Source of the DNA: a bacterium
GTDB lineage: Bacteria; RBG-13-61-14; DATKZS01
Assembly (NCBI GenBank): GCA_963674965.2
Contig: CAXXFL010000001.1
Location: forward strand, 1,472,001 to 1,536,000
Direction: 5' to 3'
Length of the DNA stretch: 64,000 bases
Positions within the stretch are counted from its first letter, which is position 1, and the number at the start of each line of letters is the position of its first letter. The translations under genes were made by a program, and so were the position numbers. The notes below the pieces were generated by a model. It saw only the letters and a program-made list of their open reading frames with translations, had not been told where the DNA came from and did not search any database. This document shows positions 1 to 64,000 of this stretch, piece by piece.

Positions 1-1
1 C

Positions 2-619
2 AAGGACTCGATCGTCTACAGTCACGACGCGCTTCTCGAGTACATCGAGCGGCTCCGAAAGACCTACAAGCGTTGCGCCGTGCTGGTGCAGGAATATCTG
101 ATCGGGACCGAGTACTCGGTGGGCATAGTGGGCAATCCCGGGCTGACCTATCGCGCCCTGCCGCCGCTCGAGGTCGATTACTCGGGTCTGGACAAGGACC
201 TGCCTCCCATTTTGGGATACGAATCCAAGTGGCTGCCCGACTCTCCCTATTGGAAACAGGTGGCCTACAAGGAGGCGGAGATATCGGAGGACGTGCTTCG
301 CAAGCTGCACGATTACTCGAACGTGCTGTTCGAGCGCCTCGGGTGCCGGGATTACGCCAGGTTCGATTTCAGGATGGACTCGAGCGGGGCCATCAAGCTC
401 CTCGAGGTCAACCCCAACCCCGGATGGTGCTGGGACGGGAAGTTCAACATGATGGCCGGCTTCGCGGGCATGCGCTACGCCGATCTCCTGCGCGCCATTA
501 TCGACGCGGCCCAGGAGCGAGTCTCCGTGGCAAAGGCCGCCGGCCGCTCGGAAGAGGAGTGCGAGCTGCAACGAGACCTTGCCCCGAGCGTGGCCGTTCA
601 CGTCCCGGCCCCCGCCTGA
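2..619 (+). CDS. D-Ala-D-Ala ligase-like ATP-grasp protein, C-terminal part (5' truncated by window edge)
   Basis: Frame open from position 2 (KDSIVYSH...). Motifs VLVQEYLIGTEYSVG, GCRDYARFDFRMD and LLEVNPNPG are typical of the Ddl C-terminal ATP-grasp domain. Confidence 0.8.
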   Translation, partial: KDSIVYSHDALLEYIERLRKTYKRCAVLVQEYLIGTEYSVGIVGNPGLTYRALPPLEVDYSGLDKDLPPILGYESKWLPDSPYWKQVAYKEAEISEDVLRKLHDYSNVLFERLGCRDYARFDFRMDSSGAIKLLEVNPNPGWCWDGKFNMMAGFAGMRYADLLRAIIDAAQERVSVAKAAGRSEEECELQRDLAPSVAVHVPAPA

Positions 620-657
620 CGCGGCCGGACGTTAAAAACCGGTTTTAATTAAAGCGC

Positions 658-702
658 CGAGGTTGTCGGAGGGAATAAAGAACCCGCCGGCAACCTCGTT
701 GT
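658..702 (+). terminator. Possible hairpin/terminator downstream of the ATP-grasp gene
   Basis: CGAGGTTGTCGG (658-669) pairs with CCGGCAACCTCG (687-698) with one G-U. The pyrimidine tail (TTGTCTCTCTT) is weak. Confidence 0.4.
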
Positions 703-1101
703 CTCTCTTACGCGCCCGCGAGGCGGCAAATTAAGAAGACAGGGCGGACGCCTTTGTTCCTGCAATAAATCCACCTGCCTGAAGGGGAAATTTTTTCGAG
801 CGTCCTCTTTCAACCGTGCTATAATCCATGGAATTGGCGTTTGGCAATCCGGAAGCAGTCGAAAACGGGGCCTAACCGCGGTCTTGCACCCGGCAAAAAT
901 ATCCAATAAACTTAAAAGCCGCAACTTGTCGGGCCCCGGGAAAATTATGATATTTTATCGATAACCGAACTTCCCCTGGAGGAGTGGCATGTGCTATAAA
1001 GTGAGGCGACGGACGTCTCGGGTCATGCTGGCGGCGCGCCATCTTGCAAGATATTTGTCCCATGAACGGATGCTTCCAAGGCGGATCGAGGTCCATTTGA
1101 C

Positions 1102-4100
1102 ATGGGCCGCGTAAAACCCGATATGCCCGGACGCGGTCCGACGCCGGCCATCAACGCCCTCTTGCCGGCCTTTGTATCCTTAATTATTTTTCCGGCAATC
1201 CTCCTGGCCCCTTCCGTCAAGGCCGACGGACCGGCCTTGTCAACGCTTTCCGATTCCGAACGGGCCTGGCTGCAAGCCAACGCCGGCAAGGTCGAGCTTT
1301 GGTATAACCCGGACTTTCCTCCCTTGGAGTTCGCGGCCGAGGGCGGAGGGTTCGTGGGCATGGGCGCGGACGTTATCGCCCTCATCGAGAAGCGCCTGGG
1401 ATTGACCTTCAATAAGCGCGTCCAAAAGGATTGGAACCGCCACCTTGACGGACTTGAAAAAGGCGCCTGCGCCATCGCGCCGACCATAGTCCAGACCGAG
1501 GACCGGGAGCGCTACGCCTATTTCACCACCCCTTACGCCCGTGTCCCCGTGGTTATCATTGGCACGTCCGCCCTGGGAAAGGGCCTGTCGCTGGACGATC
1601 TCACCGGGCGGCGCGTGGCCGTCGTTTCGGGCTTTGCCAGCGAGGGCTACGCTCGCGGCCAGTCGGAGGGACGATATGACGTGGTGACCGTGCCTCGAGT
1701 CGAGGAAGGGCTGCGCGCCGTGGCTTTCGGCCAGGTGGACGCCTACGTCGAGAACCTGGCCGTCGCCTCCTATTACATAAGCGAGAACGGCATTACCAAT
1801 CTCCAGGTATGCGGCAAGACGGATTACGACTTCGTCTTCCGCGTGGCCGTAAGCCGCAAGTACCCGGAGCTTTACGGCGCCATTCAGAAGGCCCTTGACG
1901 ACGTCGCGGACGCCGAGTTGGAGGAGGTTCACGACCGCTGGATTTCACTTCGCCCGCGGGAGGGGCCCTCGCCGGAGTCGGTGAGGCTCATGATAATGGC
2001 CGGGGCTTTTCTTGCCCTCCTCGCCCTGGGCCTGGCCATAATATCGGCCGTGCTTAAAAGGAGCTTAAACGAAAAAGTGGCCAGCCTTAAAAGCGCCCAG
2101 GATGAGATAGCCCTCAGCGAGGCCCGGTTCCGCTCCCTTTTCCTCCATGCTCCGCTCCCGCTTATCGAGTTCACCCTGCAAGGAGACGTGGTCAAATATA
2201 ACGACGCGGCCACCCGCCTTCTCGGGTATACGGCCGAGGAACTGCCGACCTTCGACGCCTGGTTCGAGGCGGTCTGTCCGGACCCTGAATACCGGGAAAA
2301 AGTAAGGGCCACCTGGGCCAGGGACATGGAGAAGGCCATGGCCGGCAACGGCCGAATCGAGCACTCGGAATACATCGTCCGCTGCAAGGACGGGAGCGAC
2401 AGGACGTTTCTCATCGGGGCCGGGATTATTGGAGACCGTGCCGTGGCTTCCCTGGTCGATATCGACGAGCGAAAGCGCATGGAAGTCGAACTCGAGGCAA
2501 GCCGCGAGCGTTTCTTCACCCTTTTCGACATGGCCCCCTTCTCGTGCGTGATCAACGACATGGAAGGCCGCTATATCATGGTCAATCGGCACTTTCTCGA
2601 AAGCATAAATCTCTCCCGCGACCAGGTTGTCGGCCGAACCGTGGCCGAGCTCGGACGCGCCACCCTGGGCGACGAGATGGACCACATCGCCCGGGAGATT
2701 ATTAGGACCGGCTCCAGCCCCTTGCGGGAAGTTACCGTCCAGGACGGGACCTCTCGGCGCTCGATCCTTTTCGCGAGCCGTCTTATTGAATGGGACGACA
2801 GGCGGGCGATCCTTACCGCCACCGTCGACGTGAGCGACAAGAAAGAGGCGGAGGAGGAGCTAAGGCGCCAAAAGGAAAGCCTGCGCGTGACCTTGGACTC
2901 GATCGGCGACGCGGTCATCGCGACCGACACCTCGGGCCGGGTTACGCGCATGAACCCGGTGGCCGAGCGCCTGACCGGCTGGACCGCGGCCGAGGCGGAG
3001 GGAAGGCCCCTCCAGGAGGTCTTCGCCATCGTGGACGCGAGGACCCGGCAACCGGCCGAGGACCCGGTGTCAAAGGTCTTGAGTTCCGGCCAGATCGTCA
3101 GCCTGTCCAATCACACCATCCTCATCGCCCGGGACGGAAGCGACATCCAGGTCGCCGACTCGGGGGCGCCCATCCGGGCGGATGACGGGAGCGTCATCGG
3201 AGTGGTGCTGGTCTTCCGAGACGTCACCCGCGAGTACGCCGTCCAGGAACAACTCCGGCAATCGCAGAAGATGGAGGCCGTGGGCCAGCTCGCCGGAGGC
3301 GTTGCCCACGACTTCAACAACATGCTGGTTGCCATCATCGGGGGCGCCGAACTCATGCGGGGATTCATCCAGGACGATCCCGACAAGCTTCAGTATCTCG
3401 ATATGATCCTGAACGCCGCCGGCCGCGCCTCCGACCTGACCCGCAAGCTCCTCACCTTCTCGCGCAAGCATCCAGCCGAAACGCGGCCCATCGACGTCAA
3501 TCAGCCCATCCGCGAGGCCCTGGCCCTGATCGAGAGGACGATCGATCCCCGCGTCACTCTCGAGGTCTCGCTTCTGGAGGGACCTATCGAGATACTGGGC
3601 GACCAGTCGCAGCTTCAAAACGCGGTCCTCAACCTTCTTATAAACGCCACTCACGCCGTGCCCGGCGGCGGCCTGATAAGCGTGACCACCGCTCTCGCCG
3701 ATCTCGATATGGCCGCCTGCCAGGCCACGGGTTTTTCCATCGAGCCGGGACGCTACGTCGAGATCGAGGTAAGGGACACCGGATGCGGCATACCGCCGGA
3801 GAACCTCCATAGGATTTTCGAGCCCTTCTTCAGCACCAAGGACCCGAGCCAGGGGACCGGACTTGGCCTTTCCACGGTGTTCGGCGCCGTCGAGCGGCAT
3901 GGGGGGGCCATTACCGTTTATAGCGAGCCGGGAAACGGTACCAGCGTCCGGGTCCTTTTGCCCACCACCGAAAGGACCATGGAGGAGGAAGCCGCCGAGG
4001 GCGAAGTGCTGGAAGGTTCGGGCCGGTTGCTGGTCGTGGACGACGAGCCGACCGTGAGGACGGTGGCCGTCAGAATACTTGAAAGCCTCGGATACGAGGT

Positions 4101-4383
4101 CACCTCGGCGGAAAACGGACGCGAGGCCCTGGAAATTTTCGCCGCGAACGGAGGCCGATTCGACCTGGTCATCCTCGATATGATCATGCCCGAGATGAAC
4201 GGACGAGACTGCTTCAAGGCCCTCAGAAAAATGCGGCCCGACCTTCGCGTCCTCTTGTCCTCCGGCTTCTCGCGAGAAGAGGACGTGGCCGACATGCGTA
4301 GCGAGGGCCTTGCCGGTTTTATTCACAAACCCTTTCGCGCCGCCGAGCTGGGAAAGGCCGTAAGGCGAGCCATCCTTTCCTGA
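1102..4383 (+). CDS. Hybrid sensor histidine kinase (periplasmic SBP family 3, TM, 3 PAS, HisKA, HATPase, REC)
   Basis: PPLEF...GMGAD SBP region, a TM helix, PAS repeats, H-box AHDFNN, NLLINA, DTGCGI, FEPFFSTK, GTGLGL, and a receiver domain (LVVDDE...DMIMP...KPF). Exact start uncertain. Confidence 0.93.
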   Translation: MGRVKPDMPGRGPTPAINALLPAFVSLIIFPAILLAPSVKADGPALSTLSDSERAWLQANAGKVELWYNPDFPPLEFAAEGGGFVGMGADVIALIEKRLGLTFNKRVQKDWNRHLDGLEKGACAIAPTIVQTEDRERYAYFTTPYARVPVVIIGTSALGKGLSLDDLTGRRVAVVSGFASEGYARGQSEGRYDVVTVPRVEEGLRAVAFGQVDAYVENLAVASYYISENGITNLQVCGKTDYDFVFRVAVSRKYPELYGAIQKALDDVADAELEEVHDRWISLRPREGPSPESVRLMIMAGAFLALLALGLAIISAVLKRSLNEKVASLKSAQDEIALSEARFRSLFLHAPLPLIEFTLQGDVVKYNDAATRLLGYTAEELPTFDAWFEAVCPDPEYREKVRATWARDMEKAMAGNGRIEHSEYIVRCKDGSDRTFLIGAGIIGDRAVASLVDIDERKRMEVELEASRERFFTLFDMAPFSCVINDMEGRYIMVNRHFLESINLSRDQVVGRTVAELGRATLGDEMDHIAREIIRTGSSPLREVTVQDGTSRRSILFASRLIEWDDRRAILTATVDVSDKKEAEEELRRQKESLRVTLDSIGDAVIATDTSGRVTRMNPVAERLTGWTAAEAEGRPLQEVFAIVDARTRQPAEDPVSKVLSSGQIVSLSNHTILIARDGSDIQVADSGAPIRADDGSVIGVVLVFRDVTREYAVQEQLRQSQKMEAVGQLAGGVAHDFNNMLVAIIGGAELMRGFIQDDPDKLQYLDMILNAAGRASDLTRKLLTFSRKHPAETRPIDVNQPIREALALIERTIDPRVTLEVSLLEGPIEILGDQSQLQNAVLNLLINATHAVPGGGLISVTTALADLDMAACQATGFSIEPGRYVEIEVRDTGCGIPPENLHRIFEPFFSTKDPSQGTGLGLSTVFGAVERHGGAITVYSEPGNGTSVRVLLPTTERTMEEEAAEGEVLEGSGRLLVVDDEPTVRTVAVRILESLGYEVTSAENGREALEIFAANGGRFDLVILDMIMPEMNGRDCFKALRKMRPDLRVLLSSGFSREEDVADMRSEGLAGFIHKPFRAAELGKAVRRAILS

Positions 4384-4387
4384 GCCT

Positions 4388-5200
4388 TCAGGTTACGTCA
4401 AGGATTTTTCCAATCCGCTCGATGGTCTTGTCCACGTAGGCCGAGTCGTCCACCCGTATCTCGATGGCCCCGTCGGGACAGGCCTCGGCGCAGCGGCCGC
4501 AGCCCCGGCACTCATCGTTTATCACGGGACGGCCGTCCTCCATGGTGATGGCCTGGAATATGCACTCGTCCGCGCAAAGGCCGCAACCGCCGCAATCGTC
4601 GGTCACGTGGACCGACACGCCGGGCATCCTCGAGAACTTGGCCCCCACGAACGGCGCCGAGTAGGGTATGGTCCTGGTTATGCAGCAGCAGGGGCAACAG
4701 TTGCAGATGGACATGAGCCTTCTCTCGGGCCAGACCTCGAGCCAGACGTTATCCAGCTTGCTGTTTCCAACGCAGTGCACCAGTCCGGCCTCCCTGCACC
4801 TGGCCGCGTGATCGAGGGCCTCCTCGACCGAGGCCTGGCGGCCCAGGTCGGGATGGACCCGGGAGGCGGCCTCCCCCAGGAATATGCAGCCAAGCTCGCG
4901 AGGATAATCCCGGCACTCGTTACTCTCGCGGCAGATACAGAAGTTCATCACCACCCGGTGCGAGGCCTTCCGGATAAAATGCTCCAGCACCCGCGAGGGA
5001 AGCACCACGTCATCCCTGCCCCCCACCGACTCCTCGATTTTGATCACCCCGTCCTTGGGAAGGCAGATCATGTCGTCGGTCTTGAAGAACTGCTCGAGGA
5101 CTTTGGCCGTATTGGGATTTTTTGTCGGGTTGTCGTGAGAGAGACTCTTGGGGTACATGGCCATATATTTATCGATGCGTTTCTTTACTTTCTCGTCCAT
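4388..5200 (-). CDS. 4Fe-4S dicluster domain protein
   Basis: CICR...C, CNCCPCCC and two CxxCxxCxxxC(P) motifs at the C-terminus. Confidence 0.85.
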   Translation of the reverse strand: MDEKVKKRIDKYMAMYPKSLSHDNPTKNPNTAKVLEQFFKTDDMICLPKDGVIKIEESVGGRDDVVLPSRVLEHFIRKASHRVVMNFCICRESNECRDYPRELGCIFLGEAASRVHPDLGRQASVEEALDHAARCREAGLVHCVGNSKLDNVWLEVWPERRLMSICNCCPCCCITRTIPYSAPFVGAKFSRMPGVSVHVTDDCGGCGLCADECIFQAITMEDGRPVINDECRGCGRCAEACPDGAIEIRVDDSAYVDKTIERIGKILDVT

Positions 5201-5336
5201 CTCCCGCCTCCTTCATGAGCCGACGCGAGGGCCGGCCTTTTTATACCGCAAGATAAATATAGGGCGTTCAAATTGTCAAGACGGAAGGGATAACGAAATC
5301 CGATCCGGTGAGGGGAAGACGAGGATTCTTTTCCAA

Positions 5337-6326
5337 TCAATCAACCTGTCCCAAGCCCAGCAGATACCCTCCCAGCCAGGTCGAGAGAGCGGCGTCGGCC
5401 ATAAGCGCCCGGTCCATGGATTCCTCGTCGTCCTCGGCCAGGCCTTGGGCGGCCATAAGCATAACCGCCTCGTTTATGGCCAGGTATCCGGCGCTGACGT
5501 CGACCAGGGCCCGATAGGAACCGGGCCCGAACTCGCGCCTCTCCATGAAATCCTCCCATACTCGTCCGCCCCTCTCGATGGCGCCCGGCAGCCTTTTATC
5601 GAGGCGGCGGCTCATCCGCTTCCAGCCGTCGCTCGACGGATGAGCCAACTTATCGCGCAGGGGCAAAAGGGGAGAAAGGGCGGCCCCCGCCTCCGGATAA
5701 TCGCACTCGATAAGTCCCCCGCAGACGATGGAATTGGCGAGCGCCTCCTGGCCCGCGGGCGGGCGCCTCAGCACCTCGAGCAGGTAGCCCCGGTTGTATC
5801 CATAGGTGAAAACGAGGGCGTTAAAAGCGGCCTTTAACTCAGCCCGCTTGGCGCCTAGGCCGCCCTGGCGGACGAGCCAGAGGCGGCGGCGGATGAGCTG
5901 GTCCAGCCCCAGAAGCGCGGGAAGGCGGAAGCTGTTAATGGCGGAGGACCCGATAGGCCGCTGCCCGGCCTCGATGAAGGTCCGGTTCAGCCAGACGCCT
6001 CCCTCGTGCCCGGAAAGGAACAGCGTTCCGTTTATATGCGGCATGTCGTTCACGCCAGCTTCTCCGGAAAGGACCTCGTGAAAGACGCGCTCGGGCAGCC
6101 ACGCGAAAAGGAAATCCTCCCGGCCGGCGCCGGTACGACCCGATCGATAGGTTTCCTCCCATGCGGCCAGGGCGTCCCCGTCGATAATGATGGAGTCGCT
6201 CGCGAAGCGGGGAATGGATGGCGGCTCCGGGATGAAGGACTCGCCGCCAAAGGCGGCCGGGCAAAGAGCCATGGTTATGAGGGCGAGAAAAAACGCGGCC
6301 GCTTTTTGATATGACCTTTTTGCCAA
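5337..6326 (-). CDS. Hypothetical exported protein
   Basis: 329-aa ORF with an N-terminal signal peptide (KRSYQK + hydrophobic stretch + AAFG); GGAG RBS; starts 14 bp after the kinase stop. Confidence 0.65.
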   Translation of the reverse strand: MAKRSYQKAAAFFLALITMALCPAAFGGESFIPEPPSIPRFASDSIIIDGDALAAWEETYRSGRTGAGREDFLFAWLPERVFHEVLSGEAGVNDMPHINGTLFLSGHEGGVWLNRTFIEAGQRPIGSSAINSFRLPALLGLDQLIRRRLWLVRQGGLGAKRAELKAAFNALVFTYGYNRGYLLEVLRRPPAGQEALANSIVCGGLIECDYPEAGAALSPLLPLRDKLAHPSSDGWKRMSRRLDKRLPGAIERGGRVWEDFMERREFGPGSYRALVDVSAGYLAINEAVMLMAAQGLAEDDEESMDRALMADAALSTWLGGYLLGLGQVD

Positions 6327-6340
6327 CCGCCGCTCCCTTC

Positions 6341-7375
6341 TCAGTCCGGCCTTGGCCTCAGGGGAAGGTGGACGGTAAAGGTCGTGCCCGACCCGGGACC
6401 TTCCCGGCTTTCCACCGCAATCTTGCCTCCGTGGGCCCGGACGATGTGATCGCAGATGGCCAGTCCCAGGCCGTAGCCGTCGTGCCGGGTCCTTCGTGAG
6501 GGGGTGCCCCTGTAAAAGGGCTCGAAGATGTGGGGCAGGTCCTTGGGGCTTATGCCCACGCCCGTGTCTCGCACCCGCAGTTGTACCTCGTCCCTCTCCC
6601 CGTCCATGACCAGGGTCACCTCGATCTTGCCCCCCGAGGGAGTATAGTGCAGGGCGTTGTCCATCAGATTATGGATGAGCTGCCTCAGCCTGGCCGCGTC
6701 GCCCTCGATCCGTATGTCGCCCTCGATGTAGGACTCGAGGCTGATGCTTTTGCGCCGGGCCGCCTCGAGGAAACCCTCACGAATCTCGGCCGCCAGAGCG
6801 CCCAGGGCCACCCCCCGAATGTTGAGACCCAACTCGCCGTAATCCGCCCGGGCCAGAGTAACCAGGTCCTCCACCAGCCGGTGGATGCGCTCGATCTCCT
6901 CCAGGTTCGACCGCAGGATGTCAACGTACTCCGACGGCTCCCTCTCCTTCATAAGGGCGACCTCGACGTCGCCCTTCATAATGGTGAGAGGAGTCCGGAT
7001 GTCGTGAGAGACCGCTCCCACGAACTGGCGCTGGCGGGCCATGGCCTCCTCCATCCTGTCCATTAAGGAATTGAGCTCGAGCTGGACCTCGCCCAGGTCG
7101 TCCCGCGCGTCCGTCACGTAAAGACGGTCGCGAAAACCACCGCCCGAGAGGTTCTGAACCAGGTCCCGAGTCTGCTGCAAAGGGTTAAAGGCCAGGGCGG
7201 AAAGAAACCGGGCGGATACGAGAAAAAAAACCGAGCATAAAAGATATGAGATAATCGCGCCGATGGACGCGTATCTCGGATAAGCCAAAACGAGGGTGAG
7301 GGCGATCCACGCCGCGGATACGAAGCCGACCCCCGCAACCGCCAGGAACAGCAGCCTTGGACGAGTCAACCGCAT
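6341..7375 (-). CDS. HAMP-domain sensor histidine kinase (OmpR/CusS class)
   Basis: Two closely spaced TM helices, HAMP, SHDIRTPL H-box, NLMDNA, DTGVGI, FEPFY, GYGLGL. Confidence 0.92.
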   Translation of the reverse strand: MRLTRPRLLFLAVAGVGFVSAAWIALTLVLAYPRYASIGAIISYLLCSVFFLVSARFLSALAFNPLQQTRDLVQNLSGGGFRDRLYVTDARDDLGEVQLELNSLMDRMEEAMARQRQFVGAVSHDIRTPLTIMKGDVEVALMKEREPSEYVDILRSNLEEIERIHRLVEDLVTLARADYGELGLNIRGVALGALAAEIREGFLEAARRKSISLESYIEGDIRIEGDAARLRQLIHNLMDNALHYTPSGGKIEVTLVMDGERDEVQLRVRDTGVGISPKDLPHIFEPFYRGTPSRRTRHDGYGLGLAICDHIVRAHGGKIAVESREGPGSGTTFTVHLPLRPRPD

Positions 7376-7381
7376 GGGCCG

Positions 7382-8185
<804 letters not shown>

Positions 8186-8219
8186 GACGTTTCGCTCGCG
8201 TGAAAATCAACCTTAGATG

Positions 8220-8249
8220 ATTTTAATCAAAGGGGTATGAGCTTGTCAA
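8220..8249 (-). promoter_or_regulatory. Putative sigma70 promoter for the regulator-kinase operon
   Basis: Minus strand TTGACA-18 bp-TAAAAT, about 35 bp upstream of the ATG at 8185. Confidence 0.55.
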
Positions 8250-8274
8250 CAAAAATGTGCATAAAAAAGAAAGG

Positions 8275-10044
8275 TTATTTGACCGAGCCCGTTTTTGCCC
8301 TTCCACGTCCCTGGCCTACATTGTAACCCGTCTTTGGAACGTAGTAAATCCAAACCGACGCGCCCACCTTGGCGAAGGGTATCTCGTCCCCTAACCAGCC
8401 GAGGCATTGTTCGTCGCCCATGTATAAATCCACTCCCAAAGCCTCGTTGGCGCTGACGGCGAGATACCCCGGAAGCGGCGGACAGGGGGCGACCTCGTAC
8501 TCGACGCCGAAGAGAGCGGGGTCCACCGGACCGAAGCGGGCAAGCTGGATTTTGCGGACGCCCTTTTCCCGCTGCCACCTGGCCAGACGTATCCAGTCCT
8601 GGCCCCAGTCCAGGTTAGAGTCGGCCAGGACCTGGTGACCCCGGTGAGGAAGCCTGGGGCCTCCAGCCAGAACGTTAAAATATGAGAGATAATCAGGATA
8701 GGCGGCCAGGGTCGAGAGAGAGATCAAAATCAGACAAACGAAGTAAAATGACGCGGCAACATGGCCGGCAGCCTTCTTCTCGAACCTCCGTTTAATCCCC
8801 GCCAGGGAAACGGATACGAAAATGATAAAAAACCCCATGGCCGGAAGAAGTACCCGCGCTCCGTAAAGCTTGCCCGTCGAGACGGAAACAAGGACCAGGT
8901 AAAACAGGGCCGGCAAAAGCGCGTAAAGACGCTCTTGTCTGCCCGATAGAAACAAGCAGGCCGCCAGAAGAAAAAGGAAGGCCAGCGGAGTTTTGTAGGC
9001 CAGGCAAATAAGGTAGTACCAGGGACTGGCCTCCTTGGTGACTTTTCCGAACAGGTAATTCCGCCAGGGACCGGCGCTGTCCGCCGCCTGGAGGTCGGCT
9101 TGTATCACGAGGCGCTCGGGCGCGATAATCGGGGCCCAGCCAAAATGAGCTTTGACTTTATTAAAGGCCCCCGACTGAAAATTCAGCTCGCCGTAGGTTT
9201 TAAAAAAGCCGCCGCCATAGACAACGATCAAGATTGCCCATACCAGGGCCGCGATAAAGCTTGCCTCTTTAATAAAGCCTATCCAATCGAGTCGTCTAAG
9301 GAACGACATATCCTCGGTCCCGGCTTTTCTCGAGCCGGCCAATAAATAGAAGAGCGCCAGGGGAGCGAAAGGAATAACGGTGAACTTGGCCATGAAAAGG
9401 AGTCCAATGGCCAGGGCAAGAAGGAGAAGTTTGATTCTCGTTCTCTTCTTGACGTAAAGATACGTCGCGTACATGGCGAAGACGGAAGCGGCGGCCGCGG
9501 ACAAATCGGTCGTGACCAGACCGCCGTGGGCCAGGAAATAAGGGCACAGGCAATAAAGTAAAAGCGCGATCAGCCCGGCGCGCGGACCGCCGAGCGACCC
9601 GGCGAAGGCATATACGACGAGACCGGTCAGGCAGGCCAAAAGACAAACCATGAGCCTGGCCGAGCGGTAAAGGGATTTATATATGGCCCGGTTCTGCTCC
9701 ATGAAGTCGATCCCGACCTTCCAGAACCCGAGCGCGTCCGGATAGGGCTTGCTCTCGAGCCTGACGTCGTTCCGAAATAAAAGGGGCAAGGCCGCGATGA
9801 CGCGCTGGGACGGGGGGTTCATAATAAGCCATCTCGAGTCTCCGGTGACGAGATAGGCGTAGCCGATGGGAAGGTGGCCTAGCTCGTCGATGGTCACGGA
9901 CGTGGTCTTAAGGCTGGATTTAAGAAGGATAAAGAAAAAGCCAAGAAGAAAGAAGACCGCTAGAAAACGCGCCGCCCTCGCTCGATACGCCGGCCTTTGG
10001 GCCGCGGGTTCTTTTTTTGCCTCGGTCTTTTCCATGCCCGTCAT
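8275..10044 (-). CDS. GT-C fold membrane glycosyltransferase (ArnT/PMT family 39-like)
   Basis: TIDELGH motif after the first TM, NPP, LVTTD, many TM segments, and the C-terminal YLSYFN...DSNLDWGQD motif. Confidence 0.8.
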   Translation of the reverse strand: MTGMEKTEAKKEPAAQRPAYRARAARFLAVFFLLGFFFILLKSSLKTTSVTIDELGHLPIGYAYLVTGDSRWLIMNPPSQRVIAALPLLFRNDVRLESKPYPDALGFWKVGIDFMEQNRAIYKSLYRSARLMVCLLACLTGLVVYAFAGSLGGPRAGLIALLLYCLCPYFLAHGGLVTTDLSAAAASVFAMYATYLYVKKRTRIKLLLLALAIGLLFMAKFTVIPFAPLALFYLLAGSRKAGTEDMSFLRRLDWIGFIKEASFIAALVWAILIVVYGGGFFKTYGELNFQSGAFNKVKAHFGWAPIIAPERLVIQADLQAADSAGPWRNYLFGKVTKEASPWYYLICLAYKTPLAFLFLLAACLFLSGRQERLYALLPALFYLVLVSVSTGKLYGARVLLPAMGFFIIFVSVSLAGIKRRFEKKAAGHVAASFYFVCLILISLSTLAAYPDYLSYFNVLAGGPRLPHRGHQVLADSNLDWGQDWIRLARWQREKGVRKIQLARFGPVDPALFGVEYEVAPCPPLPGYLAVSANEALGVDLYMGDEQCLGWLGDEIPFAKVGASVWIYYVPKTGYNVGQGRGRAKTGSVK

Positions 10045-10107
10045 TTTAGCGTGAAAGCGTAAATCTGGAAACGGCTCGGTCTGATTTTCCGGCGGGAAGA
10101 AGCGGCC

Positions 10108-10935
10108 TCATCTTTGCTCGGGCAGGCGGTCCTTGAAGGAGATGTAAGGATTAAGGTCCAGGTCCTTGGCGATTTTAAGGGCGATGGGCACTCCGGCCCC
10201 GAGGTCCTCGACCCGGTGGGCGTCCGAGCCGATCAGGACCAGGGAACCCGTAAGCTCCCTGAAAAGCTTGAGCGCGTACTCGTCCGGATACGTGCTTTCC
10301 GGCGCCTGCCGAAGGCCCGAGGTGTTGATCTCGATGGGCATGGACCTCTTGATCGCGCCCTCGAAAATCCCGCGGAGAGGCCCGTAATAAATTCCCCACT
10401 CGAGGGGCTCTTTTAAATAGCGCTGGCCATAGCGGCGAACCAGGTCGAGATGGCCCACCACGTCGAAGAGCCCGGTCCGGACCATCATCTCGACGGCGTC
10501 GAAATAAGCGGCGAATATATCGAGCGGATCGTGTTTGGCGAAGGTCTCGAGGGCCTCGTATTCGTCGCTCACGCCGGCTTCCCCGTCATATACGGCGTGG
10601 ACCGAACCGATGACGTAGTCGAAATGGCGCTCGTCAAGATAAGCGGCGATATCGTCCGCGATCTTGGGCAGAAAACCGACCTCGGCGCCCATAAGTATCT
10701 CGATCGAGTCGAAGCGTCGCCTGGCCTCCCCGATCTGGCTTTGATATTTTTCGTAGTCCAGGTTTCGGCAATAAGGGTCGTTGGGATCTAGGTCAACGTG
10801 CTCGCAAAAGCCCACCGTTTTCATGCCCCTTTTTTGGGCCTCCTCGCAGAAATCGAAAATGGTCCCTTCCCCGTCCGCGGACAGGGCGGTGTGAAGGTGG
10901 AAGTCGAAGGGGGCGATGGAGTGAACGTCGTTCAT
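10108..10935 (-). CDS. PHP-family histidinol-phosphatase (HisJ-like)
   Basis: DFHLHT, GFCEH, GAEV, DYVIGSVH, GHLDL, EINTSG, GSDAH. Confidence 0.88.
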   Translation of the reverse strand: MNDVHSIAPFDFHLHTALSADGEGTIFDFCEEAQKRGMKTVGFCEHVDLDPNDPYCRNLDYEKYQSQIGEARRRFDSIEILMGAEVGFLPKIADDIAAYLDERHFDYVIGSVHAVYDGEAGVSDEYEALETFAKHDPLDIFAAYFDAVEMMVRTGLFDVVGHLDLVRRYGQRYLKEPLEWGIYYGPLRGIFEGAIKRSMPIEINTSGLRQAPESTYPDEYALKLFRELTGSLVLIGSDAHRVEDLGAGVPIALKIAKDLDLNPYISFKDRLPEQR

Positions 10936-11144
10936 GAATGTCCTCCGTCCGGCGCCTTTGCGCCTTGATTTTCAATTATCGGCCATAAACCTCGCGTTGG
11001 CAATACCCTTCCGATCTTAATAAATTGTCGTCCGAAAATTTCTTTTGGCCTTGCCTGTTATCGAGTTTAAGCATTATTATAGAGATGAATTCATTATCGA
11101 CGGCTCCAGGTTTTACGACGGCGGGACGCGCGGGAGGGGAGAAA

Positions 11145-12719
11145 ATGTCTGGGATCAACTATCATGAACTTCTCGAGCAAAAGGCCAAGGCGCTCGGCGA
11201 CAAGACTTTTCTCATCTTCGAGGACGAGAGGATAAGCTACGCCGAGATGGACCGGCGCTCGAACCGCTTCGGTCACGCCCTGGCCAAGCTGGGCGCGGGT
11301 CCGGGCGTGGGCGTGGCCAACATGATACCGAACTCGCCCGAGACGCTTTACGCTCATTTCGGAATTCAGAAGATCGGGGCCTACTCGGTGCCGGTCAACA
11401 CGGAGTTAAAGGGCGACCACCTGGCGTATATCCTTGACCACTCGGACGCCAAGATAATCCTTACCAATCAGGACCTCTATCCCAATTACCGCAAGGTCAA
11501 GGAGCAATGCCCGAAGCTGGAAAAGGTGGCCGTCAGTCTTCGCGAGGCGGACCCCATTTTAAAGGTCCGGCCGGGGGTGCAGGTAATGCAGGACTGGCTC
11601 CAAAACGAGTCGCCCGAGCGGCCGGCCTTGCAAAGCCGGGAGGGGGACGTGGCGCTTATCATGTACACCTCGGGAACCACGGGCCGGGCCAAGGGCGTCG
11701 TATACCGCTTCGGCAAGCTGGGCCTCGAGCGGCTGGGCCTGGCGGCCAAGGTTTTCTACAAGCCCGAGGACGTGCTTTTCACCGTGCTTCCCCTTTTCCA
11801 CGCCAACGCCCTTTACGTTACCCTTCCCACCGTCCTCTGGGCCGAGGCCACCATGGCGGTGGGAAGGAAATTCTCGGCCAGCCGCTTCTGGGACGACGCG
11901 AGAGATGCGGGCGCCACCGAGTTCAACGCCCTGGGCGCCATGATCCCCATCCTCATGAAGCAGCCCGAGCGTCCGGACGACGCGGACAACCCGGTCCGTC
12001 TGGTGCTCTCCGCCGCCTGTCCCGCGGCGTTGTGGCAAAAGTTCGAGAAGCGCTTCGGTCTCAAAATCTACGAGTTCTACGGGGCCGTGGACGGAGGCGG
12101 CAACGCGGTTTTCAACCTGGGCAACGCGCCGGTGGGAAGCATCGGCAAGATGCCCCGCCCAAACGCCAGGGTGGTGGACGAGGCGGGCGCCGACGTTCCC
12201 GCCAACGTTCCTGGCGAGCTGGTCTTCAAGATCGAGGACAAGGAAAAGCCCGTCGAGTATTACAAGAACGAGGAGGCCACCAGCGAGAAGCAAAGGGACG
12301 GCTACCTTCACACTGGTGACCTGGTTTATTACGACGACAAGGATTTCCTGTATTTCGTTGACCGCAAAAGCGACAACATGAGGCGGCGGGGCGAGAACGT
12401 CTCGAGCTACGAGGTGGAGCGGACGGTCGAGAAGTTTCCCTCGGTTTTGGAGGCCGCGGCCTTCGCCATTGCCTCCGAAATCGGGGAGGACGACGTGATG
12501 GTGGCGGTGGTCCCGAGGCCGGGGGAGGAGGTTGACCCCGAGGCGCTCTACGACTTTTGCCGCGAGGAAATGCCCAGATACATGATCCCCCGCTATATAA
12601 GGGTCGTGCCCTCCTTCGAGAAAACCGAGACCCATCGCGTGGTCAAGGGCCCGCTCCGCGAGGAGGGAGTAACCCCCGATACCTGGGACGAAGAGAAAGC
12701 TCGGGGCCGGAGAAAATAA
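11145..12719 (+). CDS. AMP-binding acyl-CoA synthetase (CaiC-like ATP-dependent CoA ligase)
   Basis: YTSGTTGRAKG, LPLFHANA, FSASRFWD, HTGDL, RRRGENVSSYEVE. Start chosen after the GGAGGGG RBS. Confidence 0.9.
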   Translation: MSGINYHELLEQKAKALGDKTFLIFEDERISYAEMDRRSNRFGHALAKLGAGPGVGVANMIPNSPETLYAHFGIQKIGAYSVPVNTELKGDHLAYILDHSDAKIILTNQDLYPNYRKVKEQCPKLEKVAVSLREADPILKVRPGVQVMQDWLQNESPERPALQSREGDVALIMYTSGTTGRAKGVVYRFGKLGLERLGLAAKVFYKPEDVLFTVLPLFHANALYVTLPTVLWAEATMAVGRKFSASRFWDDARDAGATEFNALGAMIPILMKQPERPDDADNPVRLVLSAACPAALWQKFEKRFGLKIYEFYGAVDGGGNAVFNLGNAPVGSIGKMPRPNARVVDEAGADVPANVPGELVFKIEDKEKPVEYYKNEEATSEKQRDGYLHTGDLVYYDDKDFLYFVDRKSDNMRRRGENVSSYEVERTVEKFPSVLEAAAFAIASEIGEDDVMVAVVPRPGEEVDPEALYDFCREEMPRYMIPRYIRVVPSFEKTETHRVVKGPLREEGVTPDTWDEEKARGRRK

Positions 12720-12736
12720 TCGGCGATACAAATCGG

Positions 12737-13207
12737 TTATTGGTTGATCACCTGGTTGAACTTCTCGCGGATGGTATCCGCGTGCCGCCGGGTGTCGTCG
12801 GACAAGGTTGACAACATCCGCTTCAGGTCCTCGCCGTCATCTTCATAAACCTCGAAGATCATGCTCTCGATGGCTCGGGCCTCAAGCTCGAGGGCCGTGG
12901 AAAGGGCTTCCCCCGCGGAAATTTCCTCGCGCCTCGCGTAGTCGAGATAATCGCCCAGAGATTTTATAGCCGCCTCCACCTCTTGCCGGCGAAAGGGACG
13001 GGCCACGCTTTTGATTCCCTTCTTGTCCATCAAGCCTCTGAAATTCCTCACCAGGAAGGCGTGGGTCCTCTCCTCCGTGGAAAGGGCGCGCCAAAAGGCC
13101 TCGTGCTCGGGTATCTTCTGAGCGTAAACTTCATAAAGGTGGGCCAGACCTATCTCGTGCTTCTCCAAAAGCTCGGCCGCCTCCAACCGCTCGACGTTGT
13201 CCGTCAT
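12737..13207 (-). CDS. Ferritin/rubrerythrin-like four-helix protein
   Basis: E...LY...FW..L..EERTH, then ALELE...DTRRH, resembling a partly degenerate diiron ExxH pattern. Confidence 0.65.
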   Translation of the reverse strand: MTDNVERLEAAELLEKHEIGLAHLYEVYAQKIPEHEAFWRALSTEERTHAFLVRNFRGLMDKKGIKSVARPFRRQEVEAAIKSLGDYLDYARREEISAGEALSTALELEARAIESMIFEVYEDDGEDLKRMLSTLSDDTRRHADTIREKFNQVINQ

Positions 13208-13255
13208 GATTGGACCCCTTAATTTTTCAGTGTACAGATTCAAAACGCGGAGTAA

Positions 13256-14236
13256 TTATTCCACGCCTTCCGCCTCGTCCGCTCCGGTCAGTTCCATGAC
13301 CCTCGAGACCAGTTCGTGAAAACCCCGGTCGGTCATAAGGCCGCTTATGTCCTGGGTCTCGATCTTTCTCAAGATTTCGGGATTGTTCATCATTTCCCTT
13401 ACCTCGGGGTCTTGCCGTATTTCCTCGATGCCCTGGCCCAGCCGGGCGATGCCGTCCGCCGCCTTGCGCATGAGGTCTTCCGCGTCGTCCTCCGAGTCGA
13501 CCAGTCCCAGTTCCCTTCCCCGCTCGAGAAGGTCCTCATCCTCGAGGACCTTGCGCAGGGCGTCGCTTCTCATGATCTTTTCCGGGTCGCCGGTTTCGAC
13601 GGCGGCTTGAAAGGCGGGGTCCGAGGCCAGGTCCTTGAACTTTGGGTCGCTCACGATCTCCTTCAGGTTGGACGCGGTCCGGGCGGGGTCGCTCACCGCC
13701 GCGGACAGGGCACGGGACGCGTTTTCGTCCTTGATCAATTTCTTGGCCATGGCGTAGCTGCCCTTCTCGATCACCGCCGAGGAGGCCTTGCCCGCCGCGC
13801 TTTGGCTTAAGTCGGGCAGCTTCTCGCCCGCCGGCGAGAACTGGGCCATGTTGTAAACCCAGATGCAAAGGACGGCCATGACCGCGCCGACGGCCGCGCC
13901 CGCCACGCCTCCCATCCACTTGTCAACCGGGTTGACGCTATCCTCGCCCTTTTCCTTGATGCTCTTTTTCCTTCTTCGATTAACCATGAAGGATAAAACG
14001 GAAAAAATAAGATATAAGGGCAAAAACGCTGCCAGGCCCCCCAGGGCGTAGGCCCCCACCCGAGGCACGTTAAAAAAATGCTCGATCATGAGGCCGATGG
14101 GCTTGAAGGTAACGTAGGCGAAAACGTAGGCCAGGATAAGGCCGCCTACGCTTATGGCGGTCACGAGAACGCCGCGCCGGTAACCCCGGTAAAAGAAAAG
14201 GGCGATCAGGATGATGGCGAAAAGGTTTGCCGGCAT
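13256..14236 (-). CDS. CvpA-family membrane protein with a long soluble helical C-terminal extension
   Basis: GYRRG after TM1, DKWMGGVAGAAVG before TM4 (CvpA pattern); GGAGG RBS. Confidence 0.75.
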   Translation of the reverse strand: MPANLFAIILIALFFYRGYRRGVLVTAISVGGLILAYVFAYVTFKPIGLMIEHFFNVPRVGAYALGGLAAFLPLYLIFSVLSFMVNRRRKKSIKEKGEDSVNPVDKWMGGVAGAAVGAVMAVLCIWVYNMAQFSPAGEKLPDLSQSAAGKASSAVIEKGSYAMAKKLIKDENASRALSAAVSDPARTASNLKEIVSDPKFKDLASDPAFQAAVETGDPEKIMRSDALRKVLEDEDLLERGRELGLVDSEDDAEDLMRKAADGIARLGQGIEEIRQDPEVREMMNNPEILRKIETQDISGLMTDRGFHELVSRVMELTGADEAEGVE

Positions 14237-14302
14237 GAACCAAGGACCTCCGTTTCAAGTAATCAGAAAATATCATTTTCCGAGAATAAAGGAAAGAGCG
14301 AG

Positions 14303-14337
14303 AAAAAAAAACAAGGACGCGGAGTTCCGCGCCCTTG
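14303..14337 (-). terminator. Rho-independent terminator closing the nitrogen/glutamate synthase operon
   Basis: Minus strand CAAGGGCGCGGA-AC-TCCGCGTCCTTG followed by a run of 9 T, 23 bp after the stop at 14361. Confidence 0.85.
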
Positions 14338-14360
14338 CCGCCAATTGCCTAGGATAAATT

Positions 14361-16970
14361 TTACTCGGGGACCTGTTTCTTGGCCAGGACGTCCAGCTTG
14401 ACGGCCTTGACCTTTCTGTAGACTTCGCTAAAGGACTTCTTCTCGCCGTTCACGGTTAACAGGTCGTCGACTGAAATACCGAACAATTCCTCGTTTTCCC
14501 GGAGGTAGGGAAGAATCAGGTTCCAGTCCTTTTCCGTTACCTCGGCGTACTCGCCGCCGTTTAGCTGCTCATCGGCCAGCTTCTTGTGCGGGTCGCGAAC
14601 GAATATGGCGCCGCCCGAGGCCAGGGAGAACAGGTTGGAACCCGGATATGGGTTATCAAGCTCGATCACCTTGCCCTTGTCGTCGAAGGCCATGCCGTTA
14701 AGGATTACGAACCCGCCTCCCTTGTGCGGGTCGCCGGCCATGAAGGACTCGGCCAGGTAATCCAGGCAGGTGCCGTTAATGACGACCCGGGGCCGGCCCA
14801 CCGCGTTGATGAGCGGCCGGCCCGCGCCGTTGCCCATGATATAAATCTCGCCGCCCTTGCCGCCGTAAAGGAAGGCCTGGCCCACGTCGCCGAATATCAC
14901 GACCTTCCCGGACTTGGTAATCTGGCAAAGCTGGTCCTGGGCGTTGTCGTGTACCCTTATCTCGAGCCCGTCAATGCCCGAGGCCAGATAATCGCCCGAG
15001 GCCCCGTAAACGTCTATCCTGACGCCCTGGGTGTTGAGGCCCAGCCCGCAGCCGTGGAAACGCTGCCCCTTCAATCCATAGTGGATAAAGTTCTTCCAGC
15101 CAAGCTCGTAAGCCTTGACCCCCAGCCTGGCGTCGTTGTCGTCTCCCTCCGGCGGGAAGTCGCGGCCGAAGATAACCAGGGTCCGCTCCCCTTCCTTGGG
15201 CGGCCGGATCGCGCCTCGCGTCTCCCAGTCAACGCGGGCGAACTTGCCTTTGCCGCCTTCCGCGATGGAGGGGACCGAGTCCAGTATCGAGTTTATGGCC
15301 TCCCGAATCACGTGGAGGATGGCGCTCCGCCGGATCGAGCCGGGATCGTAGCGCCGGTCGTTAAGAAGGGTGAGGGCCTCGAGGCAGGCCGCCATCTCGG
15401 CGTCTCCCTTTTGCGCCGCCTTGACCAGAGCGCCCGCCAGCCATTGTACGCCGGCCAAATTCCACTTGGGGATCGCCTCGACCACCGCCGCGAAGCATTG
15501 CCTGGCGCCCTCCGAGGCGGCCTGCGCCTCGAGGGCCTTGATCAATTCCTCTCCACCCGCCGGAGCGGAAGGCTCGGACTTCGTATCGATAGCGTATTCG
15601 CCCTCGGGCGCCTCGATGATCTTGCCGAACTTATCCAGGCACCTTAACTGGGAAGACCCGTTGTTTTTATGCAGGGTAAAGGAGAAGGCCCCGCCGTCGG
15701 TATGGCTGCCGCCCCGGGCGTTCCAGTAGCGGTCGGCCACCAGCCTGAACCTCGGGTCTTCCTCATGCAGGGAGTGGAGGGTAGCGTCGATGGCCTGTTT
15801 CTCCGAGGCCACCAGCCCGATGCTCACGTCTCCCTCCTGCAGGGCGAAGACCTGGGGCCGGAGCATGGCCGTGTCGGTAATGCCCAAAAGCCGATACATG
15901 CCCTCGTCCGGTTTCGAGCGGGCGATGATGAAGAACCAGGGACCGTCGGGCGAGCCCGCCACGTGGTTGGCCTGGATGGCGCCGTAGACTTTTTGTTTCT
16001 CCGGCGGGAGTTGGTCGAAGTCGTGCTCGCTGGTGGGGGCCATGGCCTCGATGACGTACTCGAGGGGGTATCCGTATGTCCTTCTCCACAGGTCGAAAAG
16101 CTGGACCGAGACCTCGGTGTCCGTCAGGAACTGAGGAGATATGTTATGGCGGCGAAGATATTCCGACACGCTGTAGTAATTGGCAAAGTCGCCGTTATGC
16201 ACCAGGGCCTCGTTCATGCCCATGAAGGGATGGGAACCGGCGGGATGCCACACGCGTCCCTTCGTGGGGTAGCGCTGATGGGCGATCCAGACGTGGGCCT
16301 TGAAGTCCTCGAGACCGTAATACTGCACCACGTGCTCGGCGTAGCCCACCACCTTGAAGATCATAAGGTCGCGGCCGTGGGACATGACGAAGGCCCGCTT
16401 GTCGCCCAGGGCCGAGTAATACTTGAGGTTCAGCCGGGCCGTGTTCTGGTAGACGAACTCGTCCTCAACCTCGCGGCCGGTGGCTTCCTCGATCCCGTTC
16501 TCGGAGGCGAACCTGGAGAGGACCTCATCCTTGACGCGAACGAAATAGCGGGCCAGGTCCGGCGGCTTAACCGGCATGCCCAATTCTTGCCAGTCGGTCA
16601 CTCCCGTAAGTTCCGCCTTGTGGTCGATATTGAAAAAGGGCTCGATAAACTCGGCCTCGACTTCGCCCTTGGCGGATGGATCGAGCAGGGCGATCTGGAG
16701 GATGTAGTCGTTTTTCAAGGTATCCGCCTCCACGCCGAGCTGCTCGGGGTCGTGACAGGCGCAGGCAATGCCGCCGCCTTTTCCGTTGCCCCGGTTGTGC
16801 ATCTGGATGGAAGGCTCGAAGATATGTCGGCCACCCACCGGCACGCTCGAGGCGAAGCCCACCACGCCGCATCCGCCCTCTTCGGACTCCTTGCGGATGG
16901 GTCCTTGTTGAAGCAGTCCGCGCCGCGAGTCGATAAGGCGCCTCATCAGTGTTTCCCTATCTATTGCCAT
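14361..16970 (-). CDS. Glutamate synthase-type subunit: Ntn amidotransferase domain plus GXGXG beta-helix domain
   Basis: EGG/CGVVG Ntn nucleophile after a propeptide, AHQRYPT, HPF, VHNGD, TDTE; C-terminal GASGDYLASG, GDVGQAF.YG.KGG, DYLAESFMAG. Confidence 0.88.
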   Translation of the reverse strand: MAIDRETLMRRLIDSRRGLLQQGPIRKESEEGGCGVVGFASSVPVGGRHIFEPSIQMHNRGNGKGGGIACACHDPEQLGVEADTLKNDYILQIALLDPSAKGEVEAEFIEPFFNIDHKAELTGVTDWQELGMPVKPPDLARYFVRVKDEVLSRFASENGIEEATGREVEDEFVYQNTARLNLKYYSALGDKRAFVMSHGRDLMIFKVVGYAEHVVQYYGLEDFKAHVWIAHQRYPTKGRVWHPAGSHPFMGMNEALVHNGDFANYYSVSEYLRRHNISPQFLTDTEVSVQLFDLWRRTYGYPLEYVIEAMAPTSEHDFDQLPPEKQKVYGAIQANHVAGSPDGPWFFIIARSKPDEGMYRLLGITDTAMLRPQVFALQEGDVSIGLVASEKQAIDATLHSLHEEDPRFRLVADRYWNARGGSHTDGGAFSFTLHKNNGSSQLRCLDKFGKIIEAPEGEYAIDTKSEPSAPAGGEELIKALEAQAASEGARQCFAAVVEAIPKWNLAGVQWLAGALVKAAQKGDAEMAACLEALTLLNDRRYDPGSIRRSAILHVIREAINSILDSVPSIAEGGKGKFARVDWETRGAIRPPKEGERTLVIFGRDFPPEGDDNDARLGVKAYELGWKNFIHYGLKGQRFHGCGLGLNTQGVRIDVYGASGDYLASGIDGLEIRVHDNAQDQLCQITKSGKVVIFGDVGQAFLYGGKGGEIYIMGNGAGRPLINAVGRPRVVINGTCLDYLAESFMAGDPHKGGGFVILNGMAFDDKGKVIELDNPYPGSNLFSLASGGAIFVRDPHKKLADEQLNGGEYAEVTEKDWNLILPYLRENEELFGISVDDLLTVNGEKKSFSEVYRKVKAVKLDVLAKKQVPE

Positions 16971-17018
16971 CTTGATATCCTCATGAAATTAATTAGTTAA
17001 GCGTTTTATCTCTCGCCG

Positions 17019-20009
17019 TCAGGCGCTCTTTTCAGCGTAATCGAGATGGGTCAGAAGATCGGTTCTTCCCACCAGTTCCTTCACGCTCTTCATTCCCAGG
17101 CGCCACAGTATCTCCTGAAGCTGGAGGCACCAGGAGTGAAAGAGGTTTATAAGCCTTTGCGATCCCCAGACAGAGTCGTAGGCCAGGGACAGCTCGCTGT
17201 CGGTGGTGGCTATGCCGCGGGGACAGCCTCTTCCGCTCTCGCAGTTGCCGCAGCGGATGCACTCGAGGGCCACCATCTCGGCCGTTCCGATCACGGCCCC
17301 GTCGGCGCCCAGGGCGATGGCCTTGGCCAGGTCCCAGGCCGTGCGTATGCCGCCCGAGGCGATAAGGGTCATCTTGTCCCTAATGCCCTCCTCGACCAGG
17401 AAGTTGTGGACCTTGGGTATGGCGTACTCGATGGGCATGGCGATGTTCTTCTTGGCGATGTCCGGCGCCGCGCCCGTGCCGCCGTAGCTGCCGTCGATGT
17501 GGATGATGTGGGCCCCCGCGTAGTAGCTTCCCACCGCCACCATGTCCACGTCGGTGGGCGTGCTGACCTTGACCGACACCAGGGCTTTCGGGTTAACGTG
17601 CTTGATCCAGTCCACGTGTTTCTTGTGGTCCTCGACCGAGTAGACCGAGTGGAAGGGGAAAGGCGAGAACAGGGCGCTGCCCTCGACGGCCTCCCTCATT
17701 TTGGCCACCGCCGGGGTGACCTTGTCCCCCAGAAGGTGGCCGCCCAGGCCCGGCTTGGCGCCCTGGGCGTACTTGAACTCGACTATCTTCACCCGCTGGA
17801 TCGTGTCCTCCCTGACCCCGAAAAGACCGGTGGCCACCTGGGTGATCACGTTGTCGTCATAATGCTTGAGTGCGTCTGGATAGCCGCCCTCCCCGGTGCA
17901 GGTGAAGGAGTTGAAAGCCTTCCAGGCCCGGGCCCGGCTGACCATGGTCGCCAGACTGATCGAGCCGAAGCTCATGCCCCCGCCGTAAACCGGGAAGCCG
18001 ATGGACACCTCGGGGCGGCCGTCGTCGCCTCTCCGGTTGAGAGGTATCTCGAGGTCCACGTCCTCGGGCTTGAAACCGGGACCGGAAGACCCCTCGGGGA
18101 AAACCAGGTCGATACGGTCGAACCCTCCGCCCGACTGGCCCACCTTGTACTCGAGGCCGGAGTCTTTGGGCGGCAAGCCCGTCTCGGCCTGGAGCCAGGT
18201 GGCGGAGATGAGGTCCGCCGTCCAGCGCGGGTCGCCGAAGGTTTTCCAAAGCGGGTTTTCTCCAACCCAGATGGCCGACTCGGGACAGGCGTCCACGCAA
18301 AGCGAGCCTAGTTCCCGGCAGGTAGAGGCCCCCCGGCAAAGGTGCTCCTTGGGCCGGAGAAGCCGGCCGGCCTCGAATACCAGGGCCTCGTATTTGCACG
18401 CCTCGACGCATTTGCCGCACTCGGTGCATTTATCGTTTACCACCACGCGGTACTTGGCCAGGTAATTTCTATAACGAGAGCGGCAAAAGCTCGCGAAGGC
18501 CTCGGCGCCCTTGTATTTCCAAGCCTCGATGGCGGGCGGCTCGGGCGCGGGAGGTTCCTTTTTCGACTCCTGGCGGGTCTTGGCGTCCCATCCGGGGTTC
18601 CCGGAGGGAGGATCGTAGTGGTCCCGCTTTCCGAAGATGGGCGCGAAGCTCTCGTTCTCGAGGTCCTTGAAGAACATGGCCCTGCCGACCTCGCCCCTGA
18701 GTCTCCTGACCTCGCGAAGGCCCATGGCCCCCATGACCTCGATAAGCTGGCTGTGCCAGGACCCCAAAAGGTTCACTATCCTTTGGGCGCCCCAGTTCTC
18801 GTCCATTTCCCCGAGAGTGACCGGGCACTCGGCCTGTTCCTCACAGTCCACGCACATGCGGCACTCGAGGGCAACGATGGGCGCCAGCTCGACGGCCGCC
18901 GCGTCAACCCCGCAGATGATGATCTTGGCCAGGTGCTCGGCCAGGGCTATCCCGCCGGTCAGTATCAAGCTGACCGACCCGCGGGCGTTGTCCTCGACCA
19001 GCCGAAGATGTATCTCACGCGTCATGTCGATAACGAACTCTTCTTCTTTCTCGCCAAAGCCCTTGCCCTTGGGGGTAGCGTGAAGATGGATAACGTCGGC
19101 CCCGCCCGAGGCCAAAGCCGAAGCCCTGTCCGCGGCCTTCTCGTCCAGCTCGAGCCTGATCGACACGACCATGCCGGGATGGGCTTCCTTGATCTTCGCG
19201 GCCTCATCGAGTACGCCGTCCGAGTAAAGAAGCTCGGCCATGCGCGCTCCCGCCAGGTCGGCCGCGTCGTCCCGGGCCGGATCGAAGCGCACGATCAGGC
19301 GGTCTTTCAAGTCCGACAGCGCGCCCCCGGCCTCGGCCGCGGTCGCCACCGCCAACGAGCCCAGCTTGCCGGCGGCGATGGCCATGGCCCTTCTCGCGCT
19401 CTCGCCCAGATGCCGGGACTGAGGGTCCGGCGGCGCGTCGATGACGGCGGGAAAGGAAATCGCGCAAAGGGGAGGCGGGTCCTGGGCCAGGTTGCCCTTC
19501 TCGTCAAAGGACAGGCGCCCGGGCTTTCTTCCCAGCTCGACCAGGGTCGAGATATACTCGCGGCCGTGGATGCCGTCGCGGGTGGGCCGCACGATCTCGG
19601 ACATGTCGGTCCACATCCTGTCGAAACCCGGCCCGCAAAAGGGCCCCCTGTAGCCGGCGCCGGAGACGGGAATCTTGCCCGTGCCCGCCTGTTTCCAGAC
19701 GCGGTCGATAATATCGGGGGTCCAGTAGTCGTCGCCCAGTCTTTCCCATCTGGGATTTAGGGAGCGGGAGAATATGTTGTTCTTGCATTCCTGCACGCAC
19801 CTCATGCAGTTAATGCACATGTTGTCTCCCGTGTCCTGCATCTGGAGGGGATCGAAGGATTTTTTTCTGTAAACTCCGTAGACGCAGGCCGTGTACTTAA
19901 CGCATCTTCTGCATCCGTAACACCTGGTGATCTCGAAGCTCGCGTACTTCGAGATGGGCGAGAACCGGGGAGGAGCCTCTTTAACGCTGACATGATACTT
20001 CTTTGGCAT
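17019..20009 (-). CDS. Glutamate synthase-type FMN/Fe-S subunit with two tandem ferredoxin + FMN-barrel modules
   Basis: C-half has MSFGSIS, TGEGG, QVATGLFGV, KYAQGAKPGLGGHL, SGGIRT, CIRCGNC...C. N-half has CYGCRRC, CINCMRCVQEC, TGGI..AEHLAK, CRMCVDC, MGAMGLREVRRLRG. Confidence 0.88.
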   Translation of the reverse strand: MPKKYHVSVKEAPPRFSPISKYASFEITRCYGCRRCVKYTACVYGVYRKKSFDPLQMQDTGDNMCINCMRCVQECKNNIFSRSLNPRWERLGDDYWTPDIIDRVWKQAGTGKIPVSGAGYRGPFCGPGFDRMWTDMSEIVRPTRDGIHGREYISTLVELGRKPGRLSFDEKGNLAQDPPPLCAISFPAVIDAPPDPQSRHLGESARRAMAIAAGKLGSLAVATAAEAGGALSDLKDRLIVRFDPARDDAADLAGARMAELLYSDGVLDEAAKIKEAHPGMVVSIRLELDEKAADRASALASGGADVIHLHATPKGKGFGEKEEEFVIDMTREIHLRLVEDNARGSVSLILTGGIALAEHLAKIIICGVDAAAVELAPIVALECRMCVDCEEQAECPVTLGEMDENWGAQRIVNLLGSWHSQLIEVMGAMGLREVRRLRGEVGRAMFFKDLENESFAPIFGKRDHYDPPSGNPGWDAKTRQESKKEPPAPEPPAIEAWKYKGAEAFASFCRSRYRNYLAKYRVVVNDKCTECGKCVEACKYEALVFEAGRLLRPKEHLCRGASTCRELGSLCVDACPESAIWVGENPLWKTFGDPRWTADLISATWLQAETGLPPKDSGLEYKVGQSGGGFDRIDLVFPEGSSGPGFKPEDVDLEIPLNRRGDDGRPEVSIGFPVYGGGMSFGSISLATMVSRARAWKAFNSFTCTGEGGYPDALKHYDDNVITQVATGLFGVREDTIQRVKIVEFKYAQGAKPGLGGHLLGDKVTPAVAKMREAVEGSALFSPFPFHSVYSVEDHKKHVDWIKHVNPKALVSVKVSTPTDVDMVAVGSYYAGAHIIHIDGSYGGTGAAPDIAKKNIAMPIEYAIPKVHNFLVEEGIRDKMTLIASGGIRTAWDLAKAIALGADGAVIGTAEMVALECIRCGNCESGRGCPRGIATTDSELSLAYDSVWGSQRLINLFHSWCLQLQEILWRLGMKSVKELVGRTDLLTHLDYAEKSA

Positions 20010-20060
20010 TTTACCTCACCTGACCGTTGTTATTTTATTAACGCGGTGTTTTTCCGCGCG

Positions 20061-20504
20061 TTAGTCTTTCTTCTTCATCGGGCTGGGACCTACCTCGGCT
20101 ACGGCCGTTGCCCTTTTGCCGGCGATATCGAGGAGGTCGTCCATGGAAAGGCCGCTTCCCCTGGTCAAACCCACCCGGTCGGGACCGAACCCGATCTCGG
20201 CCAGCCGGTCCTTTACGTACTGGACCCTGGCCTTCTCCTTGGTGGCCCCTCCCAACATCCTGCATGCCTCGGGCGGACAGGTGACGACCTCGATTCCGTC
20301 CGCCCCCAGCTCGAGTATCCGGACCATGTGCCCGATCTCGATCTTGCTCGAGCAGGGCATAACGATCAGCTTGGCCTTGGCCCCGCCCGTCTTCCTGACC
20401 GCGTCCATCAATTTGACGTCCTTTTTGACGCAGTTCTGGCAGTACATGACAACGATCTCGGGCTCGAAGTCCAAGGCCGCTTTTTTAGCGCCTTTTTTCG
20501 TCAT
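20061..20504 (-). CDS. MvhD/FlpD-family iron-sulfur subunit
   Basis: IVVMYC..C, MPCSSKI, GADG...TC....C, L.EIG....RV, VGPSP match the MvhD pattern. Start after the GAGAGGAAGG RBS. Confidence 0.85.
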   Translation of the reverse strand: MTKKGAKKAALDFEPEIVVMYCQNCVKKDVKLMDAVRKTGGAKAKLIVMPCSSKIEIGHMVRILELGADGIEVVTCPPEACRMLGGATKEKARVQYVKDRLAEIGFGPDRVGLTRGSGLSMDDLLDIAGKRATAVAEVGPSPMKKKD

Positions 20505-20602
20505 TTCCTTCCTCTCAAATCCACTATTGATAACGTTTGCGGGCCGTAATATTTTTCCCCGGCCCCGCATGTCTCGCGTTGCCGCCCGCGCCTAATAGTC
20601 CC

Positions 20603-21274
20603 TTAAAGTCCGAAAAAATTCGCGAAAATGGCCTGACCGAGCCGATAGATTGCCGGCTCCAGTTCCTGGAATTCATTTAGAATGCGATCTTTTCTCCGGG
20701 AAGACGCGAACCAATTTTTTAGTATACCATAGTTAACCTCAGGGTGAAATTGTATTGCCAGGGCGTTTTTATAGCGGAAAGCCTGGCTGATTTGCCCGCC
20801 GCTCGACGCGGCCAGGACCCTCGATCCGGGAGGAGGAACGAAGCAGTCCCGGTGCCACTGGAAAGCCTTGAATTTCAAATCGAGTCCATGCAAATATTTG
20901 TCCCTTTCGCCGTCCCCGGTTAACTCGACGTCGAAAAATCCTATTTCCGTGACCGGAGACTCCTTGACCTCGCCCCCCAGGGCCTTGGCTATCATTTGAG
21001 CGCCAAGGCAGACTCCCAGTACGGGAGTTCCGCTCTCGACCGCCCTTCTTAAAAATTCCTCCTCCTTAACCAGGAAGGGAAAAATGTCGGCCTGGTGGAC
21101 GTTCATGTCACCGCCCATGGAGGCGATCGAGTCGAAACCATTAACTCCGCCGGGCAGCTCGTCGCCCGCGTAGGGTTTTTTCACGACCACGCTCGCCTTA
21201 TTCCTTTTCAGAAAATTTCCGAGTTCTCCCGGTCCGTCCGGCTCGTCGTGAAGGATGATTAACGACCTGTGCAT
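20603..21274 (-). CDS. Class I glutamine amidotransferase (GMP-synthase-like GATase1)
   Basis: MGGDM, GVCLGAQ nucleophile, QWHRD and QFHPE triad motifs. Confidence 0.88.
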   Translation of the reverse strand: MHRSLIILHDEPDGPGELGNFLKRNKASVVVKKPYAGDELPGGVNGFDSIASMGGDMNVHQADIFPFLVKEEEFLRRAVESGTPVLGVCLGAQMIAKALGGEVKESPVTEIGFFDVELTGDGERDKYLHGLDLKFKAFQWHRDCFVPPPGSRVLAASSGGQISQAFRYKNALAIQFHPEVNYGILKNWFASSRRKDRILNEFQELEPAIYRLGQAIFANFFGL

Positions 21275-21287
21275 CCCATGTCCCGGC

Positions 21288-22997
21288 TTACTTGGGTCGG
21301 TATCGATTGGTGATGGGAAGCCGCCTGTCCTTTCCGAAAGCCTTGGGAGTGATCTTGACGCCGGGCGGGGCCTGTCTTCTTTTATACTCGTTGCGGTCCA
21401 CCATGCGGACGACCTCGAGTACGCGGCCAAGGTCGAAGCCTTTTCGAGCGATATCCCTCGGGGCCAGGTCCTCCTCGACGTAAAGCTCGAGTATACCGTC
21501 GAGCTCGTCGTATGGCGGCAAAGAGTCCTCATCCTTCTGGTCGGCGCGAAGCTCCGCGCTGGGCGGCCTTTCTATTACGCTCAGCGGAATGACCTCGGCG
21601 CCGGCTTTTTCGTTCACGAGCCTGGACAGCCCATATACCAGGGTCTTGGGCACGTCCTTGATGGCCGCGAAGCCGCCGGCCATGTCGCCGTAGAGGGTCG
21701 CGTAACCGACGGCCATCTCGCTTTTGTTGCCCGTGGTCAATACCAGCCAGCCGAAGCGGTTGCTGAGAGCCATAAGAATATTGCCCCGGACGCGGGCCTG
21801 GAGGTTTTCCGCCTCGACGCCGGGCGGTCCTTTTCCGAACTCCCGAGACAGCCCTTCCCCGTAGGCCTTGACCATGGGCTCGATGGGTACCTCGATATAC
21901 TTGATTCCCAGGTTCCTGGCCAGCAGACCGGCGTCGGAAAAAGTCCCGTCCGAGGTATAGCGGGATGGCATGGTCACGCCGACGACCTTGTCCGCGCCAA
22001 GCGCGTCCCGCGCGACGGCCGCGGTAAGGGACGAGTCGATGCCGCCCGACAAACCAATAAGCACCTTATCGAACCCGTTTTTTACAACGTAATCTCGGAC
22101 CCCGACTACCAGCGCCTGATAGACTTCCTCCTCGGTAGCCATCTCGGGAGCCAGGGACGGGAAGGTTTTTATGGTCCTCGAGATCCCGGAGGTCCTCTCG
22201 GATATCAGGATGAAGGGATGATCGCCGGGAGGGTCGTATTTTGCTAAATGAGCGTAGGAAGCCACCATGAGGTCCGTAATAAGGAGGTCTTCCTCGAAGC
22301 GTCTGGCCCGGGCGAACAACTCTCCATCCGGCCCCAGGGCCATGCTGGTCCCGTCGAAGACCAACTCGTCCTGGCCCCCCACTAAATTAGCGTAGAACAG
22401 ACACGCTCCGCTGGCGCGGCAGAACCTTTCAAATATCCGGGTCCTTTGCCTCAGCTTGCCCGCGTGAAAAGGAGAGGCGCTGAGGTTTATCACGCCGGCC
22501 GCGGATGAATCCCGGGCCGTTCTTTCAGCCCCGGACCCCTCGATCCAGACGTCCTCGCAAATGGTCACGGCCAGGCGGACGCCGTTGACCGTTATTACCA
22601 GGCCCTCGGTCCCGGGGGTGAAATATCTTCTCTCGTCGAAGACCCCGTAATTGGGAAGCTCGTTCTTGAAATAATAATCGACAATGGCGCCGTCCCTGAT
22701 CACTACGGCCGCGTTTTTCAAAGAGCCGTCCGCCATAACGGGCGCTCCCACTATGGCGGTAATATCTTTTACTTCTTTCGCCAGGGCCTCGAGCTTTTCC
22801 CCGCAATCCCTTATGAACGCGGGTTTTAGCAGCAGGTCCTCCGGCGGGTATCCGGCTAGAGCCAACTCCGGGACCGACGCGAGGTCGGCCCCGGCTTGCG
22901 CGGACTTTTTAATAGAGTCGGCTATCTTTTTCGCGTTTTGTTCCAGGTCCCCCACGGTAAGGTTTATTTGAGCCTGGGCTATTCTTATGGACTTCAA
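21288..22997 (-). CDS. nadE: Glutamine-dependent NAD+ synthetase
   Basis: Nitrilase domain (PEL..AGYPPEDL, LPNYGVFDE, ICED) plus synthetase domain (GLSGGIDS, ENLQAR, GNKSE, GYATLYGD, PSAEL, EYKRRQ). Confidence 0.97.
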   Translation of the reverse strand: MKSIRIAQAQINLTVGDLEQNAKKIADSIKKSAQAGADLASVPELALAGYPPEDLLLKPAFIRDCGEKLEALAKEVKDITAIVGAPVMADGSLKNAAVVIRDGAIVDYYFKNELPNYGVFDERRYFTPGTEGLVITVNGVRLAVTICEDVWIEGSGAERTARDSSAAGVINLSASPFHAGKLRQRTRIFERFCRASGACLFYANLVGGQDELVFDGTSMALGPDGELFARARRFEEDLLITDLMVASYAHLAKYDPPGDHPFILISERTSGISRTIKTFPSLAPEMATEEEVYQALVVGVRDYVVKNGFDKVLIGLSGGIDSSLTAAVARDALGADKVVGVTMPSRYTSDGTFSDAGLLARNLGIKYIEVPIEPMVKAYGEGLSREFGKGPPGVEAENLQARVRGNILMALSNRFGWLVLTTGNKSEMAVGYATLYGDMAGGFAAIKDVPKTLVYGLSRLVNEKAGAEVIPLSVIERPPSAELRADQKDEDSLPPYDELDGILELYVEEDLAPRDIARKGFDLGRVLEVVRMVDRNEYKRRQAPPGVKITPKAFGKDRRLPITNRYRPK

Positions 22998-23033
22998 TGG
23001 GGGACCCGCCTTTAGCCGCTCATCCTTTGCCCG

Positions 23034-24362
23034 TCAGAGTATGGGCAGATAGTTATCGAGCTCGAATTTACTCACGTGAATCCTGAAGCGGTCCCATTCG
23101 ATTTTCTTGTTCTCGATGAACTTCTCGAATATATGGTCGCCCAGGGCCTCCCTGACCAGCGCGCTGTTCTCGGTGACCTCGATGGCCTCGCCCAGGCTCC
23201 CGGGCAGGGACTCGATACCCGCTTCCTCCCTGGCCTTGGGCGACATCTCGAAGATGTCCTCCTCGACCGGATCGGGCAGCTCGTATCCCTCCTTGACGCC
23301 CTTGAGGCCGGCGGCCAGCATCACGGTAAAGGCGAGGTAGGGGTTGCAGGCCGGGTCCGGGCAGCGCACTTCCATCCTGGTGGCCTTTTCCTTGCCCGGC
23401 TTGTACATGGGAACTCTGACCAGGGCCGAGCGGTTGCGCCTGGCCCAGGCCACGTAAACCGGGGCCTCGTAGCCCGGTACCAGCCTCTTGTAGGAGTTGA
23501 CCCACTGGGCGATGACCAGGCAAATCTCGCGGGCGTGCTTGAGGACGCCCGCGATGTAGGCCTTGCCCTCCTTGGACAGGTTGTACTGATCGCTCGAGTC
23601 GAAGAAGGCGTTCTTGCTTCCCTTAAAGAGGGACTGGTGCGTATGCATTCCCGACCCGTTTTCGCCGAAGATGGGCTTGGGCATGAAGGTGGCGTAGACG
23701 CCGTGCTTTTGCGCGATCTCCTTGACCACCAGGCGATAGGTCATGGCGGCGTCGGCCATCTTGAGTCCCTCCATGTAGCGCAGGTCGATCTCGTGCTGGG
23801 AGGGCGCGACCTCATGGTGGCTGTACTCGACGGCGATGCCCAGGCTTTGCAGGGCCAGGATGGTGTCGCGGCGCAGGTCGCTGGCCGCGTCCAGGGGCGT
23901 CAAGTCGAAGTATCCGCCCTCGTCCAGGACCTCGGTGCCTTTATTGTCCTTGAAGTAAAAGTACTCGAGCTCGGGCCCGACGTACATGGTATAGCCGTCG
24001 TCGGCCGCTTTCTTGAGCTGCCTCTTCAGGGCGTAGCGGGGATCGCCGGCGTAAGGCGTGCCGTCGGGCTGAAGAACGTCGCAGAACATCCTGGCCACGG
24101 CGTACTCCTGGGGCCGCCAGGGCAGGATTTGAAAGGTCGAGGGGTCCGGCATGGCTATCATGTCGCTCTCGTGGATGCGGGCGAAACCCTCGATCGAGCT
24201 GCCGTCAAAGCCCATTCCCTCCTCCATGCCCACCTCGAGTTCATCGGCGGAGATGGCGAAGCTCTTGAGCATGCCAAGGACGTCGGTAAACCAGAAACGT
24301 ATGAATTTTACGTTTTTATCCTTGACCATTTTCAATACGGCTTCCTTGTTCATGTCCGACAT
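23034..24362 (-). CDS. glnA: Glutamine synthetase type I (GSI-alpha length, 442 aa)
   Basis: FDGSSIEG, HHEVAPSQHEI, ATFMPKP, NGSGMH, NSYKRLVPGYEAP, NRSALVR, EVRCPDPACNPY. Confidence 0.97.
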   Translation of the reverse strand: MSDMNKEAVLKMVKDKNVKFIRFWFTDVLGMLKSFAISADELEVGMEEGMGFDGSSIEGFARIHESDMIAMPDPSTFQILPWRPQEYAVARMFCDVLQPDGTPYAGDPRYALKRQLKKAADDGYTMYVGPELEYFYFKDNKGTEVLDEGGYFDLTPLDAASDLRRDTILALQSLGIAVEYSHHEVAPSQHEIDLRYMEGLKMADAAMTYRLVVKEIAQKHGVYATFMPKPIFGENGSGMHTHQSLFKGSKNAFFDSSDQYNLSKEGKAYIAGVLKHAREICLVIAQWVNSYKRLVPGYEAPVYVAWARRNRSALVRVPMYKPGKEKATRMEVRCPDPACNPYLAFTVMLAAGLKGVKEGYELPDPVEEDIFEMSPKAREEAGIESLPGSLGEAIEVTENSALVREALGDHIFEKFIENKKIEWDRFRIHVSKFELDNYLPIL

Positions 24363-24456
24363 TTTTTATTTCCTCCTTAAAATTTCCTTTGCTTTTTGAG
24401 GCCTCCGGCGAAAACCCCATGGGCCTCTTTTATTCGTTAAATCTTGAACGTCTTAA

Positions 24457-24472
24457 TTCAACCATCGTGCCA
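24457..24472 (-). promoter_or_regulatory. sigma54 -24/-12 promoter upstream of glnA
   Basis: Minus strand TGGCACGATGGTTGAA: consensus -24 box, with TTGA instead of TTGC at -12. Confidence 0.75.
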
Positions 24473-24549
24473 GTTCGTCAATAAAAATATAAAATCCATT
24501 TATAACCAAGCCTTACGGCGCCAGGCTTGAATTCGGCGGTCTGATCATC

Positions 24550-24595
24550 CTACATATTTGTAGGTTCACGATCGGGCGATCCTACAAATATGTAT
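24550..24595. promoter_or_regulatory. Tandem palindromic activator sites upstream of the glnA promoter
   Basis: CTACATATTTGTAG (24550-24563) and CTACAAATATGTAT (24582-24595), 32 bp apart. Confidence 0.75.
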
Positions 24596-24600
24596 TTATC

Positions 24601-24942
24601 TTAGCCTATGGCCTGGGCGCCCATCTCGCCCGTCCGTATTCGCATGCAGTCCTCGAGGTCGAACACGAATATTTTCCCGTCACCGATCTCGCCCGTTCTC
24701 GCGCCCTTCCTGATGGCGTCGAGCGTGGGCTGGAGAAAGGGGTCGGTAACGGCGATCTCGATCTTGACCTTCTTGAGGAGATTGCCCATTTCCTCCATGC
24801 CCCTGTAGATGGTGGTAATGCCCTGTTGTCTGCCGCATCCCAGGACGGGCGTAACCGTTATCAGGTTCACCTGCGCCGCTTTCAGTTCCTCCCGTACCTC
24901 GTCCAGCATATGGGGCTGTATAACCGCGATAATGTACTTCAT
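24601..24942 (-). CDS. glnK: PII nitrogen regulatory protein (GlnK-like, amt-linked), copy 2
   Basis: G.GRQ.G...YRG T-loop, [25 protein letters not shown]; directly downstream of amt. Confidence 0.93.
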
Positions 24943-24953
24943 CTTTCCCCTCC

Positions 24954-26186
24954 TCACTCGAGGACCGTATAGCCCGCTTCCCGGTGCTGGCTGATATCGA
25001 GTCCTACAATTTCGTCTTTTTTCGTCACCCGCATCCCGATGACGGCGTCGACCAGCTTATAAAGCACGAAGGTCATAACCGCGGCGTAGGCGATGGTGGC
25101 CAGGACCGAGACGGCCTGGACGCCGAACTGGTGGAAGTTGCCGAAGAGAAGACCGTCGGTCCCGCCGACCGATTTCTGGGCGAATATGCCCGTGGCCAGG
25201 GCGCCCCAGACGCCGCCGACGCCGTGGACGCCGAACACGTCCAAGGTGTCGTCGTAGCCGAGCCGGGGTTTTATCACGGCCACGGCCACGAACCCGAGGG
25301 CGCTCGATCCCGCCCCTATTGGAATGGCCGCCATGGGGCCCACGAAGCCGCAGGCCGGGGTGATGGCCACCAGCCCGGCCACGGCCCCGGTGGCGGCCCC
25401 CAGCATGGTGGGCGAGCCGTTATGTTTCCACTCGATAAGGGCCCAGGTCAGGCCCGCGGCGGCGGTCGATATATTGGTGGTGACGAAGGCGTTGGCCGCG
25501 GCCCCGTCGGCGGCCAGGGCGCTGCCGGCGTTGAAGCCGAACCATCCGAACCACAGGACCGAGGCGCCCAGCACCACGAAGGGCAGGTGGTGGGGGGTAA
25601 AGGGACCTCCCTTGTAACCCTCCCGCTTTCCAATAAGGAGGGCCATGACCAGGGCGGCCACGCCCGCGTTGATGTGCACCACCGTGCCCCCGGCGAAGTC
25701 CAGGGCGCCCAGATTCCGCATCCAGCCCCCCACGCCCCAAACCCAGTGACAGACAGGGTCGTAAACCAGGGTGGCCCAGATCACCATGAAGACGAGGAAA
25801 CCGGAAAACTTGATCCGCTCGGCGAAGGCGCCAATGATCAGGGCGGGAGTGATCACGGCGAACATGCCCTGGAAAGCCATGAAGGCCAGGTGAGGTATGG
25901 TGGTCCCGTAATCGGGCGAAGGTTCCATCCCGACCCCGCTCAGGCCGAGGAAATTAAGGCCTCCTATTAAGCCGCCAAGCGAGTTGGCGCCGAACGAAAG
26001 CGAGTACCCCAGTATGACCCATTGCAGAGTGATGACGCAGATGAGGATGAAGCACTGCATAAGGACGGAAAGGAAATTTTTCCTTCTTACCAGTCCTCCG
26101 TAAAAGAACGCCAGGCCCGGCGTCATGAACAGCACAAGGGCCGCCGACATGAGCACGAACGCGGTGTCTCCACCGTTTACTTCCAT
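24954..26186 (-). CDS. amt: Ammonium transporter, copy 2
   Basis: [59 protein letters not shown]. Start after the AAGGAGG RBS. Confidence 0.96.
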
Positions 26187-26190
26187 TTTC

Positions 26191-26293
26191 TTGCCTCCTT
26201 GATCGATATGCGGGGACCGGACTCCCGGAAACCCGATGGGACGGCCGGTTTTAACCCTGGAGTTTCCACCGACCGTCCCGATCAAGGAGGCAA
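26191..26293. repeat. 103-bp element bounded by a perfect 15-bp inverted repeat that includes the amt RBS
   Basis: TTGCCTCCTTGATCG (26191-26205) and CGATCAAGGAGGCAA (26279-26293); internal 12-bp stem 26238-26249/26268-26279. Confidence 0.85.
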
Positions 26294-26304
26294 TCGCCAT
26301 GCCG
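26289..26304 (-). promoter_or_regulatory. sigma54 -24/-12 promoter upstream of amt copy 2
   Basis: Minus strand CGGCATGGCGATTGCC (GG-N10-GC). Confidence 0.65.
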
Positions 26305-26334
26305 ACGGCACGACCTTTTTTAATTATTTAAATA

Positions 26335-26347
26335 TATCAGCGCTTTA
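26335..26347 (+). promoter_or_regulatory. Possible IHF site between activator sites and sigma54 promoter
   Basis: TATCAGCGCTTTA matches WATCARNNNNTTR, preceded by an AT-rich tract. Confidence 0.45.
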
Positions 26348-26382
26348 TCGTTATATAAGGCCTCCGACTCAATATTTTATAG

Positions 26383-26427
26383 CTACATATTTGTGGTTAA
26401 TCATAGTATATAACCACATTTTAGTAG
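26383..26427. promoter_or_regulatory. Tandem palindromic activator sites upstream of amt copy 2
   Basis: CTACATATTTGTGG (26383-26396) and CCACATTTTAGTAG (26414-26427), 31 bp apart. Confidence 0.7.
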
Positions 26428-26430
26428 TTT

Positions 26431-26772
26431 CTAGCCTATGGCTTCCCCTCCTCTCTCGCCGGTCCTTATCCTTATGCACTCGGTGAGGTCGGTGACGAAT
26501 ATCTTGCCGTCCCCAATCTCGCCGGTCCTGGCCCCTTTGATGATGGCCTCGATGGTGGGCTCGACGTAGTCCTCGTTCACGGCTATCTCCATCCTGAGTT
26601 TCTTGAGAAGGTTGATCTCGGTTTTTACGCCGCGATAGGACTTGGTGTATCCTCCCTGCTGGCCGCAGCCCAGGGCGTTGGTTACGGACATCTTGGATAT
26701 CTGGGCGTCGAAAAGGGTCCTTTTCACGTCCTCCAATCTTTCCGGCTGTATATAGGCCACAATCAGTTTCAT
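26431..26772 (-). CDS. glnK: PII nitrogen regulatory protein (GlnK-like, amt-linked), copy 1
   Basis: G.GQQGG...[38 protein letters not shown]. Confidence 0.93.
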
Positions 26773-26809
26773 TTCATACCTCCTTATTGAAAATCACCTT
26801 TTCGCCTAA

Positions 26810-28174
26810 TTACTGCGTGGTGAAAATCTGGAAACCGGAATAGGCCTCCATGCCGTGTTCCTCGAGGTCCAGGCCCCGGATTTCCTCCTCTTTCGAGACG
26901 CGAAGGCCCACGATCTTTTTGATGGCGAAGAACATGATAAAAGCGGTTATGCCCACCCAGGCGAAGACGCCGATCACGCCGACGAGCTGGATACCGAACT
27001 GTCCCAGTCCGCCGCCGAAGAACAGCCCGTTAACCGGGTCGCCGCCCGCGGCCACCGCGTATTTGGCCTGGGCGAAAAGTCCCACGCTGAGGGTCCCGAA
27101 GGCCCCGCACACGCCGTGCACGCTGACGGCTCCGACGGGGTCGTCTATTTTGAGGACCTTGTCGATGAACTCGACGGACAGGACCACCAGGACGCCGGCG
27201 ATCATGCCGATGAGCACGGCGCTTCCCGGCCCGACCACCGCGCAGGGGGCCGTGATCGCCACCAGTCCGGCCAGGGCGCCGTTGAGGCTCATGGAGGCGT
27301 CGGGTTTTCCGAACCTTATCCAGGCCGTGATCATGGCCGTGATGGCCCCGCCGGCCGCGGCCAGGTTGGTGGTGACGGCGATGAGTCCTATCCCGAGGTT
27401 GGTGCCCGCCGTGGTCGATCCGGGGTTGAACCCGAACCATCCGAACCAGAGGATAAACACTCCCAAGGCCGCCAGGGGTATGTTATGGCCGGGGATGGCT
27501 TTGGAAATCTTTTTGCCGCCCCCGTTCTCGACGTATTTGCCCAGCCTCGGGCCCAGTATTATGGCCCCGACCAGGGCAGCCCATCCGCCCACCGAGTGAA
27601 CGACGGTGGAGCCGGCGAAGTCGATCATGCCCAGCTTCGAGAGCCAGCCGCCGCCCCAAATCCAGTGGCCCACCACCGGATAAATGACGGCGGTGACGAT
27701 TACGCTATAAATAAGGTACGAGGAAAACTTGGTCCTTTCCGCCATGCCGCCGCTGACGATGGTGGCCGCCGTGGCCGCGAAGACCGTCTGGAAAAGCCAG
27801 AAGGTCAACTGCCACATGCCGCCTTCCTTGGTGGGGTCGCCGGCGCTGAGGAAAAAGCCGTCCGTGCCGAAAAGCCCTCCGGCGCTGGCGCCGAACATGA
27901 TACCGAACCCCACCGCCCAGTAAATGATCGAGCCAACGGAAAAGTCCATAAGGTTCTTCATGATGATGTTGCAGGCGTTCTTGGCCCGGGTGAAACCCGT
28001 CTCGACCATGGCGAAGCCCGCCTGCATGAAAAAGACCAGGAACGCCGCCACCAGGGTCCATACCGTGTCGAGCGCCGCGGCGTTCGAGCTGGGCGTGGGT
28101 CCCTCGTCGGCGAGAGCAAGCCGGCCGATAAGGAACGCGGCTATGGTAACTACCGGTATTATATAGCGTCTCAT
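26810..28174 (-). CDS. amt: Ammonium transporter, copy 1 (with N-terminal signal peptide)
   Basis: [67 protein letters not shown]. Confidence 0.96.
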   Translation of the reverse strand: MRRYIIPVVTIAAFLIGRLALADEGPTPSSNAAALDTVWTLVAAFLVFFMQAGFAMVETGFTRAKNACNIIMKNLMDFSVGSIIYWAVGFGIMFGASAGGLFGTDGFFLSAGDPTKEGGMWQLTFWLFQTVFAATAATIVSGGMAERTKFSSYLIYSVIVTAVIYPVVGHWIWGGGWLSKLGMIDFAGSTVVHSVGGWAALVGAIILGPRLGKYVENGGGKKISKAIPGHNIPLAALGVFILWFGWFGFNPGSTTAGTNLGIGLIAVTTNLAAAGGAITAMITAWIRFGKPDASMSLNGALAGLVAITAPCAVVGPGSAVLIGMIAGVLVVLSVEFIDKVLKIDDPVGAVSVHGVCGAFGTLSVGLFAQAKYAVAAGGDPVNGLFFGGGLGQFGIQLVGVIGVFAWVGITAFIMFFAIKKIVGLRVSKEEEIRGLDLEEHGMEAYSGFQIFTTQ

Positions 28175-28284
28175 TTTTATCCTCCCTGAAATGGGCGCGA
28201 GTCTCGGGCGCGGCTTCAGCCGATACTCTCGCTCGGCGTGAGGCCCTCTTATCGCGAGCCCATGTTTTATAAATTATTTGTCGA

Positions 28285-29154
28285 TTAGATTTCCCCGGAC
28301 CATCCCAGGCTGATCATGAAAAGGCCGGCCTGGTCTTGCAGGTCAAGGTCCGTGCCCACGTTGCCCAGGTCGATGGCGTCCTTGGCGTCCTCATTGAGCA
28401 GTCCCACGTAGCTGTAGGAGGGCGTGATGGAGAAGCCCATGGGCAGTCCAACTGGAAGGGCCACGCCCACGGAATAGTCGTGGAAACCATCCTTGTCCTC
28501 GAAGCCTTGTACGCCCATCGAGTCGAAACCCCAGTAGAACTGGCTGAACTTCTCGTTGGCGTATCCCACGTGGCCGGACAAATCCAGGCCCAGGGTCACG
28601 TCGCCCTCCTCGATGAGGGAAAAGGAATGGCCCAGGTCGAGGCTCAAGTAGCCCGCTCCGTCGGCCTGGTCCTGGTCCCAGTAAAAAGTCAGGCCCGGCG
28701 AGGAGGGAACGTCAAAGGCCACGCCCGTGAAAATCTCCGTGCTGGCGGCCAGCTTATTGGGGTTGTCGCCAATGGGTCCTCCCGGGTGGGGGAAGGTGTA
28801 GTTGATCACGCCCAGGCTAATCTCGGCCGGTCCCAAGGCGCGGGAATAGCTCGCCGTGTAGTCTATCTCGGTCAGTTGTCCCGACTGGTCCCCGTAACCC
28901 ACGAAGGGAGACGCGCCCCAGTCGGTCAGGTCCATGTTGCCCCAGGCGTTGAGGCTGAAACCGCCGCCGGAAAGGGTGATGGACGGTTGGAGGACGGACT
29001 CCTCGTTCAGCGGTATGCCTCTCCACACGTAGCGGTCGCAATAAGAAACGTCCACTCCCACTTCGACCTTGGACTTGTCATCCGCCAGGGCGCCTGAAAG
29101 CGCCGACGCGCATAAAACCAGAGCCATGGCCAATCCCGATAACAACCTTTTCAT
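28285..29154 (-). CDS. Putative outer-membrane beta-barrel (TorF/Gcw_chp-like porin)
   Basis: Signal peptide, YVWRG...QPS, WG, EIDY..SY, G..NYTFP and alternating beta-strand pattern; sits at the head of amt-glnK, as known for this family. Confidence 0.7.
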   Translation of the reverse strand: MKRLLSGLAMALVLCASALSGALADDKSKVEVGVDVSYCDRYVWRGIPLNEESVLQPSITLSGGGFSLNAWGNMDLTDWGASPFVGYGDQSGQLTEIDYTASYSRALGPAEISLGVINYTFPHPGGPIGDNPNKLAASTEIFTGVAFDVPSSPGLTFYWDQDQADGAGYLSLDLGHSFSLIEEGDVTLGLDLSGHVGYANEKFSQFYWGFDSMGVQGFEDKDGFHDYSVGVALPVGLPMGFSITPSYSYVGLLNEDAKDAIDLGNVGTDLDLQDQAGLFMISLGWSGEI

Positions 29155-29195
29155 TTTCTACCTCCTTGAAAATAGTCAATTTGGAAGGGTTATTA

Positions 29196-29211
29196 ATCAA
29201 CCTTCGTGCCA
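29196..29211 (-). promoter_or_regulatory. sigma54 -24/-12 promoter upstream of porin-amt-glnK
   Basis: Minus strand TGGCACGAAGGTTGAT, 14/16 identical to the glnA promoter. Confidence 0.75.
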
Positions 29212-29310
29212 AGAGGCGAAAATATTTTATTCGATTTATAACATGCCGATTAATAGTGGATATTTAGAAAAGAAGCCCTATGGCCGGAAAGAGAACGGGA
29301 ATATATAAAT

Positions 29311-29354
29311 CTACATTAATGTGTGGATATCATGTTTATACTACATTTATGTAC
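29311..29354. promoter_or_regulatory. Tandem palindromic activator sites upstream of the porin promoter
   Basis: CTACATTAATGTGT (29311-29324) and CTACATTTATGTAC (29341-29354), 30 bp apart; the second overlaps the regulator's stop codon. Confidence 0.7.
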
Positions 29355-30900
29355 GGAATTGTTTGTAGTCGATCCCGTGCTTGGAAACGCGAAGGCCCAT
29401 GATCCGCTCGGTGATCCCGAGCTGTCGGGCGGCCTTGGCCATGTTTCCCCTCGCGCTTTTGAGGGCGTCCATGATAATGCTCTTTTCCACGCCGTCGATG
29501 GTCTCGGCCAGGGTTCCTTTTACCACCGTGTCCGAGGCCTCGGCCGTCTGCAGGGAAGGGGGAAGGTGGTGGCCGTGCATGACCTCGCCGTTGGTCAGGA
29601 GCACGGCTCGCTCGACGCAGTTCTCCAACTCGCGCACGTTCCCGGGCCAGTGGTAGGACATGAGCATGTCGATGGCCTCGCTCGAGATGCGCTTGATTTT
29701 CTTGTGCTCGTCCTTGGCGTATTTCTCGACGAAGTGGTCGGCAAGGAGCATGATGTCGGTTTTCCTTTCCCGGAGGGGCGGCATGAAGATGGGAAAAACG
29801 TTAAGCCGGTAATAAAGGTCCTGGCGGAAGGACCCCGCGGATATCAGTTCCTCGAGTTCCCTGTTGGTGGCGGCCACCACTCGGACGTTGGACCGGATGG
29901 TCTCGGACCCTCCGACCCTCTCGAACTCTTTTTCCTGGAGCACCCTAAGCAGCTTGACCTGAATGCTGGGGGACAGGTCGCCGATCTCGTCGAGAAAGAT
30001 GGTACCGCCCGAGGCCAGCTCGAACCTGCCCTTCCGCTGGGCGATGGCCCCGGTAAAGGCGCCCTTTTCATGGCCGAAAAGCTCGCTCTCGATCACGGTC
30101 TCGGGCAGGGCCGCCAGGTTGACCTTGACGAAGGGCTTCTTGGCCCGGGGGCTGTTGAAATGGATGGCGTGGGCCACCAGTTCCTTGCCCGTGCCGCTCT
30201 CGCCCCGAATCAGGACCGTGGCGTCGCTCCTGGATACCTGGGCGATGAGGTCGTAGACCGTCCTCATAGCCTTGCTGTTGCCGATGATGTTGGAAGGACG
30301 GAACCTGTCCTGCAGGACCTCCTGCAGCCTCTCGTTCTCCTCGAGAAGTTTCTGGCGCTCCTCCTCCGCCGCCTGGCGGAGACGGACGGCCTGGGCGATC
30401 ATGGAGGCGATAATCGAAAGAAGCCTTACGTCCTCCTCCAGGGACACCTTGTCGCTGAAAAGGCTGTCAACCGAGAGCGCCCCTATTGTCTCCTTGCCGA
30501 TCTTGATGGGAACGCAGATAAAGGAAAGGTCCTTTTTGCTCAGCTTGCCCCGAGCCCCCGTGCGGTTCAAGAAGGTGGGCTCCTCCGAGATGCTGGGCAC
30601 GACCATGGGCCGTCCCGTCTGCACCACCCTGCCCGTAACTCCCTCCCCGAGCTGGTAGCGGCCGCGCTGCTTCTGCGTGATCGAGAGACCGTAAGCCGCC
30701 TCGATGAAAATCTCGCCCGTCTTCCGGTTTAAAAGGCTCAAGGTGCCGCGGCGCATGTCCATGTGATCGGCCATGCCTTTAAGGACCATGCCCAACACGT
30801 CGCGAAGGTCGTAGCTTTCCCCCAGAATCCCGCTGATCTCGTACAGAAGTCCCAGCTCCTTTACCTCTCTTCTGACTTGATGTTTTTTTGCTTTGGCCAT
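29347..30900 (-). CDS. NifA-like sigma54 enhancer-binding protein (GAF-AAA+-Fis HTH)
   Basis: N-terminal GAF ([15 protein letters not shown]), [52 protein letters not shown]. Start at MAKAKK after AAAGGA. Confidence 0.93.
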
Positions 30901-30923
30901 GGCGGGTCCTTTCTTTAAATTTC

Positions 30924-30937
30924 CTACATAATTGTAA
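30924..30937. promoter_or_regulatory. Single copy of the same palindrome just upstream of the regulator (possible autoregulation)
   Basis: CTACATAATTGTAA, 24 bp upstream of the ATG. Confidence 0.55.
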
Positions 30938-31027
30938 CATATTTTTTCAAGGCATGAAATCCCCCGGGAATTTAAACGCCTCGGCCCGGCCGCTAAGAAC
31001 GGGGCTATTGGCGGCCACATGAAGAAA

Positions 31028-32542
31028 TCAAATGGTTTGGCCGATATGGTCGGCCACGTGGGCGGCCAGGGCCATGATGGTGACCTGGGGATTGACGCCC
31101 GGCGAGTTGGGGAAGATCGAGGCGTCGGCGATGAATAGTCTCTCAATATCGTGGGACCGGCCATAAGAATCGACCACGCCTCTTTTCGGGTCCCCGCTCA
31201 TGCGGCAAGTACCGTTAGGATGGTTGCCAATGGGACTGAAGTCCTCGGCCTTTAAGTTCGCCTCCATGATAAGGCGGGCCTTGTCTCGCCGGTAAAGCTC
31301 GGACGGGACCTTGTGTATGCCGGGGCATATGTATTCGCAACCGGCCGCGAATAAAAGGTCGGCCGTGGCCTTCATGGAAATCTGCATGAGCCGGGCGTCC
31401 CGGTTGGTCATGTTATATATTATGGCGGGGCTCCAGCCGTTCTTCCGGGCCTTGACCGTTCCTTGAGTCTTGGCCCGGATCATGGCGCCCCATAAAACCA
31501 TGTTCTTGAGGCGGGCCATGCCGTCTTTGTGCCTTATCCCGAACCCGGGAAGACGAATACCGATAACGTCCGGCGGCGCCCAGGCGACCTCGATTATAAA
31601 GCCATCCTTCCTGAAGGCGTCGCAGCAGTAACCCTGGTTCACGCCGTCCCAGGCGTAAACGTCCTCCTTGAAAAACCCCACCATGCCCGTGGCCGTGTGG
31701 TTACAAAGGTTTCTTCCCACCAACCCCGAGGAGTTGGCCAGGTTGTTCTTCTGCAAAAGAACGGGGGTACCCATGGCCCCGCAGGCGATGACCGTGGCCC
31801 TGGCCCGGACCTCGACCGAGCTTCGCGACGGCTCGAGACTCTCCGGGTCGATCATGGTCCCGGTCACGCCCAGGGCCCGGCCGTTCCGAACCAGTATCTT
31901 TTCGATCCGGCAGTCGGTGACGAGCTCTCCCCCCAGCTCGAGGAACCGGGGAATAAAGCAGCGGTCCACGCTCATCTTGGCCCCGTCCACGCAGCCCGAC
32001 ATGCACACGCCGCAACCGCGGCAACCCCTCGAGTTGCGGTATATCTTCTCCCCTTTCCAGCCGATGTTCTCGCAGCCTCTTTGCATGAGCAGGTTGTTCA
32101 TGCCCAGATAATCGTCGTCCTCCTGGCTTATATTGGCGATTTCCTCCACTTCCTCGAAAAGGGGCGCGAGTCCCTCCGGTGTGAGACCCTCAAGCTTCTC
32201 CGTCTCGACCCACTCGTCCAGCACGTCGTCGGGCAGCCGGAAGCAGATGGCGGAATTGACCACCGTGGTCCCTCCCACCACCCGGGCCTGCAGGGTGGGA
32301 ATGACCATCTTGCCGCCCATGGCCCTCATGCCGCCGTCCCGGTATAGCTGGCGCATGGCCGCCCAGGAGTCGGTGGTGAACCGGTCGGGAGTGATCGGGC
32401 TTCCCTCCTCGATGATGACGACCGACTTGCCGGCCCGGGCCAGCCGATGGGCGCAGGAAGCCCCGCCCGCTCCCGTGCCCACCACCACGACGTCGCAATC
32501 GAGGCTCAGCTTTCCTTTTATATCCTTGAAGGTCCTGGTCAT
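31028..32542 (-). CDS. GMC-family FAD oxidoreductase
   Basis: [59 protein letters not shown]. Confidence 0.9.
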
Positions 32543-32991
32543 GAACCGGCCTCCTCGCATTTGAGATGGAAGTCCATTTTTTCGAGCACGAGCGGGTCGT
32601 TATAAAAGCCCAGGCCGATGATGGTCTTTAAAAGGACCACCACCATGCGCCGGTAGTAAAGGCGGGAGTCGGACCAGTCGTGAAGATATAACTCCTGCTC
32701 TTGGGGGGATAGGCGGGTGAAGCGCGAAAATCTTTGAATAAAAAGAAAAGGAGCCAGGTCGAAGGCCAGAAGGAGGGCCTTGATGCCAAGACGGGAACCG
32801 GAATCCAGGTCTCGAAGATACCTGGCAACGGCCTTGTAGGCGTCGGTCTCCTCGACGCTTACGTCGATAAGGCCCCCCGCGGGAATAAGACGCCCCGCCA
32901 GTTGCTCGATGATTTTGCCCACGCGCGGCCCCACGGCGGGATGGCCGCCGGGCAGGGTCACGTCGGCCGCGTACTCCCAGGCCCTTGACAT
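32539..32991 (-). CDS. Small partner of the GMC oxidoreductase (gluconate 2-dehydrogenase subunit 3-like)
   Basis: LIP.G..., RF..LSP..Q..YL..W, LK......FY; ATGA overlap with the GMC gene. Confidence 0.65.
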   Translation of the reverse strand: MSRAWEYAADVTLPGGHPAVGPRVGKIIEQLAGRLIPAGGLIDVSVEETDAYKAVARYLRDLDSGSRLGIKALLLAFDLAPFLFIQRFSRFTRLSPQEQELYLHDWSDSRLYYRRMVVVLLKTIIGLGFYNDPLVLEKMDFHLKCEEAGS

Positions 32992-33100
32992 ATTTTGCCC
33001 CTTTTCGACTTTCGATTTTCAAGGCCAAGTCTAGCAGATTTGATCGCGAGGGGAAATAGGAAAGAGCGGCCCGGCCGTCCAGGCGCTCGAGAGTACAATG

Positions 33101-34024
33101 TCACCTCCATTTGTCCAGGTCCTCCAGCGAAAGAGGCTCCGGACAAATGACGTCGATGGGAGATTTTCCGGAGGGGCCGGCAAAAGCCAGCCGGTAGGCC
33201 TGGAGAGCGAAGGACCTCGAGCCGGGCGTCGGGTCCTCGCCGTACCTGTCGTCTCCCAGCACCGGGTGTCCCAAGAGGGCCATGTGGGCGCGAAGTTGAT
33301 GAGTGACGCCCGTGACCAGATCGAGTTCGACCAGCGAGGTCCCCTTATCATGGCCCAGCACCTTGTACCTGGTCAACGTCGGCCGTGGCTCGCCTCTGTA
33401 TTTAACGCCGGGCGTGACCGCCACCATGAGCCCTTTTCGTGAAGAGTGATGAGCCAGGGGGGTCTTGATCTCGCCGCTCGCCGACTTGAAACGGCCACCC
33501 ACCAGAGCCCGGTAAATTTTAGTAACCCGCCGCATGCTCACGTCGTGACGCAAAAAATCGAAGGATTTCCGGTTCTTGGCGAAAAGGACCAGGCCGAAGG
33601 TACCGGCGTCCAGGCGATGAATAAGGCCCGGCTCGAGTTCCTTGTCTCCCACGCCGCGAAGCTTCGGATACTCGGCCACAACCCCGTTCACCAGGGACCC
33701 GGTTTCCTCGGGCGAAAGAGGCTGGGTGGGTATGCCGCTTGGCTTGTTGACGATTAGAACGTCGTCGTCTTCATATACGATCTCGACGGCAATGGAATCG
33801 TCGGCCAGGGGTATGGGTCCCGTTTCGGCCAGGACGACCTCGACCACGTCGCCGACCGACAACTGGCGGCCTTTTTTCGACCTGACGCCATTGACGAGCA
33901 CCCGGCCGCCGGCGATAATATCGCGCACGCTGGACATGGAATAAGAAGGCAGGTTGCGATGGAGCCACCTGTCCAGTCGGTCGGGACCGTTTTCCACGAT
34001 GTCTTCCCAGTGGTTTTTTTCCAT
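33101..34024 (-). CDS. RluA/RluD-family pseudouridine synthase
   Basis: S4-like RLD..L, VNKPSG, IHRLD..T.GL, K.YRALV, TG.THQLRAH...GHPVLGD..YG. Confidence 0.92.
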   Translation of the reverse strand: MEKNHWEDIVENGPDRLDRWLHRNLPSYSMSSVRDIIAGGRVLVNGVRSKKGRQLSVGDVVEVVLAETGPIPLADDSIAVEIVYEDDDVLIVNKPSGIPTQPLSPEETGSLVNGVVAEYPKLRGVGDKELEPGLIHRLDAGTFGLVLFAKNRKSFDFLRHDVSMRRVTKIYRALVGGRFKSASGEIKTPLAHHSSRKGLMVAVTPGVKYRGEPRPTLTRYKVLGHDKGTSLVELDLVTGVTHQLRAHMALLGHPVLGDDRYGEDPTPGSRSFALQAYRLAFAGPSGKSPIDVICPEPLSLEDLDKWR

Positions 34025-34096
34025 GCTATAAAAATCCGTTTTTGACCTCTCGATTAACGAGAGTAACTTTGGGCCTGATCCGCCGGACTCCCGCCG

Positions 34097-34969
34097 TTAT
34101 TTTGGAGAGGTCTGGTTTTCCATCAGGGCGGGGTCGAAATGGACCTTGGGCGGCGCGGGGTTGGCGTCGTAGAGCTTGATGTTGGGAAGCGGCCCGGCCT
34201 TGTCCTTGTTTTTTTCCCACCAGTCCTTCCACCTGGCAAGGTCCGTACCGTAATCGAGTCCGGTGATTTTTTTAAGGGCGCTCGCCGCTTCCTCCCGGCA
34301 TTTGTTGGCCTCGTCCTCCAAGGCGAGGGCCTTGGCTTCGTCGCCTATCGACCGAAGGGAAGGGGCCATCTGGGCCTTCATAAAGGCGTCGTCCATGTAT
34401 TTGATTAATGCCGGCACGGCGCGGGGGTCCTTGATCTCGCCCAGGGCATAGGCGTAGAGCGAGCGGAACTCGAGGGAGTCGTTAACGAGAGCGCGACTAA
34501 GCTCGTCCACCGACTTGGGTCCCATGCCGATCAACTCCTGGACCGCGGCGTTGCGGTTCGAGTCGACCTTGGCCTGCATGGCCGCCAGTCCCTGGGTCGG
34601 GTCGGGCGTAACGGTGAAATTCTCGTTCCTGGTCCCATCGGGATTGAACGGCTGGTGATCGGGCGGGGCCTGTACCTCACCGTTGTTGATGATGACCACG
34701 CCCGAGGGATGGCTTTCGATTACGCCTATTAGCTCCCTGACTCTGGCGTCGGCCGCGGGATCGGGCTTGTGGTTTTTAGTGCGCTCGAAGTCGGCCGTGG
34801 ATTTGGGATTGGTTTTGGACGCCGGCTCCTTTTGAGGTTTGTTTTTGTTTTCGGCGTTGTCTTTATTTTTCTTCTTTGGTTTCCAGGCCGCGCTCGCCTG
34901 GGGGCAGGCGGCAAGCAAAAGCGTTATTATCGCCAGCATGGCGGCGAGTCGCGACGGGATCGTATTCAT
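34097..34969 (-). CDS. Exported HEAT-repeat protein
   Basis: Signal peptide, Lys/Asn-rich linker, HEAT-like AYALGEIKDPRAVPALI, and AASALKKITG..YG.D...W..WW. Confidence 0.7.
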   Translation of the reverse strand: MNTIPSRLAAMLAIITLLLAACPQASAAWKPKKKNKDNAENKNKPQKEPASKTNPKSTADFERTKNHKPDPAADARVRELIGVIESHPSGVVIINNGEVQAPPDHQPFNPDGTRNENFTVTPDPTQGLAAMQAKVDSNRNAAVQELIGMGPKSVDELSRALVNDSLEFRSLYAYALGEIKDPRAVPALIKYMDDAFMKAQMAPSLRSIGDEAKALALEDEANKCREEAASALKKITGLDYGTDLARWKDWWEKNKDKAGPLPNIKLYDANPAPPKVHFDPALMENQTSPK

Positions 34970-35009
34970 GGTTCCTCCGGCGTTTGTGGGAGGAGGGAAA
35001 TGAGGGGAA

Positions 35010-35204
35010 TTATTTTTTCTGAACGTCCAGGGTCCCGGTCTGGGGGTCCATGACGATCTTATAGGAGACGTCTTTATCCTTGAAAGACGTGGTATGATCG
35101 AAGTTCGTTCTAACCTCGGTAACCAAGTACTTAAGGTAATCTTTTCGCTCCTCACGCATCCTTTTGAGCGCCTCGATTCCGTCTGGGTCCCCTGTAAATT
35201 TCAT
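35010..35204 (-). CDS. Small hypothetical protein (64 aa)
   Basis: Compact ORF with a purine-rich RBS, co-oriented immediately upstream of the HEAT gene. Confidence 0.6.
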   Translation of the reverse strand: MKFTGDPDGIEALKRMREERKDYLKYLVTEVRTNFDHTTSFKDKDVSYKIVMDPQTGTLDVQKK

Positions 35205-35341
35205 TTCCCCGTTCTCCAAGCGGTGCAGTCAATGGCCAATTCAATATCGACCCTATTATGGCACAGTGAGATTTCAGGCGCAAGTGGCCATATAAATGAT
35301 CCTCGACTCAAACAAAAAATCCTTGAAGTATCTTTTTAAGA

Positions 35342-35370
35342 TTGACAGGCGAAGTATCTAAGGTTACAAT
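35342..35370 (+). promoter_or_regulatory. sigma70 promoter upstream of the SPOR gene
   Basis: TTGACA-17 bp-TACAAT. Confidence 0.7.
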
Positions 35371-35534
35371 GTAAACGTCGGTCCAAAAAGCCGGCGTCGC
35401 TCTTTTTGACAAAAAGGTTTTCCGGGTACGAAAGTCGATCTTTCGTGCTCCATGATGAAGCTGAAAGCTAGTTATCGACGCTGAAGTGATTTATGTGAAC
35501 GTTGACGCAATCGAAGCAGAGGAGGAATAAGGTT

Positions 35535-36290
35535 ATGGAAAAACTTGGCGACGCGAAGAATCGTTATGAGTTCGCCCTCGACGGCCGCCAGGCCGGTCTC
35601 ATCGTATCGGGTCTTATCCTGGTGCTTATGCTTTCCTTTTTAATGGGTACCCTTTTCGGCCGCAATCTGGCCGCCACGCCCGATGATAATTCCATGAATC
35701 TTGCCTCGTCCCAACTGGTAGTCGAGGAAGGAACGGCAAAAGGCGCGGACATGGCCGTTACCGGTGAGGAGTCCGCCGCTCCCGAGGCCGGCGGTGAATC
35801 GAATCCTGAGAACTGGCCGGTTGGTTCCGAAGCCTCCCGTGACGATTTTATCAAGGAACTGGAGAGCATGAAGGTCCCCACCAAGGTTGAGGAGGGCGAG
35901 GACATGGAGGGAGACCCCATAGCCCCCATGCTGGCCAGCATGAAGGTGGAAGAGCCGGCCTCCGATGAAACCGAGAAGACCGAGCAGCCGGCCCCCAAAC
36001 CCGAGCCGGAGAAAGCGGTCAAGCCCGCCGCTCCCAAGGCGCCCGTGGTCGCGGGCTCCTATACCATCCAGTTGGCGTCCTTCCCGGAAAAAGGAGACGC
36101 CGACTCCCTGGTGGAAGACCTGCAGGGGAAAAAATACGACGCCTACCTGTTGCACGTGGCCATTCCCGGCAAGGGCTCTTTTTATCGAGTCAGGGTGGGC
36201 CATTACAAGGACCTTGACCAGGCCGAAAAAGCCAGAAGGATTCTCCAGGCAAGAGAAGGAAAATTTTTCGACGCCTGGATAACTCAATAA
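35535..36290 (+). CDS. SPOR-domain membrane protein (FtsN/DedD-like architecture)
   Basis: Single TM, acidic/Pro linker, C-terminal YTIQLASF...A..L...L, FYRVRVGHY; GGAGGA RBS. Confidence 0.88.
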   Translation: MEKLGDAKNRYEFALDGRQAGLIVSGLILVLMLSFLMGTLFGRNLAATPDDNSMNLASSQLVVEEGTAKGADMAVTGEESAAPEAGGESNPENWPVGSEASRDDFIKELESMKVPTKVEEGEDMEGDPIAPMLASMKVEEPASDETEKTEQPAPKPEPEKAVKPAAPKAPVVAGSYTIQLASFPEKGDADSLVEDLQGKKYDAYLLHVAIPGKGSFYRVRVGHYKDLDQAEKARRILQAREGKFFDAWITQ

Positions 36291-36348
36291 GCTTAGGGAT
36301 TTGAAGCTCCGGCGCTTGCCGGCGCCCGGCTATATCGTCCAGGTTTTG

Positions 36349-36384
36349 GCGGCGAAAACGGCACAAACCGTTTTCGCCGCTTTT
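36349..36384 (+). terminator. Rho-independent terminator
   Basis: Perfect 13-bp stem GCGGCGAAAACGG/CCGTTTTCGCCGC followed by TTTT. Confidence 0.7.
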
Positions 36385-36474
36385 GCTGCCTGGCCTTTTC
36401 TCCGATCGTGTTTTGCTTAAGGCCCCGCTTTGAGATATAAATTCAGGTAAGGTCTCTTTGCTTGGAGGCAATTG

Positions 36475-36930
36475 ATGATTGACGGAGTGATCGTAAAAAG
36501 GCTGAAGGTAATCCCCGACGAGCGCGGACGTTTGATGGAGATGCTCAGAAAGGACGACCCTTTTTTCAGCGAGTTTGGTCAGACCTACATGACCACGGCC
36601 TATCCGGGGGTGGTCAAGGCCTGGCATTATCACCGCTTCCAGACTGACCACTTTACCGTGGTCAAGGGCATGGCCAAGGTCGTGCTTTACGACGACCGGG
36701 AAGGATCGAGCACGCAAGGAGAAGTAAACGAGTTCTTTATGGGCGAGCACAACCCCATCCTGGTCAGGATTCCCAACGGGGTTTACCACGGGTTCAAAAA
36801 CATCTGCGGCGAGGAATGCATCATCGTTAACTGTCCGGACAAGACCTATAATTATGACGACCCGGACGAGGTCAGAAGGGACCCCAATGACGAGTCGATA
36901 CCCTACGACTGGTCGAGAAAAGACGGCTGA
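36475..36930 (+). CDS. rfbC: dTDP-4-dehydrorhamnose 3,5-epimerase family cupin
   Basis: DERG...E, PGVVKAWHYH..Q, IPNGVYHGF; first gene of the rml cluster. Confidence 0.85.
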   Translation: MIDGVIVKRLKVIPDERGRLMEMLRKDDPFFSEFGQTYMTTAYPGVVKAWHYHRFQTDHFTVVKGMAKVVLYDDREGSSTQGEVNEFFMGEHNPILVRIPNGVYHGFKNICGEECIIVNCPDKTYNYDDPDEVRRDPNDESIPYDWSRKDG

Positions 36931-36984
36931 ACCCGGTCGGCCGGCCGGCGCTTAAGCTTTAAGACGGGAAGAAGTGGTGACCTC

Positions 36985-38034
36985 TTGAAGATACTAGTCA
37001 CCGGGGGGGCCGGGTTCATCGGCTCCAATTTTATCAGGACCCTTCTGAAGGAAACCGACTCCCACTCGGTTATAAACCTCGACGCCCTTACCTACGCGGG
37101 CAACCTCGAGAACCTCTCGGACCTCGAGCGTGACGAGAGGTACAGGTTCGTGAAAGGCGACGTTCGGGACGGCCGTCTCTTGGAGAAGCTTTTCTCGAGC
37201 CGGGTGGACGCGGTGGTCAACTTCGCGGCCGAGTCCCACGTGGACCGCAGTATCGATAACCCGGCCCAGTTCCTCGATACCAACGTGGGCGGGACCATGA
37301 AGCTTCTCGAGGCCTCGCTCAAGGCGGACGTCAGGGTCTTTCTTCAGGTATCGACCGACGAGGTGTACGGGTCGCTGGGCCCGACCGGCCGCTTTACCGA
37401 GGATTCTCCCATGCGGCCCAACTCTCCCTACGCCGCCTCGAAGGCCTCGGCCGACCTTCTCGTCCGGGCGTGGCACAAGACCTATGGACTGCCGGCGGTC
37501 ATTACCAGGAGCTCGAATAATTACGGGCCTTACCAGTTCCCGGAAAAGTTCATTCCCCTGTTCGTCACCAACGCCATCGAGAGAAAAAAACTTCCCCTTT
37601 ACGGCGACGGTTTGAACGTAAGGGACTGGATACACGCGCGCGACAACTGCCGGGCCATTCTTCTGGCCCTCGAGGAGGGCTCGCCCGGCGAGGTCTACAA
37701 TATCGGAGGGAACGAGGAAAGGACGAACCTCGAGGTGGCGCGGTCCATACTGGATATCCTGGAAAAACCGCGCGACCTCATCAGGCTGGTGGAGGACAGG
37801 CCCGGGCACGACCGGAGGTACGCGCTCGATTCTTCCAAAATCGAGGAGCTTGGCTTCGAGAGGGAGTTCGGCTTTGAGGACGGACTGGCGGCCACCGTCA
37901 AGTGGTACGTGAAGAACAAGGAGTGGTGGAAAAGGATTAAAAGCGGCGAGTACGCCGAGTATTATAAAAAGATGTACGGCGCGAGACTGAAGGGTCCGGA
38001 CGCGGGCTCGCGGAAGAAGAACGGGCGGTCATGA
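36985..38034 (+). CDS. rfbB: dTDP-glucose 4,6-dehydratase
   Basis: [61 protein letters not shown]. Confidence 0.96.
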   Translation: MKILVTGGAGFIGSNFIRTLLKETDSHSVINLDALTYAGNLENLSDLERDERYRFVKGDVRDGRLLEKLFSSRVDAVVNFAAESHVDRSIDNPAQFLDTNVGGTMKLLEASLKADVRVFLQVSTDEVYGSLGPTGRFTEDSPMRPNSPYAASKASADLLVRAWHKTYGLPAVITRSSNNYGPYQFPEKFIPLFVTNAIERKKLPLYGDGLNVRDWIHARDNCRAILLALEEGSPGEVYNIGGNEERTNLEVARSILDILEKPRDLIRLVEDRPGHDRRYALDSSKIEELGFEREFGFEDGLAATVKWYVKNKEWWKRIKSGEYAEYYKKMYGARLKGPDAGSRKKNGRS

Positions 38035-38873
38035 AGGTCCTGGTGCTGGGCTCGGGCGGCCTGCTCGGCCGGGCCGTATCCCTGGAACTCGATCGCTTCC
38101 ACGCCGTCGAGAAACGAACCAGACGGGACTACGACCTTCTTGATTACGCGTCCCTTAGGGCCGACCTCGAGTCGACAAGACCCGAGGCGGTAATCAACTG
38201 CGCGGGCTACGCCAGGGTGGACGACGCGGAGGACGACGAGGACTCGGCCCGCGAGATAAACGTAAGGGCCGCGGCCGCCATGGCGGAAAAATGCTCGGAG
38301 CTTGGGATTCGGCTCGTCCATTTCAGCAGCGATTACGTGTTCGACGGGAGGAAGGGACCGCCCTACAAGGAGGACGACGCGCCCAACCCTCTCAACGTTT
38401 ATGGCCGGACCAAGCTCGAGTCCGAGCGGGAGGTCCTGGCGGCGCTGCCTTCCTCCTCCCTGATAATCAGGACCAGTTGGCTTTTCGGGAAAGGCGGAAA
38501 AAGCTTCGTCGGCACGCTGCTCGGACGTTATGAGGAGGGAGTAAGGAAATTCCGGATCGTGTCCGACCAGGTGGGACGGCCGACCTACGCGCCCGACTTG
38601 TCCCGCGCGGTGAGGCTTTGCCTTGAAAAGGGCCTGACGGGGATTTATCATGCCTGTAACGAGGGAGAGGTGAGTTGGCACGGTCTTGCCCTGGCCCTGT
38701 TCGAGGCCGCGGGCCTGGCGGACGAGGTCGAGGTCGAGGCCATCGTGGCGGGTCAATTCCCGGCCCGGGCAGTGAGGCCCGCCCGCTCCGTCCTTGACAC
38801 GGGGAAACTGTCCGGCGCCGGGATCGAGCTGCCGGATTTCAGGGACGCGCTCAGGCGCTGGTTCGGCGGCTGA
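38031..38873 (+). CDS. rfbD: dTDP-4-dehydrorhamnose reductase
   Basis: GSGGLLG, NCAGY..VD.AE, SSDYVFDG, YGRTK, DQVGRPT, RPARSVL; ATGA-coupled to rfbB. Confidence 0.95.
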   Translation: MKVLVLGSGGLLGRAVSLELDRFHAVEKRTRRDYDLLDYASLRADLESTRPEAVINCAGYARVDDAEDDEDSAREINVRAAAAMAEKCSELGIRLVHFSSDYVFDGRKGPPYKEDDAPNPLNVYGRTKLESEREVLAALPSSSLIIRTSWLFGKGGKSFVGTLLGRYEEGVRKFRIVSDQVGRPTYAPDLSRAVRLCLEKGLTGIYHACNEGEVSWHGLALALFEAAGLADEVEVEAIVAGQFPARAVRPARSVLDTGKLSGAGIELPDFRDALRRWFGG

Positions 38874-38907
38874 TTATCCCCGCCGGGACCGGAAAAGGAG
38901 AAATATC

Positions 38908-39477
38908 ATGGCCGACCGTCGAGTGTGCCTTTGGTGCGGCCGGGGACCGGAGAGTTCGGTAAAATTAATTCCCGGCCCGGTCATGAACATTTGCGAGGAA
39001 TGCGTCGGCCGTCTTTCAGGCGCGGTCAGGGAGGAAGAGGCCACCCTGGCGGCGAAGGTCAGGGAAGAGATCGACGCGGCGGTGCAGAAAAGCTTTCAGG
39101 GCATGGTCAAGCAACTGAACCTTGGTCCTCTCCAGGACAAGTACCAGCGCCTTATGCGCGTCAAGTTCAAGGAGGAGCCGGGCAGCCCCTCTTTCCTCGA
39201 GGTGTTCCAGGAGTTCAAGAAGGGAGTCGAGGCCGAGGTGGCGGGCGACGACTACGAGACGAGGTATGACCTTGCCATCGCCTATCACGAGATGGGCCTC
39301 GCGGAGGACGCCTTCCGTGAAATGCTAAGAAGCTTGAGAGGATCGCTGAGGCAAAAGGATTTCGACCGGTCCGCCGAGATCATAAGCGCCCTGCTGTATT
39401 TTCACGGCGACTCGAGCCGGGCCATCTCGGGAATTTACAGGGTTCTGGGAGAGGCCGGGATCGAGCCGGCCAAATAG
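38908..39477 (+). CDS. ClpX C4-type zinc finger fused to a TPR-like helical domain
   Basis: CLWCG...KLIPGP..NICEECV; C-terminal ETRYDLAIAYHEMGL.EDA; AAGGAG RBS. Confidence 0.75.
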   Translation: MADRRVCLWCGRGPESSVKLIPGPVMNICEECVGRLSGAVREEEATLAAKVREEIDAAVQKSFQGMVKQLNLGPLQDKYQRLMRVKFKEEPGSPSFLEVFQEFKKGVEAEVAGDDYETRYDLAIAYHEMGLAEDAFREMLRSLRGSLRQKDFDRSAEIISALLYFHGDSSRAISGIYRVLGEAGIEPAK

Positions 39478-39495
39478 GTATAAAGAGGTGTTGAT

Positions 39496-40809
39496 TTGAA
39501 TATCTGCGTGATCGGGACCGGATACGTTGGACTGGTGGCTGGCACCTGCCTGGCCGAGAGCGGCAACGAGGTCGTTTGCGTCGACGTTGACGAGTCCAAG
39601 ATTAACAAGCTTAAAAAGGGCGAGTCGCCCATTTACGAGCGGGGCCTCGAGGAATTGCTCGAGAGGAACGTCAAAGAGGGCCGGCTCAGGTTCTCGACCA
39701 GGCTCGAGGAGGGCGTGCCCGAGGCGGAGGTGGTTTTCATCGCGGTGGGAACGCCACCCGGCGAGGACGGGGCCGCCGACCTGTCGGCCATCTTCGCGGT
39801 GGCCGAGGGAGTGGCGGACCTCGTGTCCGATGGGACGGTGGTGGTGATAAAGTCCACCGTCCCAGTGGGAACCACCGAGCGCGTTGGGGAGACGATCGCC
39901 GGGCGGACCAAGGCTTCCTTCGACATGGTCATGAACCCGGAGTTCATGAAGGAGGGAGCGGCGGTTGACGATTTCATGAAGCCCGACCGGGTGGTCTTAG
40001 GCACGAAAAGCGAAAAAGCCGCCAAGCTGATGACCGAGCTTTACGAGCCCTTCGTCAGGACGGAAAAGCCCATCCTGGTCATGGAACCCAACAGCGCGGA
40101 GATGACCAAGTACGCGGCCAACTCCCTTTTGGCCACCAAAATTAGTTTCATCAACGAGATAGCCTCGATTTGCGAGAGCCTGGACGCGGACGTGAACGAC
40201 GTGAGACGGGGCATCGGTTTCGACGCCCGCATCGGTTTCCAGTTCCTGTTTCCGGGCCTAGGCTATGGCGGCTCCTGTTTTCCCAAGGACGTGGACGCCC
40301 TGGTAAGGACCGCGTCCGCCTCGGGCGCCGAGCCGGCCGTTCTCAAGGCGGTCCAGCTAGTCAACCGGGCCCAGCGTGAGAGGATGGCCGCCCGTATCCT
40401 CGGGCATTTTCCCGATGGGATCAAGGACCCCATCGCCATCTGGGGGCTCTCTTTCAAGCCCCAGACCGACGACGTCCGCGAGGCGCCGTCCCTGGATATA
40501 ATCCGGGCCCTGCTTAAAGCCGGGGCCGAGGTCCGGGCCTACGACCCGGTGGCTGGAGAGAACGCGGAAAAGGAACTGGGAGACCAGGTCATCTTCTGCG
40601 ATACGGCTTATGAGGCCCTGGGCGGAGCGGTGGCCCTGGTCATCGTTACCGAGTGGAACGAGTTTCGCCGTCCCAATTTCAAGCGCATGAAAAGCCTGAT
40701 GAAGAGCCCGGTAATCTTCGACGGCAGAAACCTTTACGATCCCGCGTCCATGGCCGAGCGGGGCTTTACCTATTTCTCGGTCGGCCGAAGAACGGTCCGC
40801 CCGGAATAG
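39496..40809 (+). CDS. ugd: UDP-glucose 6-dehydrogenase
   Basis: GTGYVG, IAVGTP, KSTVPVG, NPEF.KEG, KYAAN, GYGGSCFPKD, FKPQTDD. Confidence 0.95.
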   Translation: MNICVIGTGYVGLVAGTCLAESGNEVVCVDVDESKINKLKKGESPIYERGLEELLERNVKEGRLRFSTRLEEGVPEAEVVFIAVGTPPGEDGAADLSAIFAVAEGVADLVSDGTVVVIKSTVPVGTTERVGETIAGRTKASFDMVMNPEFMKEGAAVDDFMKPDRVVLGTKSEKAAKLMTELYEPFVRTEKPILVMEPNSAEMTKYAANSLLATKISFINEIASICESLDADVNDVRRGIGFDARIGFQFLFPGLGYGGSCFPKDVDALVRTASASGAEPAVLKAVQLVNRAQRERMAARILGHFPDGIKDPIAIWGLSFKPQTDDVREAPSLDIIRALLKAGAEVRAYDPVAGENAEKELGDQVIFCDTAYEALGGAVALVIVTEWNEFRRPNFKRMKSLMKSPVIFDGRNLYDPASMAERGFTYFSVGRRTVRPE

Positions 40810-40878
40810 GCGCGGGCGGGGCAATATTATTATCCTCATCCGCGGGATGCCTTCTTTATTTTGAAAGGACCTTATTAA

Positions 40879-41817
40879 ATGTCTAAAAAGCGAGCGTTGA
40901 TAACGGGGGGGGCCGGGTTTATCGGGTCCCATTTATGCGAGCGTTTCCTTGACGAGGGCTACAAGGTCCTTTGTTACGACAACCTTTTAACGGGCGAGAT
41001 GGACAATATTGCTCACTTGTTCGCGAACCCGGACTTTTGCTTTTTCAAGCAGGACGTGACCAATTACATTCACGTGAAGGGGGACTTGCATTACATCCTG
41101 CATTTCGCGTCACCCGCCTCTCCCATCGATTATCTCGAGCTTCCCATCCAGACCATGAAGGTGGGCAGTTTGGGAACGCACAAGGCCCTGGGCCTTGCCC
41201 TGGACAAGGGCGCGCGTCTTCTCCTTGCCAGCACCTCCGAGGTTTACGGCGACCCGCTGGTGCATCCGCAAAAGGAGGACTACTGGGGACACGTGAACCC
41301 CATCGGGCCAAGGGGAGTATATGACGAGGCCAAGCGCTTTTCCGAGGCCATGGTGATGGGGTATCACAGACATCACGGGGTCGAGACTCGCATCGTGCGC
41401 ATCTTCAACACCTTCGGTCCCCGGATGAGGAAAAGGGACGGCCGGGTGGTGCCCACCTTTATCGACCAGGCCCTGCGGGGCGAGGACCTTACCGTCTTCG
41501 GCGACGGGTCCCAGACCCGGAGCTTCTGTTACGTCTCCGACTTGGTGGAGGGCATATTCAGGCTGCTGCTTTGCGACTACGACCAGCCCGTCAACGTGGG
41601 CAACCCGGCGGAGATGACCATTTTGGACTTCGCCAGAAAAATCGTGGAGATGACGGGAACGTCCTCGAGGATAGTCTTCAAGGACCTGCCGGTGGACGAC
41701 CCCAAACAGAGGAAGCCGGATATATCCCTGGCCAAAAAGATACTAGACTGGGAGCCAAAGGTCGATCTCGAGTCCGGACTTAAACTTACCATCGACTGGT
41801 TCAAGGAAAAAGCCTGA
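40879..41817 (+). CDS. UDP-glucuronate decarboxylase (UDP-xylose synthase family)
   Basis: [65 protein letters not shown]. Confidence 0.92.
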
Positions 41818-41827
41818 CGATCGAGGA

Positions 41828-42343
41828 TCAGGCCTTGTAGTTGAAGGTCTCGAACCTGTCCCGCCTGGCGCGGCACACGGGGCATTCGTCCGGCGGGACC
41901 TCCCTGCCGCAAAGATAACCGCATACCTTACAGCGCCAGGCCTTAAGCCCCGCGGCCTCGGGGTCTTCCCTTCGCTTCCTGCTCAACTCGAGCCGCTCCT
42001 CCTTGTCGAGCCTTCGCTCGGGAATGCTCGCGACCTCCCTTTTGCCGTCCACCACGTCCCGGGTCACGTAAAGAGAACAGTAACAGGCGCCGTACTCGAA
42101 CAGGTCCATGTCCCGATAGTCGCACGGGCAGATAACGTCGAGGTCCTCGAACTTGTCCCCCTCCAGAAGGCGGCAGGGACATCCCATGTAGCCGAAGCGC
42201 TCCATGTTCTGGACCATGCCCCCCATCAGGCTGACGACCATTTCATCGTCCGGGTTAAGGTGGTATCCGCCCGCCTCGGCTTCCCTTTCCAGTCTGGCCT
42301 TAAGGCGAAGCGCGGACTCGAGGACCGCTTTTTCATCCATCAT
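41828..42343 (-). CDS. Ferredoxin:thioredoxin reductase catalytic domain fused to a rubredoxin-like domain (FDR type)
   Basis: CPCR...ICPC...GACYCSLY, then WRCKVCGY....PPDECPVC; ATGA overlap with the glutaredoxin gene. Confidence 0.9.
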   Translation of the reverse strand: MMDEKAVLESALRLKARLEREAEAGGYHLNPDDEMVVSLMGGMVQNMERFGYMGCPCRLLEGDKFEDLDVICPCDYRDMDLFEYGACYCSLYVTRDVVDGKREVASIPERRLDKEERLELSRKRREDPEAAGLKAWRCKVCGYLCGREVPPDECPVCRARRDRFETFNYKA

Positions 42344-42600
42344 CCGAGGCATTCCTCCAACTCTTCCACCTTGTAGCCCTGGATTACCCTCGCTCCGTCG
42401 TTAACGATCACCACGGGAAAGGAAAGTCTGGAAACGAACTGAAGCACCCTGTCCTTGATCCGCTCGCGCTCTTCCCCCTGGGTCAGGTCCACGTAGACGG
42501 ACTCGTAGTCAATCCGGTTGTCGTCCAGCCACTGCTTAGTCTTCTTGCACCACCCGCAGGTGCTGAGTCCATAAAACTCAACCTTGGAGTTCCCGGCCAT
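42340..42600 (-). CDS. Glutaredoxin/NrdH-like redoxin
   Basis: LSTCGWCKKTK, SFPVV, IQGY; AAGGAGG RBS. Confidence 0.9.
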   Translation of the reverse strand: MAGNSKVEFYGLSTCGWCKKTKQWLDDNRIDYESVYVDLTQGEERERIKDRVLQFVSRLSFPVVIVNDGARVIQGYKVEELEECLG

Positions 42601-42923
42601 AACTTCCTCCTTTTCTTGTTGCCCTCGAACCAAAAAGCACGCTCTTCAACGAGTTCTATTATAGACGCCCGCTTGAAGATTCGGTTTCAATAATACGGCA
42701 ACTTGGCGGGAAAGCACAAGAGACCGCGGGGAGCGGGGCAAAGAAAACTCGAAAGACCGGACGGGCGTGGCGCCATATCCTTGAACTCACGCCCTCCCGC
42801 ATGTCATACAGGATATATCTTGGCCAATATGCAATTTTTATACTTTGCCTTTGGCTCGGTCTTGACATTCGGGAACTCTTTGGCAAGAATAAGTATGTAA
42901 GCAGGATTAAAGACGAGGTTTCA

Positions 42924-43343
42924 ATGGAAATAATCGAATGTAAAGAATGCGGCGCCCGTTTGATACCGGAGTTGCCCTTCTGCCCGAAATGCGGGGCCGA
43001 CGCCGGCATCGAGATACCCACCGACGTGCGATGCGAATGCGGCTTTCTCCTTTGCAAGCTCTCGGAGGACGCCATCGAGGTCAAGTGTCGCCGGTGCAAG
43101 CGCCTGGTTTACGTGCCCATCGACGACGTGCCCGCCCGGTTCGAGCGCAACAAGAAGATGGAGGAGAAGCGCTCCCAATTCGTTCCCCGGAGCAGCCATC
43201 CGAGGGAGCCGAGGCCGGCCGGCGACCACAAGGGTCAGTATTGCTCGGTATGCGGGAAATACAAGCCCAACGTGGTTTACGGCAAATGCCTTGACTGCCG
43301 CACCGAGTCGATCAAGATACAGTACCGCACCAGGACGAGGTGA
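42924..43343 (+). CDS. Multi zinc-ribbon protein with a central Mu Com-like finger
   Basis: CKEC..CPKC; VRCECGFLLC...IEVKCRRCK; CSVC...CLDC. GAGG RBS. Confidence 0.7.
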   Translation: MEIIECKECGARLIPELPFCPKCGADAGIEIPTDVRCECGFLLCKLSEDAIEVKCRRCKRLVYVPIDDVPARFERNKKMEEKRSQFVPRSSHPREPRPAGDHKGQYCSVCGKYKPNVVYGKCLDCRTESIKIQYRTRTR

Positions 43344-43511
43344 TCTCGGACGCAACACCGTACTGGGCTTTGGATGGGTACCATCAAGCCTTCCAGCATG
43401 ACTCCACTTCACGATCGCCAATGACGGACGCTTGCCGGGTTTTTACCGCTTTCACGCTTATTCACGGGCCTTTTGACGCGGCGCCATAGCCGCGTCCATG
43501 CGCCGCTCGCC

Positions 43512-45230
43512 TCAATACCCGCCTCCGCCGCCGGAGAACTCCTCGAGGGGAAGATCGGTCTTGCCGATGGCGGCCAGGGCCACCGAGCCCGGGCTAATCA
43601 CGTCGCGCTCGGCGATGACGTTGACCAGGGCCGGTTTTCCCGAGTCCACGGCCCGTTGCAGGGCGGGCTTTATGTCCTCGGGTTTTTCGACCTCCTCGCC
43701 GTGGCCTCCAAGGGCCTCGACCAGCTTGTGGTAAGGAACGTAGCCAAGGTCGGTGCAGGGATGGCGGTCCATGCCGAAGCGGAGCTGGTGGCTATGCCTG
43801 ATCATGCCCCAGGCCTGGTCGTTGTTTACTATGACCACGATGGGAAGGTTGAGCCTCACGGCCGTGTGAAACTCCATGAAGTTGAAACCGAGCGACCCGT
43901 CGCCAACCACCGCGAACACCCGCCGCTCGGGCTCGAGCATCTTGGCCGCGGCCGCGTAGGGCAGTCCCACTCCCAAGCAGCCGAAGAGCCCCGACTCGAT
44001 GGAGCCGCCGGGACGGTGATTGGTCCGGACCATGTTCATCCAGATCGAGGTGTCGCCTCCATCGAGGGCCAGGGTGTCCTCCGGCTGAAGGAACTCGTCG
44101 ATCTCCTTCATCAGCCGGGCCGGATGAATAGGCGTCTGGTCCGAGCCGCTTTGCGCCGCGAAGGACGCCAGCGACGCGGCCGCCGCCCCGTCCAGGGCCT
44201 CGCGCCAGGGCGCGTATTTTTGCGGGTCGGCCTTGCCCTCGAGAAGGTCCGCCAGTTGGGTAAGGGCCCGTCCGGCGTCGCCCACCAAAGCCACGTCCGC
44301 CGGCCGGTTGCGGTCCACCTCCTCGGGGTCGATGTTGATATGCACGATTTTGGCGCCCGCGTTAAAGAGCTTGCCGTGAGCGTAGAAGAGGCTGACCCTG
44401 GTCCCGCATAAAATAACGAGGTCGCTCTGGGACAGCCCGAAAAGGGCCGCTCCCGGACGGATGGCCAGGGAAGGCCCGTAGCAAAGGGGATGGGAGTCGG
44501 GCAGACATCCCTTTCCCATGGAGGCGGTGAAGCAGGGAACGCCCGAGGTCTCGACGAAGCGTTTAAGCTGCTCCATGGCCTTGGCCATCCATACTCCCGA
44601 GCCGGCCACGATGATGGGCTTCTCGGCGGCGAGGACCGCCTGGGCCACTTCCTTAGCCGCGGCCGGGTCGGCCGCGGGGGGCGAGGGCTCGGTAACCTTG
44701 CCCCAGCTTATATATTGCTCGTCAACCTGGGCGCCCAGAATATCGGTGGGTATCTCGACGTAGACCGGGCCCGGACGGCCCGAGCGGGCCCGGGTCATGG
44801 CCTCGTGGATCACCGCCGGGATGCGCTCGGGGTTCTCTACCCGGCGCGACCACTTGACCATCGGCTTGATCACCGAGTGCTGGTCCATTTCCTGAAGGTC
44901 AAGCCGCCCGACCATGTTGGTGGGAACCACGCCCGAGAGAACGACCATGGGAACGCCCGCCAACTGGGCGTTGGCCACTCCAGTTATGGCGTTGGTGAAG
45001 CCCGGTCCCGCCGTGACCAGGGCCACGCCGGGAAGGCCCGTCAGACGGGCCTGGGCGTCGGCCATCATCACCGAGGCCTGCTCGTGGCGGTTGTCGTAAA
45101 GGCTTATGTCCGAGTCCATAAGGGCGTCGGTAATATGCGAGATATGACCGCCCCCGATGTGGAAAACGTGCGCCACCCGCTCCTCGGTTAACGCCTTGAC
45201 AACCATCTGACCGCCGTGAATTTTGCCCAT
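43512..45230 (-). CDS. ThDP-dependent enzyme, acetolactate-synthase-like/2-hydroxyacyl-CoA lyase-like clade
   Basis: GGGHI, RHEQ, TAGPGFTN, LQEMDQ, GRPGPV, DGGD, GCLGVG, GDGS...NN..W ThDP motif. Confidence 0.88.
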   Translation of the reverse strand: MGKIHGGQMVVKALTEERVAHVFHIGGGHISHITDALMDSDISLYDNRHEQASVMMADAQARLTGLPGVALVTAGPGFTNAITGVANAQLAGVPMVVLSGVVPTNMVGRLDLQEMDQHSVIKPMVKWSRRVENPERIPAVIHEAMTRARSGRPGPVYVEIPTDILGAQVDEQYISWGKVTEPSPPAADPAAAKEVAQAVLAAEKPIIVAGSGVWMAKAMEQLKRFVETSGVPCFTASMGKGCLPDSHPLCYGPSLAIRPGAALFGLSQSDLVILCGTRVSLFYAHGKLFNAGAKIVHINIDPEEVDRNRPADVALVGDAGRALTQLADLLEGKADPQKYAPWREALDGAAAASLASFAAQSGSDQTPIHPARLMKEIDEFLQPEDTLALDGGDTSIWMNMVRTNHRPGGSIESGLFGCLGVGLPYAAAAKMLEPERRVFAVVGDGSLGFNFMEFHTAVRLNLPIVVIVNNDQAWGMIRHSHQLRFGMDRHPCTDLGYVPYHKLVEALGGHGEEVEKPEDIKPALQRAVDSGKPALVNVIAERDVISPGSVALAAIGKTDLPLEEFSGGGGGY

Positions 45231-45427
45231 GACTACTCCTTTTTTTTATTTACCGCCCGGCCCCGCCGCCGGGACATGCGCCGGCAACGGGCTTTATTAC
45301 TCTTCATTTCTCGGCCGTCCGGCCCGGATAGGAATGCTCGGGGGATTGGCGAGGGCGGGACGGATAACGTAAAAAGCTTATCTTAAAAAGCCCGCCGGTC
45401 CAAGTTAAGGTTTTCATGGACCGGGAT

Positions 45428-46651
45428 TTATAATCGCGACCGTTCGTCCGGCGAGAGCGCCTCGTGGGTTTTCCTCGCGATCTCAAGCTCCTCGTTGGTC
45501 GGTATGACCAGCGCTTTCACGCGCGAGGCCGGCGAGCTTATCTCGCGGGCCTCATGGCCGGGCTTTTCGTTTTTCTCCCGGTCCAACTCTAGGCCGAGAC
45601 ACTCGAGGCCCTCGAGGCAGGCGGCCCTTATTTCCGGGGAGTTCTCGCCAATGCCGGCGGTGAAAACGACCGCGTCGGCCCCGCCCAGGGCGGCCATGTA
45701 GGCGCCGATGTATTTCTTGACCCGGTAGGCGTAGACCTCGAGGGCGAGGGCCGCGTCGCCGTCGCCCTTGGCCTTTCGGGCAAGGATTTCCCTTACGTCG
45801 TTCTCGCCGCAAAGTCCCTTCAGGCCGCTCCTTTTATTGAGGGCGTCGTTTATCTCGTCAAGACCCATGCCCGCGTTCGAGGCAAGGTGGAAGACTATCG
45901 AGGGATCGACGTCGCCCGATCTCGTTCCCATGACCAGCCCCTCGAGCGGCGTCATGCCCATGGAGGTGTCGATGCATTTGCCCTTTTTGATCGCGGCCAT
46001 GCTGGCGCCGTTTCCCAGGTGTATGGTTATTAGCGAGACTTCATCCGGCTTTTTGCCCAGCATCCGGGCCGCCAGTTCCGAGACGTGTCCGTGCGACGAG
46101 CCGTGGAAGCCGTAGCGCCTTATCCCGAACTCGATGTATAACTCCGGGGGCAGGGCGTAGCGAAAGGCCCGGGCGGGCATGGTCTGGTGAAAGGCCGTGT
46201 CGAATACCGCCACGTGAACGGCCTTGTCGAACACGGACATGGCCACCTCGATACCGACCAGGTTGACCGGGTTGTGAAGAGGGGCGAGGGCAAAGTTACG
46301 TTTGATGGCTTCGATGACGCGGCCATCGATGATGGCGGGTCTTACGAAGTCCTCCCCCCCGTGGACCACGCGATGTCCAACCGCCTCGACCTCGGAGGCT
46401 GCGGTTAGCACTCCCGTCTCCGGGTCCGTGAGCGCGTCCGCCACCAGCCTCATCCCGCTCCGATGGTCGGGCGCGAGCCTTTCACCGGACTTTTGCCTCA
46501 CCTCGCCGTCGCGAAGGAAGGTCGCCGTGAGGGCGCTGGTTTCCTCCCCGATCCTCTCGAGCACGCCCGAGGCAAGGACTAGGTTTCCCGCCATGTCGAA
46601 AAGCCGGTACTTGATCGAGGAGCTTCCCGTGTTGATAACCAGTATTTTCAT
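45428..46651 (-). CDS. ackA: Acetate kinase
   Basis: INTGSSSIK, GHRVVHGG, APLHNP, FDTAFH, RRYGFHG, HLGNGAS, MGMTPLEG, FTAGIGEN, TNEE. Confidence 0.96.
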   Translation of the reverse strand: MKILVINTGSSSIKYRLFDMAGNLVLASGVLERIGEETSALTATFLRDGEVRQKSGERLAPDHRSGMRLVADALTDPETGVLTAASEVEAVGHRVVHGGEDFVRPAIIDGRVIEAIKRNFALAPLHNPVNLVGIEVAMSVFDKAVHVAVFDTAFHQTMPARAFRYALPPELYIEFGIRRYGFHGSSHGHVSELAARMLGKKPDEVSLITIHLGNGASMAAIKKGKCIDTSMGMTPLEGLVMGTRSGDVDPSIVFHLASNAGMGLDEINDALNKRSGLKGLCGENDVREILARKAKGDGDAALALEVYAYRVKKYIGAYMAALGGADAVVFTAGIGENSPEIRAACLEGLECLGLELDREKNEKPGHEAREISSPASRVKALVIPTNEELEIARKTHEALSPDERSRL

Positions 46652-46672
46652 GGCGGCCCTTCCCGCCCTTCT

Positions 46673-47545
46673 TTAGCTCGCCACCCGGGCGAACCCGGCC
46701 AGGGCCGTCTGGCCGCTCGCGTTAACGGCGTTGAAGCAAAGTACCGTCGAGTTTTTCTCGGGCCTCCTCTCGAGAAGGTTCACTTGAAAAGTCGTGCCCG
46801 GGATTATCATGCCGGTGAAGCGGCAGGCGATCTCCTTTAACCTGTCCGGGTCCTTGCCCGCTTCCCTCTCGACCAGTTCCCTGGCGCACATGGCGAGGGT
46901 GCAGGTGCCCTGCACAATTATATCCGGCAGACCCACGGCCCGGGCGAAGGCGGGCGAGGTGTGAATGGGAAAGACGACGTCCGAGCATCCGTCGTAAAGG
47001 TAAGGCGTCGCCCTGGTCGTCGGTACCGCGGCGGTCCACTCGGGCTCGGCTGCTTCACCGGCGACGGTCGGAATTACCTCTCGCTCTCCCGCGCTCTCAC
47101 CTTTCAGCTTAACGCCCCTGAACATGGCCCCGTTGTACTCGGTAAAAACGGGTTGGCCCTTTTTGTCCAGGGCCTCGATCCGCAGCACGAACAGGACGCC
47201 GGCCCGGGTCTGGATGACCGAGGAAACGCTTCCCCTTAGAAGTATCTCGTCTCCCGGCAGAACAAGCCGATGGAACACTATCCGCTCGGTGGCGTGGACC
47301 ATGGTCGAGACGACCTCCCCGGGTATGCGGTCGGAGAAGACCTCGTTCATGGCCATGGCCATGGGCCAGGTAAGGGCAACCGCGAAGAGGGGAGGGGCAA
47401 CGAGCCCGCCCTGTGACGAGTCGTCGAAGTAGCGGGGATTGTCCTCACCCGCGGCCGCCGCGTAGTTGGTGGTCATCCGCCATGTGACCTCCCGCCTGAT
47501 CTCGGGAAGCGCCGCCCCGTGGATGCTCGAGTCGAGTTCCGGCAT
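46673..47545 (-). CDS. Double hot-dog MaoC-like (R)-hydratase/dehydratase
   Basis: YA...GEDNP..F, APP.F, MVHA.E; second domain D..PIH....A..VGLPDII.QG, CRFT..I.PG. Confidence 0.82.
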   Translation of the reverse strand: MPELDSSIHGAALPEIRREVTWRMTTNYAAAAGEDNPRYFDDSSQGGLVAPPLFAVALTWPMAMAMNEVFSDRIPGEVVSTMVHATERIVFHRLVLPGDEILLRGSVSSVIQTRAGVLFVLRIEALDKKGQPVFTEYNGAMFRGVKLKGESAGEREVIPTVAGEAAEPEWTAAVPTTRATPYLYDGCSDVVFPIHTSPAFARAVGLPDIIVQGTCTLAMCARELVEREAGKDPDRLKEIACRFTGMIIPGTTFQVNLLERRPEKNSTVLCFNAVNASGQTALAGFARVAS

Positions 47546-47639
47546 ATACTATCCTCCTTATGGGCCACTGCCGACCCAAGCCAGGATACCATCGATATAT
47601 GGAGTTGAGAAGAACGGGAGGCGCGGGAAAAATTTTCCC

Positions 47640-48392
47640 TCACCAGCCCATTTTCGTAAGCCACCGATTGGTGAAGAAGTAAAGAAGACCCGAGGTGACG
47701 GCGTATGCCAGGACCACCAGCCAGAAGCCGGGAAGAACGGCGGCCTCGACGGCGAAAAGCGCGAGGGCCAGGACGGCGATCAATCCGAAGAACCTGTCCT
47801 TTTGTTTTTGAGGAGCCGCGGGCCACTGGTCGGCGTAGACCTCTCCCGACACGGCGTCCACCAGGGCCTTGTGAGCGGAGTTCTGGCAGGTATAGTCAAC
47901 CTCGTACATGGGAAGGTGAAGGAGGGTGGCCGACTGAAACTTGAGGCCCGGAGTATCCAGGAGTATAAGCCCCTCGGCGGCGGCCTCCTCCAAAAGCGCC
48001 TGGGGCTCGACGACCTTAAATGACTCCGTAAGTTCCGCGCTGTAAAGTTTCAACTCTCCGGCGGGCTGGGCTACCTTTCTGAGTCCCTCCAGGGGAGTCA
48101 TGGCGGCGGGCACGACCACCACTTTGCCGCCCGAGGTCTCGAGCTTCCAAAAGGGAAGATACGATATTTTATGGGTCGTTACCTCGACGGGGTCCTTTAT
48201 TTCCATGTAAGAGATTTTGCGCTGGATCACCGGTCCCAAGTCCGAGTCCGGCTTTTGCGCGACCATGTAATAATGCTTGATGGTGCGGTCGGTCTCGACG
48301 TAGAGCGCGGTCTCGCAATAGGGGCACCTTATAAAGTCGGAGTCTTCCTCGATGGGGACCTTGGCCCCGCACTGGGTGCATTTAATATCCAT
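47640..48392 (-). CDS. Zinc-ribbon membrane protein (YdjG-like architecture)
   Basis: CTQCGA...CPYC at the N-terminus, YLPFW and LP.Y internal repeats, VDAVSGEV, two C-terminal TM helices. Confidence 0.7.
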   Translation of the reverse strand: MDIKCTQCGAKVPIEEDSDFIRCPYCETALYVETDRTIKHYYMVAQKPDSDLGPVIQRKISYMEIKDPVEVTTHKISYLPFWKLETSGGKVVVVPAAMTPLEGLRKVAQPAGELKLYSAELTESFKVVEPQALLEEAAAEGLILLDTPGLKFQSATLLHLPMYEVDYTCQNSAHKALVDAVSGEVYADQWPAAPQKQKDRFFGLIAVLALALFAVEAAVLPGFWLVVLAYAVTSGLLYFFTNRWLTKMGW

Positions 48393-48499
48393 GTCGAGAA
48401 GGTCTGGTCTGGCTGGTGTCCTTTATTTTCGCGGCGCCCGCTCGGGACGGGCGGCCAATTCCGTCATCATCGAAAAACTATCAATTTCAAAGGCGTAAT

Positions 48500-49693
48500 T
48501 CATTCAGTCTTTTGTCCGCAGTTGGGGCAGAACTTGGCGCCGGGCTCCAATTCGGCCTGGCAGTTTTTGCACTTGGGTTTTTCAAGGAGGTTGAACCCGC
48601 AGTTTCCGCAGAACTTGTTGGTCGAGAGGACGGCGGCCCCGCAGTTGGGGCATTTGAGTTCCTCGGCCATTTTCTCTCCGCAGCTCGGGCAGAACTTGGA
48701 CCCCGCGGGGACGGACCCCTGGCACTTGGGGCACGCGATGGCGGCGACCGCGCCGGCGGCGGCCCCGGACGCTCCCGCGGCGGCCGTTCCCGCGCCCTGG
48801 GTTTGTCCCTGGGCCTGTCCCGGGTTCATCATTCCGCCCATGGCCTGGGCCATCATGCCGGGCATCATCATGCCCATGCCCGCGCCCACGCCTATTCCCA
48901 TGCCCGCGGCGGCGGCCCCGCCTCCGCCTTCTCCCCTGGCCGCGTCCCTCATGCTCTTGGCGGCCTGGAACTGCATGAACTTGTTCATGTCGCCCACGGC
49001 GGCCATGCTCGAGCGCTCGTCGATCATCTTCTGCACTTCCTCGGGAGGGGTGATGGCCTGGATGAAGAAGTCGCGCAGCTCGAGGCCGTACTGGGTGAAG
49101 TCGGGCTCGAGCCTGTCGGTCTTGAGATGGAAGGCCAACTCGTCGTAGCTCTGGGGCAGGTCGAAGACGCTCTCGACCCTCTCGCCCAGCACGTCGTTGA
49201 ACCTGGCCACGATCACGTCCTTTAGATAACGCTGGACGTCGTCGGTCTCGTACCTGCCCATGCCGCCTACCAGGTTGTTTATGACCAGGAGGGGTTCCTT
49301 GACCTGCATGGTGAAGTTGCCGAAGGCCCGGAGCCTGACGATGCCAAGTTCCTTGTCGCGGAAAGCCACGGGCTCCTTGGTCCCCCACTTGAGGTTGGTG
49401 AAGACCTTCATGTTCACGAACATGACCTCGGTGCGGAAGGGAGAATTGGGACCGAAGCCGGCTATTTTCTTCAGGAGTCCGGTTAAAATCGGAAGGTTCT
49501 GGGTGCTCAGGGTATGGCGGCCGGGCCCCAGGACGTCCATGCCCTTGCCGTCGCGGAAGAACACGGCCATCTGGTTCTCGCGCACGATGAGCTGGCTGCC
49601 GTACTTGGTTTCCGCCGATCCCTGCTCGGGCACGCGATGTACCAGCTCCTCGCCGGTGGGGTCCACGTATTCGATTATATCAAGCATTGCCAT
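48500..49693 (-). CDS. SPFH/band-7 protein (YdjI-like) with Gly/Met linker and three C-terminal zinc ribbons
   Basis: GSQLIVRENQ.AVF, PGRHTL.T.NLP, SPF..EV, KWGT..P, VRLRAFG; CPKC/FCPSC, CPNC/FCGNC, CKNC/FCPNC. Confidence 0.88.
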   Translation of the reverse strand: MAMLDIIEYVDPTGEELVHRVPEQGSAETKYGSQLIVRENQMAVFFRDGKGMDVLGPGRHTLSTQNLPILTGLLKKIAGFGPNSPFRTEVMFVNMKVFTNLKWGTKEPVAFRDKELGIVRLRAFGNFTMQVKEPLLVINNLVGGMGRYETDDVQRYLKDVIVARFNDVLGERVESVFDLPQSYDELAFHLKTDRLEPDFTQYGLELRDFFIQAITPPEEVQKMIDERSSMAAVGDMNKFMQFQAAKSMRDAARGEGGGGAAAAGMGIGVGAGMGMMMPGMMAQAMGGMMNPGQAQGQTQGAGTAAAGASGAAAGAVAAIACPKCQGSVPAGSKFCPSCGEKMAEELKCPNCGAAVLSTNKFCGNCGFNLLEKPKCKNCQAELEPGAKFCPNCGQKTE

Positions 49694-49721
49694 GTCGTAG
49701 CCTCCTTGTCATTGGTAAGGG

Positions 49722-50246
49722 TCAAACCGCCTTGGGCAGGACCGTGGAGGAATATTGCTCGCGCTGGCCCAGCTTCTCGTCGAACTCGGCAAGGGCGTCC
49801 TCGAAGTCCATCAGGGCCTCCTTGACGCTTATGGAGGGGTCGCTGATGGACTCCTCCGCCAGGCGCTGAAGCTTCTCGACGTCGTCGAAGAGTTTCTCGT
49901 CGAAGTCAAGGAGGGCCATCAGGTCGCGCTCGGTCACCTCCTGGGGATCGAAAAGTCCCTGGTACCCTCTCGAGTCGTACTTGATGGTGTCGCGGACCTT
50001 GCGAACGCGCTTGCAGACGCGGTCGAGCCGGTCGAGTCCCTGGAGGGCGGCCATGCCCTTTGCCTGGCTTCTGGCGTCCGAGGCCTTGGCCACGGTCTTG
50101 GCCAGCTTGTCTACCCTCTTTACCAGCTCGTCCCGAATCTCCTTGTCCGCGTCGCGCAGGTTTTCCCTGGCGAGGTAGGTCTTAAGGCCGGGGACCTTGT
50201 TCTGGGCCCAGCTTTCGAGCCTCTTTGGCAGGCTTGCATAAGTCAT
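49722..50246 (-). CDS. Hypothetical alpha-helical protein, first gene of the SPFH operon
   Basis: 174-aa ORF with AAGGAGG RBS; KVPG...Y..RE..R.ADK.IR, GY.GLFD, L..LL.FD; coiled-coil-like composition. Confidence 0.72.
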   Translation of the reverse strand: MTYASLPKRLESWAQNKVPGLKTYLARENLRDADKEIRDELVKRVDKLAKTVAKASDARSQAKGMAALQGLDRLDRVCKRVRKVRDTIKYDSRGYQGLFDPQEVTERDLMALLDFDEKLFDDVEKLQRLAEESISDPSISVKEALMDFEDALAEFDEKLGQREQYSSTVLPKAV

Positions 50247-50314
50247 GTAACGCCCTCCTTGCTATGATCGGTTTAGTCCCGTTGTCTCGCGGGCCTGAGT
50301 CTTCATGGCGGCCG

Positions 50315-50968
50315 TCATTTTTCCTTGAAACCGGGTTTGACGTACTCGCCGCCGGACTGAATATATTTATAGGCCGCCTCCATGTTGACGGGCAGGTTGT
50401 CGCGCGTGAGTTTTTTCATGACGAACTCGGGTATGATCGAGGTCACCTCGACCCTGGTGCCGTACCTGGCCAGGGTGCGCTTGTCGTCAAGCTTGAAAAG
50501 TTGCCAGTATCCGTCCACCTGTTTCATGTCGTTGTCGAAATCGGGGTCCAGATGCCACCACAGCTTGTAGTTTTCCTCGTCGTAGTGATGCATGATCCGG
50601 TAGTCGATATTCAGGATCAACTTGACGTGGAAGTCCACCTTGTCGCCTTTGTCGTCTCTCTGGACAAGCTCGCAACTATCCAGGTCCGGCAGGTATCGAT
50701 GCTGTTTCTCCGTGGCCTTGAAAAGTTTCCAGGTCTTCTCGAGCGGCTGATCGAATATCATGGCCGCCCGGATGAAGCGCTTCTGGTCCGCCCCCTCGCT
50801 TTTGTCCTCGTCCAGGATGACTATCTCGCCGGCCTTGACCTTTTTAACCTGGTCCTCGGTAAGGCCCTCCCAGGCCTGGGGAGAGTCCGCCGAAGGCGGG
50901 TCCGCCCAGGCGCAAAGACCAACGGCCAGGACCAACGCGACAAATCCGAACCTTATAAGTTTAATCAT
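50315..50968 (-). CDS. Exported START/SRPBCC (polyketide cyclase-like) protein
   Basis: Signal peptide; IF.QP.E..W......YLP, G.WQL..LD...TL..Y pattern; AAGGAGG RBS. Confidence 0.7.
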   Translation of the reverse strand: MIKLIRFGFVALVLAVGLCAWADPPSADSPQAWEGLTEDQVKKVKAGEIVILDEDKSEGADQKRFIRAAMIFDQPLEKTWKLFKATEKQHRYLPDLDSCELVQRDDKGDKVDFHVKLILNIDYRIMHHYDEENYKLWWHLDPDFDNDMKQVDGYWQLFKLDDKRTLARYGTRVEVTSIIPEFVMKKLTRDNLPVNMEAAYKYIQSGGEYVKPGFKEK

Positions 50969-51266
50969 GCCCCGATCAATGCCTCCTTGTTTCGATCATC
51001 ACGAACAATAATAACTTACGGATCGGGACCGGGCAAGGACTTCGAGCTTGGAAGCGCGATTTTTTCCCCTCTCCCGTCTCACCTCCCGTCTCGGATTGCC
51101 AGTTCCGGGTCGGCGGTGTAAAATCGATCTTGATAATTCCGCCACGCCTTCCGCGGTAAAAGTCCCGAAACCAATCCAATCAAAAGGGGCGTTTATCTTT
51201 TCGCGTGACGATATTTTCAGGCGTCAGCGCGCGCGCTCCGGATCGATTTTTCCTGGAGGGCGAGCC

Positions 51267-51295
51267 TTGACACGGCCGTTATTAGGGCCTATATT
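51267..51295 (+). promoter_or_regulatory. sigma70 promoter of the activase-plsB operon
   Basis: TTGACA-17 bp-TATATT, about 150 bp upstream of the ATG. Confidence 0.6.
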
Positions 51296-51443
51296 CGTAA
51301 AAACTAGACTGGGGTGTCATTTTTTGAGGAACGGGTTTTCGCGCGTCATCATCCGCGGGGCTGGGGTCATCGAGTCTTTCCCGCCCATCGATATTTTTCG
51401 GCGCCCTCCTCTCCCCGGATAAATTGGTTTAAGGAGGCGGCAA

Positions 51444-54400
51444 ATGACTGTAAAAAACGGGCGGTCCCTCGGCATAGACGCGGGCAGCCTTTACGTAAAG
51501 GTGGCGGCGCTGGACGCTTCCGGCGCTCTTTTGGACTCGGCTTACGCGGCCCACAAGGGGCGTCCCATCAAGGCGCTTAAGGAAATCCTTCCCGGGTTCC
51601 TTGACGGCGTCGCTTTCAAGGTAGGCCTGACGGGGGCCCTTATCGATCCCATTTGCCGCCAGTTGGGCCTGGACTCTATCGACCTGGTCCGGGCCGAGGT
51701 GGCGGCGGTCAAGGCCAACGTCCCGGAGGTAAGGAATATTATCGACGTGGGCGGCGGCAGCGTGACGCTTATCCGTCTCAACGAGAAGGGCGAGTTCGAG
51801 AGCATGGAGCGCAACTCCCTTTGCGCCGCGGGCACGGGCTCCTTTCTGGACGAGCAGGCGGCGCGCCTTGGCGTCAGCTACGAGGAGATCGAGTCCTTCG
51901 GCGCGGTGGACGAGCCGCCCAGCATCGCCACCAGGTGCGCGGTCTTCGCCAAGTCGGACCTCATCCACCACCAGCAGGCGGGCCGGAGCAAGGTCGAGTG
52001 CTGGTCCGGTCTTTGCCGGGGCATGGTAAGCACTTTCCTCGGCACCCTGCTCAAGGGCCGTCCCCTAAAGGGCCTGACGGTCATGGTGGGCGGCGTGGCC
52101 CAGAACCCTGAGATCATGAGGTGGCTCAAAGATATTTACGGCGACCGGATCACGACCTTTCCCGAGGCCCGGATGGCGGGGGCCATCGGCGCCGCCATGA
52201 TGGCCGCGGATGAATTGTCGCCCGAGAAGCTGGCGGCCCTGGTACCGGGCGAGGGCAGGGGAGAGAGCCGGGCCCTGGCCACTCGTCCTCCCCTCGAGCT
52301 CAAGAAGTCCAGGTACCCCTCCTGGGAGGTCGAGGAAAGCTACACCGACTCCCTGGCCAACGAGGTCCGCGTGACCAGACTGCCGGCCGGGCCGGCGGTC
52401 GAGTGCTACATGGGCATCGACGTGGGCAGCACCAGCACCAAGCTTTTAGTCTCCGATCTCGAGGGCGACGTTCTGTGCGACGTTTATCGCAAGACGGGCG
52501 GAGACCCCATCGGGGCCACGCGGGACCTTTTCATCGCGCTCATGGACCTGGAGAAGAAGCGCGGGCTCAAGTTCGAGGTCAAGGGCTGCGTGACCACTGG
52601 CTCGGGCCGCAAGATGGTGGGTCTCGTGATCGGGGCCGACGACGTGATCAACGAGATATCCTGTCACGTGAAGGGCGCCATGCACGTGGACCCGGAGATC
52701 GACACCATATTCGAGATAGGGGGCCAGGACTCGAAGTACATGCGCACGCAAAAGGGCAAGATCAAGGACGCGGCCATGAACTACGTTTGCGCGGCGGGCA
52801 CGGGCTCTTTCGTGGAGGAGGTCGGGCGCAAGCTTGGCTACGAGGTCCACAAGATCGGGGAAGCCGTGATGGGCATAGCCCCGCCCCACACCTCGGACCG
52901 ATGCACGGTCTTCATGGACCAGGACGTGAGGCGTCTTCTCCGGGCCGGTTACACCAAGGACGAGGCCCTGGCGGCGGTGCTTTACTCGGTGGTCCAGAAC
53001 TATTTGAACAAGGTCGTGGCCAGGCGCTATTACTCGAGGGAAAAGATTTTCTTCCAGGGCGCCACGGCCCGCAACCCCGGACTGGTGGCCGCCTTCGAGA
53101 ACCTCCTTGGCGTCGAGATGGTGGTCTCGCCCTACGCCCACGTCATGGGCTCGTGGGGAGCGGCCCTTCTCGCCAAGGACATGATGGAGAAGGCCGGCAA
53201 GTCCTCCACCTTCAGGGGACTTAACCTGGCCGACAGAAAGATCGAGCTTTACGCCGAGCGCTGCGACCAGTGCGTGAACAACTGCGAAATAACCTTCGCC
53301 AGGATCGAGGGCGTCGAGGAGACCCCCTCCTGGGGATACATGTGCGGCCGCGAGCCGGGCGAGAAGAAGAAGAACGTGAGGGAGTTCCGGCTTTTCGCCG
53401 AGCGGGAGAAGATGCTCCGGGACATTGGGAAGGTCAAAGCCAAGGAGGGCGCGCCCACGGTGGTTATACCTCGGGCCCTCTCGATGTTCACCTATCTTCC
53501 CACCTGGCGGCGTTTCCTGGGCGAGCTGGGACTCAAGGTGGTCGTCTCGCCCGTGACCAACGCCCTGATCAAGAAGCTGGGCACGGAGATTTCGGGCGGC
53601 GACTTCTGCTTTCCCGTAAAGGCGGCCCTGGGCCACGGTCGCTGGGCCTTCCAGGAGGTGGAGGCCGACTGGGTGTTCATTCCCCACACCATCAGCAACG
53701 AGCCTAACGAGCACACCAGCAACTCGCTGTTCTGCCCCTACGTTCAGTCTTATCCTTCCCTGGTCAAGACGGCCCTCGAGCTTCACGGCGTGGACGCGAG
53801 CAAGCTCCTGGCCCCGGTGATGGACCTGCGCTGGAAGGACAAGAAGACGGTCTCCGAGCTTTACGAGAACGTGGGCAAGAGATTGGGCAAGACCCAAAAG
53901 GAGGTCAAGAAGGCCTGGGAGGCCGCCCTCGAGAGCCAGCGCGAGTACGACCGGCGCTGCCGGGAGGAGGGGAAAAAGGCCCTGGCCGAGATCGAGAAGG
54001 AGGATAAGCCCGCGGTCTTGATCCTGGGCCGTCCCTACAACACCTGCGACGTGGGAATCAACCTGGGCCTGGCCCGCAAGATAGCCGAGCGGGGCCACAC
54101 GGTCATCCCTCTGGACTTCGTGCCCTTCGATCCCTCCGAGCTGGGCCAGGAGTTCTCGAACATCTACTGGAACTACCCGCAGCGAATCATCCACGCGACC
54201 AAGACGCTTCGCGGCAACAAGCGGATTTACCCGGTGTACTTCACCAACTTCAACTGCGGTCCCGACAGCTTCATCGAGACCTACGCCGAGCGCATCTCGG
54301 GCGACAAGCCCCTGCTGGTGCTGGGCCTGGACGAGCACGACGCCGACGCGGGCTACATCACCAGGATCGAGGCCTTCCTCGACGTGGTGGAGAACACGAC

Positions 54401-55691
54401 CGGTTACGACGATTTTCCCGGCGTTTACTTCCCCAAGGACTCGGACGAGGAATTCAAAAAGCGCGTCATCTGGATACCCCGCATGCACCATGTGGGGGCC
54501 GAGTTCGGCGCGGCCGCCTTCCGGGCCATGGGCTACGACGCCCGGGTACTGCCCCTCGAGACGGACGAGAGCTTCGAGGTGGGAAGGGGACTTACCTCGG
54601 GCAACGAGTGTCTGCCCACGGTGGTGACCATCGGCGCCATGGTGGCCAAGCTAAGGGAGATGGACGCCAAACCCGGCGAACACGCCTTTTTCATGGCCAC
54701 GGCCGACGGCCCCTGCCGTTTCGGCCAGTACGCTCTAAAGCATCGGATGATCCTTAACGACCTGGGCTACAAGGACGTGCCCATCATGTCTCCCTCGGCC
54801 CTCAATTCCTACCAGGGGCTTCCCGAGGCCCTGCGCCGGCAGGTGTGGCATCTTTTCGTGGCCTCTGATATATTGATGAAGCTAAGGTGCAAGGTGGCCC
54901 CTTACGAGGTTAACGCGGGCGAGACGGCCCGGGTCCTCGAGGAGGAGGTCGTCCGTCTGGCGGGGGTAATCGAGAAGAATGGCAATTTCGACGACGAGTG
55001 GGTAAAGTCTCTTAAGAGGATAAACTTGATCGAGCAAACCGGCGGGCCGCGAAAGCCGCTGGTGGGGATAGTCGGCGAGATTTACGTCCGGTGCAACTCC
55101 TTTACCAACGACAGGGTCATCGAGTCGATCGAGAGCTATGGGGGCGAGGCCTGGCTCACGCCCTTGTCGGAGTGGTTCATTTACACCGCTCATATGCAGA
55201 ACTGGAGGGCCAAGGAAGACCTTCGAGGCATCGTTTTCCGCGGCCAGAGCCTGATCAAGAACCGCTTCATCCTGGGGGTGGAGCATGGGCTTTACAAGAA
55301 GGCGGCGGCCTTCGTTGACGACCGTAAAGAGCCGCCCATTGAGGAGGTCCTGGAGGCCGGCAAGAAATACCTTCCCCTCAACTTCGAGGGCGAGGCGATC
55401 CTGACGGTGGGAAGGACGGTCAAGTTCATAGAAGACGGCGCGAAGATGGTAGTGAACTGCGCTCCCTTCGGATGTATGCCGGGAACCATTTCCGGCGCGC
55501 TGTTCCAGGAGATACAGAACAGAACGGGAGTTCCCGTTGTCAGTATGTTTTATGACGGTGAAGGCGACCTCAACAGCCTGCTCGGAATATACCTGGCACA
55601 GCTTGGCGACAGGGGAGACGAGGGTATAAGAGGGGGAACCCAACATGGCGGGTTCAAAGAAAAAGTCAAAGAGGGGGAAGCTCTTAGGTAA
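51444..55691 (+). CDS. Four-domain CoA-activase/reductase (2 BcrAD/BadFG ATPase + 2 DUF2229/dehydratase-like domains); PlsA/Ger-like
   Basis: GIDAGS/IDVGG/CAAGTGSF/RCAVFAKSD and GIDVGSTSTK/EIGGQDSK/CAAGTGSF/RCTVF; CDQCVNNC; CFPVK, CPY, GRPY, FNCGPD, DEH..AG..TR.EAF; ECLP, GPCRFGQY, VGEIY, PFGCMP. Confidence 0.88.
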   Translation: MTVKNGRSLGIDAGSLYVKVAALDASGALLDSAYAAHKGRPIKALKEILPGFLDGVAFKVGLTGALIDPICRQLGLDSIDLVRAEVAAVKANVPEVRNIIDVGGGSVTLIRLNEKGEFESMERNSLCAAGTGSFLDEQAARLGVSYEEIESFGAVDEPPSIATRCAVFAKSDLIHHQQAGRSKVECWSGLCRGMVSTFLGTLLKGRPLKGLTVMVGGVAQNPEIMRWLKDIYGDRITTFPEARMAGAIGAAMMAADELSPEKLAALVPGEGRGESRALATRPPLELKKSRYPSWEVEESYTDSLANEVRVTRLPAGPAVECYMGIDVGSTSTKLLVSDLEGDVLCDVYRKTGGDPIGATRDLFIALMDLEKKRGLKFEVKGCVTTGSGRKMVGLVIGADDVINEISCHVKGAMHVDPEIDTIFEIGGQDSKYMRTQKGKIKDAAMNYVCAAGTGSFVEEVGRKLGYEVHKIGEAVMGIAPPHTSDRCTVFMDQDVRRLLRAGYTKDEALAAVLYSVVQNYLNKVVARRYYSREKIFFQGATARNPGLVAAFENLLGVEMVVSPYAHVMGSWGAALLAKDMMEKAGKSSTFRGLNLADRKIELYAERCDQCVNNCEITFARIEGVEETPSWGYMCGREPGEKKKNVREFRLFAEREKMLRDIGKVKAKEGAPTVVIPRALSMFTYLPTWRRFLGELGLKVVVSPVTNALIKKLGTEISGGDFCFPVKAALGHGRWAFQEVEADWVFIPHTISNEPNEHTSNSLFCPYVQSYPSLVKTALELHGVDASKLLAPVMDLRWKDKKTVSELYENVGKRLGKTQKEVKKAWEAALESQREYDRRCREEGKKALAEIEKEDKPAVLILGRPYNTCDVGINLGLARKIAERGHTVIPLDFVPFDPSELGQEFSNIYWNYPQRIIHATKTLRGNKRIYPVYFTNFNCGPDSFIETYAERISGDKPLLVLGLDEHDADAGYITRIEAFLDVVENTTGYDDFPGVYFPKDSDEEFKKRVIWIPRMHHVGAEFGAAAFRAMGYDARVLPLETDESFEVGRGLTSGNECLPTVVTIGAMVAKLREMDAKPGEHAFFMATADGPCRFGQYALKHRMILNDLGYKDVPIMSPSALNSYQGLPEALRRQVWHLFVASDILMKLRCKVAPYEVNAGETARVLEEEVVRLAGVIEKNGNFDDEWVKSLKRINLIEQTGGPRKPLVGIVGEIYVRCNSFTNDRVIESIESYGGEAWLTPLSEWFIYTAHMQNWRAKEDLRGIVFRGQSLIKNRFILGVEHGLYKKAAAFVDDRKEPPIEEVLEAGKKYLPLNFEGEAILTVGRTVKFIEDGAKMVVNCAPFGCMPGTISGALFQEIQNRTGVPVVSMFYDGEGDLNSLLGIYLAQLGDRGDEGIRGGTQHGGFKEKVKEGEALR

Positions 55692-58341
55692 CTTCCTTAT
55701 TAATAAAATACTGGGAGGCTCGCTCGATCATTACGGAAACGAGATCTCCGACGTTCACGGAATCGTATCCGGCGGGCTTTTCAAGAAGTTTTTCGACAAG
55801 ATAGCCATCGAGCCGGAAAAGGTCGAGAAGCTAAGATACTTCGCGGAGCGGGGAAGGCTCATCTACGCCCTTCCCCGCCGGAGTCCTCTGGACTTCTTTT
55901 TCCTTAACATACGACTGCGTTTTTCGGGCGTTCCCGTTCCCGAGATAGCCTATAACACGCCGGTATATCGGTTCCAGCCTCTCCGCAAAGTATTCAAGGT
56001 CGGCCTGTCCCGTTTCCTTCAGCTTATTAACTTCGGCCGGTTCTCCGATCCTTATTTAAACAAGTATTACCTGAAGAGATATCGCGACGGCGCCGGGTTC
56101 GTGCTCAATCTCGAGGACCCCGCGAGCTTCACCGCTCGCCTAATAAATCCGACGCGCGATCCCATCTATCATCTTGTCAAGCTTTATAGAAAGCACGGTG
56201 AGACGGTTATAATAGTTCCCATTTTCCCCGTTTTCGGCAAGAGCCCGACCCGAGCGAAAAGAAGACTCTGGGATATATTTATCGGGCCCAAGGACCGGCC
56301 CGGAAGGCTGCGGAAGATAGTCCATTATATTCATTATTACAACGAGGCCTTCATCGAGGTGGGCGATCCGGTCACCATCGACCGCTTCCTGGCCCGCAAG
56401 GACCAGGAGGGCCTGACCGACGAGCGGATTGCCTTTAATATCAGAAAGGAATTATGGGACCACTCCCAGCGGGAGCAGAAGGTTATTAGGGGACCGGAAT
56501 TAAGGCCCCGCACGCAAATAATGGAGTCAGTGCTTCGGGACCCGGAAATCCTGCGAGTCATGCGGCAGGAGGCCAAAAAGCGCGACAAGCCCTTTCGTTC
56601 CATCCGCAAGGAGGCGGCCAAGTACATGGACGAGATCGCCGCCAATTACTCCCATACCACCATCGAGTTCCTCGACTGGGCCCTGGCCTGGGTGTGGAAC
56701 AATTTATTCGACGGGGTCCATGTCGACGAAAAAGGACTGGCCCGCTTAAAGGAAGCCGCCAAGCGTTACCCGGTGATATACGTGCCCAGCCACAAGAGTC
56801 ACCTGGATTACCTGATTTTATCCTGGGTCCTTTATCACGCGAACATGGTCCCGCCTCACATCGTGGCGGGAGTCAACCTGGACACGTGGCCCATTGGGTT
56901 TATTTTCCGCACGGCGGGCGCTTTCTTTATACGCAGGTCCTTCCGGGACAACGCCCTTTACGGCGCGGTGTTCACCAAGTACGTCGAGGTACTGATAAAG
57001 GGCGGCTATAACATCGAGTTTTTCATCGAGGGGGGCAGGAGCAGGACGGGTCGACTTCTCATCCCGACCATGGGCATGGTCAAGTATATCATCAAGGCCT
57101 ACGAGCACGAGGCGGCCAAGGATATAATGTTCGTGCCCCTTTATATCGGCTACGACCAGATATTCGAGGAAGGAGAATATCTTGAGGAAATCAGGGGAGT
57201 TAAGAACCCTAAAAGCAATCTGTTCGAGATGATCCGTAACGCCAACCTGATTACGAAGCGCTACGGCCGGATTCACATCCGCTTTGCCGAGCCCATCAGC
57301 CTCCGATATCACCTCGAGTGCATGAGCGACCGGCTGGAGGGCAAGCTCGAGGAGAACGAGGGCCTGGTCATTACCGAGCTGGCCGAGGACATTATCCAGG
57401 GAATTAACAGGAACCAGGTGGTCACGCCCTTCTCTCTCATGGCGGCCGCCCTTTTAGCCTCGCCGGCCAAGGCCATCAGCCGGGAGGAACTGCTTAACGC
57501 TCTTGCCCTTTATTTCCAGTACCTGGCCGACGCGGACGCGAAGTTCGCCGTCACGCTCGAGAATTTCACCAAGGCCATGGACGACGTCATCGGCTATTAT
57601 CGGGAAAGGAAACTCATCGAGATCGAGGGAGAAGACGAGGCCGACGATTCCTTCGAGCCCATCTACACGCTGCCGGAGGAAAAACGGTTATCCCTTAACA
57701 TGTACTCGAACATGATCCTGCACCATTTCCTGCCCATGTGTTTCGTGACCATGAGCCTTCTTTCCGCCGATTACGGAACATGCGACGAGCAGAAGCTAAA
57801 GTGGGACTATGGCTTTTTAAAAGACCTGTTCAGCTTCGAGTTCGTTCAAGACGAGCGTTTCACGGACAAGGAAAAGATCGAGCGTTGCGTCAGGTTCCTC
57901 CAGAACGGAAGGCTTCTCGAGGCTTTCACCGAGGACGGCCACGGCCACTACAGAGTTACTTCCAAGGGCAGGGAGGAGATGGTGTATTTCGCGTCCATGC
58001 TCACCAACTTCCTCGAGGCATATGGAGTTGTGCTTAACGCGTCGGATATATTGGAGAAAAAGGCCATGACCGAGAAGGAGTTCCTGGCCAAGCTGAGAAG
58101 GACCGGAAACAGGCTTTACAAGCAGGGACAAGTGCTTCGGCGTGAGGCCATATCCCAGCTTCTTTTCAAGAACGCGATTAAGTTCTCCATTAATAATGGA
58201 ATTTTAACCAAAGTCCCCAACGACGGAAAGCCGGAGCTATTGACCAAGGGCGGAAAAGAATCCGATGACGCCAAGAACCAGTTGTTAACGCACATCTCGA
58301 AGTTTATTCGGGTCGAGAAATATCATTACCTGGAGAAATGA
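55645..58341 (+). CDS. plsB: Glycerol-3-phosphate O-acyltransferase
   Basis: HKSHLD (Hx4D), AG.NL, GAFFIRR.F, FFIEGGRSRTG, Y..E..G; about 900 aa with a degenerate N-terminal acyltransferase-like domain. Confidence 0.9.
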   Translation: MAGSKKKSKRGKLLGNFLINKILGGSLDHYGNEISDVHGIVSGGLFKKFFDKIAIEPEKVEKLRYFAERGRLIYALPRRSPLDFFFLNIRLRFSGVPVPEIAYNTPVYRFQPLRKVFKVGLSRFLQLINFGRFSDPYLNKYYLKRYRDGAGFVLNLEDPASFTARLINPTRDPIYHLVKLYRKHGETVIIVPIFPVFGKSPTRAKRRLWDIFIGPKDRPGRLRKIVHYIHYYNEAFIEVGDPVTIDRFLARKDQEGLTDERIAFNIRKELWDHSQREQKVIRGPELRPRTQIMESVLRDPEILRVMRQEAKKRDKPFRSIRKEAAKYMDEIAANYSHTTIEFLDWALAWVWNNLFDGVHVDEKGLARLKEAAKRYPVIYVPSHKSHLDYLILSWVLYHANMVPPHIVAGVNLDTWPIGFIFRTAGAFFIRRSFRDNALYGAVFTKYVEVLIKGGYNIEFFIEGGRSRTGRLLIPTMGMVKYIIKAYEHEAAKDIMFVPLYIGYDQIFEEGEYLEEIRGVKNPKSNLFEMIRNANLITKRYGRIHIRFAEPISLRYHLECMSDRLEGKLEENEGLVITELAEDIIQGINRNQVVTPFSLMAAALLASPAKAISREELLNALALYFQYLADADAKFAVTLENFTKAMDDVIGYYRERKLIEIEGEDEADDSFEPIYTLPEEKRLSLNMYSNMILHHFLPMCFVTMSLLSADYGTCDEQKLKWDYGFLKDLFSFEFVQDERFTDKEKIERCVRFLQNGRLLEAFTEDGHGHYRVTSKGREEMVYFASMLTNFLEAYGVVLNASDILEKKAMTEKEFLAKLRRTGNRLYKQGQVLRREAISQLLFKNAIKFSINNGILTKVPNDGKPELLTKGGKESDDAKNQLLTHISKFIRVEKYHYLEK

Positions 58342-58421
58342 CGGCGAGGATTCGGCTTTTTGGTCTTCGGTAACCCTTTTCATGGTTTTGTATCTCTTAT
58401 AAAGCGAAAGGGGTTGAGATA

Positions 58422-58856
58422 ATGAGCGGACACGTACATATACCATGCGGTTCTTGCGGCGCGGTAAACAGGGTGATCCGGGAGAAACTGGACAATTCGC
58501 CAAGGTGCGCTAAATGTAAAACGGGAATCAAACTGGACGCTCCCTTTTCCGTAAACTCATCACAATTCGATAAGGTCGTCAAGGAATCGGACATGCCCGT
58601 GCTGGTGGATTTCTGGGCGCCATGGTGCGGACCTTGCCGCATGATGCACCCGGTGCTCGAGGAAATCGCCAGAAAATGGGCGGGAAAGGTTATGGTGGTC
58701 AAGTTGAACACGGACGAGGCCCAGGACGTGGCCGGGAGGTTCGGTATTCAGGGTATTCCCACCCTCATTTATTTAGCCAATGGCCGGGAGATCGAACGCA
58801 AGGTCGGGGCCGTCAGCGCCGAGGCCGTGGACGCTATGATCGGACGGGCAATATAA
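58422..58856 (+). CDS. trxC: Thioredoxin 2 with N-terminal zinc finger
   Basis: CGSCGAVNRV...CAKC plus DFWAPWCGPC and GIPT. Confidence 0.93.
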   Translation: MSGHVHIPCGSCGAVNRVIREKLDNSPRCAKCKTGIKLDAPFSVNSSQFDKVVKESDMPVLVDFWAPWCGPCRMMHPVLEEIARKWAGKVMVVKLNTDEAQDVAGRFGIQGIPTLIYLANGREIERKVGAVSAEAVDAMIGRAI

Positions 58857-59094
58857 TCTTGACAATTAATCCGGACAATGAGTCAAGATTTTATTCCGAT
58901 TACGTGAAATTTCCCCAGAATCGGCTATTCTCGAATATTAGCGGCAAGGCAAATATCGCCCTTTAAACGTCCGAGCGATAATGCCGTAAACCTCACTGGA
59001 TGAATTTTCGACTTATACTGTTTGCGCCCCATTTTGCGGCGACTGATAATCTGGTCGGCAAAAAGGGACGAGTAAAGTTCCCGGCGGTTATAAA

Positions 59095-62000
59095 ATGAAT
59101 AGAGATGGCGGGAAAGTGAAGTCCGAATCGGACGACTTCCTTTCAATTAAAAAAAATTCCAGCAACCATGACTCCTCCCCCAAGGCAACGGACGGAGCCC
59201 GCGAGCTTGCCCCTGAAGTCTACCGCGCCTTGTTCGACTCCGCCGAGGACGGCGTTCTCTTGATGAAACGAGACGTGGTAATCGACTGCAATCCCAGACT
59301 TCTAGAGATATACAAACTGACCAGGGAAGAGGCCATCGGCAGCACTCCTCTCGATTATTCTCCCATTCTTCAGATTGACGGAAGTCTATCCGAAGAATTG
59401 TCTCAGGCAAGAATCGACGCGGCCCTGGCCGGAGAAACCCAGCTTTTCGAGTGGATAAACGTCAACGGCCTGGGCGAGCCCCTTTGGGTTGAGGTCATGC
59501 TTAAGCGATTGGAAGCGGACGAGGATCAATTGGTTTTCGCCGTAATCCGCGACGTCACGAAAAGGAAATTCGAGGAGGAAAAGGAAAGAGCAAGAGCGCG
59601 CGCCGTCCGCGAGCGTCACGCGGTAATAGTTGAACTGGGAAAGGACGAGCGTCTTATCCAGGGGGACCTAGTGGGTTTTGCCAAGCGTCTTTGCGAGGCC
59701 GCCGCCGAGGCCATCGAGGTCGACAGGGTCGGGCTGTGGACGCTAAAGGACGAGGGAAGGGTGCTCGAGTGCATGAACATGTACGAGCGCTCTCCCAAAA
59801 AACACTCCAGCGGCCAGTCAATTGACGCCGGGGAATACCCGAGCTATTTTCAAGCGCTCGAGACGGGACGGGCCATACAGGCCGACAATGCTCCTCTCGA
59901 CCCCCGATTTTGCGAGCTTAAGGATTCTTACCTTATTCCTAACGATATAAAGTCGATGATGGACGCGCCCATACGAATATCGGGAAAAGTCGTGGGCGTC
60001 GTGTGTCACGAGAGCGTGGGCAAACCGATAAAATGGCATGGAGACGAGATCGCCTTCGCCGGAGAGATAGCCGATCTGGCCGCCATCGCCATGATCAATG
60101 AGGACCGGATGAGGGCTGAGGAGGCCCTGCGCGCCAGCGAGGAAAAATACCGGCTTTTATTCGACGCCTCTCCCGAGTCCATTACCCTCGTGGGGCTTGA
60201 CGGCCGGATAATGGACATGAATCCCGCCAACGACGACCTGTTGGGCTATAACCAGTCCAATACGGTGGGCAGACCCTTCATGGATCTGGAAAGCATCGAT
60301 CCCGCGGAACTGCCTCGGTTTATCGACGTTTTCCAGAGGCTGGTAAAAGGAGAAAAAGTCGAGCCCATCGAGCTGAAAACGGTGGACGCCAAGGGCAATC
60401 CCCGGTGGATCGAGTCCTATCCCAGTCCCCTGAAAAGAGGAGGCGAGGTATACGCCATCCTGGTCGTCTCTCGTGAGGTTACCGAAAGAAGGAACGCCGA
60501 GGAAGCCATCCGGCGCTCGGAAATCGAATACCGCGCAACCATCGACGCCATGCGAGACATGATCCACGTGGTGGACCAGGACTTGAAGATCATTCTGGCC
60601 AACGCGTCGATTCTGAGGGCCTTGAGCGAATTCGGCTACTCCACCGACGTGGAGGGCAAGACGCCCTTCGACCTTTTCCCTTTTCTTGACGACACGGTTC
60701 GCCGGGAATATGAAGAGGTCTTCAGGGATGGTAAAGCGCTTGTAACCGCGGAGTCCTTCATCATCGGGGGAAAGGAAAAATTCAGCGAGACGATTAAAAT
60801 TCCGATCCATGACGGATTTATGGTTAAGAGAGTTTTGACCGTTATTCGCGACGTGACGGAAAAAAAGATGGCCGAGAAGGCCCTTGTACGGAGCGAGGCC
60901 AAGTACCGGGAGTTGGTGGAAAACGCCAACAGCATCATCCTCAGGATGGACCCGGAGGGCAAGGTGACTTTTTTCAACGAGTTCGCCCAGCGCTTTTTCG
61001 GCTTCTCCGAGGAGGAAATCCTGGGCAGGAACGTGGTGGGAACGATCGTGCCCGAGACCGACGTGACCGGCCGGGACCTTCGGATTATGGTCCAGGACAT
61101 CGGCCGCAACACGGACCTATATCGAACTAACGAAAACGAGAACGTCAAGCGCGACGGGGAGAGGGTGTGGGTCGCCTGGACGAACAAGGCCGTTTGCGAC
61201 GCCGATGGGAATATCGTCGAGATACTTTGCATAGGAAACGATATCACCTCGAGAAAGCGCGCGGAAGAGGAAAGAGTGAGGCTCGAGCATCAGTTGCAGC
61301 AGGCGCGAAAACTTCAGGCAGTGGGACAGCTCGCCGGAGGCGTGGCCCATGACTTCAATAACCTGCTCACCCCGATCCTCGGTTACTCGGAGATGATCCT
61401 GGCCAACCTCAAAAATGACGACGCGGCCGCCGAGGGTATAAAGGAGATCAGGGAGGCCGCCTTTCGCGCCCGCGACCTGACCCGGCAGCTTCTGGCCGTG
61501 AGCCGCAAGCAGGTCATTCAGATGAAGGTCATTAATCTTTCCAGGGTCATTACCGGCATGGAAAAGATGCTGACCAGGACCATAAGGGAAAACGTCGAGA
61601 TTAAAATTGAAATCGAGACGGACCTGAAAAACGTGAAAGCGGACCTATCTCAGATCGAGCAAATTATTCTGAACCTCGCCGTTAACGCCCAGGACTCGAT
61701 GCCCGACGGAGGGACCATGTGGATCAAGGCCGGCAACGATTTCATTTCAAGGGATAGGCGGGAGGAGTTCCAGGACCTTAGGCCGGGTAACTACGCCGTA
61801 ATTTCAGTGATCGACACGGGCGTGGGCATGGATGAGGAGACCCGGGAGAGGGTCTTCGAGCCCTTCTTCACCACCAAGGACATGGGCAAGGGCACCGGCC
61901 TGGGCCTGGCCACCGTTTACGGGGTGGTCAAACAGCATCAGGGCCACGCCTTCGTCGCCAGCGAGCCGGGAAAAGGATCGACCTTTAAAATATATTTGCC

Positions 62001-62430
62001 CGCCGTGGACCAGGAGGCCCATTCGGGAATGGAAGAAGGCTCGCCGTCCGCTGAGAGGGGAAGCGCGGAAAGGATTATGGTGGTGGAGGACAATGAGCAG
62101 GTCCGGGAACTGACAAGGGAAATACTCGAGCATTACGGATACGAGGTCATCTGCGCGGCGGACGCCGAGGACTGCATGAAAAAGCTGGGCCGGGAACGGC
62201 GAGGAATCGACGTTCTTCTTACCGACGTTATTATGCCCAGGATGAGCGGAAGAGTTCTTTATGAAAAGCTTTCCCCCCAGATGCCCGGCCTTAAAGTGAT
62301 ATATATGTCGGGATACGCCGACAATGAACTGGCCCATCACGGCGTGGCCGATGGGAAGACGAACTTCATCCAGAAACCCTTTTCAGTGGACGATCTTATT
62401 AACATGGTTCGGGAGACGTTGAAGGAATGA
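59095..62430 (+). CDS. Cytoplasmic hybrid histidine kinase (PAS, GAF, 3 PAS, HisKA, HATPase, REC)
   Basis: No TM; PAS/GAF domains, [34 protein letters not shown], receiver VVED...DVIMP...QKPF. Confidence 0.93.
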
Positions 62431-62465
62431 GAAATGACGCTCTCACGCCCAAAACCTCGCCTTCT

Positions 62466-62494
62466 TTGACAATCCTTGGCCGATTTTCTAGAAT
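62466..62494 (+). promoter_or_regulatory. sigma70 promoter of the helicase gene
   Basis: TTGACA-17 bp-TAGAAT. Confidence 0.65.
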
Positions 62495-62633
62495 ATAAGG
62501 GAATGGAAGATGAATTATTTGTTCAACGCGGACCCCGCCCCCCACGGAGGCCGCCACGCCCACCTGACAATATTTATTTTCATTAACGAATTTTTTAAAC
62601 GGCAAAGTCCGTCCGGATCGGACTGGAGGATAT

Positions 62634-63893
62634 ATGGACCCCAAACAAAAAGAAGAGACCAAACTCCTTGAGGAGGAGGCCGATTTTTCCGATACAATGG
62701 AAACGCCGGAGGAACCGGATTTCGAGAACGCCGAGCCCATTGACCGGTTTTTATGGCTCGGCCTGACCGAGGACGCGGCCAAGGGAGCGGTTGAAGCCGG
62801 CTTCGAGGCCCCCACCGAAATCCAGCGTAAAGTCATTCCCGCCGTGGTCGAGGGTTACGACGTGGTCGCCTGTTCCGAGACGGGAAGCGGCAAGACGGCG
62901 TCCTTCGCGCTTCCCATCCTGGACAGGATTCGATACAGCTCGCCTTTTGTCCAGGTGCTGGTGCTGGTCCCCACTCGAGAGCTTTGCCGCCAGGTGGCCG
63001 AGTCCTTCCGGGAGCTGGCGGGAGGACATAAGGTCAAGGTGGCCGAGATTTACGGCGGCATGAGCTACACGGGACAGCGCAGGGCCTTGGCCGACAAGCC
63101 TCAGGTGGTGGTGGGCGCCCCGGGAAGAGTGCTGGACCTGATGGGATCGCGCGACCTGGATTTTAAAGACGTGGAAATACTGGTGCTGGACGAGGCCGAC
63201 CGCATGCTCGACATGGGCTTCATGCCCCAGATTTCCGAGATCATCGCCAAGGTGCCCATGGAGCGGCAAAACCTCATGTTTTCGGCCACCATCCCCGAGC
63301 AGGTCTCGAGGTTCGTGAAGCTATGCCTGTCGGACCCCGTAAACATCGTGGTGGGAACAAGGACCAGGCCGCCCGACCGGGTTATCCAGCAGGCCCTGGA
63401 CGTTATGCCCTCGGAAAAGGACGCCAGGCTGGTCGAGATTGTGGCCCAGGAGCCGGGTACCATACTGATTTTTACCGCCACCAAGGTGGGCGCCGACAAG
63501 GTGCACAGGCTTTTGGTCAACGCCGGACAGAAGGCGTGCGTCATCCACGCCGACCGGGCCCAGGCGGAAAGAAAGAAGTCCCTTGACGGTTTTTCCTGTG
63601 GCAAGTACCGGATCATGGTGGCCACAGACGTGGCCCAAAGAGGACTCGACATATCGGGCATATCTCTCGTGGTCAACTACGACCTGCCCAACACGGTCGA
63701 GGACTACGTTCACAGAATAGGAAGAACGGGAAGGGCAAACACGCCCGGCCGCGCCCTCTCCTTGGTTACCTACAAGGAATACGCGCTGATTAAGAATATC
63801 CAGAAGGTGACCGGACACAAGTTCGAAAATTTCGGACCGCCCGGCCGGATCATGGATAGAAGGGCCAACTTGAAAAGAAGAAAGCGAGACTAA
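62634..63893 (+). CDS. DEAD-box RNA helicase
   Basis: Q motif PTEIQ, ETGSGKT, PTREL, DEAD, SAT, ATDVAQRGLD, YVHRIGRTGR. Confidence 0.95.
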   Translation: MDPKQKEETKLLEEEADFSDTMETPEEPDFENAEPIDRFLWLGLTEDAAKGAVEAGFEAPTEIQRKVIPAVVEGYDVVACSETGSGKTASFALPILDRIRYSSPFVQVLVLVPTRELCRQVAESFRELAGGHKVKVAEIYGGMSYTGQRRALADKPQVVVGAPGRVLDLMGSRDLDFKDVEILVLDEADRMLDMGFMPQISEIIAKVPMERQNLMFSATIPEQVSRFVKLCLSDPVNIVVGTRTRPPDRVIQQALDVMPSEKDARLVEIVAQEPGTILIFTATKVGADKVHRLLVNAGQKACVIHADRAQAERKKSLDGFSCGKYRIMVATDVAQRGLDISGISLVVNYDLPNTVEDYVHRIGRTGRANTPGRALSLVTYKEYALIKNIQKVTGHKFENFGPPGRIMDRRANLKRRKRD

Positions 63894-64000
63894 CATCTCC
63901 GCCTATTTTGCCAATCGAGCTCGAGCGTCGATAAAAAGGTTCATGGGTTGCAATCTTACGCCGCGGCGGCTATCCATTATTTCCGCGTGGGAACCAACCG

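Follow-up and report, generated by a model that had tools for sequence, protein, structure and literature searches.

What controls ammonium uptake and glutamine synthesis in a bacterium that confines all of its glutamine synthetase (GS), Amt and PII genes to a single locus? This is the arrangement in the genome considered here (6.5 Mb, 59% GC, 97.6% complete, not closed), and the description of the regulon as 'self-contained' in an initial annotation of the 64-kb stretch analysed (the window) is borne out accordingly. Judged from the sequence, the probable answer is that a one-component enhancer-binding protein drives porin-amt1-glnK1, amt2-glnK2 and glnA(-nadE) via paired palindromes and sigma-54 promoters.

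The locus and its regulator

The genes of the locus are as follows.

21288..22997, minus strand: glutamine-dependent NAD+ synthase, nadE (NF010588, 715.4 bits)
23034..24362, minus strand: glutamine synthetase type I, glnA (TIGR00653, 544 bits)
24601..24957, minus strand: PII protein, glnK2 (profile match and alignment; likely start ATG 24942)
24954..26186, minus strand: ammonium transporter, amt2, start revised (TIGR00836, 474.2 bits)
26431..26772, minus strand: PII protein, glnK1 (profile match and alignment)
26810..28174, minus strand: ammonium transporter, amt1 (TIGR00836, 478.9 bits)
28285..29154, minus strand: putative outer-membrane porin (Gcw_chp / TorF family), first gene of its operon (PF09694, 35.8 bits)
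29347..30900, minus strand: regulator gene, 517 aa, GAF, AAA+ and Fis-type HTH (Pfam, TIGR01817)

The only PF00120 match in the genome is glnA, which is therefore its sole GS gene; nadE lies directly downstream and is possibly co-transcribed with it, and the order glnA-nadE is conserved in relatives. The porin scores under the cut-off of TIGR02001, and a homologue is also found 5' of amt in relatives. For amt2 the listed start, ATG 26300, falls within a sigma-54 box (26290-26304) and the TIGR00836 match begins at residue 45 of the long open reading frame; the start is likely to be ATG 26186, which is preceded by an AAGGAGG ribosome-binding site.

The Pfam domains of the regulator are GAF/GAF_2, Sigma54_activat (PF00158, 246.3 bits), AAA_lid_14 and HTH_8, a GAFTGA loop can be read in its translation, and Pfam places a GAF domain where a receiver domain would stand, the latter being absent. 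By these features of its sequence it is a one-component sigma-54 enhancer-binding protein, the reading that the initial annotation had given of this GAF, sigma-54-activator and HTH protein. The genome also encodes rpoN (TIGR02395, 466.6 bits) and 27 sigma-54 activators besides the regulator.

The regulon had further been described as NtrBC-independent and as having no nif genes in the window, and the genome agrees. Its best nifH model match reaches 47.5 bits against a cut-off of 394.35, and neither NtrC nor GlnD has a match over the curated cut-offs. The best NtrC candidate is paired with an AtoS/ZraS-like kinase and lies beside folD. Since NtrC is called absent by cut-off, an additional NtrC-like response regulator may act at the locus.

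Paired palindromes and sigma-54 promoters

A scan of the 64-kb window for CTACANNNNTGTAG with at most one mismatch returned five matches (24550, 24582, 26383, 29341 and 30924) against 0.26 expected from 100 shuffles of the window, none of which reached this count. Direct reading adds two further copies of the palindrome with two mismatches each, at 26414-26427 (CTACTAAAATGTGG on the minus strand) and 29311-29324 (CTACATTAATGTGT). The palindromes, given without strand, and the boxes are these.

24458-24472, minus strand: sigma-54 box TGGCACGATGGTTGA, glnA promoter; predicted transcription start near 24446
24550..24563: proximal enhancer site (predicted), glnA promoter; perfect palindrome arms (motif scan)
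24582..24595: distal enhancer site (predicted), glnA promoter (motif scan)
26290-26304, minus strand: sigma-54 box CGGCATGGCGATTGC, amt2-glnK2 promoter; predicted transcription start near 26278
26383..26396: proximal enhancer site (predicted), amt2-glnK2 promoter (motif scan)
26414..26427: distal enhancer site (predicted), amt2-glnK2 promoter; 2 mismatches, directly past the glnK1 stop
29197-29211, minus strand: sigma-54 box TGGCACGAAGGTTGA, porin-amt1-glnK1 promoter; predicted transcription start near 29185
29311..29324: proximal enhancer site (predicted), porin-amt1-glnK1 promoter; 2 mismatches, 10.7 bits in the weight matrix
29341..29354: distal enhancer site (predicted), porin-amt1-glnK1 promoter; overlaps the regulator stop codon
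30924..30937: single palindrome CTACATAATTGTAA, 24-37 nt upstream of the regulator ATG at 30900

All seven palindromes, the three pairs at 30-32 bp and the three sigma-54 boxes thus lie where the initial annotation had put them, including the seventh copy, said to stand just upstream of the GAF-AAA+-HTH gene. The spacings within pairs are 32, 31 and 30 bp. Measured from the centre of the proximal site to the start of the box, the distances are 85, 85.5 and 107 bp (the last to the box at 29197-29211), with the distal sites 30-32 bp further away from the boxes. The full TAC-N6-GTA core is present in four of the seven sites (24550, 24582, 29341 and 30924), and the other three (26383, 26414 and 29311) have one core mismatch each.

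The genome-wide motif scan that had been proposed yielded 20 matches in 6.5 Mb at the same tolerance of one mismatch, five of them inside this 6.5-kb locus. When pairs spaced at 28-34 bp were sought with a weight matrix derived from other genomes, the whole 6.5-Mb genome gave only two, both in this locus; the amt2 pair fell under the threshold because each of its members carries one core mismatch.

A loose sigma-54 pattern is not enriched across the whole window (38 found versus 46 expected), and the support for the three predicted boxes is their position and conservation, not window-wide frequency. The glnA box stands at -110 from the glnA ATG, with boxes at -107 in two relatives, so that its position is kept at -107/-110 in orthologous promoters. 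In two of these boxes the -12 element reads TTGA, not TTGC, a variant seen again at orthologous promoters of relatives. No sigma-54 box was found on reading the 127-bp region upstream of the regulator gene, where the palindrome at 30924..30937 is a probable autoregulatory operator, and a search of the locus promoters for NtrC-type sites found none.

Conservation among relatives

Anatomy, conservation, co-occurrence and phasing of the sites are all computational observations. In the loci of 78 relatives, the motif with at most one mismatch clusters around the regulator gene: its density is 1.2 per kb over the 250 bp on the upstream side and 0.6 per kb over the 350 bp on the downstream side, against 0.016 per kb elsewhere (13 matches in 818 kb). 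Neighbouring sites are 30-32 bp apart in 17 of 26 cases. The co-occurrence with regulator orthologs that the initial annotation had wished to see checked is evident among the 37 loci, from several phyla, whose recognition-helix pattern is the same as that of the window protein (HTH class A). A full TAC-N6-GTA core lies beside the regulator gene in 33 of these, the remaining four having no full-core site near the gene, as compared with 12/37 loci of other HTH classes and 0/4 of the verrucomicrobial class. In G002, G003, G004 and G035, whose amt/glnA genes are not linked to the regulator, seven pairs were found in four loci, as against none in 16 amt loci from 11 genomes without a close ortholog, a contrast that overstates independence given that the positive genomes are mostly kin.

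Promoter geometry recurs as well. A sigma-54-like box lies within 230 bp of 46 of 70 pairs, and its distance from the proximal-site centre is 84-87 bp in 13 and 104-110 bp in 15 (28/46). Relatives carry one or two sites upstream of the regulator gene, again without sigma-54 boxes. Three Desulfocarbo-type relatives have a third site on the downstream side of the glnA sigma-54 box, a position not accounted for if the protein acts solely as an upstream activator.

Relation to known systems

At enterobacterial glnAp2 and glnK-amtB, NtrBC acts through paired enhancers 5' of sigma-54 promoters, a further operator lies in the promoter of the regulator gene itself, and the NtrC site consensus is TGCACC-N5-GGTGCA. 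The regulator described here would do the same job at glnA and amt-glnK promoters; unlike NtrBC, it has no receiver domain, no kinase partner, a different site and no GlnD in its genome.

The initial annotation did not recognise the pairing of regulator and motif as characterised. This claim falls, given that a similar regulon with ACA-N4-TGT sites was predicted in 2015 for DVU1949 of Desulfovibrio vulgaris Hildenborough and other Desulfovibrionales (Kazakov et al. 2015, BMC Genomics, PMC4641369). Computational reconstruction assigns to the DVU1949 regulon amtB-glnB-glnD, two GS genes, and glutamate-synthase-region and other nitrogen genes, with TTACA-N4-TGTAA sites, one of them upstream of the regulator's own operon. 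The two systems have in common a one-component, GAFTGA-bearing enhancer-binding protein, sigma-54 promoters at the targets, the ACA-N4-TGT geometry, the TAC-N6-GTA core and a site in front of the regulator gene itself; in the locus, as in that system, a GAF-type activator occurs with ACA-N4-TGT sites 5' of the amt/glnK and glnA sigma-54 promoters. At the outer position the sites of this locus have C/G, those of DVU1949 T/A, and strict 30-32 bp pairs are a feature of this locus, unlike the DVU1949 regulon. The window protein has its best match in the regulator that ends a DVU1952-iorA-iorB-type operon in three Desulfovibrionaceae genomes (46-47%, full length), and with the ior-operon regulator of the genome G041 it forms a reciprocal best hit (46%). 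The recognition helices differ, however; the regulator gene adjoins its targets here, whereas the DVU1949-type gene lies in the ior operon; and a quick tree with long branches places the two proteins in different subclades. The DNA-binding-domain table in supplementary file 2 of PMC4641369 gives the ior-operon-type HTH to DVU0569, which conflicts with synteny.

Nor does the suggestion hold that the operator geometry sets this regulator apart from the NifA group. At the sigma-54 promoter of anfH in Rhodobacter capsulatus, AnfA binds two upstream TAC-N6-GTA sites, and full activation requires both, according to EMSA and promoter mutagenesis (Demtroder et al. 2020, PMC7294313); GTAC-N6-GTAC is quoted there for VnfA. 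The geometry is thus not new within the group, the core here being equal to that of the AnfA site, and two copies of the TAC-N6-GTA dyad 5' of a sigma-54 promoter are likewise found at this locus. The likeness to AnfA is one of GAF-AAA+-HTH architecture and sites. By the same account (PMC7294313), AnfA and VnfA govern alternative nitrogenases, and their GAF domain bears a cysteine motif; in contrast, the first 128 residues of the window protein as translated contain no cysteine, and its genome has no nitrogenase reductase gene.

Two further proteins resemble the regulator in part. The likeness to Aquifex aeolicus Nlh1 (4g3k, 4g3w) was measured on the GAF domain alone (4g3k: E 8e-29, residues 15-188), and in the mechanism given by a review (PMC9866876) a GAF dimer and coiled-coil linker lock the ATPase in its off state until a ligand binds. 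According to another review (PMC12655853), EbpA of Leptospira interrogans is a GAF-type activator that binds upstream of amtB and is needed for low-nitrogen growth, characterised as FhlA-like and as having two GAF domains; one Leptospirales genome matched the regulator at the AAA+ level only.

Alternative explanations

It might be supposed that the palindromes are operators of another trans-acting nitrogen regulator, for example a repressor, which also controls the activator gene, while the activator binds elsewhere or works independently of sites. Sites 5' of regulator genes that lack sigma-54 boxes are repression-like, as is the third site that three relatives carry on the downstream side of the glnA promoter. 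We nevertheless think this unlikely, in that the presence of sites tracks both the HTH class of the activator (33/37 versus 12/37 and 0/4) and the activator itself (7 pairs in 4 loci versus 0 in 16), the distances between pairs and sigma-54 boxes are helically phased and typical of enhancers, and the sister regulator AnfA directly binds the same core (PMC7294313). An origin of the palindromes by chance in AT-rich sequence, or from a decayed repeat element, is scarcely credible and, in our view, refuted by the conservation data: they do lie in AT-rich intergenic DNA of a 59% GC genome, yet no shuffle in 100 reached their count, and motif, pair spacing and promoter distance recur in other phyla.

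There remains the name NifA. The regulator scores 564.6 bits against TIGR01817 (NifA), exceeding the equivalog cut-off of 528.85; its GAF and AAA+ regions align over their full length with the solved NifA chain 9qq6_C (E 2.7e-116, residues 4-510); and many of its relatives carry this name at NCBI and JGI. Given a genome 97.6% complete and not closed, the protein could be a true nif-specific NifA, either a relic or serving an unassembled nitrogenase cluster, with the ammonium genes under one of the 27 other sigma-54 activators. This is very improbable. The TIGR01817 match spans only profile positions 4-439 of 534 and ends short of the NifA linker and HTH, the recognition helix reads ITERIMGLR as opposed to MTPRQIAYR in 9qq6_C, and the inter-domain cysteine motif of NifA, as described in PMC7294313, is absent from the translation. 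Nif genes are likewise missing, with nifH-family matches of at most 47.5 bits here and none found in nine ortholog-bearing relatives; TGT-N10-ACA, the NifA upstream activating sequence, has a single match in the 64 kb, which lies at 55501 and thus outside the locus; and the regulator gene is syntenic with amt/glnK/glnA across phyla.

Proposed mechanism and significance

The preferred reading, in which the one-component activator works through the paired palindromes, has precedents in AnfA, in the predicted DVU1949 regulon and in the likeness of the GAF domain to those of 9qq6_C and Nlh1. For this reading we infer binding, activation, signal, sign of autoregulation and transcription starts along the following lines. 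Regulator dimers would bind the CTACA-N4-TGTAG palindromes, with TAC-N6-GTA as the family core, and a pair of sites three helical turns apart would seed assembly of the active ring on a single DNA face, some 85 or 107 bp 5' of each -24/-12 box. Under nitrogen scarcity the ATPase would be freed by the GAF domain, and the ring would open the three sigma-54 promoters of porin-amt1-glnK1, amt2-glnK2 and glnA(-nadE). The signal is most likely 2-oxoglutarate on the NifA-type GAF domain, or non-uridylylated GlnK on that domain. The single site 5' of the regulator gene, without a sigma-54 box, would most likely serve autoregulation, which is probably negative.

The design of this regulon is real and widespread, yet was already predicted computationally in 2015. 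A protein that databases label NifA would thereby be tied, in a bacterium without nitrogenase, to ammonium uptake and glutamine synthesis.

Organization of the locus

Every gene of the locus lies on the minus strand, and in order of transcription the genes are as follows.

Genes of the nitrogen locus in the window
31028–32560, minus strand, GMC oxidoreductase
29347–30900, minus strand, regulator of 517 residues (GAF, Sigma54_activat with GAFTGA present, AAA lid, HTH_8)
28285–29154, minus strand, putative porin, Gcw_chp/TorF-type
26810–28174, minus strand, amt1
26431–26772, minus strand, glnK1
open reading frame up to 26300, likely start 26186, minus strand, amt2
24601–24957, minus strand, glnK2
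23034–24362, minus strand, glnA
21288–22997, minus strand, nadE
20603–21532, minus strand, class-I glutamine amidotransferase, downstream of nadE
20061–20570, minus strand, FlpD/MvhD-like protein, downstream of nadE
17019–20009, minus strand, 996-aa protein with ferredoxin and Glu_synthase FMN domains
14361–16970, minus strand, 869-aa protein with GATase_6 and GXGXG domains

Taken together, the four consecutive genes at 14361–21532 (minus strand) resemble a split glutamate synthase of archaeal style that is attached to the glutamine synthetase (GS) cluster; neither a palindrome nor a clear sigma-54 box was seen ahead of them. The longest open reading frame of amt2 opens at an ATG (26300) that falls within a sigma-54 box, while the ATG at 26186, with AAGGAGG ahead of it, is consistent with both the family profile and the promoter, and automatic annotation may carry 38 extra codons. 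The porin gene opens the amt operon in the window, and homologues 30–48 per cent identical are found in several relatives, before amt or after the regulator (loci L042, L043–L045, L048, L072, L111 and L115). This porin may serve specifically as an outer-membrane channel for ammonium.

Palindromes and predicted sigma-54 promoters

The initial annotation described seven CTACA-N4-TGTAG palindromes, six of them in pairs, together with three sigma-54 boxes, and counts, shuffles and coordinates confirm this description. At up to one mismatch, CTACANNNNTGTAG has five matches in the window against 0.26 expected, a number reached in 0 of 100 shuffles, and the copies at 26414 and 29311 carry two mismatches apiece. 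The pairs are spaced by 32, 31 and 30 bp, and the seventh palindrome sits 24–37 nt upstream of the regulator ATG. A scan of the whole 6.5-Mb genome, which had been proposed as a check, returned 20 matches at the same threshold, five of them in this locus, and a weight matrix trained on other genomes only found two pairs genome-wide at 28–34 bp spacing, both of them here. No further targets of the regulon emerged among the best 45 single matrix matches in the genome, a result that applies to strong sites, as the matrix requires a perfect core and weak sites would escape it; none of the 11 genes flanking the nine top-scoring intergenic matches is nitrogen-related (an EAL protein, histidine kinases, a radical-SAM protein and an HNH nuclease-like ORF are among them). 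The last of these, a 130-aa ORF whose HNH domain resembles that of IscB/Cas9 (G000:C1:187486–187878, locus L268), adjoins a stray high-scoring match and is probably unrelated to the regulon.

The sigma-54-like boxes (24458–24472, 26290–26304 and 29197–29211) are credible because they are conserved in relatives, given that the loose pattern alone is not enriched across the window (38 found vs 46 expected) and that two of the boxes end in TTGA in place of TTGC. Such TTGA variants of the −12 element also occur at orthologous promoters of other genomes, and among glnA orthologs the box is constant at −107/−110 from the ATG. In total, 70 pairs were collected from loci of the same HTH class, from the relatives and from the window; for 46 of them a sigma-54-like box lies no more than 230 bp away. 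Measured from the centre of the proximal site, the box is mainly 84–87 bp (n = 13) or 104–110 bp (n = 15) away, with smaller groups near 129–142 bp and 163–164 bp, and the window contributes to both main classes, its proximal centres lying 85, 85.5 and 107 bp upstream of the boxes. Steps of this size, about two helical turns, would follow from a need for the activator to face the polymerase.

Where a pair lacks a box, it is in most cases located upstream of the regulator's own gene, which suggests autoregulation through a promoter that does not depend on sigma-54. Upstream of the regulator gene in the window, scanning for the consensus gave no sigma-70-like promoter; a weak TTCATG-N16-TACAAT, seen by eye, overlaps the palindrome there. 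In three Desulfocarbo-type relatives the glnA leader contains a third palindrome, about 25–30 nt downstream of the sigma-54 box (L072 about 12550, L111 about 12720 and L115 about 12600), and it is unexplained by a simple upstream-activator model.

Assignment of the motif to the regulator

A protein 72–76 per cent identical to the regulator is encoded in 9 of 40 relatives' genomes, and in two genomes (G001 and G011) the order regulator-porin-amt-glnK-glnA is kept along with the sites, nadE following glnA in G001. A wider scan gathered 80 loci with relatives of the regulator, which by database label belong to Desulfomonilaceae, spirochaetes, Hydrogenedentota, PVC/planctomycetes, Schekmanbacteria, Syntrophorhabdaceae, Desulfocarbo, Acidobacteria, Verrucomicrobia and Desulfobacterales. 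Matches with up to one mismatch in 78 loci are concentrated beside the regulator gene, with 23 in 19 kb of immediate upstream sequence and 17 in 28 kb of immediate downstream sequence, against one within the gene and 13 in the other 818 kb, and neighbouring sites are 30–32 bp apart in 17 of 26 pairs.

The inner base varies, as in the CTACC-N4-GGTAG sites of Desulfocarbo-type genomes, and the core of the family is thus TAC-N6-GTA. The initial annotation had proposed that motif and orthologs should co-occur, and the comparison bears this out: the full core lies beside the gene in 33 of 37 loci that share the recognition-helix pattern of the window protein, compared with 12 of 37 loci of other HTH classes (mostly as TTACA-N4-TGTAA) and 0 of 4 loci of a verrucomicrobial HTH class. 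Regulator-unlinked amt/glnA operons (G002, G003, G004 and a second contig of G035) hold seven pairs in four loci, while genomes without a close ortholog hold none in 16 amt loci of 11 genomes, a phyletic test that is supportive and short of statistical proof because the positive genomes are mostly kin. The feature is real and, as purely computational cases go, the assignment of the sites to the predicted regulator is strong on this comparative evidence.

The verrucomicrobial subclade (L087, L093, L096 and L104) differs in its HTH at one recognition-helix position (Q); TAC-N6-GTA was found near the gene in none of these four loci, amt or glnA do not lie within 8 kb, and the site or the targets may have changed. 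A proposed covariation of an HTH residue (ER-I vs ER-L) with the inner site base (A vs C) was set aside, as the difference (58 per cent vs 21 per cent A) is confounded with GC content.

Genomic context and candidate signals

In this genome the NifA model has the window protein as its sole match over the cut-off, 27 others covering the AAA+ domain only. A nifH-family gene is absent (genome 97.6 per cent complete; best match 47.5 bits vs a cut-off of 394), and TGT-N10-ACA occurs once in the 64 kb, distant from the locus. No NtrC scores over the cut-off in the genome (best 499 vs 558.6); the best candidate is accompanied by an AtoS/ZraS-like kinase and lies beside folD, and none of the three promoters has NtrC-type sites. 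The genome has rpoN; its only GS gene, its two amt genes and its two PII genes are those of this locus, and no GlnD was found in it (best match 34 bits). Because this is so, the earlier description of the regulon as self-contained is fair; that it is also NtrBC-independent is likely, short of proof. By reading of the alignment, both PII proteins and their relatives have no tyrosine at the T-loop position that corresponds, by E. coli numbering, to the uridylylation site of E. coli PII, and PII in this genome probably goes without uridylylation.

The GAF domain of the window protein aligns with that of a solved NifA (9qq6_C) and with Aquifex Nlh1. Published precedents are binding of 2-oxoglutarate by the GAF domain of Azotobacter NifA, action of GlnK on that of Herbaspirillum NifA and a proposed inhibition of Rhodopseudomonas AnfA by unmodified PII. 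By analogy, the signal could plausibly be 2-oxoglutarate or PII/GlnK acting on the GAF domain, and both routes are plausible given that no GlnD was found and that two glnK genes lie in the regulon. A complex prediction of the GAF domain (residues 1–190) with a GlnK trimer returned 'no answer' (score 0.00), which speaks neither for nor against.

Relationship to DVU1949 and AnfA

The initial annotation did not recognize the pairing of regulator and motif as characterized; this kind of regulon was already predicted in 2015, and the site type is already demonstrated for the sister regulator AnfA. In Desulfovibrionales the one-component EBP DVU1949 is predicted to control amtB-glnB-glnD and two GS genes, along with other nitrogen genes, through sites that include GTTACATTTTTGTAAT and TTGACATTTCTGTAAG and one that precedes its own operon (Kazakov et al. 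2015, PMC4641369). For AnfA, EMSA and mutagenesis showed binding to a pair of TAC-N6-GTA sites ahead of the sigma-54 promoter of anfH, and GTAC-N6-GTAC is cited for VnfA in the same source (Demtroder et al. 2020, PMC7294313). In the literature searched, DVU1949 is named only in the former paper and TAC-N6-GTA only in the latter, and no experimental study of assimilation-type regulators was found. Leptospira EbpA, known from a review (PMC12655853), is a functional parallel; one Leptospirales genome gave an AAA+-level match only.

Desulfovibrio vulgaris was represented by other Desulfovibrionaceae, found with the 16-base DVU1952 site of PMC4641369. The exact site occurs in at least three of their genomes, where it precedes the best match to the window protein by 1 to 3.5 kb, and these best matches are 46–47 per cent identical over the full length. 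In one of them (G041) a hypothetical gene and iorA lie between the site and the regulator, which is the operon described for DVU1949; this regulator has GAFTGA, as listed for DVU1949 in the same source, and its best match back is the window protein. The DBD table in supplementary file 2 of that paper labels the HTH of the ior-operon regulator DVU0569 and a NifA-like HTH DVU1949, a conflict that was checked against loci L260, L258, L259 and L303; its rows may be shifted, or the compared genomes may differ from D. vulgaris. Synteny and the GAFTGA loop speak against the reading that would follow from the table, in which the best Desulfovibrionaceae matches are DVU0569 orthologs. In a FastTree of 43 rows, with long-branch warnings, the ior-operon type groups with Desulfobacterales and Acidobacteria clades (support 99) and the window protein falls in a separate 15-row clade (support 99). 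The window protein is therefore best treated as a member of the same family with the same kind of regulon, in another subclade than the ior-operon type. In G041, proA is directly preceded by two CTACATTTTCGTAG copies 23 bp apart (L303 6538–6574), which share one divergent intergenic region with the DVU1952-type site, and proline synthesis may be part of the regulon in that genome.

Implications

The HTH region is common to at least 948 database proteins, many of them named 'nif-specific activator NifA', a name that is misleading for nitrogenase-less genomes like this one and would falsely imply diazotrophy. Of the alternatives to NtrBC in ammonium assimilation, this system seems to be the principal one across many anaerobic and sediment lineages (by database label Desulfomonilaceae, spirochaetes, Hydrogenedentota, planctomycetes and others). 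A broader scenario, speculative and as a whole rather unlikely, is that in lineages without NtrBC and GlnD a protein of this type would be the whole nitrogen regulator, its GAF domain reading 2-oxoglutarate or unmodified PII directly; that the clade would be one of general ammonium-assimilation activators from which nitrogenase regulators later specialized; and that TAC-N6-GTA (AnfA, VnfA) would be the older site and the TGT-N10-ACA of NifA derived. The locus is a tidy example of a concept that is itself already in place, and the genome offers a clean experimental case, with one regulator, three promoters, seven sites, only these GS, Amt and PII genes and no GlnD.

Follow-up and report, generated by a model that had tools for sequence, protein, structure and literature searches.

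The stretch of DNA that we analysed (64,000 nucleotides, hereafter the window) carries two overlapping genes on its forward strand. The first spans positions 51444–55691, opens with an ATG, ends with a TAA stop codon at 55689–55691 and encodes a protein of 1415 amino acids, P0001. The second, a plsB-family gene at 55645–58341 that also starts with an ATG, encodes the 898-residue protein P0002. Both reading frames are open, and the genes share 47 bp (55645–55691), in agreement with the original prediction. The shared segment encodes residues 1391–1415 of P0001, a C-terminal tail with a pLDDT below 50 in the predicted structure. A Shine-Dalgarno sequence, AAGGAGG (51429–51435, forward strand), lies 8 nt ahead of the P0001 start codon, and an SD-like GAGGGGGA is found on the same strand just 5′ of the ATG at 55645, within the tail of the P0001 gene. 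The sigma-70-like promoter expected upstream was located 149 nt 5′ of the P0001 ATG as TTGACA-17-TATATT (51267–51295, forward strand), which agrees with 11 of the 12 consensus positions; it is a consensus match only, and similar sites number nine in 9 kb, compared with 3.4 ± 1.8 in shuffled sequence. A gene for a Trx2-type thioredoxin (58422–58856) follows the pair on the same strand after 80 bp and is possibly co-transcribed with it; no thioredoxin gene was found next to the reductase–plsB pair in relatives. The GC content is 0.62 for the P0001 gene and 0.53 for the P0002 gene (GC3 0.84 and 0.72), which corresponds to the 85th and 11th percentiles among the 3-kb windows of the genome. As both values are within the genome's normal range, we place no weight on the difference, and a recent transfer was rejected as its explanation.

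In public annotation, P0001 is described only as a 'CoA-substrate-specific enzyme activase', and two activase domains were indeed identified at residues ~8–255 (51465–52208, forward strand) and 323–579 (52410–53180, forward strand). The Pfam model BcrAD_BadFG (PF01869) matches two stretches of the protein (E = 4.3e-60), and with the NCBIfam model CoA_E_activ (TIGR00241) its score of 234.7 bits exceeds the cut-off of 125.4. The first domain aligns to HgdC (PDB code 1hux) and to 4eht, the second to 9gai_D, 4eht and 1hux, and sequence matches of the two activase halves to HgdC, HadI and MbdQ have E-values ranging from 2e-33 to 4e-28. Cys127 and Cys165 align to two cysteines in the 1hux motifs CAAGTG and C(T/A)VFA, which we take to be the cluster ligands of HgdC. 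These two residues, as well as Cys449 and Cys487 of the second domain, are invariant in 14 homologues.

The remainder of the chain (residues 600–1415) was predicted with a pLDDT of 88.9. An invariant CxxCxxxC...C motif (Cys607, Cys610, Cys614 and Cys634; 53262–53345, forward strand) is a probable additional metal or Fe–S site. Catalytic domain 1 (53433–54398, forward strand) contains the invariant residues Cys722, Cys764 and Cys938 and is recognized by Pfam as DUF2229 (PF09989; residues 672–893, E = 1.5e-55). Its predicted fold (residues 664–985) resembles those of HadC (3o3n_B; Z = 14.8, r.m.s.d. = 4.0, 270 aligned residues), BzdO (Z = 14.3) and DCCP (Z = 13.8). Pfam returned no second DUF2229 or HGD-D domain in the C-terminal half, even at E ≤ 10, and a second HAD-type catalytic domain is revealed by fold search only. 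The AF2 model of residues 995–1415 (pLDDT 89.8) matches HadC (3o3m_B; Z = 12.6, r.m.s.d. = 4.4, 278 aligned residues), MbdN/O (9g87_B; Z = 12.5), BzdO (Z = 12.4) and DCCP (Z = 11.6) over 270–287 residues, with unrelated structures scoring Z ≤ 9.8, and Foldseek E-values range from 1.8e-6 to 1e-4. This predicted catalytic domain 2 (54459–55607, forward strand) harbours the invariant residues Cys1056, Cys1091 and Cys1344. Across 45 homologues, with identities down to 24%, ten cysteines are invariant. Of the two activase and two reduction domains originally predicted for this protein, Pfam and NCBIfam account for the first three, and the predicted fold for the fourth (Red2).

The PlsA/Ger family has been known since 2021–22. 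What all alkyl-ether producers have in common is BBD, which consists of two BcrAD_BadFG domains and DUF2229 (PMC13159169), and the fused PlsA is laid out as Act1/Act2/Red1/Red2 (PMC12838417). P0001 has the PlsA/PlsR-Ger architecture by both descriptions, as had been claimed, and its domain order and modelled fold identify it as a predicted single-chain lipid ester reductase of this family. HGD-D (PF06050) gave no match within residues 600–1415 at E ≤ 10, which is no family-defining failure because only BBD is conserved among the producers (PMC13159169). Vinyl and saturated ethers are not assignable from sequence (PMC13274423), and the same holds for the putative product of P0001, which might be an alkyl or a vinyl ether. 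Trees were calculated for 55 and 25 homologues, without the validated proteins SHJ90043, Tmari_0479, CPE1194/1195 and EF1327. The clade of P0001 comprises 29 of the 55 rows in the larger tree, where no characterised member was identified within it, and lies apart from the clade with the homologues from Desulfobacteraceae, Clostridia and Nitrospirota, to which P0001 is 33–38% identical. A second BBD paralogue (32% identity) is encoded next to an acyl-CoA dehydrogenase in the same genome, so that some members of the family could have functions other than in lipid metabolism.

P0002 contains an Acyltransferase domain (PF01553; residues 373–501, 56761–57147, forward strand, E = 8.9e-25) and a GPAT_C domain (PF19277; residues 512–856, 57178–58212, forward strand, E = 1.8e-63). 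Together with the overlap, these domains bear out the claim that the downstream gene encodes a PlsB-family acyltransferase and is tightly coupled to the reductase gene. Its scores against the best NCBIfam PlsB equivalogs are 478.7 bits for NF003441 (cut-off 610) and 468.6 bits for TIGR03703 (cut-off 618.5); as both are below the cut-offs, we consider P0002 a member of the PlsB family and not an equivalog of E. coli PlsB. Residues 180–781 match the solved GPAT structure 9vuq (E = 6.1e-83), and the blocks VPSHKSHLDYL, GAFFIRRSF and FFIEGGRSRTGRLL each align to their counterparts in 9vuq_E. The HX4D, GAFFIRR and FFIEGGRSRTGR blocks, presumably the catalytic HX4D and the glycerol-phosphate-binding blocks, align with this GPAT, and to judge from their conservation P0002 looks catalytically competent. 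The first ~170 residues match none of the PlsB models used; PF27464 appears, without a position, in the protein database's precomputed Pfam list for P0002. Desulfobacca, Desulfacinum and Syntrophobacteria have homologues of ~900 residues that are 34–37% identical to P0002. PlsB-like genes are present in all 13 genomes of the window's class, including two (G009 and G010) in which no reductase was found, and PlsY is likewise present in 13 of 13. PlsB is therefore a general gene of the lineage and not an accessory dedicated to the reductase, a distribution that speaks against the original suggestion of a dedicated substrate supply.

The reductase is carried by 11 of the 13 genomes of the class. 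The two genes are adjacent in six of these, broken at contig ends in one, and apart in four (G005–G008). In three genomes (G001–G003), the pair alone is syntenic with the window: a search there for 13 flanking window genes yielded no comparable match, only a weak one with 25% identity. In the sister family f5 (G011 and G012), the gene order is plsC-type, ger, plsB, with gaps of 14–16 bp, and the plsC-type genes score 110 and 108.9 bits against TIGR00530 (cut-off 102.95). In another phylum, the order plsB–ger was seen in two of the 38 genomes that have both genes, once with a 14-bp gap (G078) and once across a contig break (G117). No plsB was found near the reductase at 80 named loci of other phyla or at 80 metagenome loci; the latter were obtained by a search with alignment A1, and a metagenome scan with P0001 as a single-protein query found no relative. 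When 446 ORFs that flank the reductase at these 80 named loci of other phyla were clustered, no conserved lipid neighbour emerged. The largest cluster, PAS histidine kinases, covers eight loci, and other clusters (acylphosphatase, radical SAM+HTH, 2-hydroxyacid dehydrogenase, OAD beta, aconitase, Crp and ferredoxin) cover four to six loci each. The adjacency highlighted in the original prediction thus recurs within the class and in a second phylum and fails as a general feature, being absent from four of 11 genomes and from all 160 other loci; the linkage is real but lineage-restricted.

On the reductase tree, f5 groups with G078/G117 (98–99), and f1 is nested in f1–f4 (97–99). The adjacency changes state at least twice on this tree, and the three linked plsB lineages are non-sister on the PlsB tree. 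The reductase was joined independently with resident plsB genes at least two times, in three gene orders, and selection for the linkage is therefore likely. To look for fusions of PlsB and the reductase, residues 170–860 of P0002 were compared with longer proteins. None was found, which is weak evidence; the sole match among 4655 candidates was a eukaryotic multidomain protein without activase domains. The plsB gene context of the reductase family is apparently unreported: 'acyltransferase' and 'plsB' occur zero times in PMC13159169 and 'acyltransferase' zero times in PMC13274423, counts that do not cover the supplementary gene-context tables (e.g. table S21).

We propose that the two genes probably constitute a translationally coupled membrane-lipid operon, in which an sn-1 acyltransferase is paired with a later-acting ester-to-ether reductase. 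P0002, the lineage's PlsB-type glycerol-3-phosphate acyltransferase, would install the sn-1 acyl chain. In P0001, two fused HgdC-type ATPase domains would share one [4Fe-4S] cluster and spend ATP to pass a low-potential electron into the two fused HAD/BCR-type catalytic domains, which would convert the sn-1 acyl ester of a glycerolipid into an ether under anoxic conditions. The linkage, with both genes presumably read from one transcript, would most likely serve the co-regulated, stoichiometric and membrane-sited production of two enzymes, one that determines the sn-1 chain and one that reduces this chain later. Alternatively, in the clade of P0001 the reductase might act early, directly on the 1-acyl-glycerol-3-phosphate made by PlsB or on the phosphatidic acid (PA) made with PlsC, possibly in a complex with PlsB, so that ether lipids would arise de novo and not through the remodelling of completed phospholipids. 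The tight coupling, by a 47-bp overlap or gaps of 14–16 bp, the f5 gene order, in which the reductase gene is flanked by those for the sn-2 and the sn-1 acyltransferase, and the origin of the linkage at least twice would all suit this possibility, which also has a precedent in its logic: in M. xanthus, AGPS is encoded in an operon with a GNPAT-type acyltransferase that supplies its substrate (PMC13012113). However, the abstract of PMC11150832 proposes for D. alkenivorans that reduction follows the formation of PE and PG, and in clostridia alkenyl species are absent from PA, CDP-DAG and PS, which has likewise placed reduction after PE/PG formation (PMC9702350). Furthermore, Ger and PlsA are active in E. 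coli in the absence of a cognate acyltransferase, PlsB is present without a reductase in G009 and G010, and the lack of a fused PlsB–reductase protein adds weakly to the case against early action. We therefore regard early etherification as rather unlikely. Equally doubtful is the reading in which, throughout this clade, ether formation would be wired into de novo phosphatidic-acid synthesis, taking 1-acyl-glycerol-3-phosphate or PA from PlsB, plus PlsC in the plsC-ger-plsB form, perhaps within a membrane complex.

It also has to be considered that P0001 may be an ether-lipid reductase that came to lie beside plsB by a lineage-specific rearrangement, with no functional meaning. While the linkage is missing in most of the lineages examined and the two genes differ in GC and GC3, such an accident is improbable given that plsB genes of non-sister lineages joined the reductase at least twice independently, with three different gene orders, and that the pair is retained while its flanks are reshuffled. 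Chance adjacency to one given gene can be roughly estimated at no more than ~1 in 1000 per locus, and ~200 loci should therefore give well under one case; the plsB link does rise above chance. Very improbable, in our judgement, is a P0001 that is not a glycerolipid enzyme at all and instead uses ATP to drive the radical reduction or dehydration of some other ester or thioester. Its best solved fold relatives act on CoA thioesters, its paralogue lies beside an acyl-CoA dehydrogenase, and its clade provided no characterised member. Yet the fused BBD is tied only to ether-lipid formation in PMC13159169, PMC13274423 and PMC12838417, and scores for the NCBIfam benzoyl-CoA reductase equivalogs are far below the cut-offs. 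A further argument against a non-lipid role is that the reductase is linked repeatedly to glycerolipid acyltransferases, with no other neighbour being conserved.

Bacterial ether lipids blur the 'lipid divide' between archaea and bacteria and underlie the brGDGT palaeoclimate proxies. The pair described here bears on the questions of which substrate stage Ger/PlsA enzymes act on and which partner proteins, if any, they have; for such questions, 'a broader set of enzymes' is asked for in PMC11150832. A reductase gene found repeatedly in one putative operon with an sn-1 acyltransferase gene, and once also with an sn-2 gene, offers a concrete and testable pair. With it, the PlsA/Ger family reaches into an uncultured lineage that is represented by metagenome bins only. 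Should the linkage be regulatory only, P0001 would be an ordinary family member whose genomic context tidily confirms a lipid role. If de novo wiring is true, the pair would represent an anaerobic counterpart of the aerobic GNPAT–AGPS coupling, and would differ from the late phospholipid remodelling inferred for clostridia and D. alkenivorans.

Among the known systems, Ger (Tmari_0479 of T. maritima and SHJ90043 of D. alkenivorans) resembles P0001 in being a single chain of ~1400 residues with BBD (PMC13159169), and Ger-family enzymes are found in anaerobes. The published strings, BBDHDDH for T. maritima and BBDHDHDH, include PF06050 segments, whereas none was detected in P0001; the likeness is one of published architecture, and in the larger tree P0001 and a Desulfobacteraceae homologue fall into different clades. 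PlsA/PlsR (CPE1194-1195 of C. perfringens, and the single-gene PlsA of E. faecalis, L. cremoris and B. longum) shares the Act1-Act2-Red1-Red2 layout, and at 4,248 bp the E. faecalis PlsA gene has the same length as the P0001 gene (PMC12838417). The conserved cysteines of P0001 would fit [4Fe-4S] clusters, as in PlsA/PlsR, but its host belongs to an uncultured lineage unrelated to Bacillota or Actinomycetota. HadBC with HadI, BzdNOPQ/MbdONPQ and DCCP provide fold matches to each catalytic half (Z = 11.6–14.8). However, the four modules are fused in one chain in P0001 and are separate subunits in the benzoyl-CoA reductases and 2-hydroxyacyl-CoA dehydratases, and the gene context is one of glycerolipid acyltransferases and not of CoA-ester metabolism. 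An assignment of P0001 as a class I benzoyl-CoA reductase or 2-hydroxyacyl-CoA dehydratase proper was rejected given this fusion and scores below the equivalog cut-offs for BzdQ, BcrA and BcrD (TIGR03192, 151.8 against 380.2; TIGR02261, 118.2 against 312.85; TIGR02259, 105.2 against 578). P0002 shares the Acyltransferase and GPAT_C domains and the conserved catalytic blocks with E. coli-type PlsB and GPAT 9vuq, but differs from the PlsB equivalogs in scoring below both NCBIfam cut-offs and in coexisting with PlsY throughout the class. The M. xanthus genes MXAN_1676-1675-1674 (AGPS and FAR-GNPAT) likewise combine, in a single operon, an ether-forming gene and one for a GPAT-family sn-1 acyltransferase (PMC13012113). 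There, however, the ether enzyme is an unrelated flavoenzyme, the aerobic pathway uses DHAP and a fatty alcohol, and the acyltransferase product is the known substrate of the ether enzyme, a relationship that for P0002 and P0001 is a hypothesis only.

The reductase gene (51444-55691, plus strand; 1415-aa product, P0001) and the plsB gene (55645-58341, plus strand; 898-aa product, P0002) are both open frames and share 47 bp, exactly the overlap that the original prediction had described. A canonical AAGGAGG lies 8 nt 5' of the P0001 ATG, and GAGGGGGA precedes the plsB ATG within the final codons of the reductase gene. The overlap codes for the P0001 tail (residues 1391-1415), for which the predicted structure has pLDDT values below 50. 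The sigma70-like promoter proposed for the pair stands as a consensus match only (TTGACA-17-TATATT, 51267-51295, 11 of 12 positions). Composition steps sharply at the gene junction, from GC 0.62 and GC3 0.84 in the reductase gene to 0.53 and 0.72 in plsB, although the GC of both genes falls in the range usual for this genome (85th and 11th percentile of 3-kb windows, respectively). The genes 5' of P0001 lie on the opposite strand; this divergent cluster contains an SPFH/band-7 protein gene with C-terminal double zinc ribbons (48500-49693, minus strand) and three ORFs without a Pfam family (47640-48392, 49722-50246 and 50315-50968). Downstream, the gene for a Trx2-type thioredoxin whose N terminus carries a zinc ribbon (58422-58856, plus strand) starts 80 bp past plsB and is followed by a PAS/GAF hybrid histidine kinase gene (59095-62430, plus strand). 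The thioredoxin gene was not found adjoining the pair in G001-G003, the relatives in the window's own family (f1).

Pfam identifies two BcrAD_BadFG domains in P0001, which also scores 234.7 bits against the NCBIfam acyl-CoA dehydratase activase model (cut-off 125.4). The 2-hydroxyglutaryl- and 2-hydroxyisocaproyl-CoA dehydratase activators align with domain 1, whose Cys127 and Cys165 match the two cysteines in their CAAGTG and CxVFA motifs; the equivalent residues of domain 2, Cys449 and Cys487, are invariant in 14 homologues. We take these cysteines to be cluster ligands, by analogy with HgdC; the activase half would then fit a fused pseudo-dimer with one bridging [4Fe-4S] cluster. Pfam places a single DUF2229 at residues 672-893, and a second was not found even at E ≤ 10. 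The predicted structures, however, contain two copies of the catalytic-subunit fold of 2-hydroxyacyl-CoA dehydratases and benzoyl-CoA reductases (HAD/BCR). Residues 664-985 match HadC (Z = 14.8, r.m.s.d. = 4.0, 270 aligned), BzdO (Z = 14.3) and the double-cubane cluster protein (DCCP; Z = 13.8). Residues ~1006-1388, modelled by themselves with a pLDDT of 89.8, return HadC (Z = 12.6), MbdN/O (Z = 12.5), BzdO (Z = 12.4) and DCCP (Z = 11.6), against a background of unrelated rows at Z ≤ 9.8. Ten cysteines are invariant over 45 homologues with identities down to 24%: four form a CxxCxxxC...C group (607, 610, 614, 634), and either catalytic half contributes three more (722/764/938 and 1056/1091/1344). 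The predicted layout of two activation and two reduction/dehydration domains is confirmed because the activase matches are joined by two HAD/BCR folds, the second of them recognized from the predicted fold.

This architecture is that of the anaerobic plasmalogen synthase PlsA/PlsR and also of Ger, a glycerol ester reductase, as originally proposed. In one study, the BcrAD_BadFG-BcrAD_BadFG-DUF2229 string (BBD; an activation-domain pair plus one reduction domain) is common to all strains with saturated alkyl ethers, and Ger from T. maritima and D. alkenivorans yields 1-O-alkylglycerols in E. coli under anoxic conditions only (PMC13159169). The fused PlsA of E. faecalis is drawn as Act1-Act2-Red1-Red2, and its gene measures 4,248 bp (PMC12838417), equal in length to that of P0001. 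A 2026 paper states that Ger and PlsA are at present indistinguishable by primary sequence (PMC13274423).

In a 55-row tree of homologues, whose rows do not include the validated Ger/PlsA sequences, P0001 is placed among Myxococcota, Spirochaetota and Syntrophales homologues in a clade of 29 rows; the remaining 26 rows include homologues from Desulfobacteraceae, Clostridia, Nitrospirota and Planctomycetota that are 33-38% identical to P0001. To our knowledge, the 29-row clade has no characterised member, and in public sources the relatives of P0001 go by no name other than 'CoA-substrate-specific enzyme activase' and 'acyl-CoA dehydratase activase'. The window's genome (G000) carries a second BBD-type paralogue of 1535 aa (G000:C3:548860-553467, that is L114:7861-12468, plus strand), which has two activase domains and DUF2229 and is 32% identical to P0001 across residues 7-980. 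It is flanked by WD40-like, acyl-CoA dehydrogenase and CGGC-domain genes, and an rve integrase gene lies close to the end of the contig. Two copies also exist in D. alkenivorans, of which Ger2 was inactive on expression (PMC11150832). Three more stand-alone, clustered BcrAD_BadFG-type activase-like genes (G000:C5:764084-769168; E 4.7e-32 to 6.4e-25 against P0001) are possibly part of a different system, of the benzoyl-CoA reductase or dehydratase type.

P0002 has Acyltransferase and GPAT_C domains (Pfam), and its top NCBIfam families are two PlsB equivalogs, at 478.7 and 468.6 bits, below their cut-offs of 610 and 618.5. Residues 180-781 align with 9vuq, a bacterial GPAT of solved structure (E 6.1e-83), which shares with P0002 the HX4D block, GAFFIRR and FFIEGGRSRTGRLL. 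Desulfobacca, Desulfacinum and Syntrophobacteria have homologues of ~900 aa at 34-37% identity. Elsewhere, the window's genome also has PlsY and five further PF01553 acyltransferase genes.

The window's class comprises 13 species-level genomes, all bins. PlsB-like genes (E ≤ 1e-30) and PlsY are present in all 13 and the reductase in 11 (E ≤ 1e-50), the latter not being found at that threshold in G009 (93% complete) and G010 (87% complete). Throughout f1 (G000-G003) the reductase gene overlaps a following plsB, and the pair alone stays together: 13 other window genes have no comparable match in the relatives' loci, with one weak hit at 25% identity. Two genomes of the sister family f5, which belongs to another order (G011, G012), have the same gene order, and 14-16 bp separate the two genes. 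The co-oriented gene immediately 5' of their reductase gene is of PlsC type (1-acylglycerol-3-phosphate acyltransferase; L105:14609-15466 and L106:6938-7783, both minus strand) and completes a plsC-ger-plsB cluster; its 281-285-aa products score 110 and 108.9 bits against TIGR00530 (cut-off 102.95). The two genes lie apart in G005-G008 (f2-f4). In G004 the adjacency is indeterminate, as a contig end cuts the reductase gene and plsB begins another contig.

Outside the class, no PlsB homologue was found in 80 named loci from many phyla (tblastn E ≤ 1e-5, flanks of ≤10 kb, 51 of the loci with at least 2.7 kb downstream), nor in 80 metagenome loci (60 with at least 1.5 kb downstream, 66 with at least 1.5 kb upstream). 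PAS-type hybrid kinase genes are the commonest neighbours of the reductase gene in other phyla (8/80 loci; L050:4861-7380 and seven others), a proximity that may reflect the mere abundance of such kinases; in 5/80 loci (L064:7574-8527, plus strand, and four others) the gene immediately 5' of the reductase gene encodes a radical SAM protein with a C-terminal HTH. Among 151 genomes from the phylum of a Desulfobaccales bin, 49 have a PlsB-like gene (E ≤ 1e-60), 113 a reductase-like gene (E ≤ 1e-100) and, when the two lists were compared, 38 proved to contain both. The sole intact adjacency among these is in G078, where plsB precedes the reductase gene by 14 bp; G117 has the same order, with a contig break inside plsB. 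Both genes share a contig 46 kb (G172) and 261 kb (G087) apart, and in the rest they occupy separate contigs. The reductases of G078 and G117 are the most P0001-like of this sample (54-55% identity).

FastTree and IQ-TREE (PMSF) gave the same picture for the reductase. A starred clade of 15 rows holds an f1-f4 group, a group of f5 with G078/G117 (support 98-99) and two unlinked pairs; f1 is nested within f1-f4 (97-99), and the adjacency state changes at least twice. In the PlsB tree, f1-f4 group in a single clade (100), in keeping with vertical descent; f5 occupies a long branch of its own, and G078 groups with other PlsBs of its phylum, where a long-branch warning applies. The reductase thus became linked to resident plsB genes on two or more occasions, with three arrangements: overlapping ger-plsB, plsC-ger-plsB, and plsB-ger. 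With the chance of adjacency to one particular gene roughly estimated at ~1/1000 per locus, recurrence among ~200 loci argues for selection for the linkage. The link is lineage-restricted, yet has evolved repeatedly, and its recurrence independently supports a glycerolipid role for P0001's clade.

P0001 itself belongs to an already known family; the only novelty is its operon link with PlsB, joined by PlsC in one family. A whole-word literature search found no paper joining plsB with ether lipid and ger. The one co-mention of plsB and plsA among the matches listed has 'PlsBs' as a strain name. Neither 'plsB' nor 'acyltransferase' occurs in the text of the Sci Adv Ger paper (PMC13159169), 'acyltransferase' is absent from that of the 2026 AEM paper (PMC13274423) and 'plsB' from that of a sponge-symbiont preprint. 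The plsB/plsC context appears unreported in the main texts searched.

While family architecture and a recurrent plsB link have held up, the dedicated substrate supply once proposed for this plsB has not: PlsB is universal in the class, occurs without a detected reductase and stands alongside PlsY, and is not a dedicated accessory of the reductase. The most economical reading of the linkage is a putative co-expression of two membrane-lipid enzymes that would act on one sn-1 chain. A bolder reading, the direct hand-over of LPA or PA from PlsB to the reductase, has a precedent in logic in the aerobic pathway of M. xanthus, whose AGPS gene is in one operon with a FAR-GNPAT acyltransferase gene (PMC13012113). 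Against it, PMC9702350 derives clostridial plasmalogens from finished diacyl phospholipids, with PA, CDP-DAG and PS lacking alkenyl species, for D. alkenivorans PMC11150832 proposes reduction once PE and PG have formed, and Ger and PlsA function in E. coli without a cognate acyltransferase (PMC13159169, PMC12838417); as weaker evidence, a search for fused PlsB-reductase proteins returned none. The PlsB/PlsC link offers a testable handle on the stage of lipid synthesis at which the ether bond forms.
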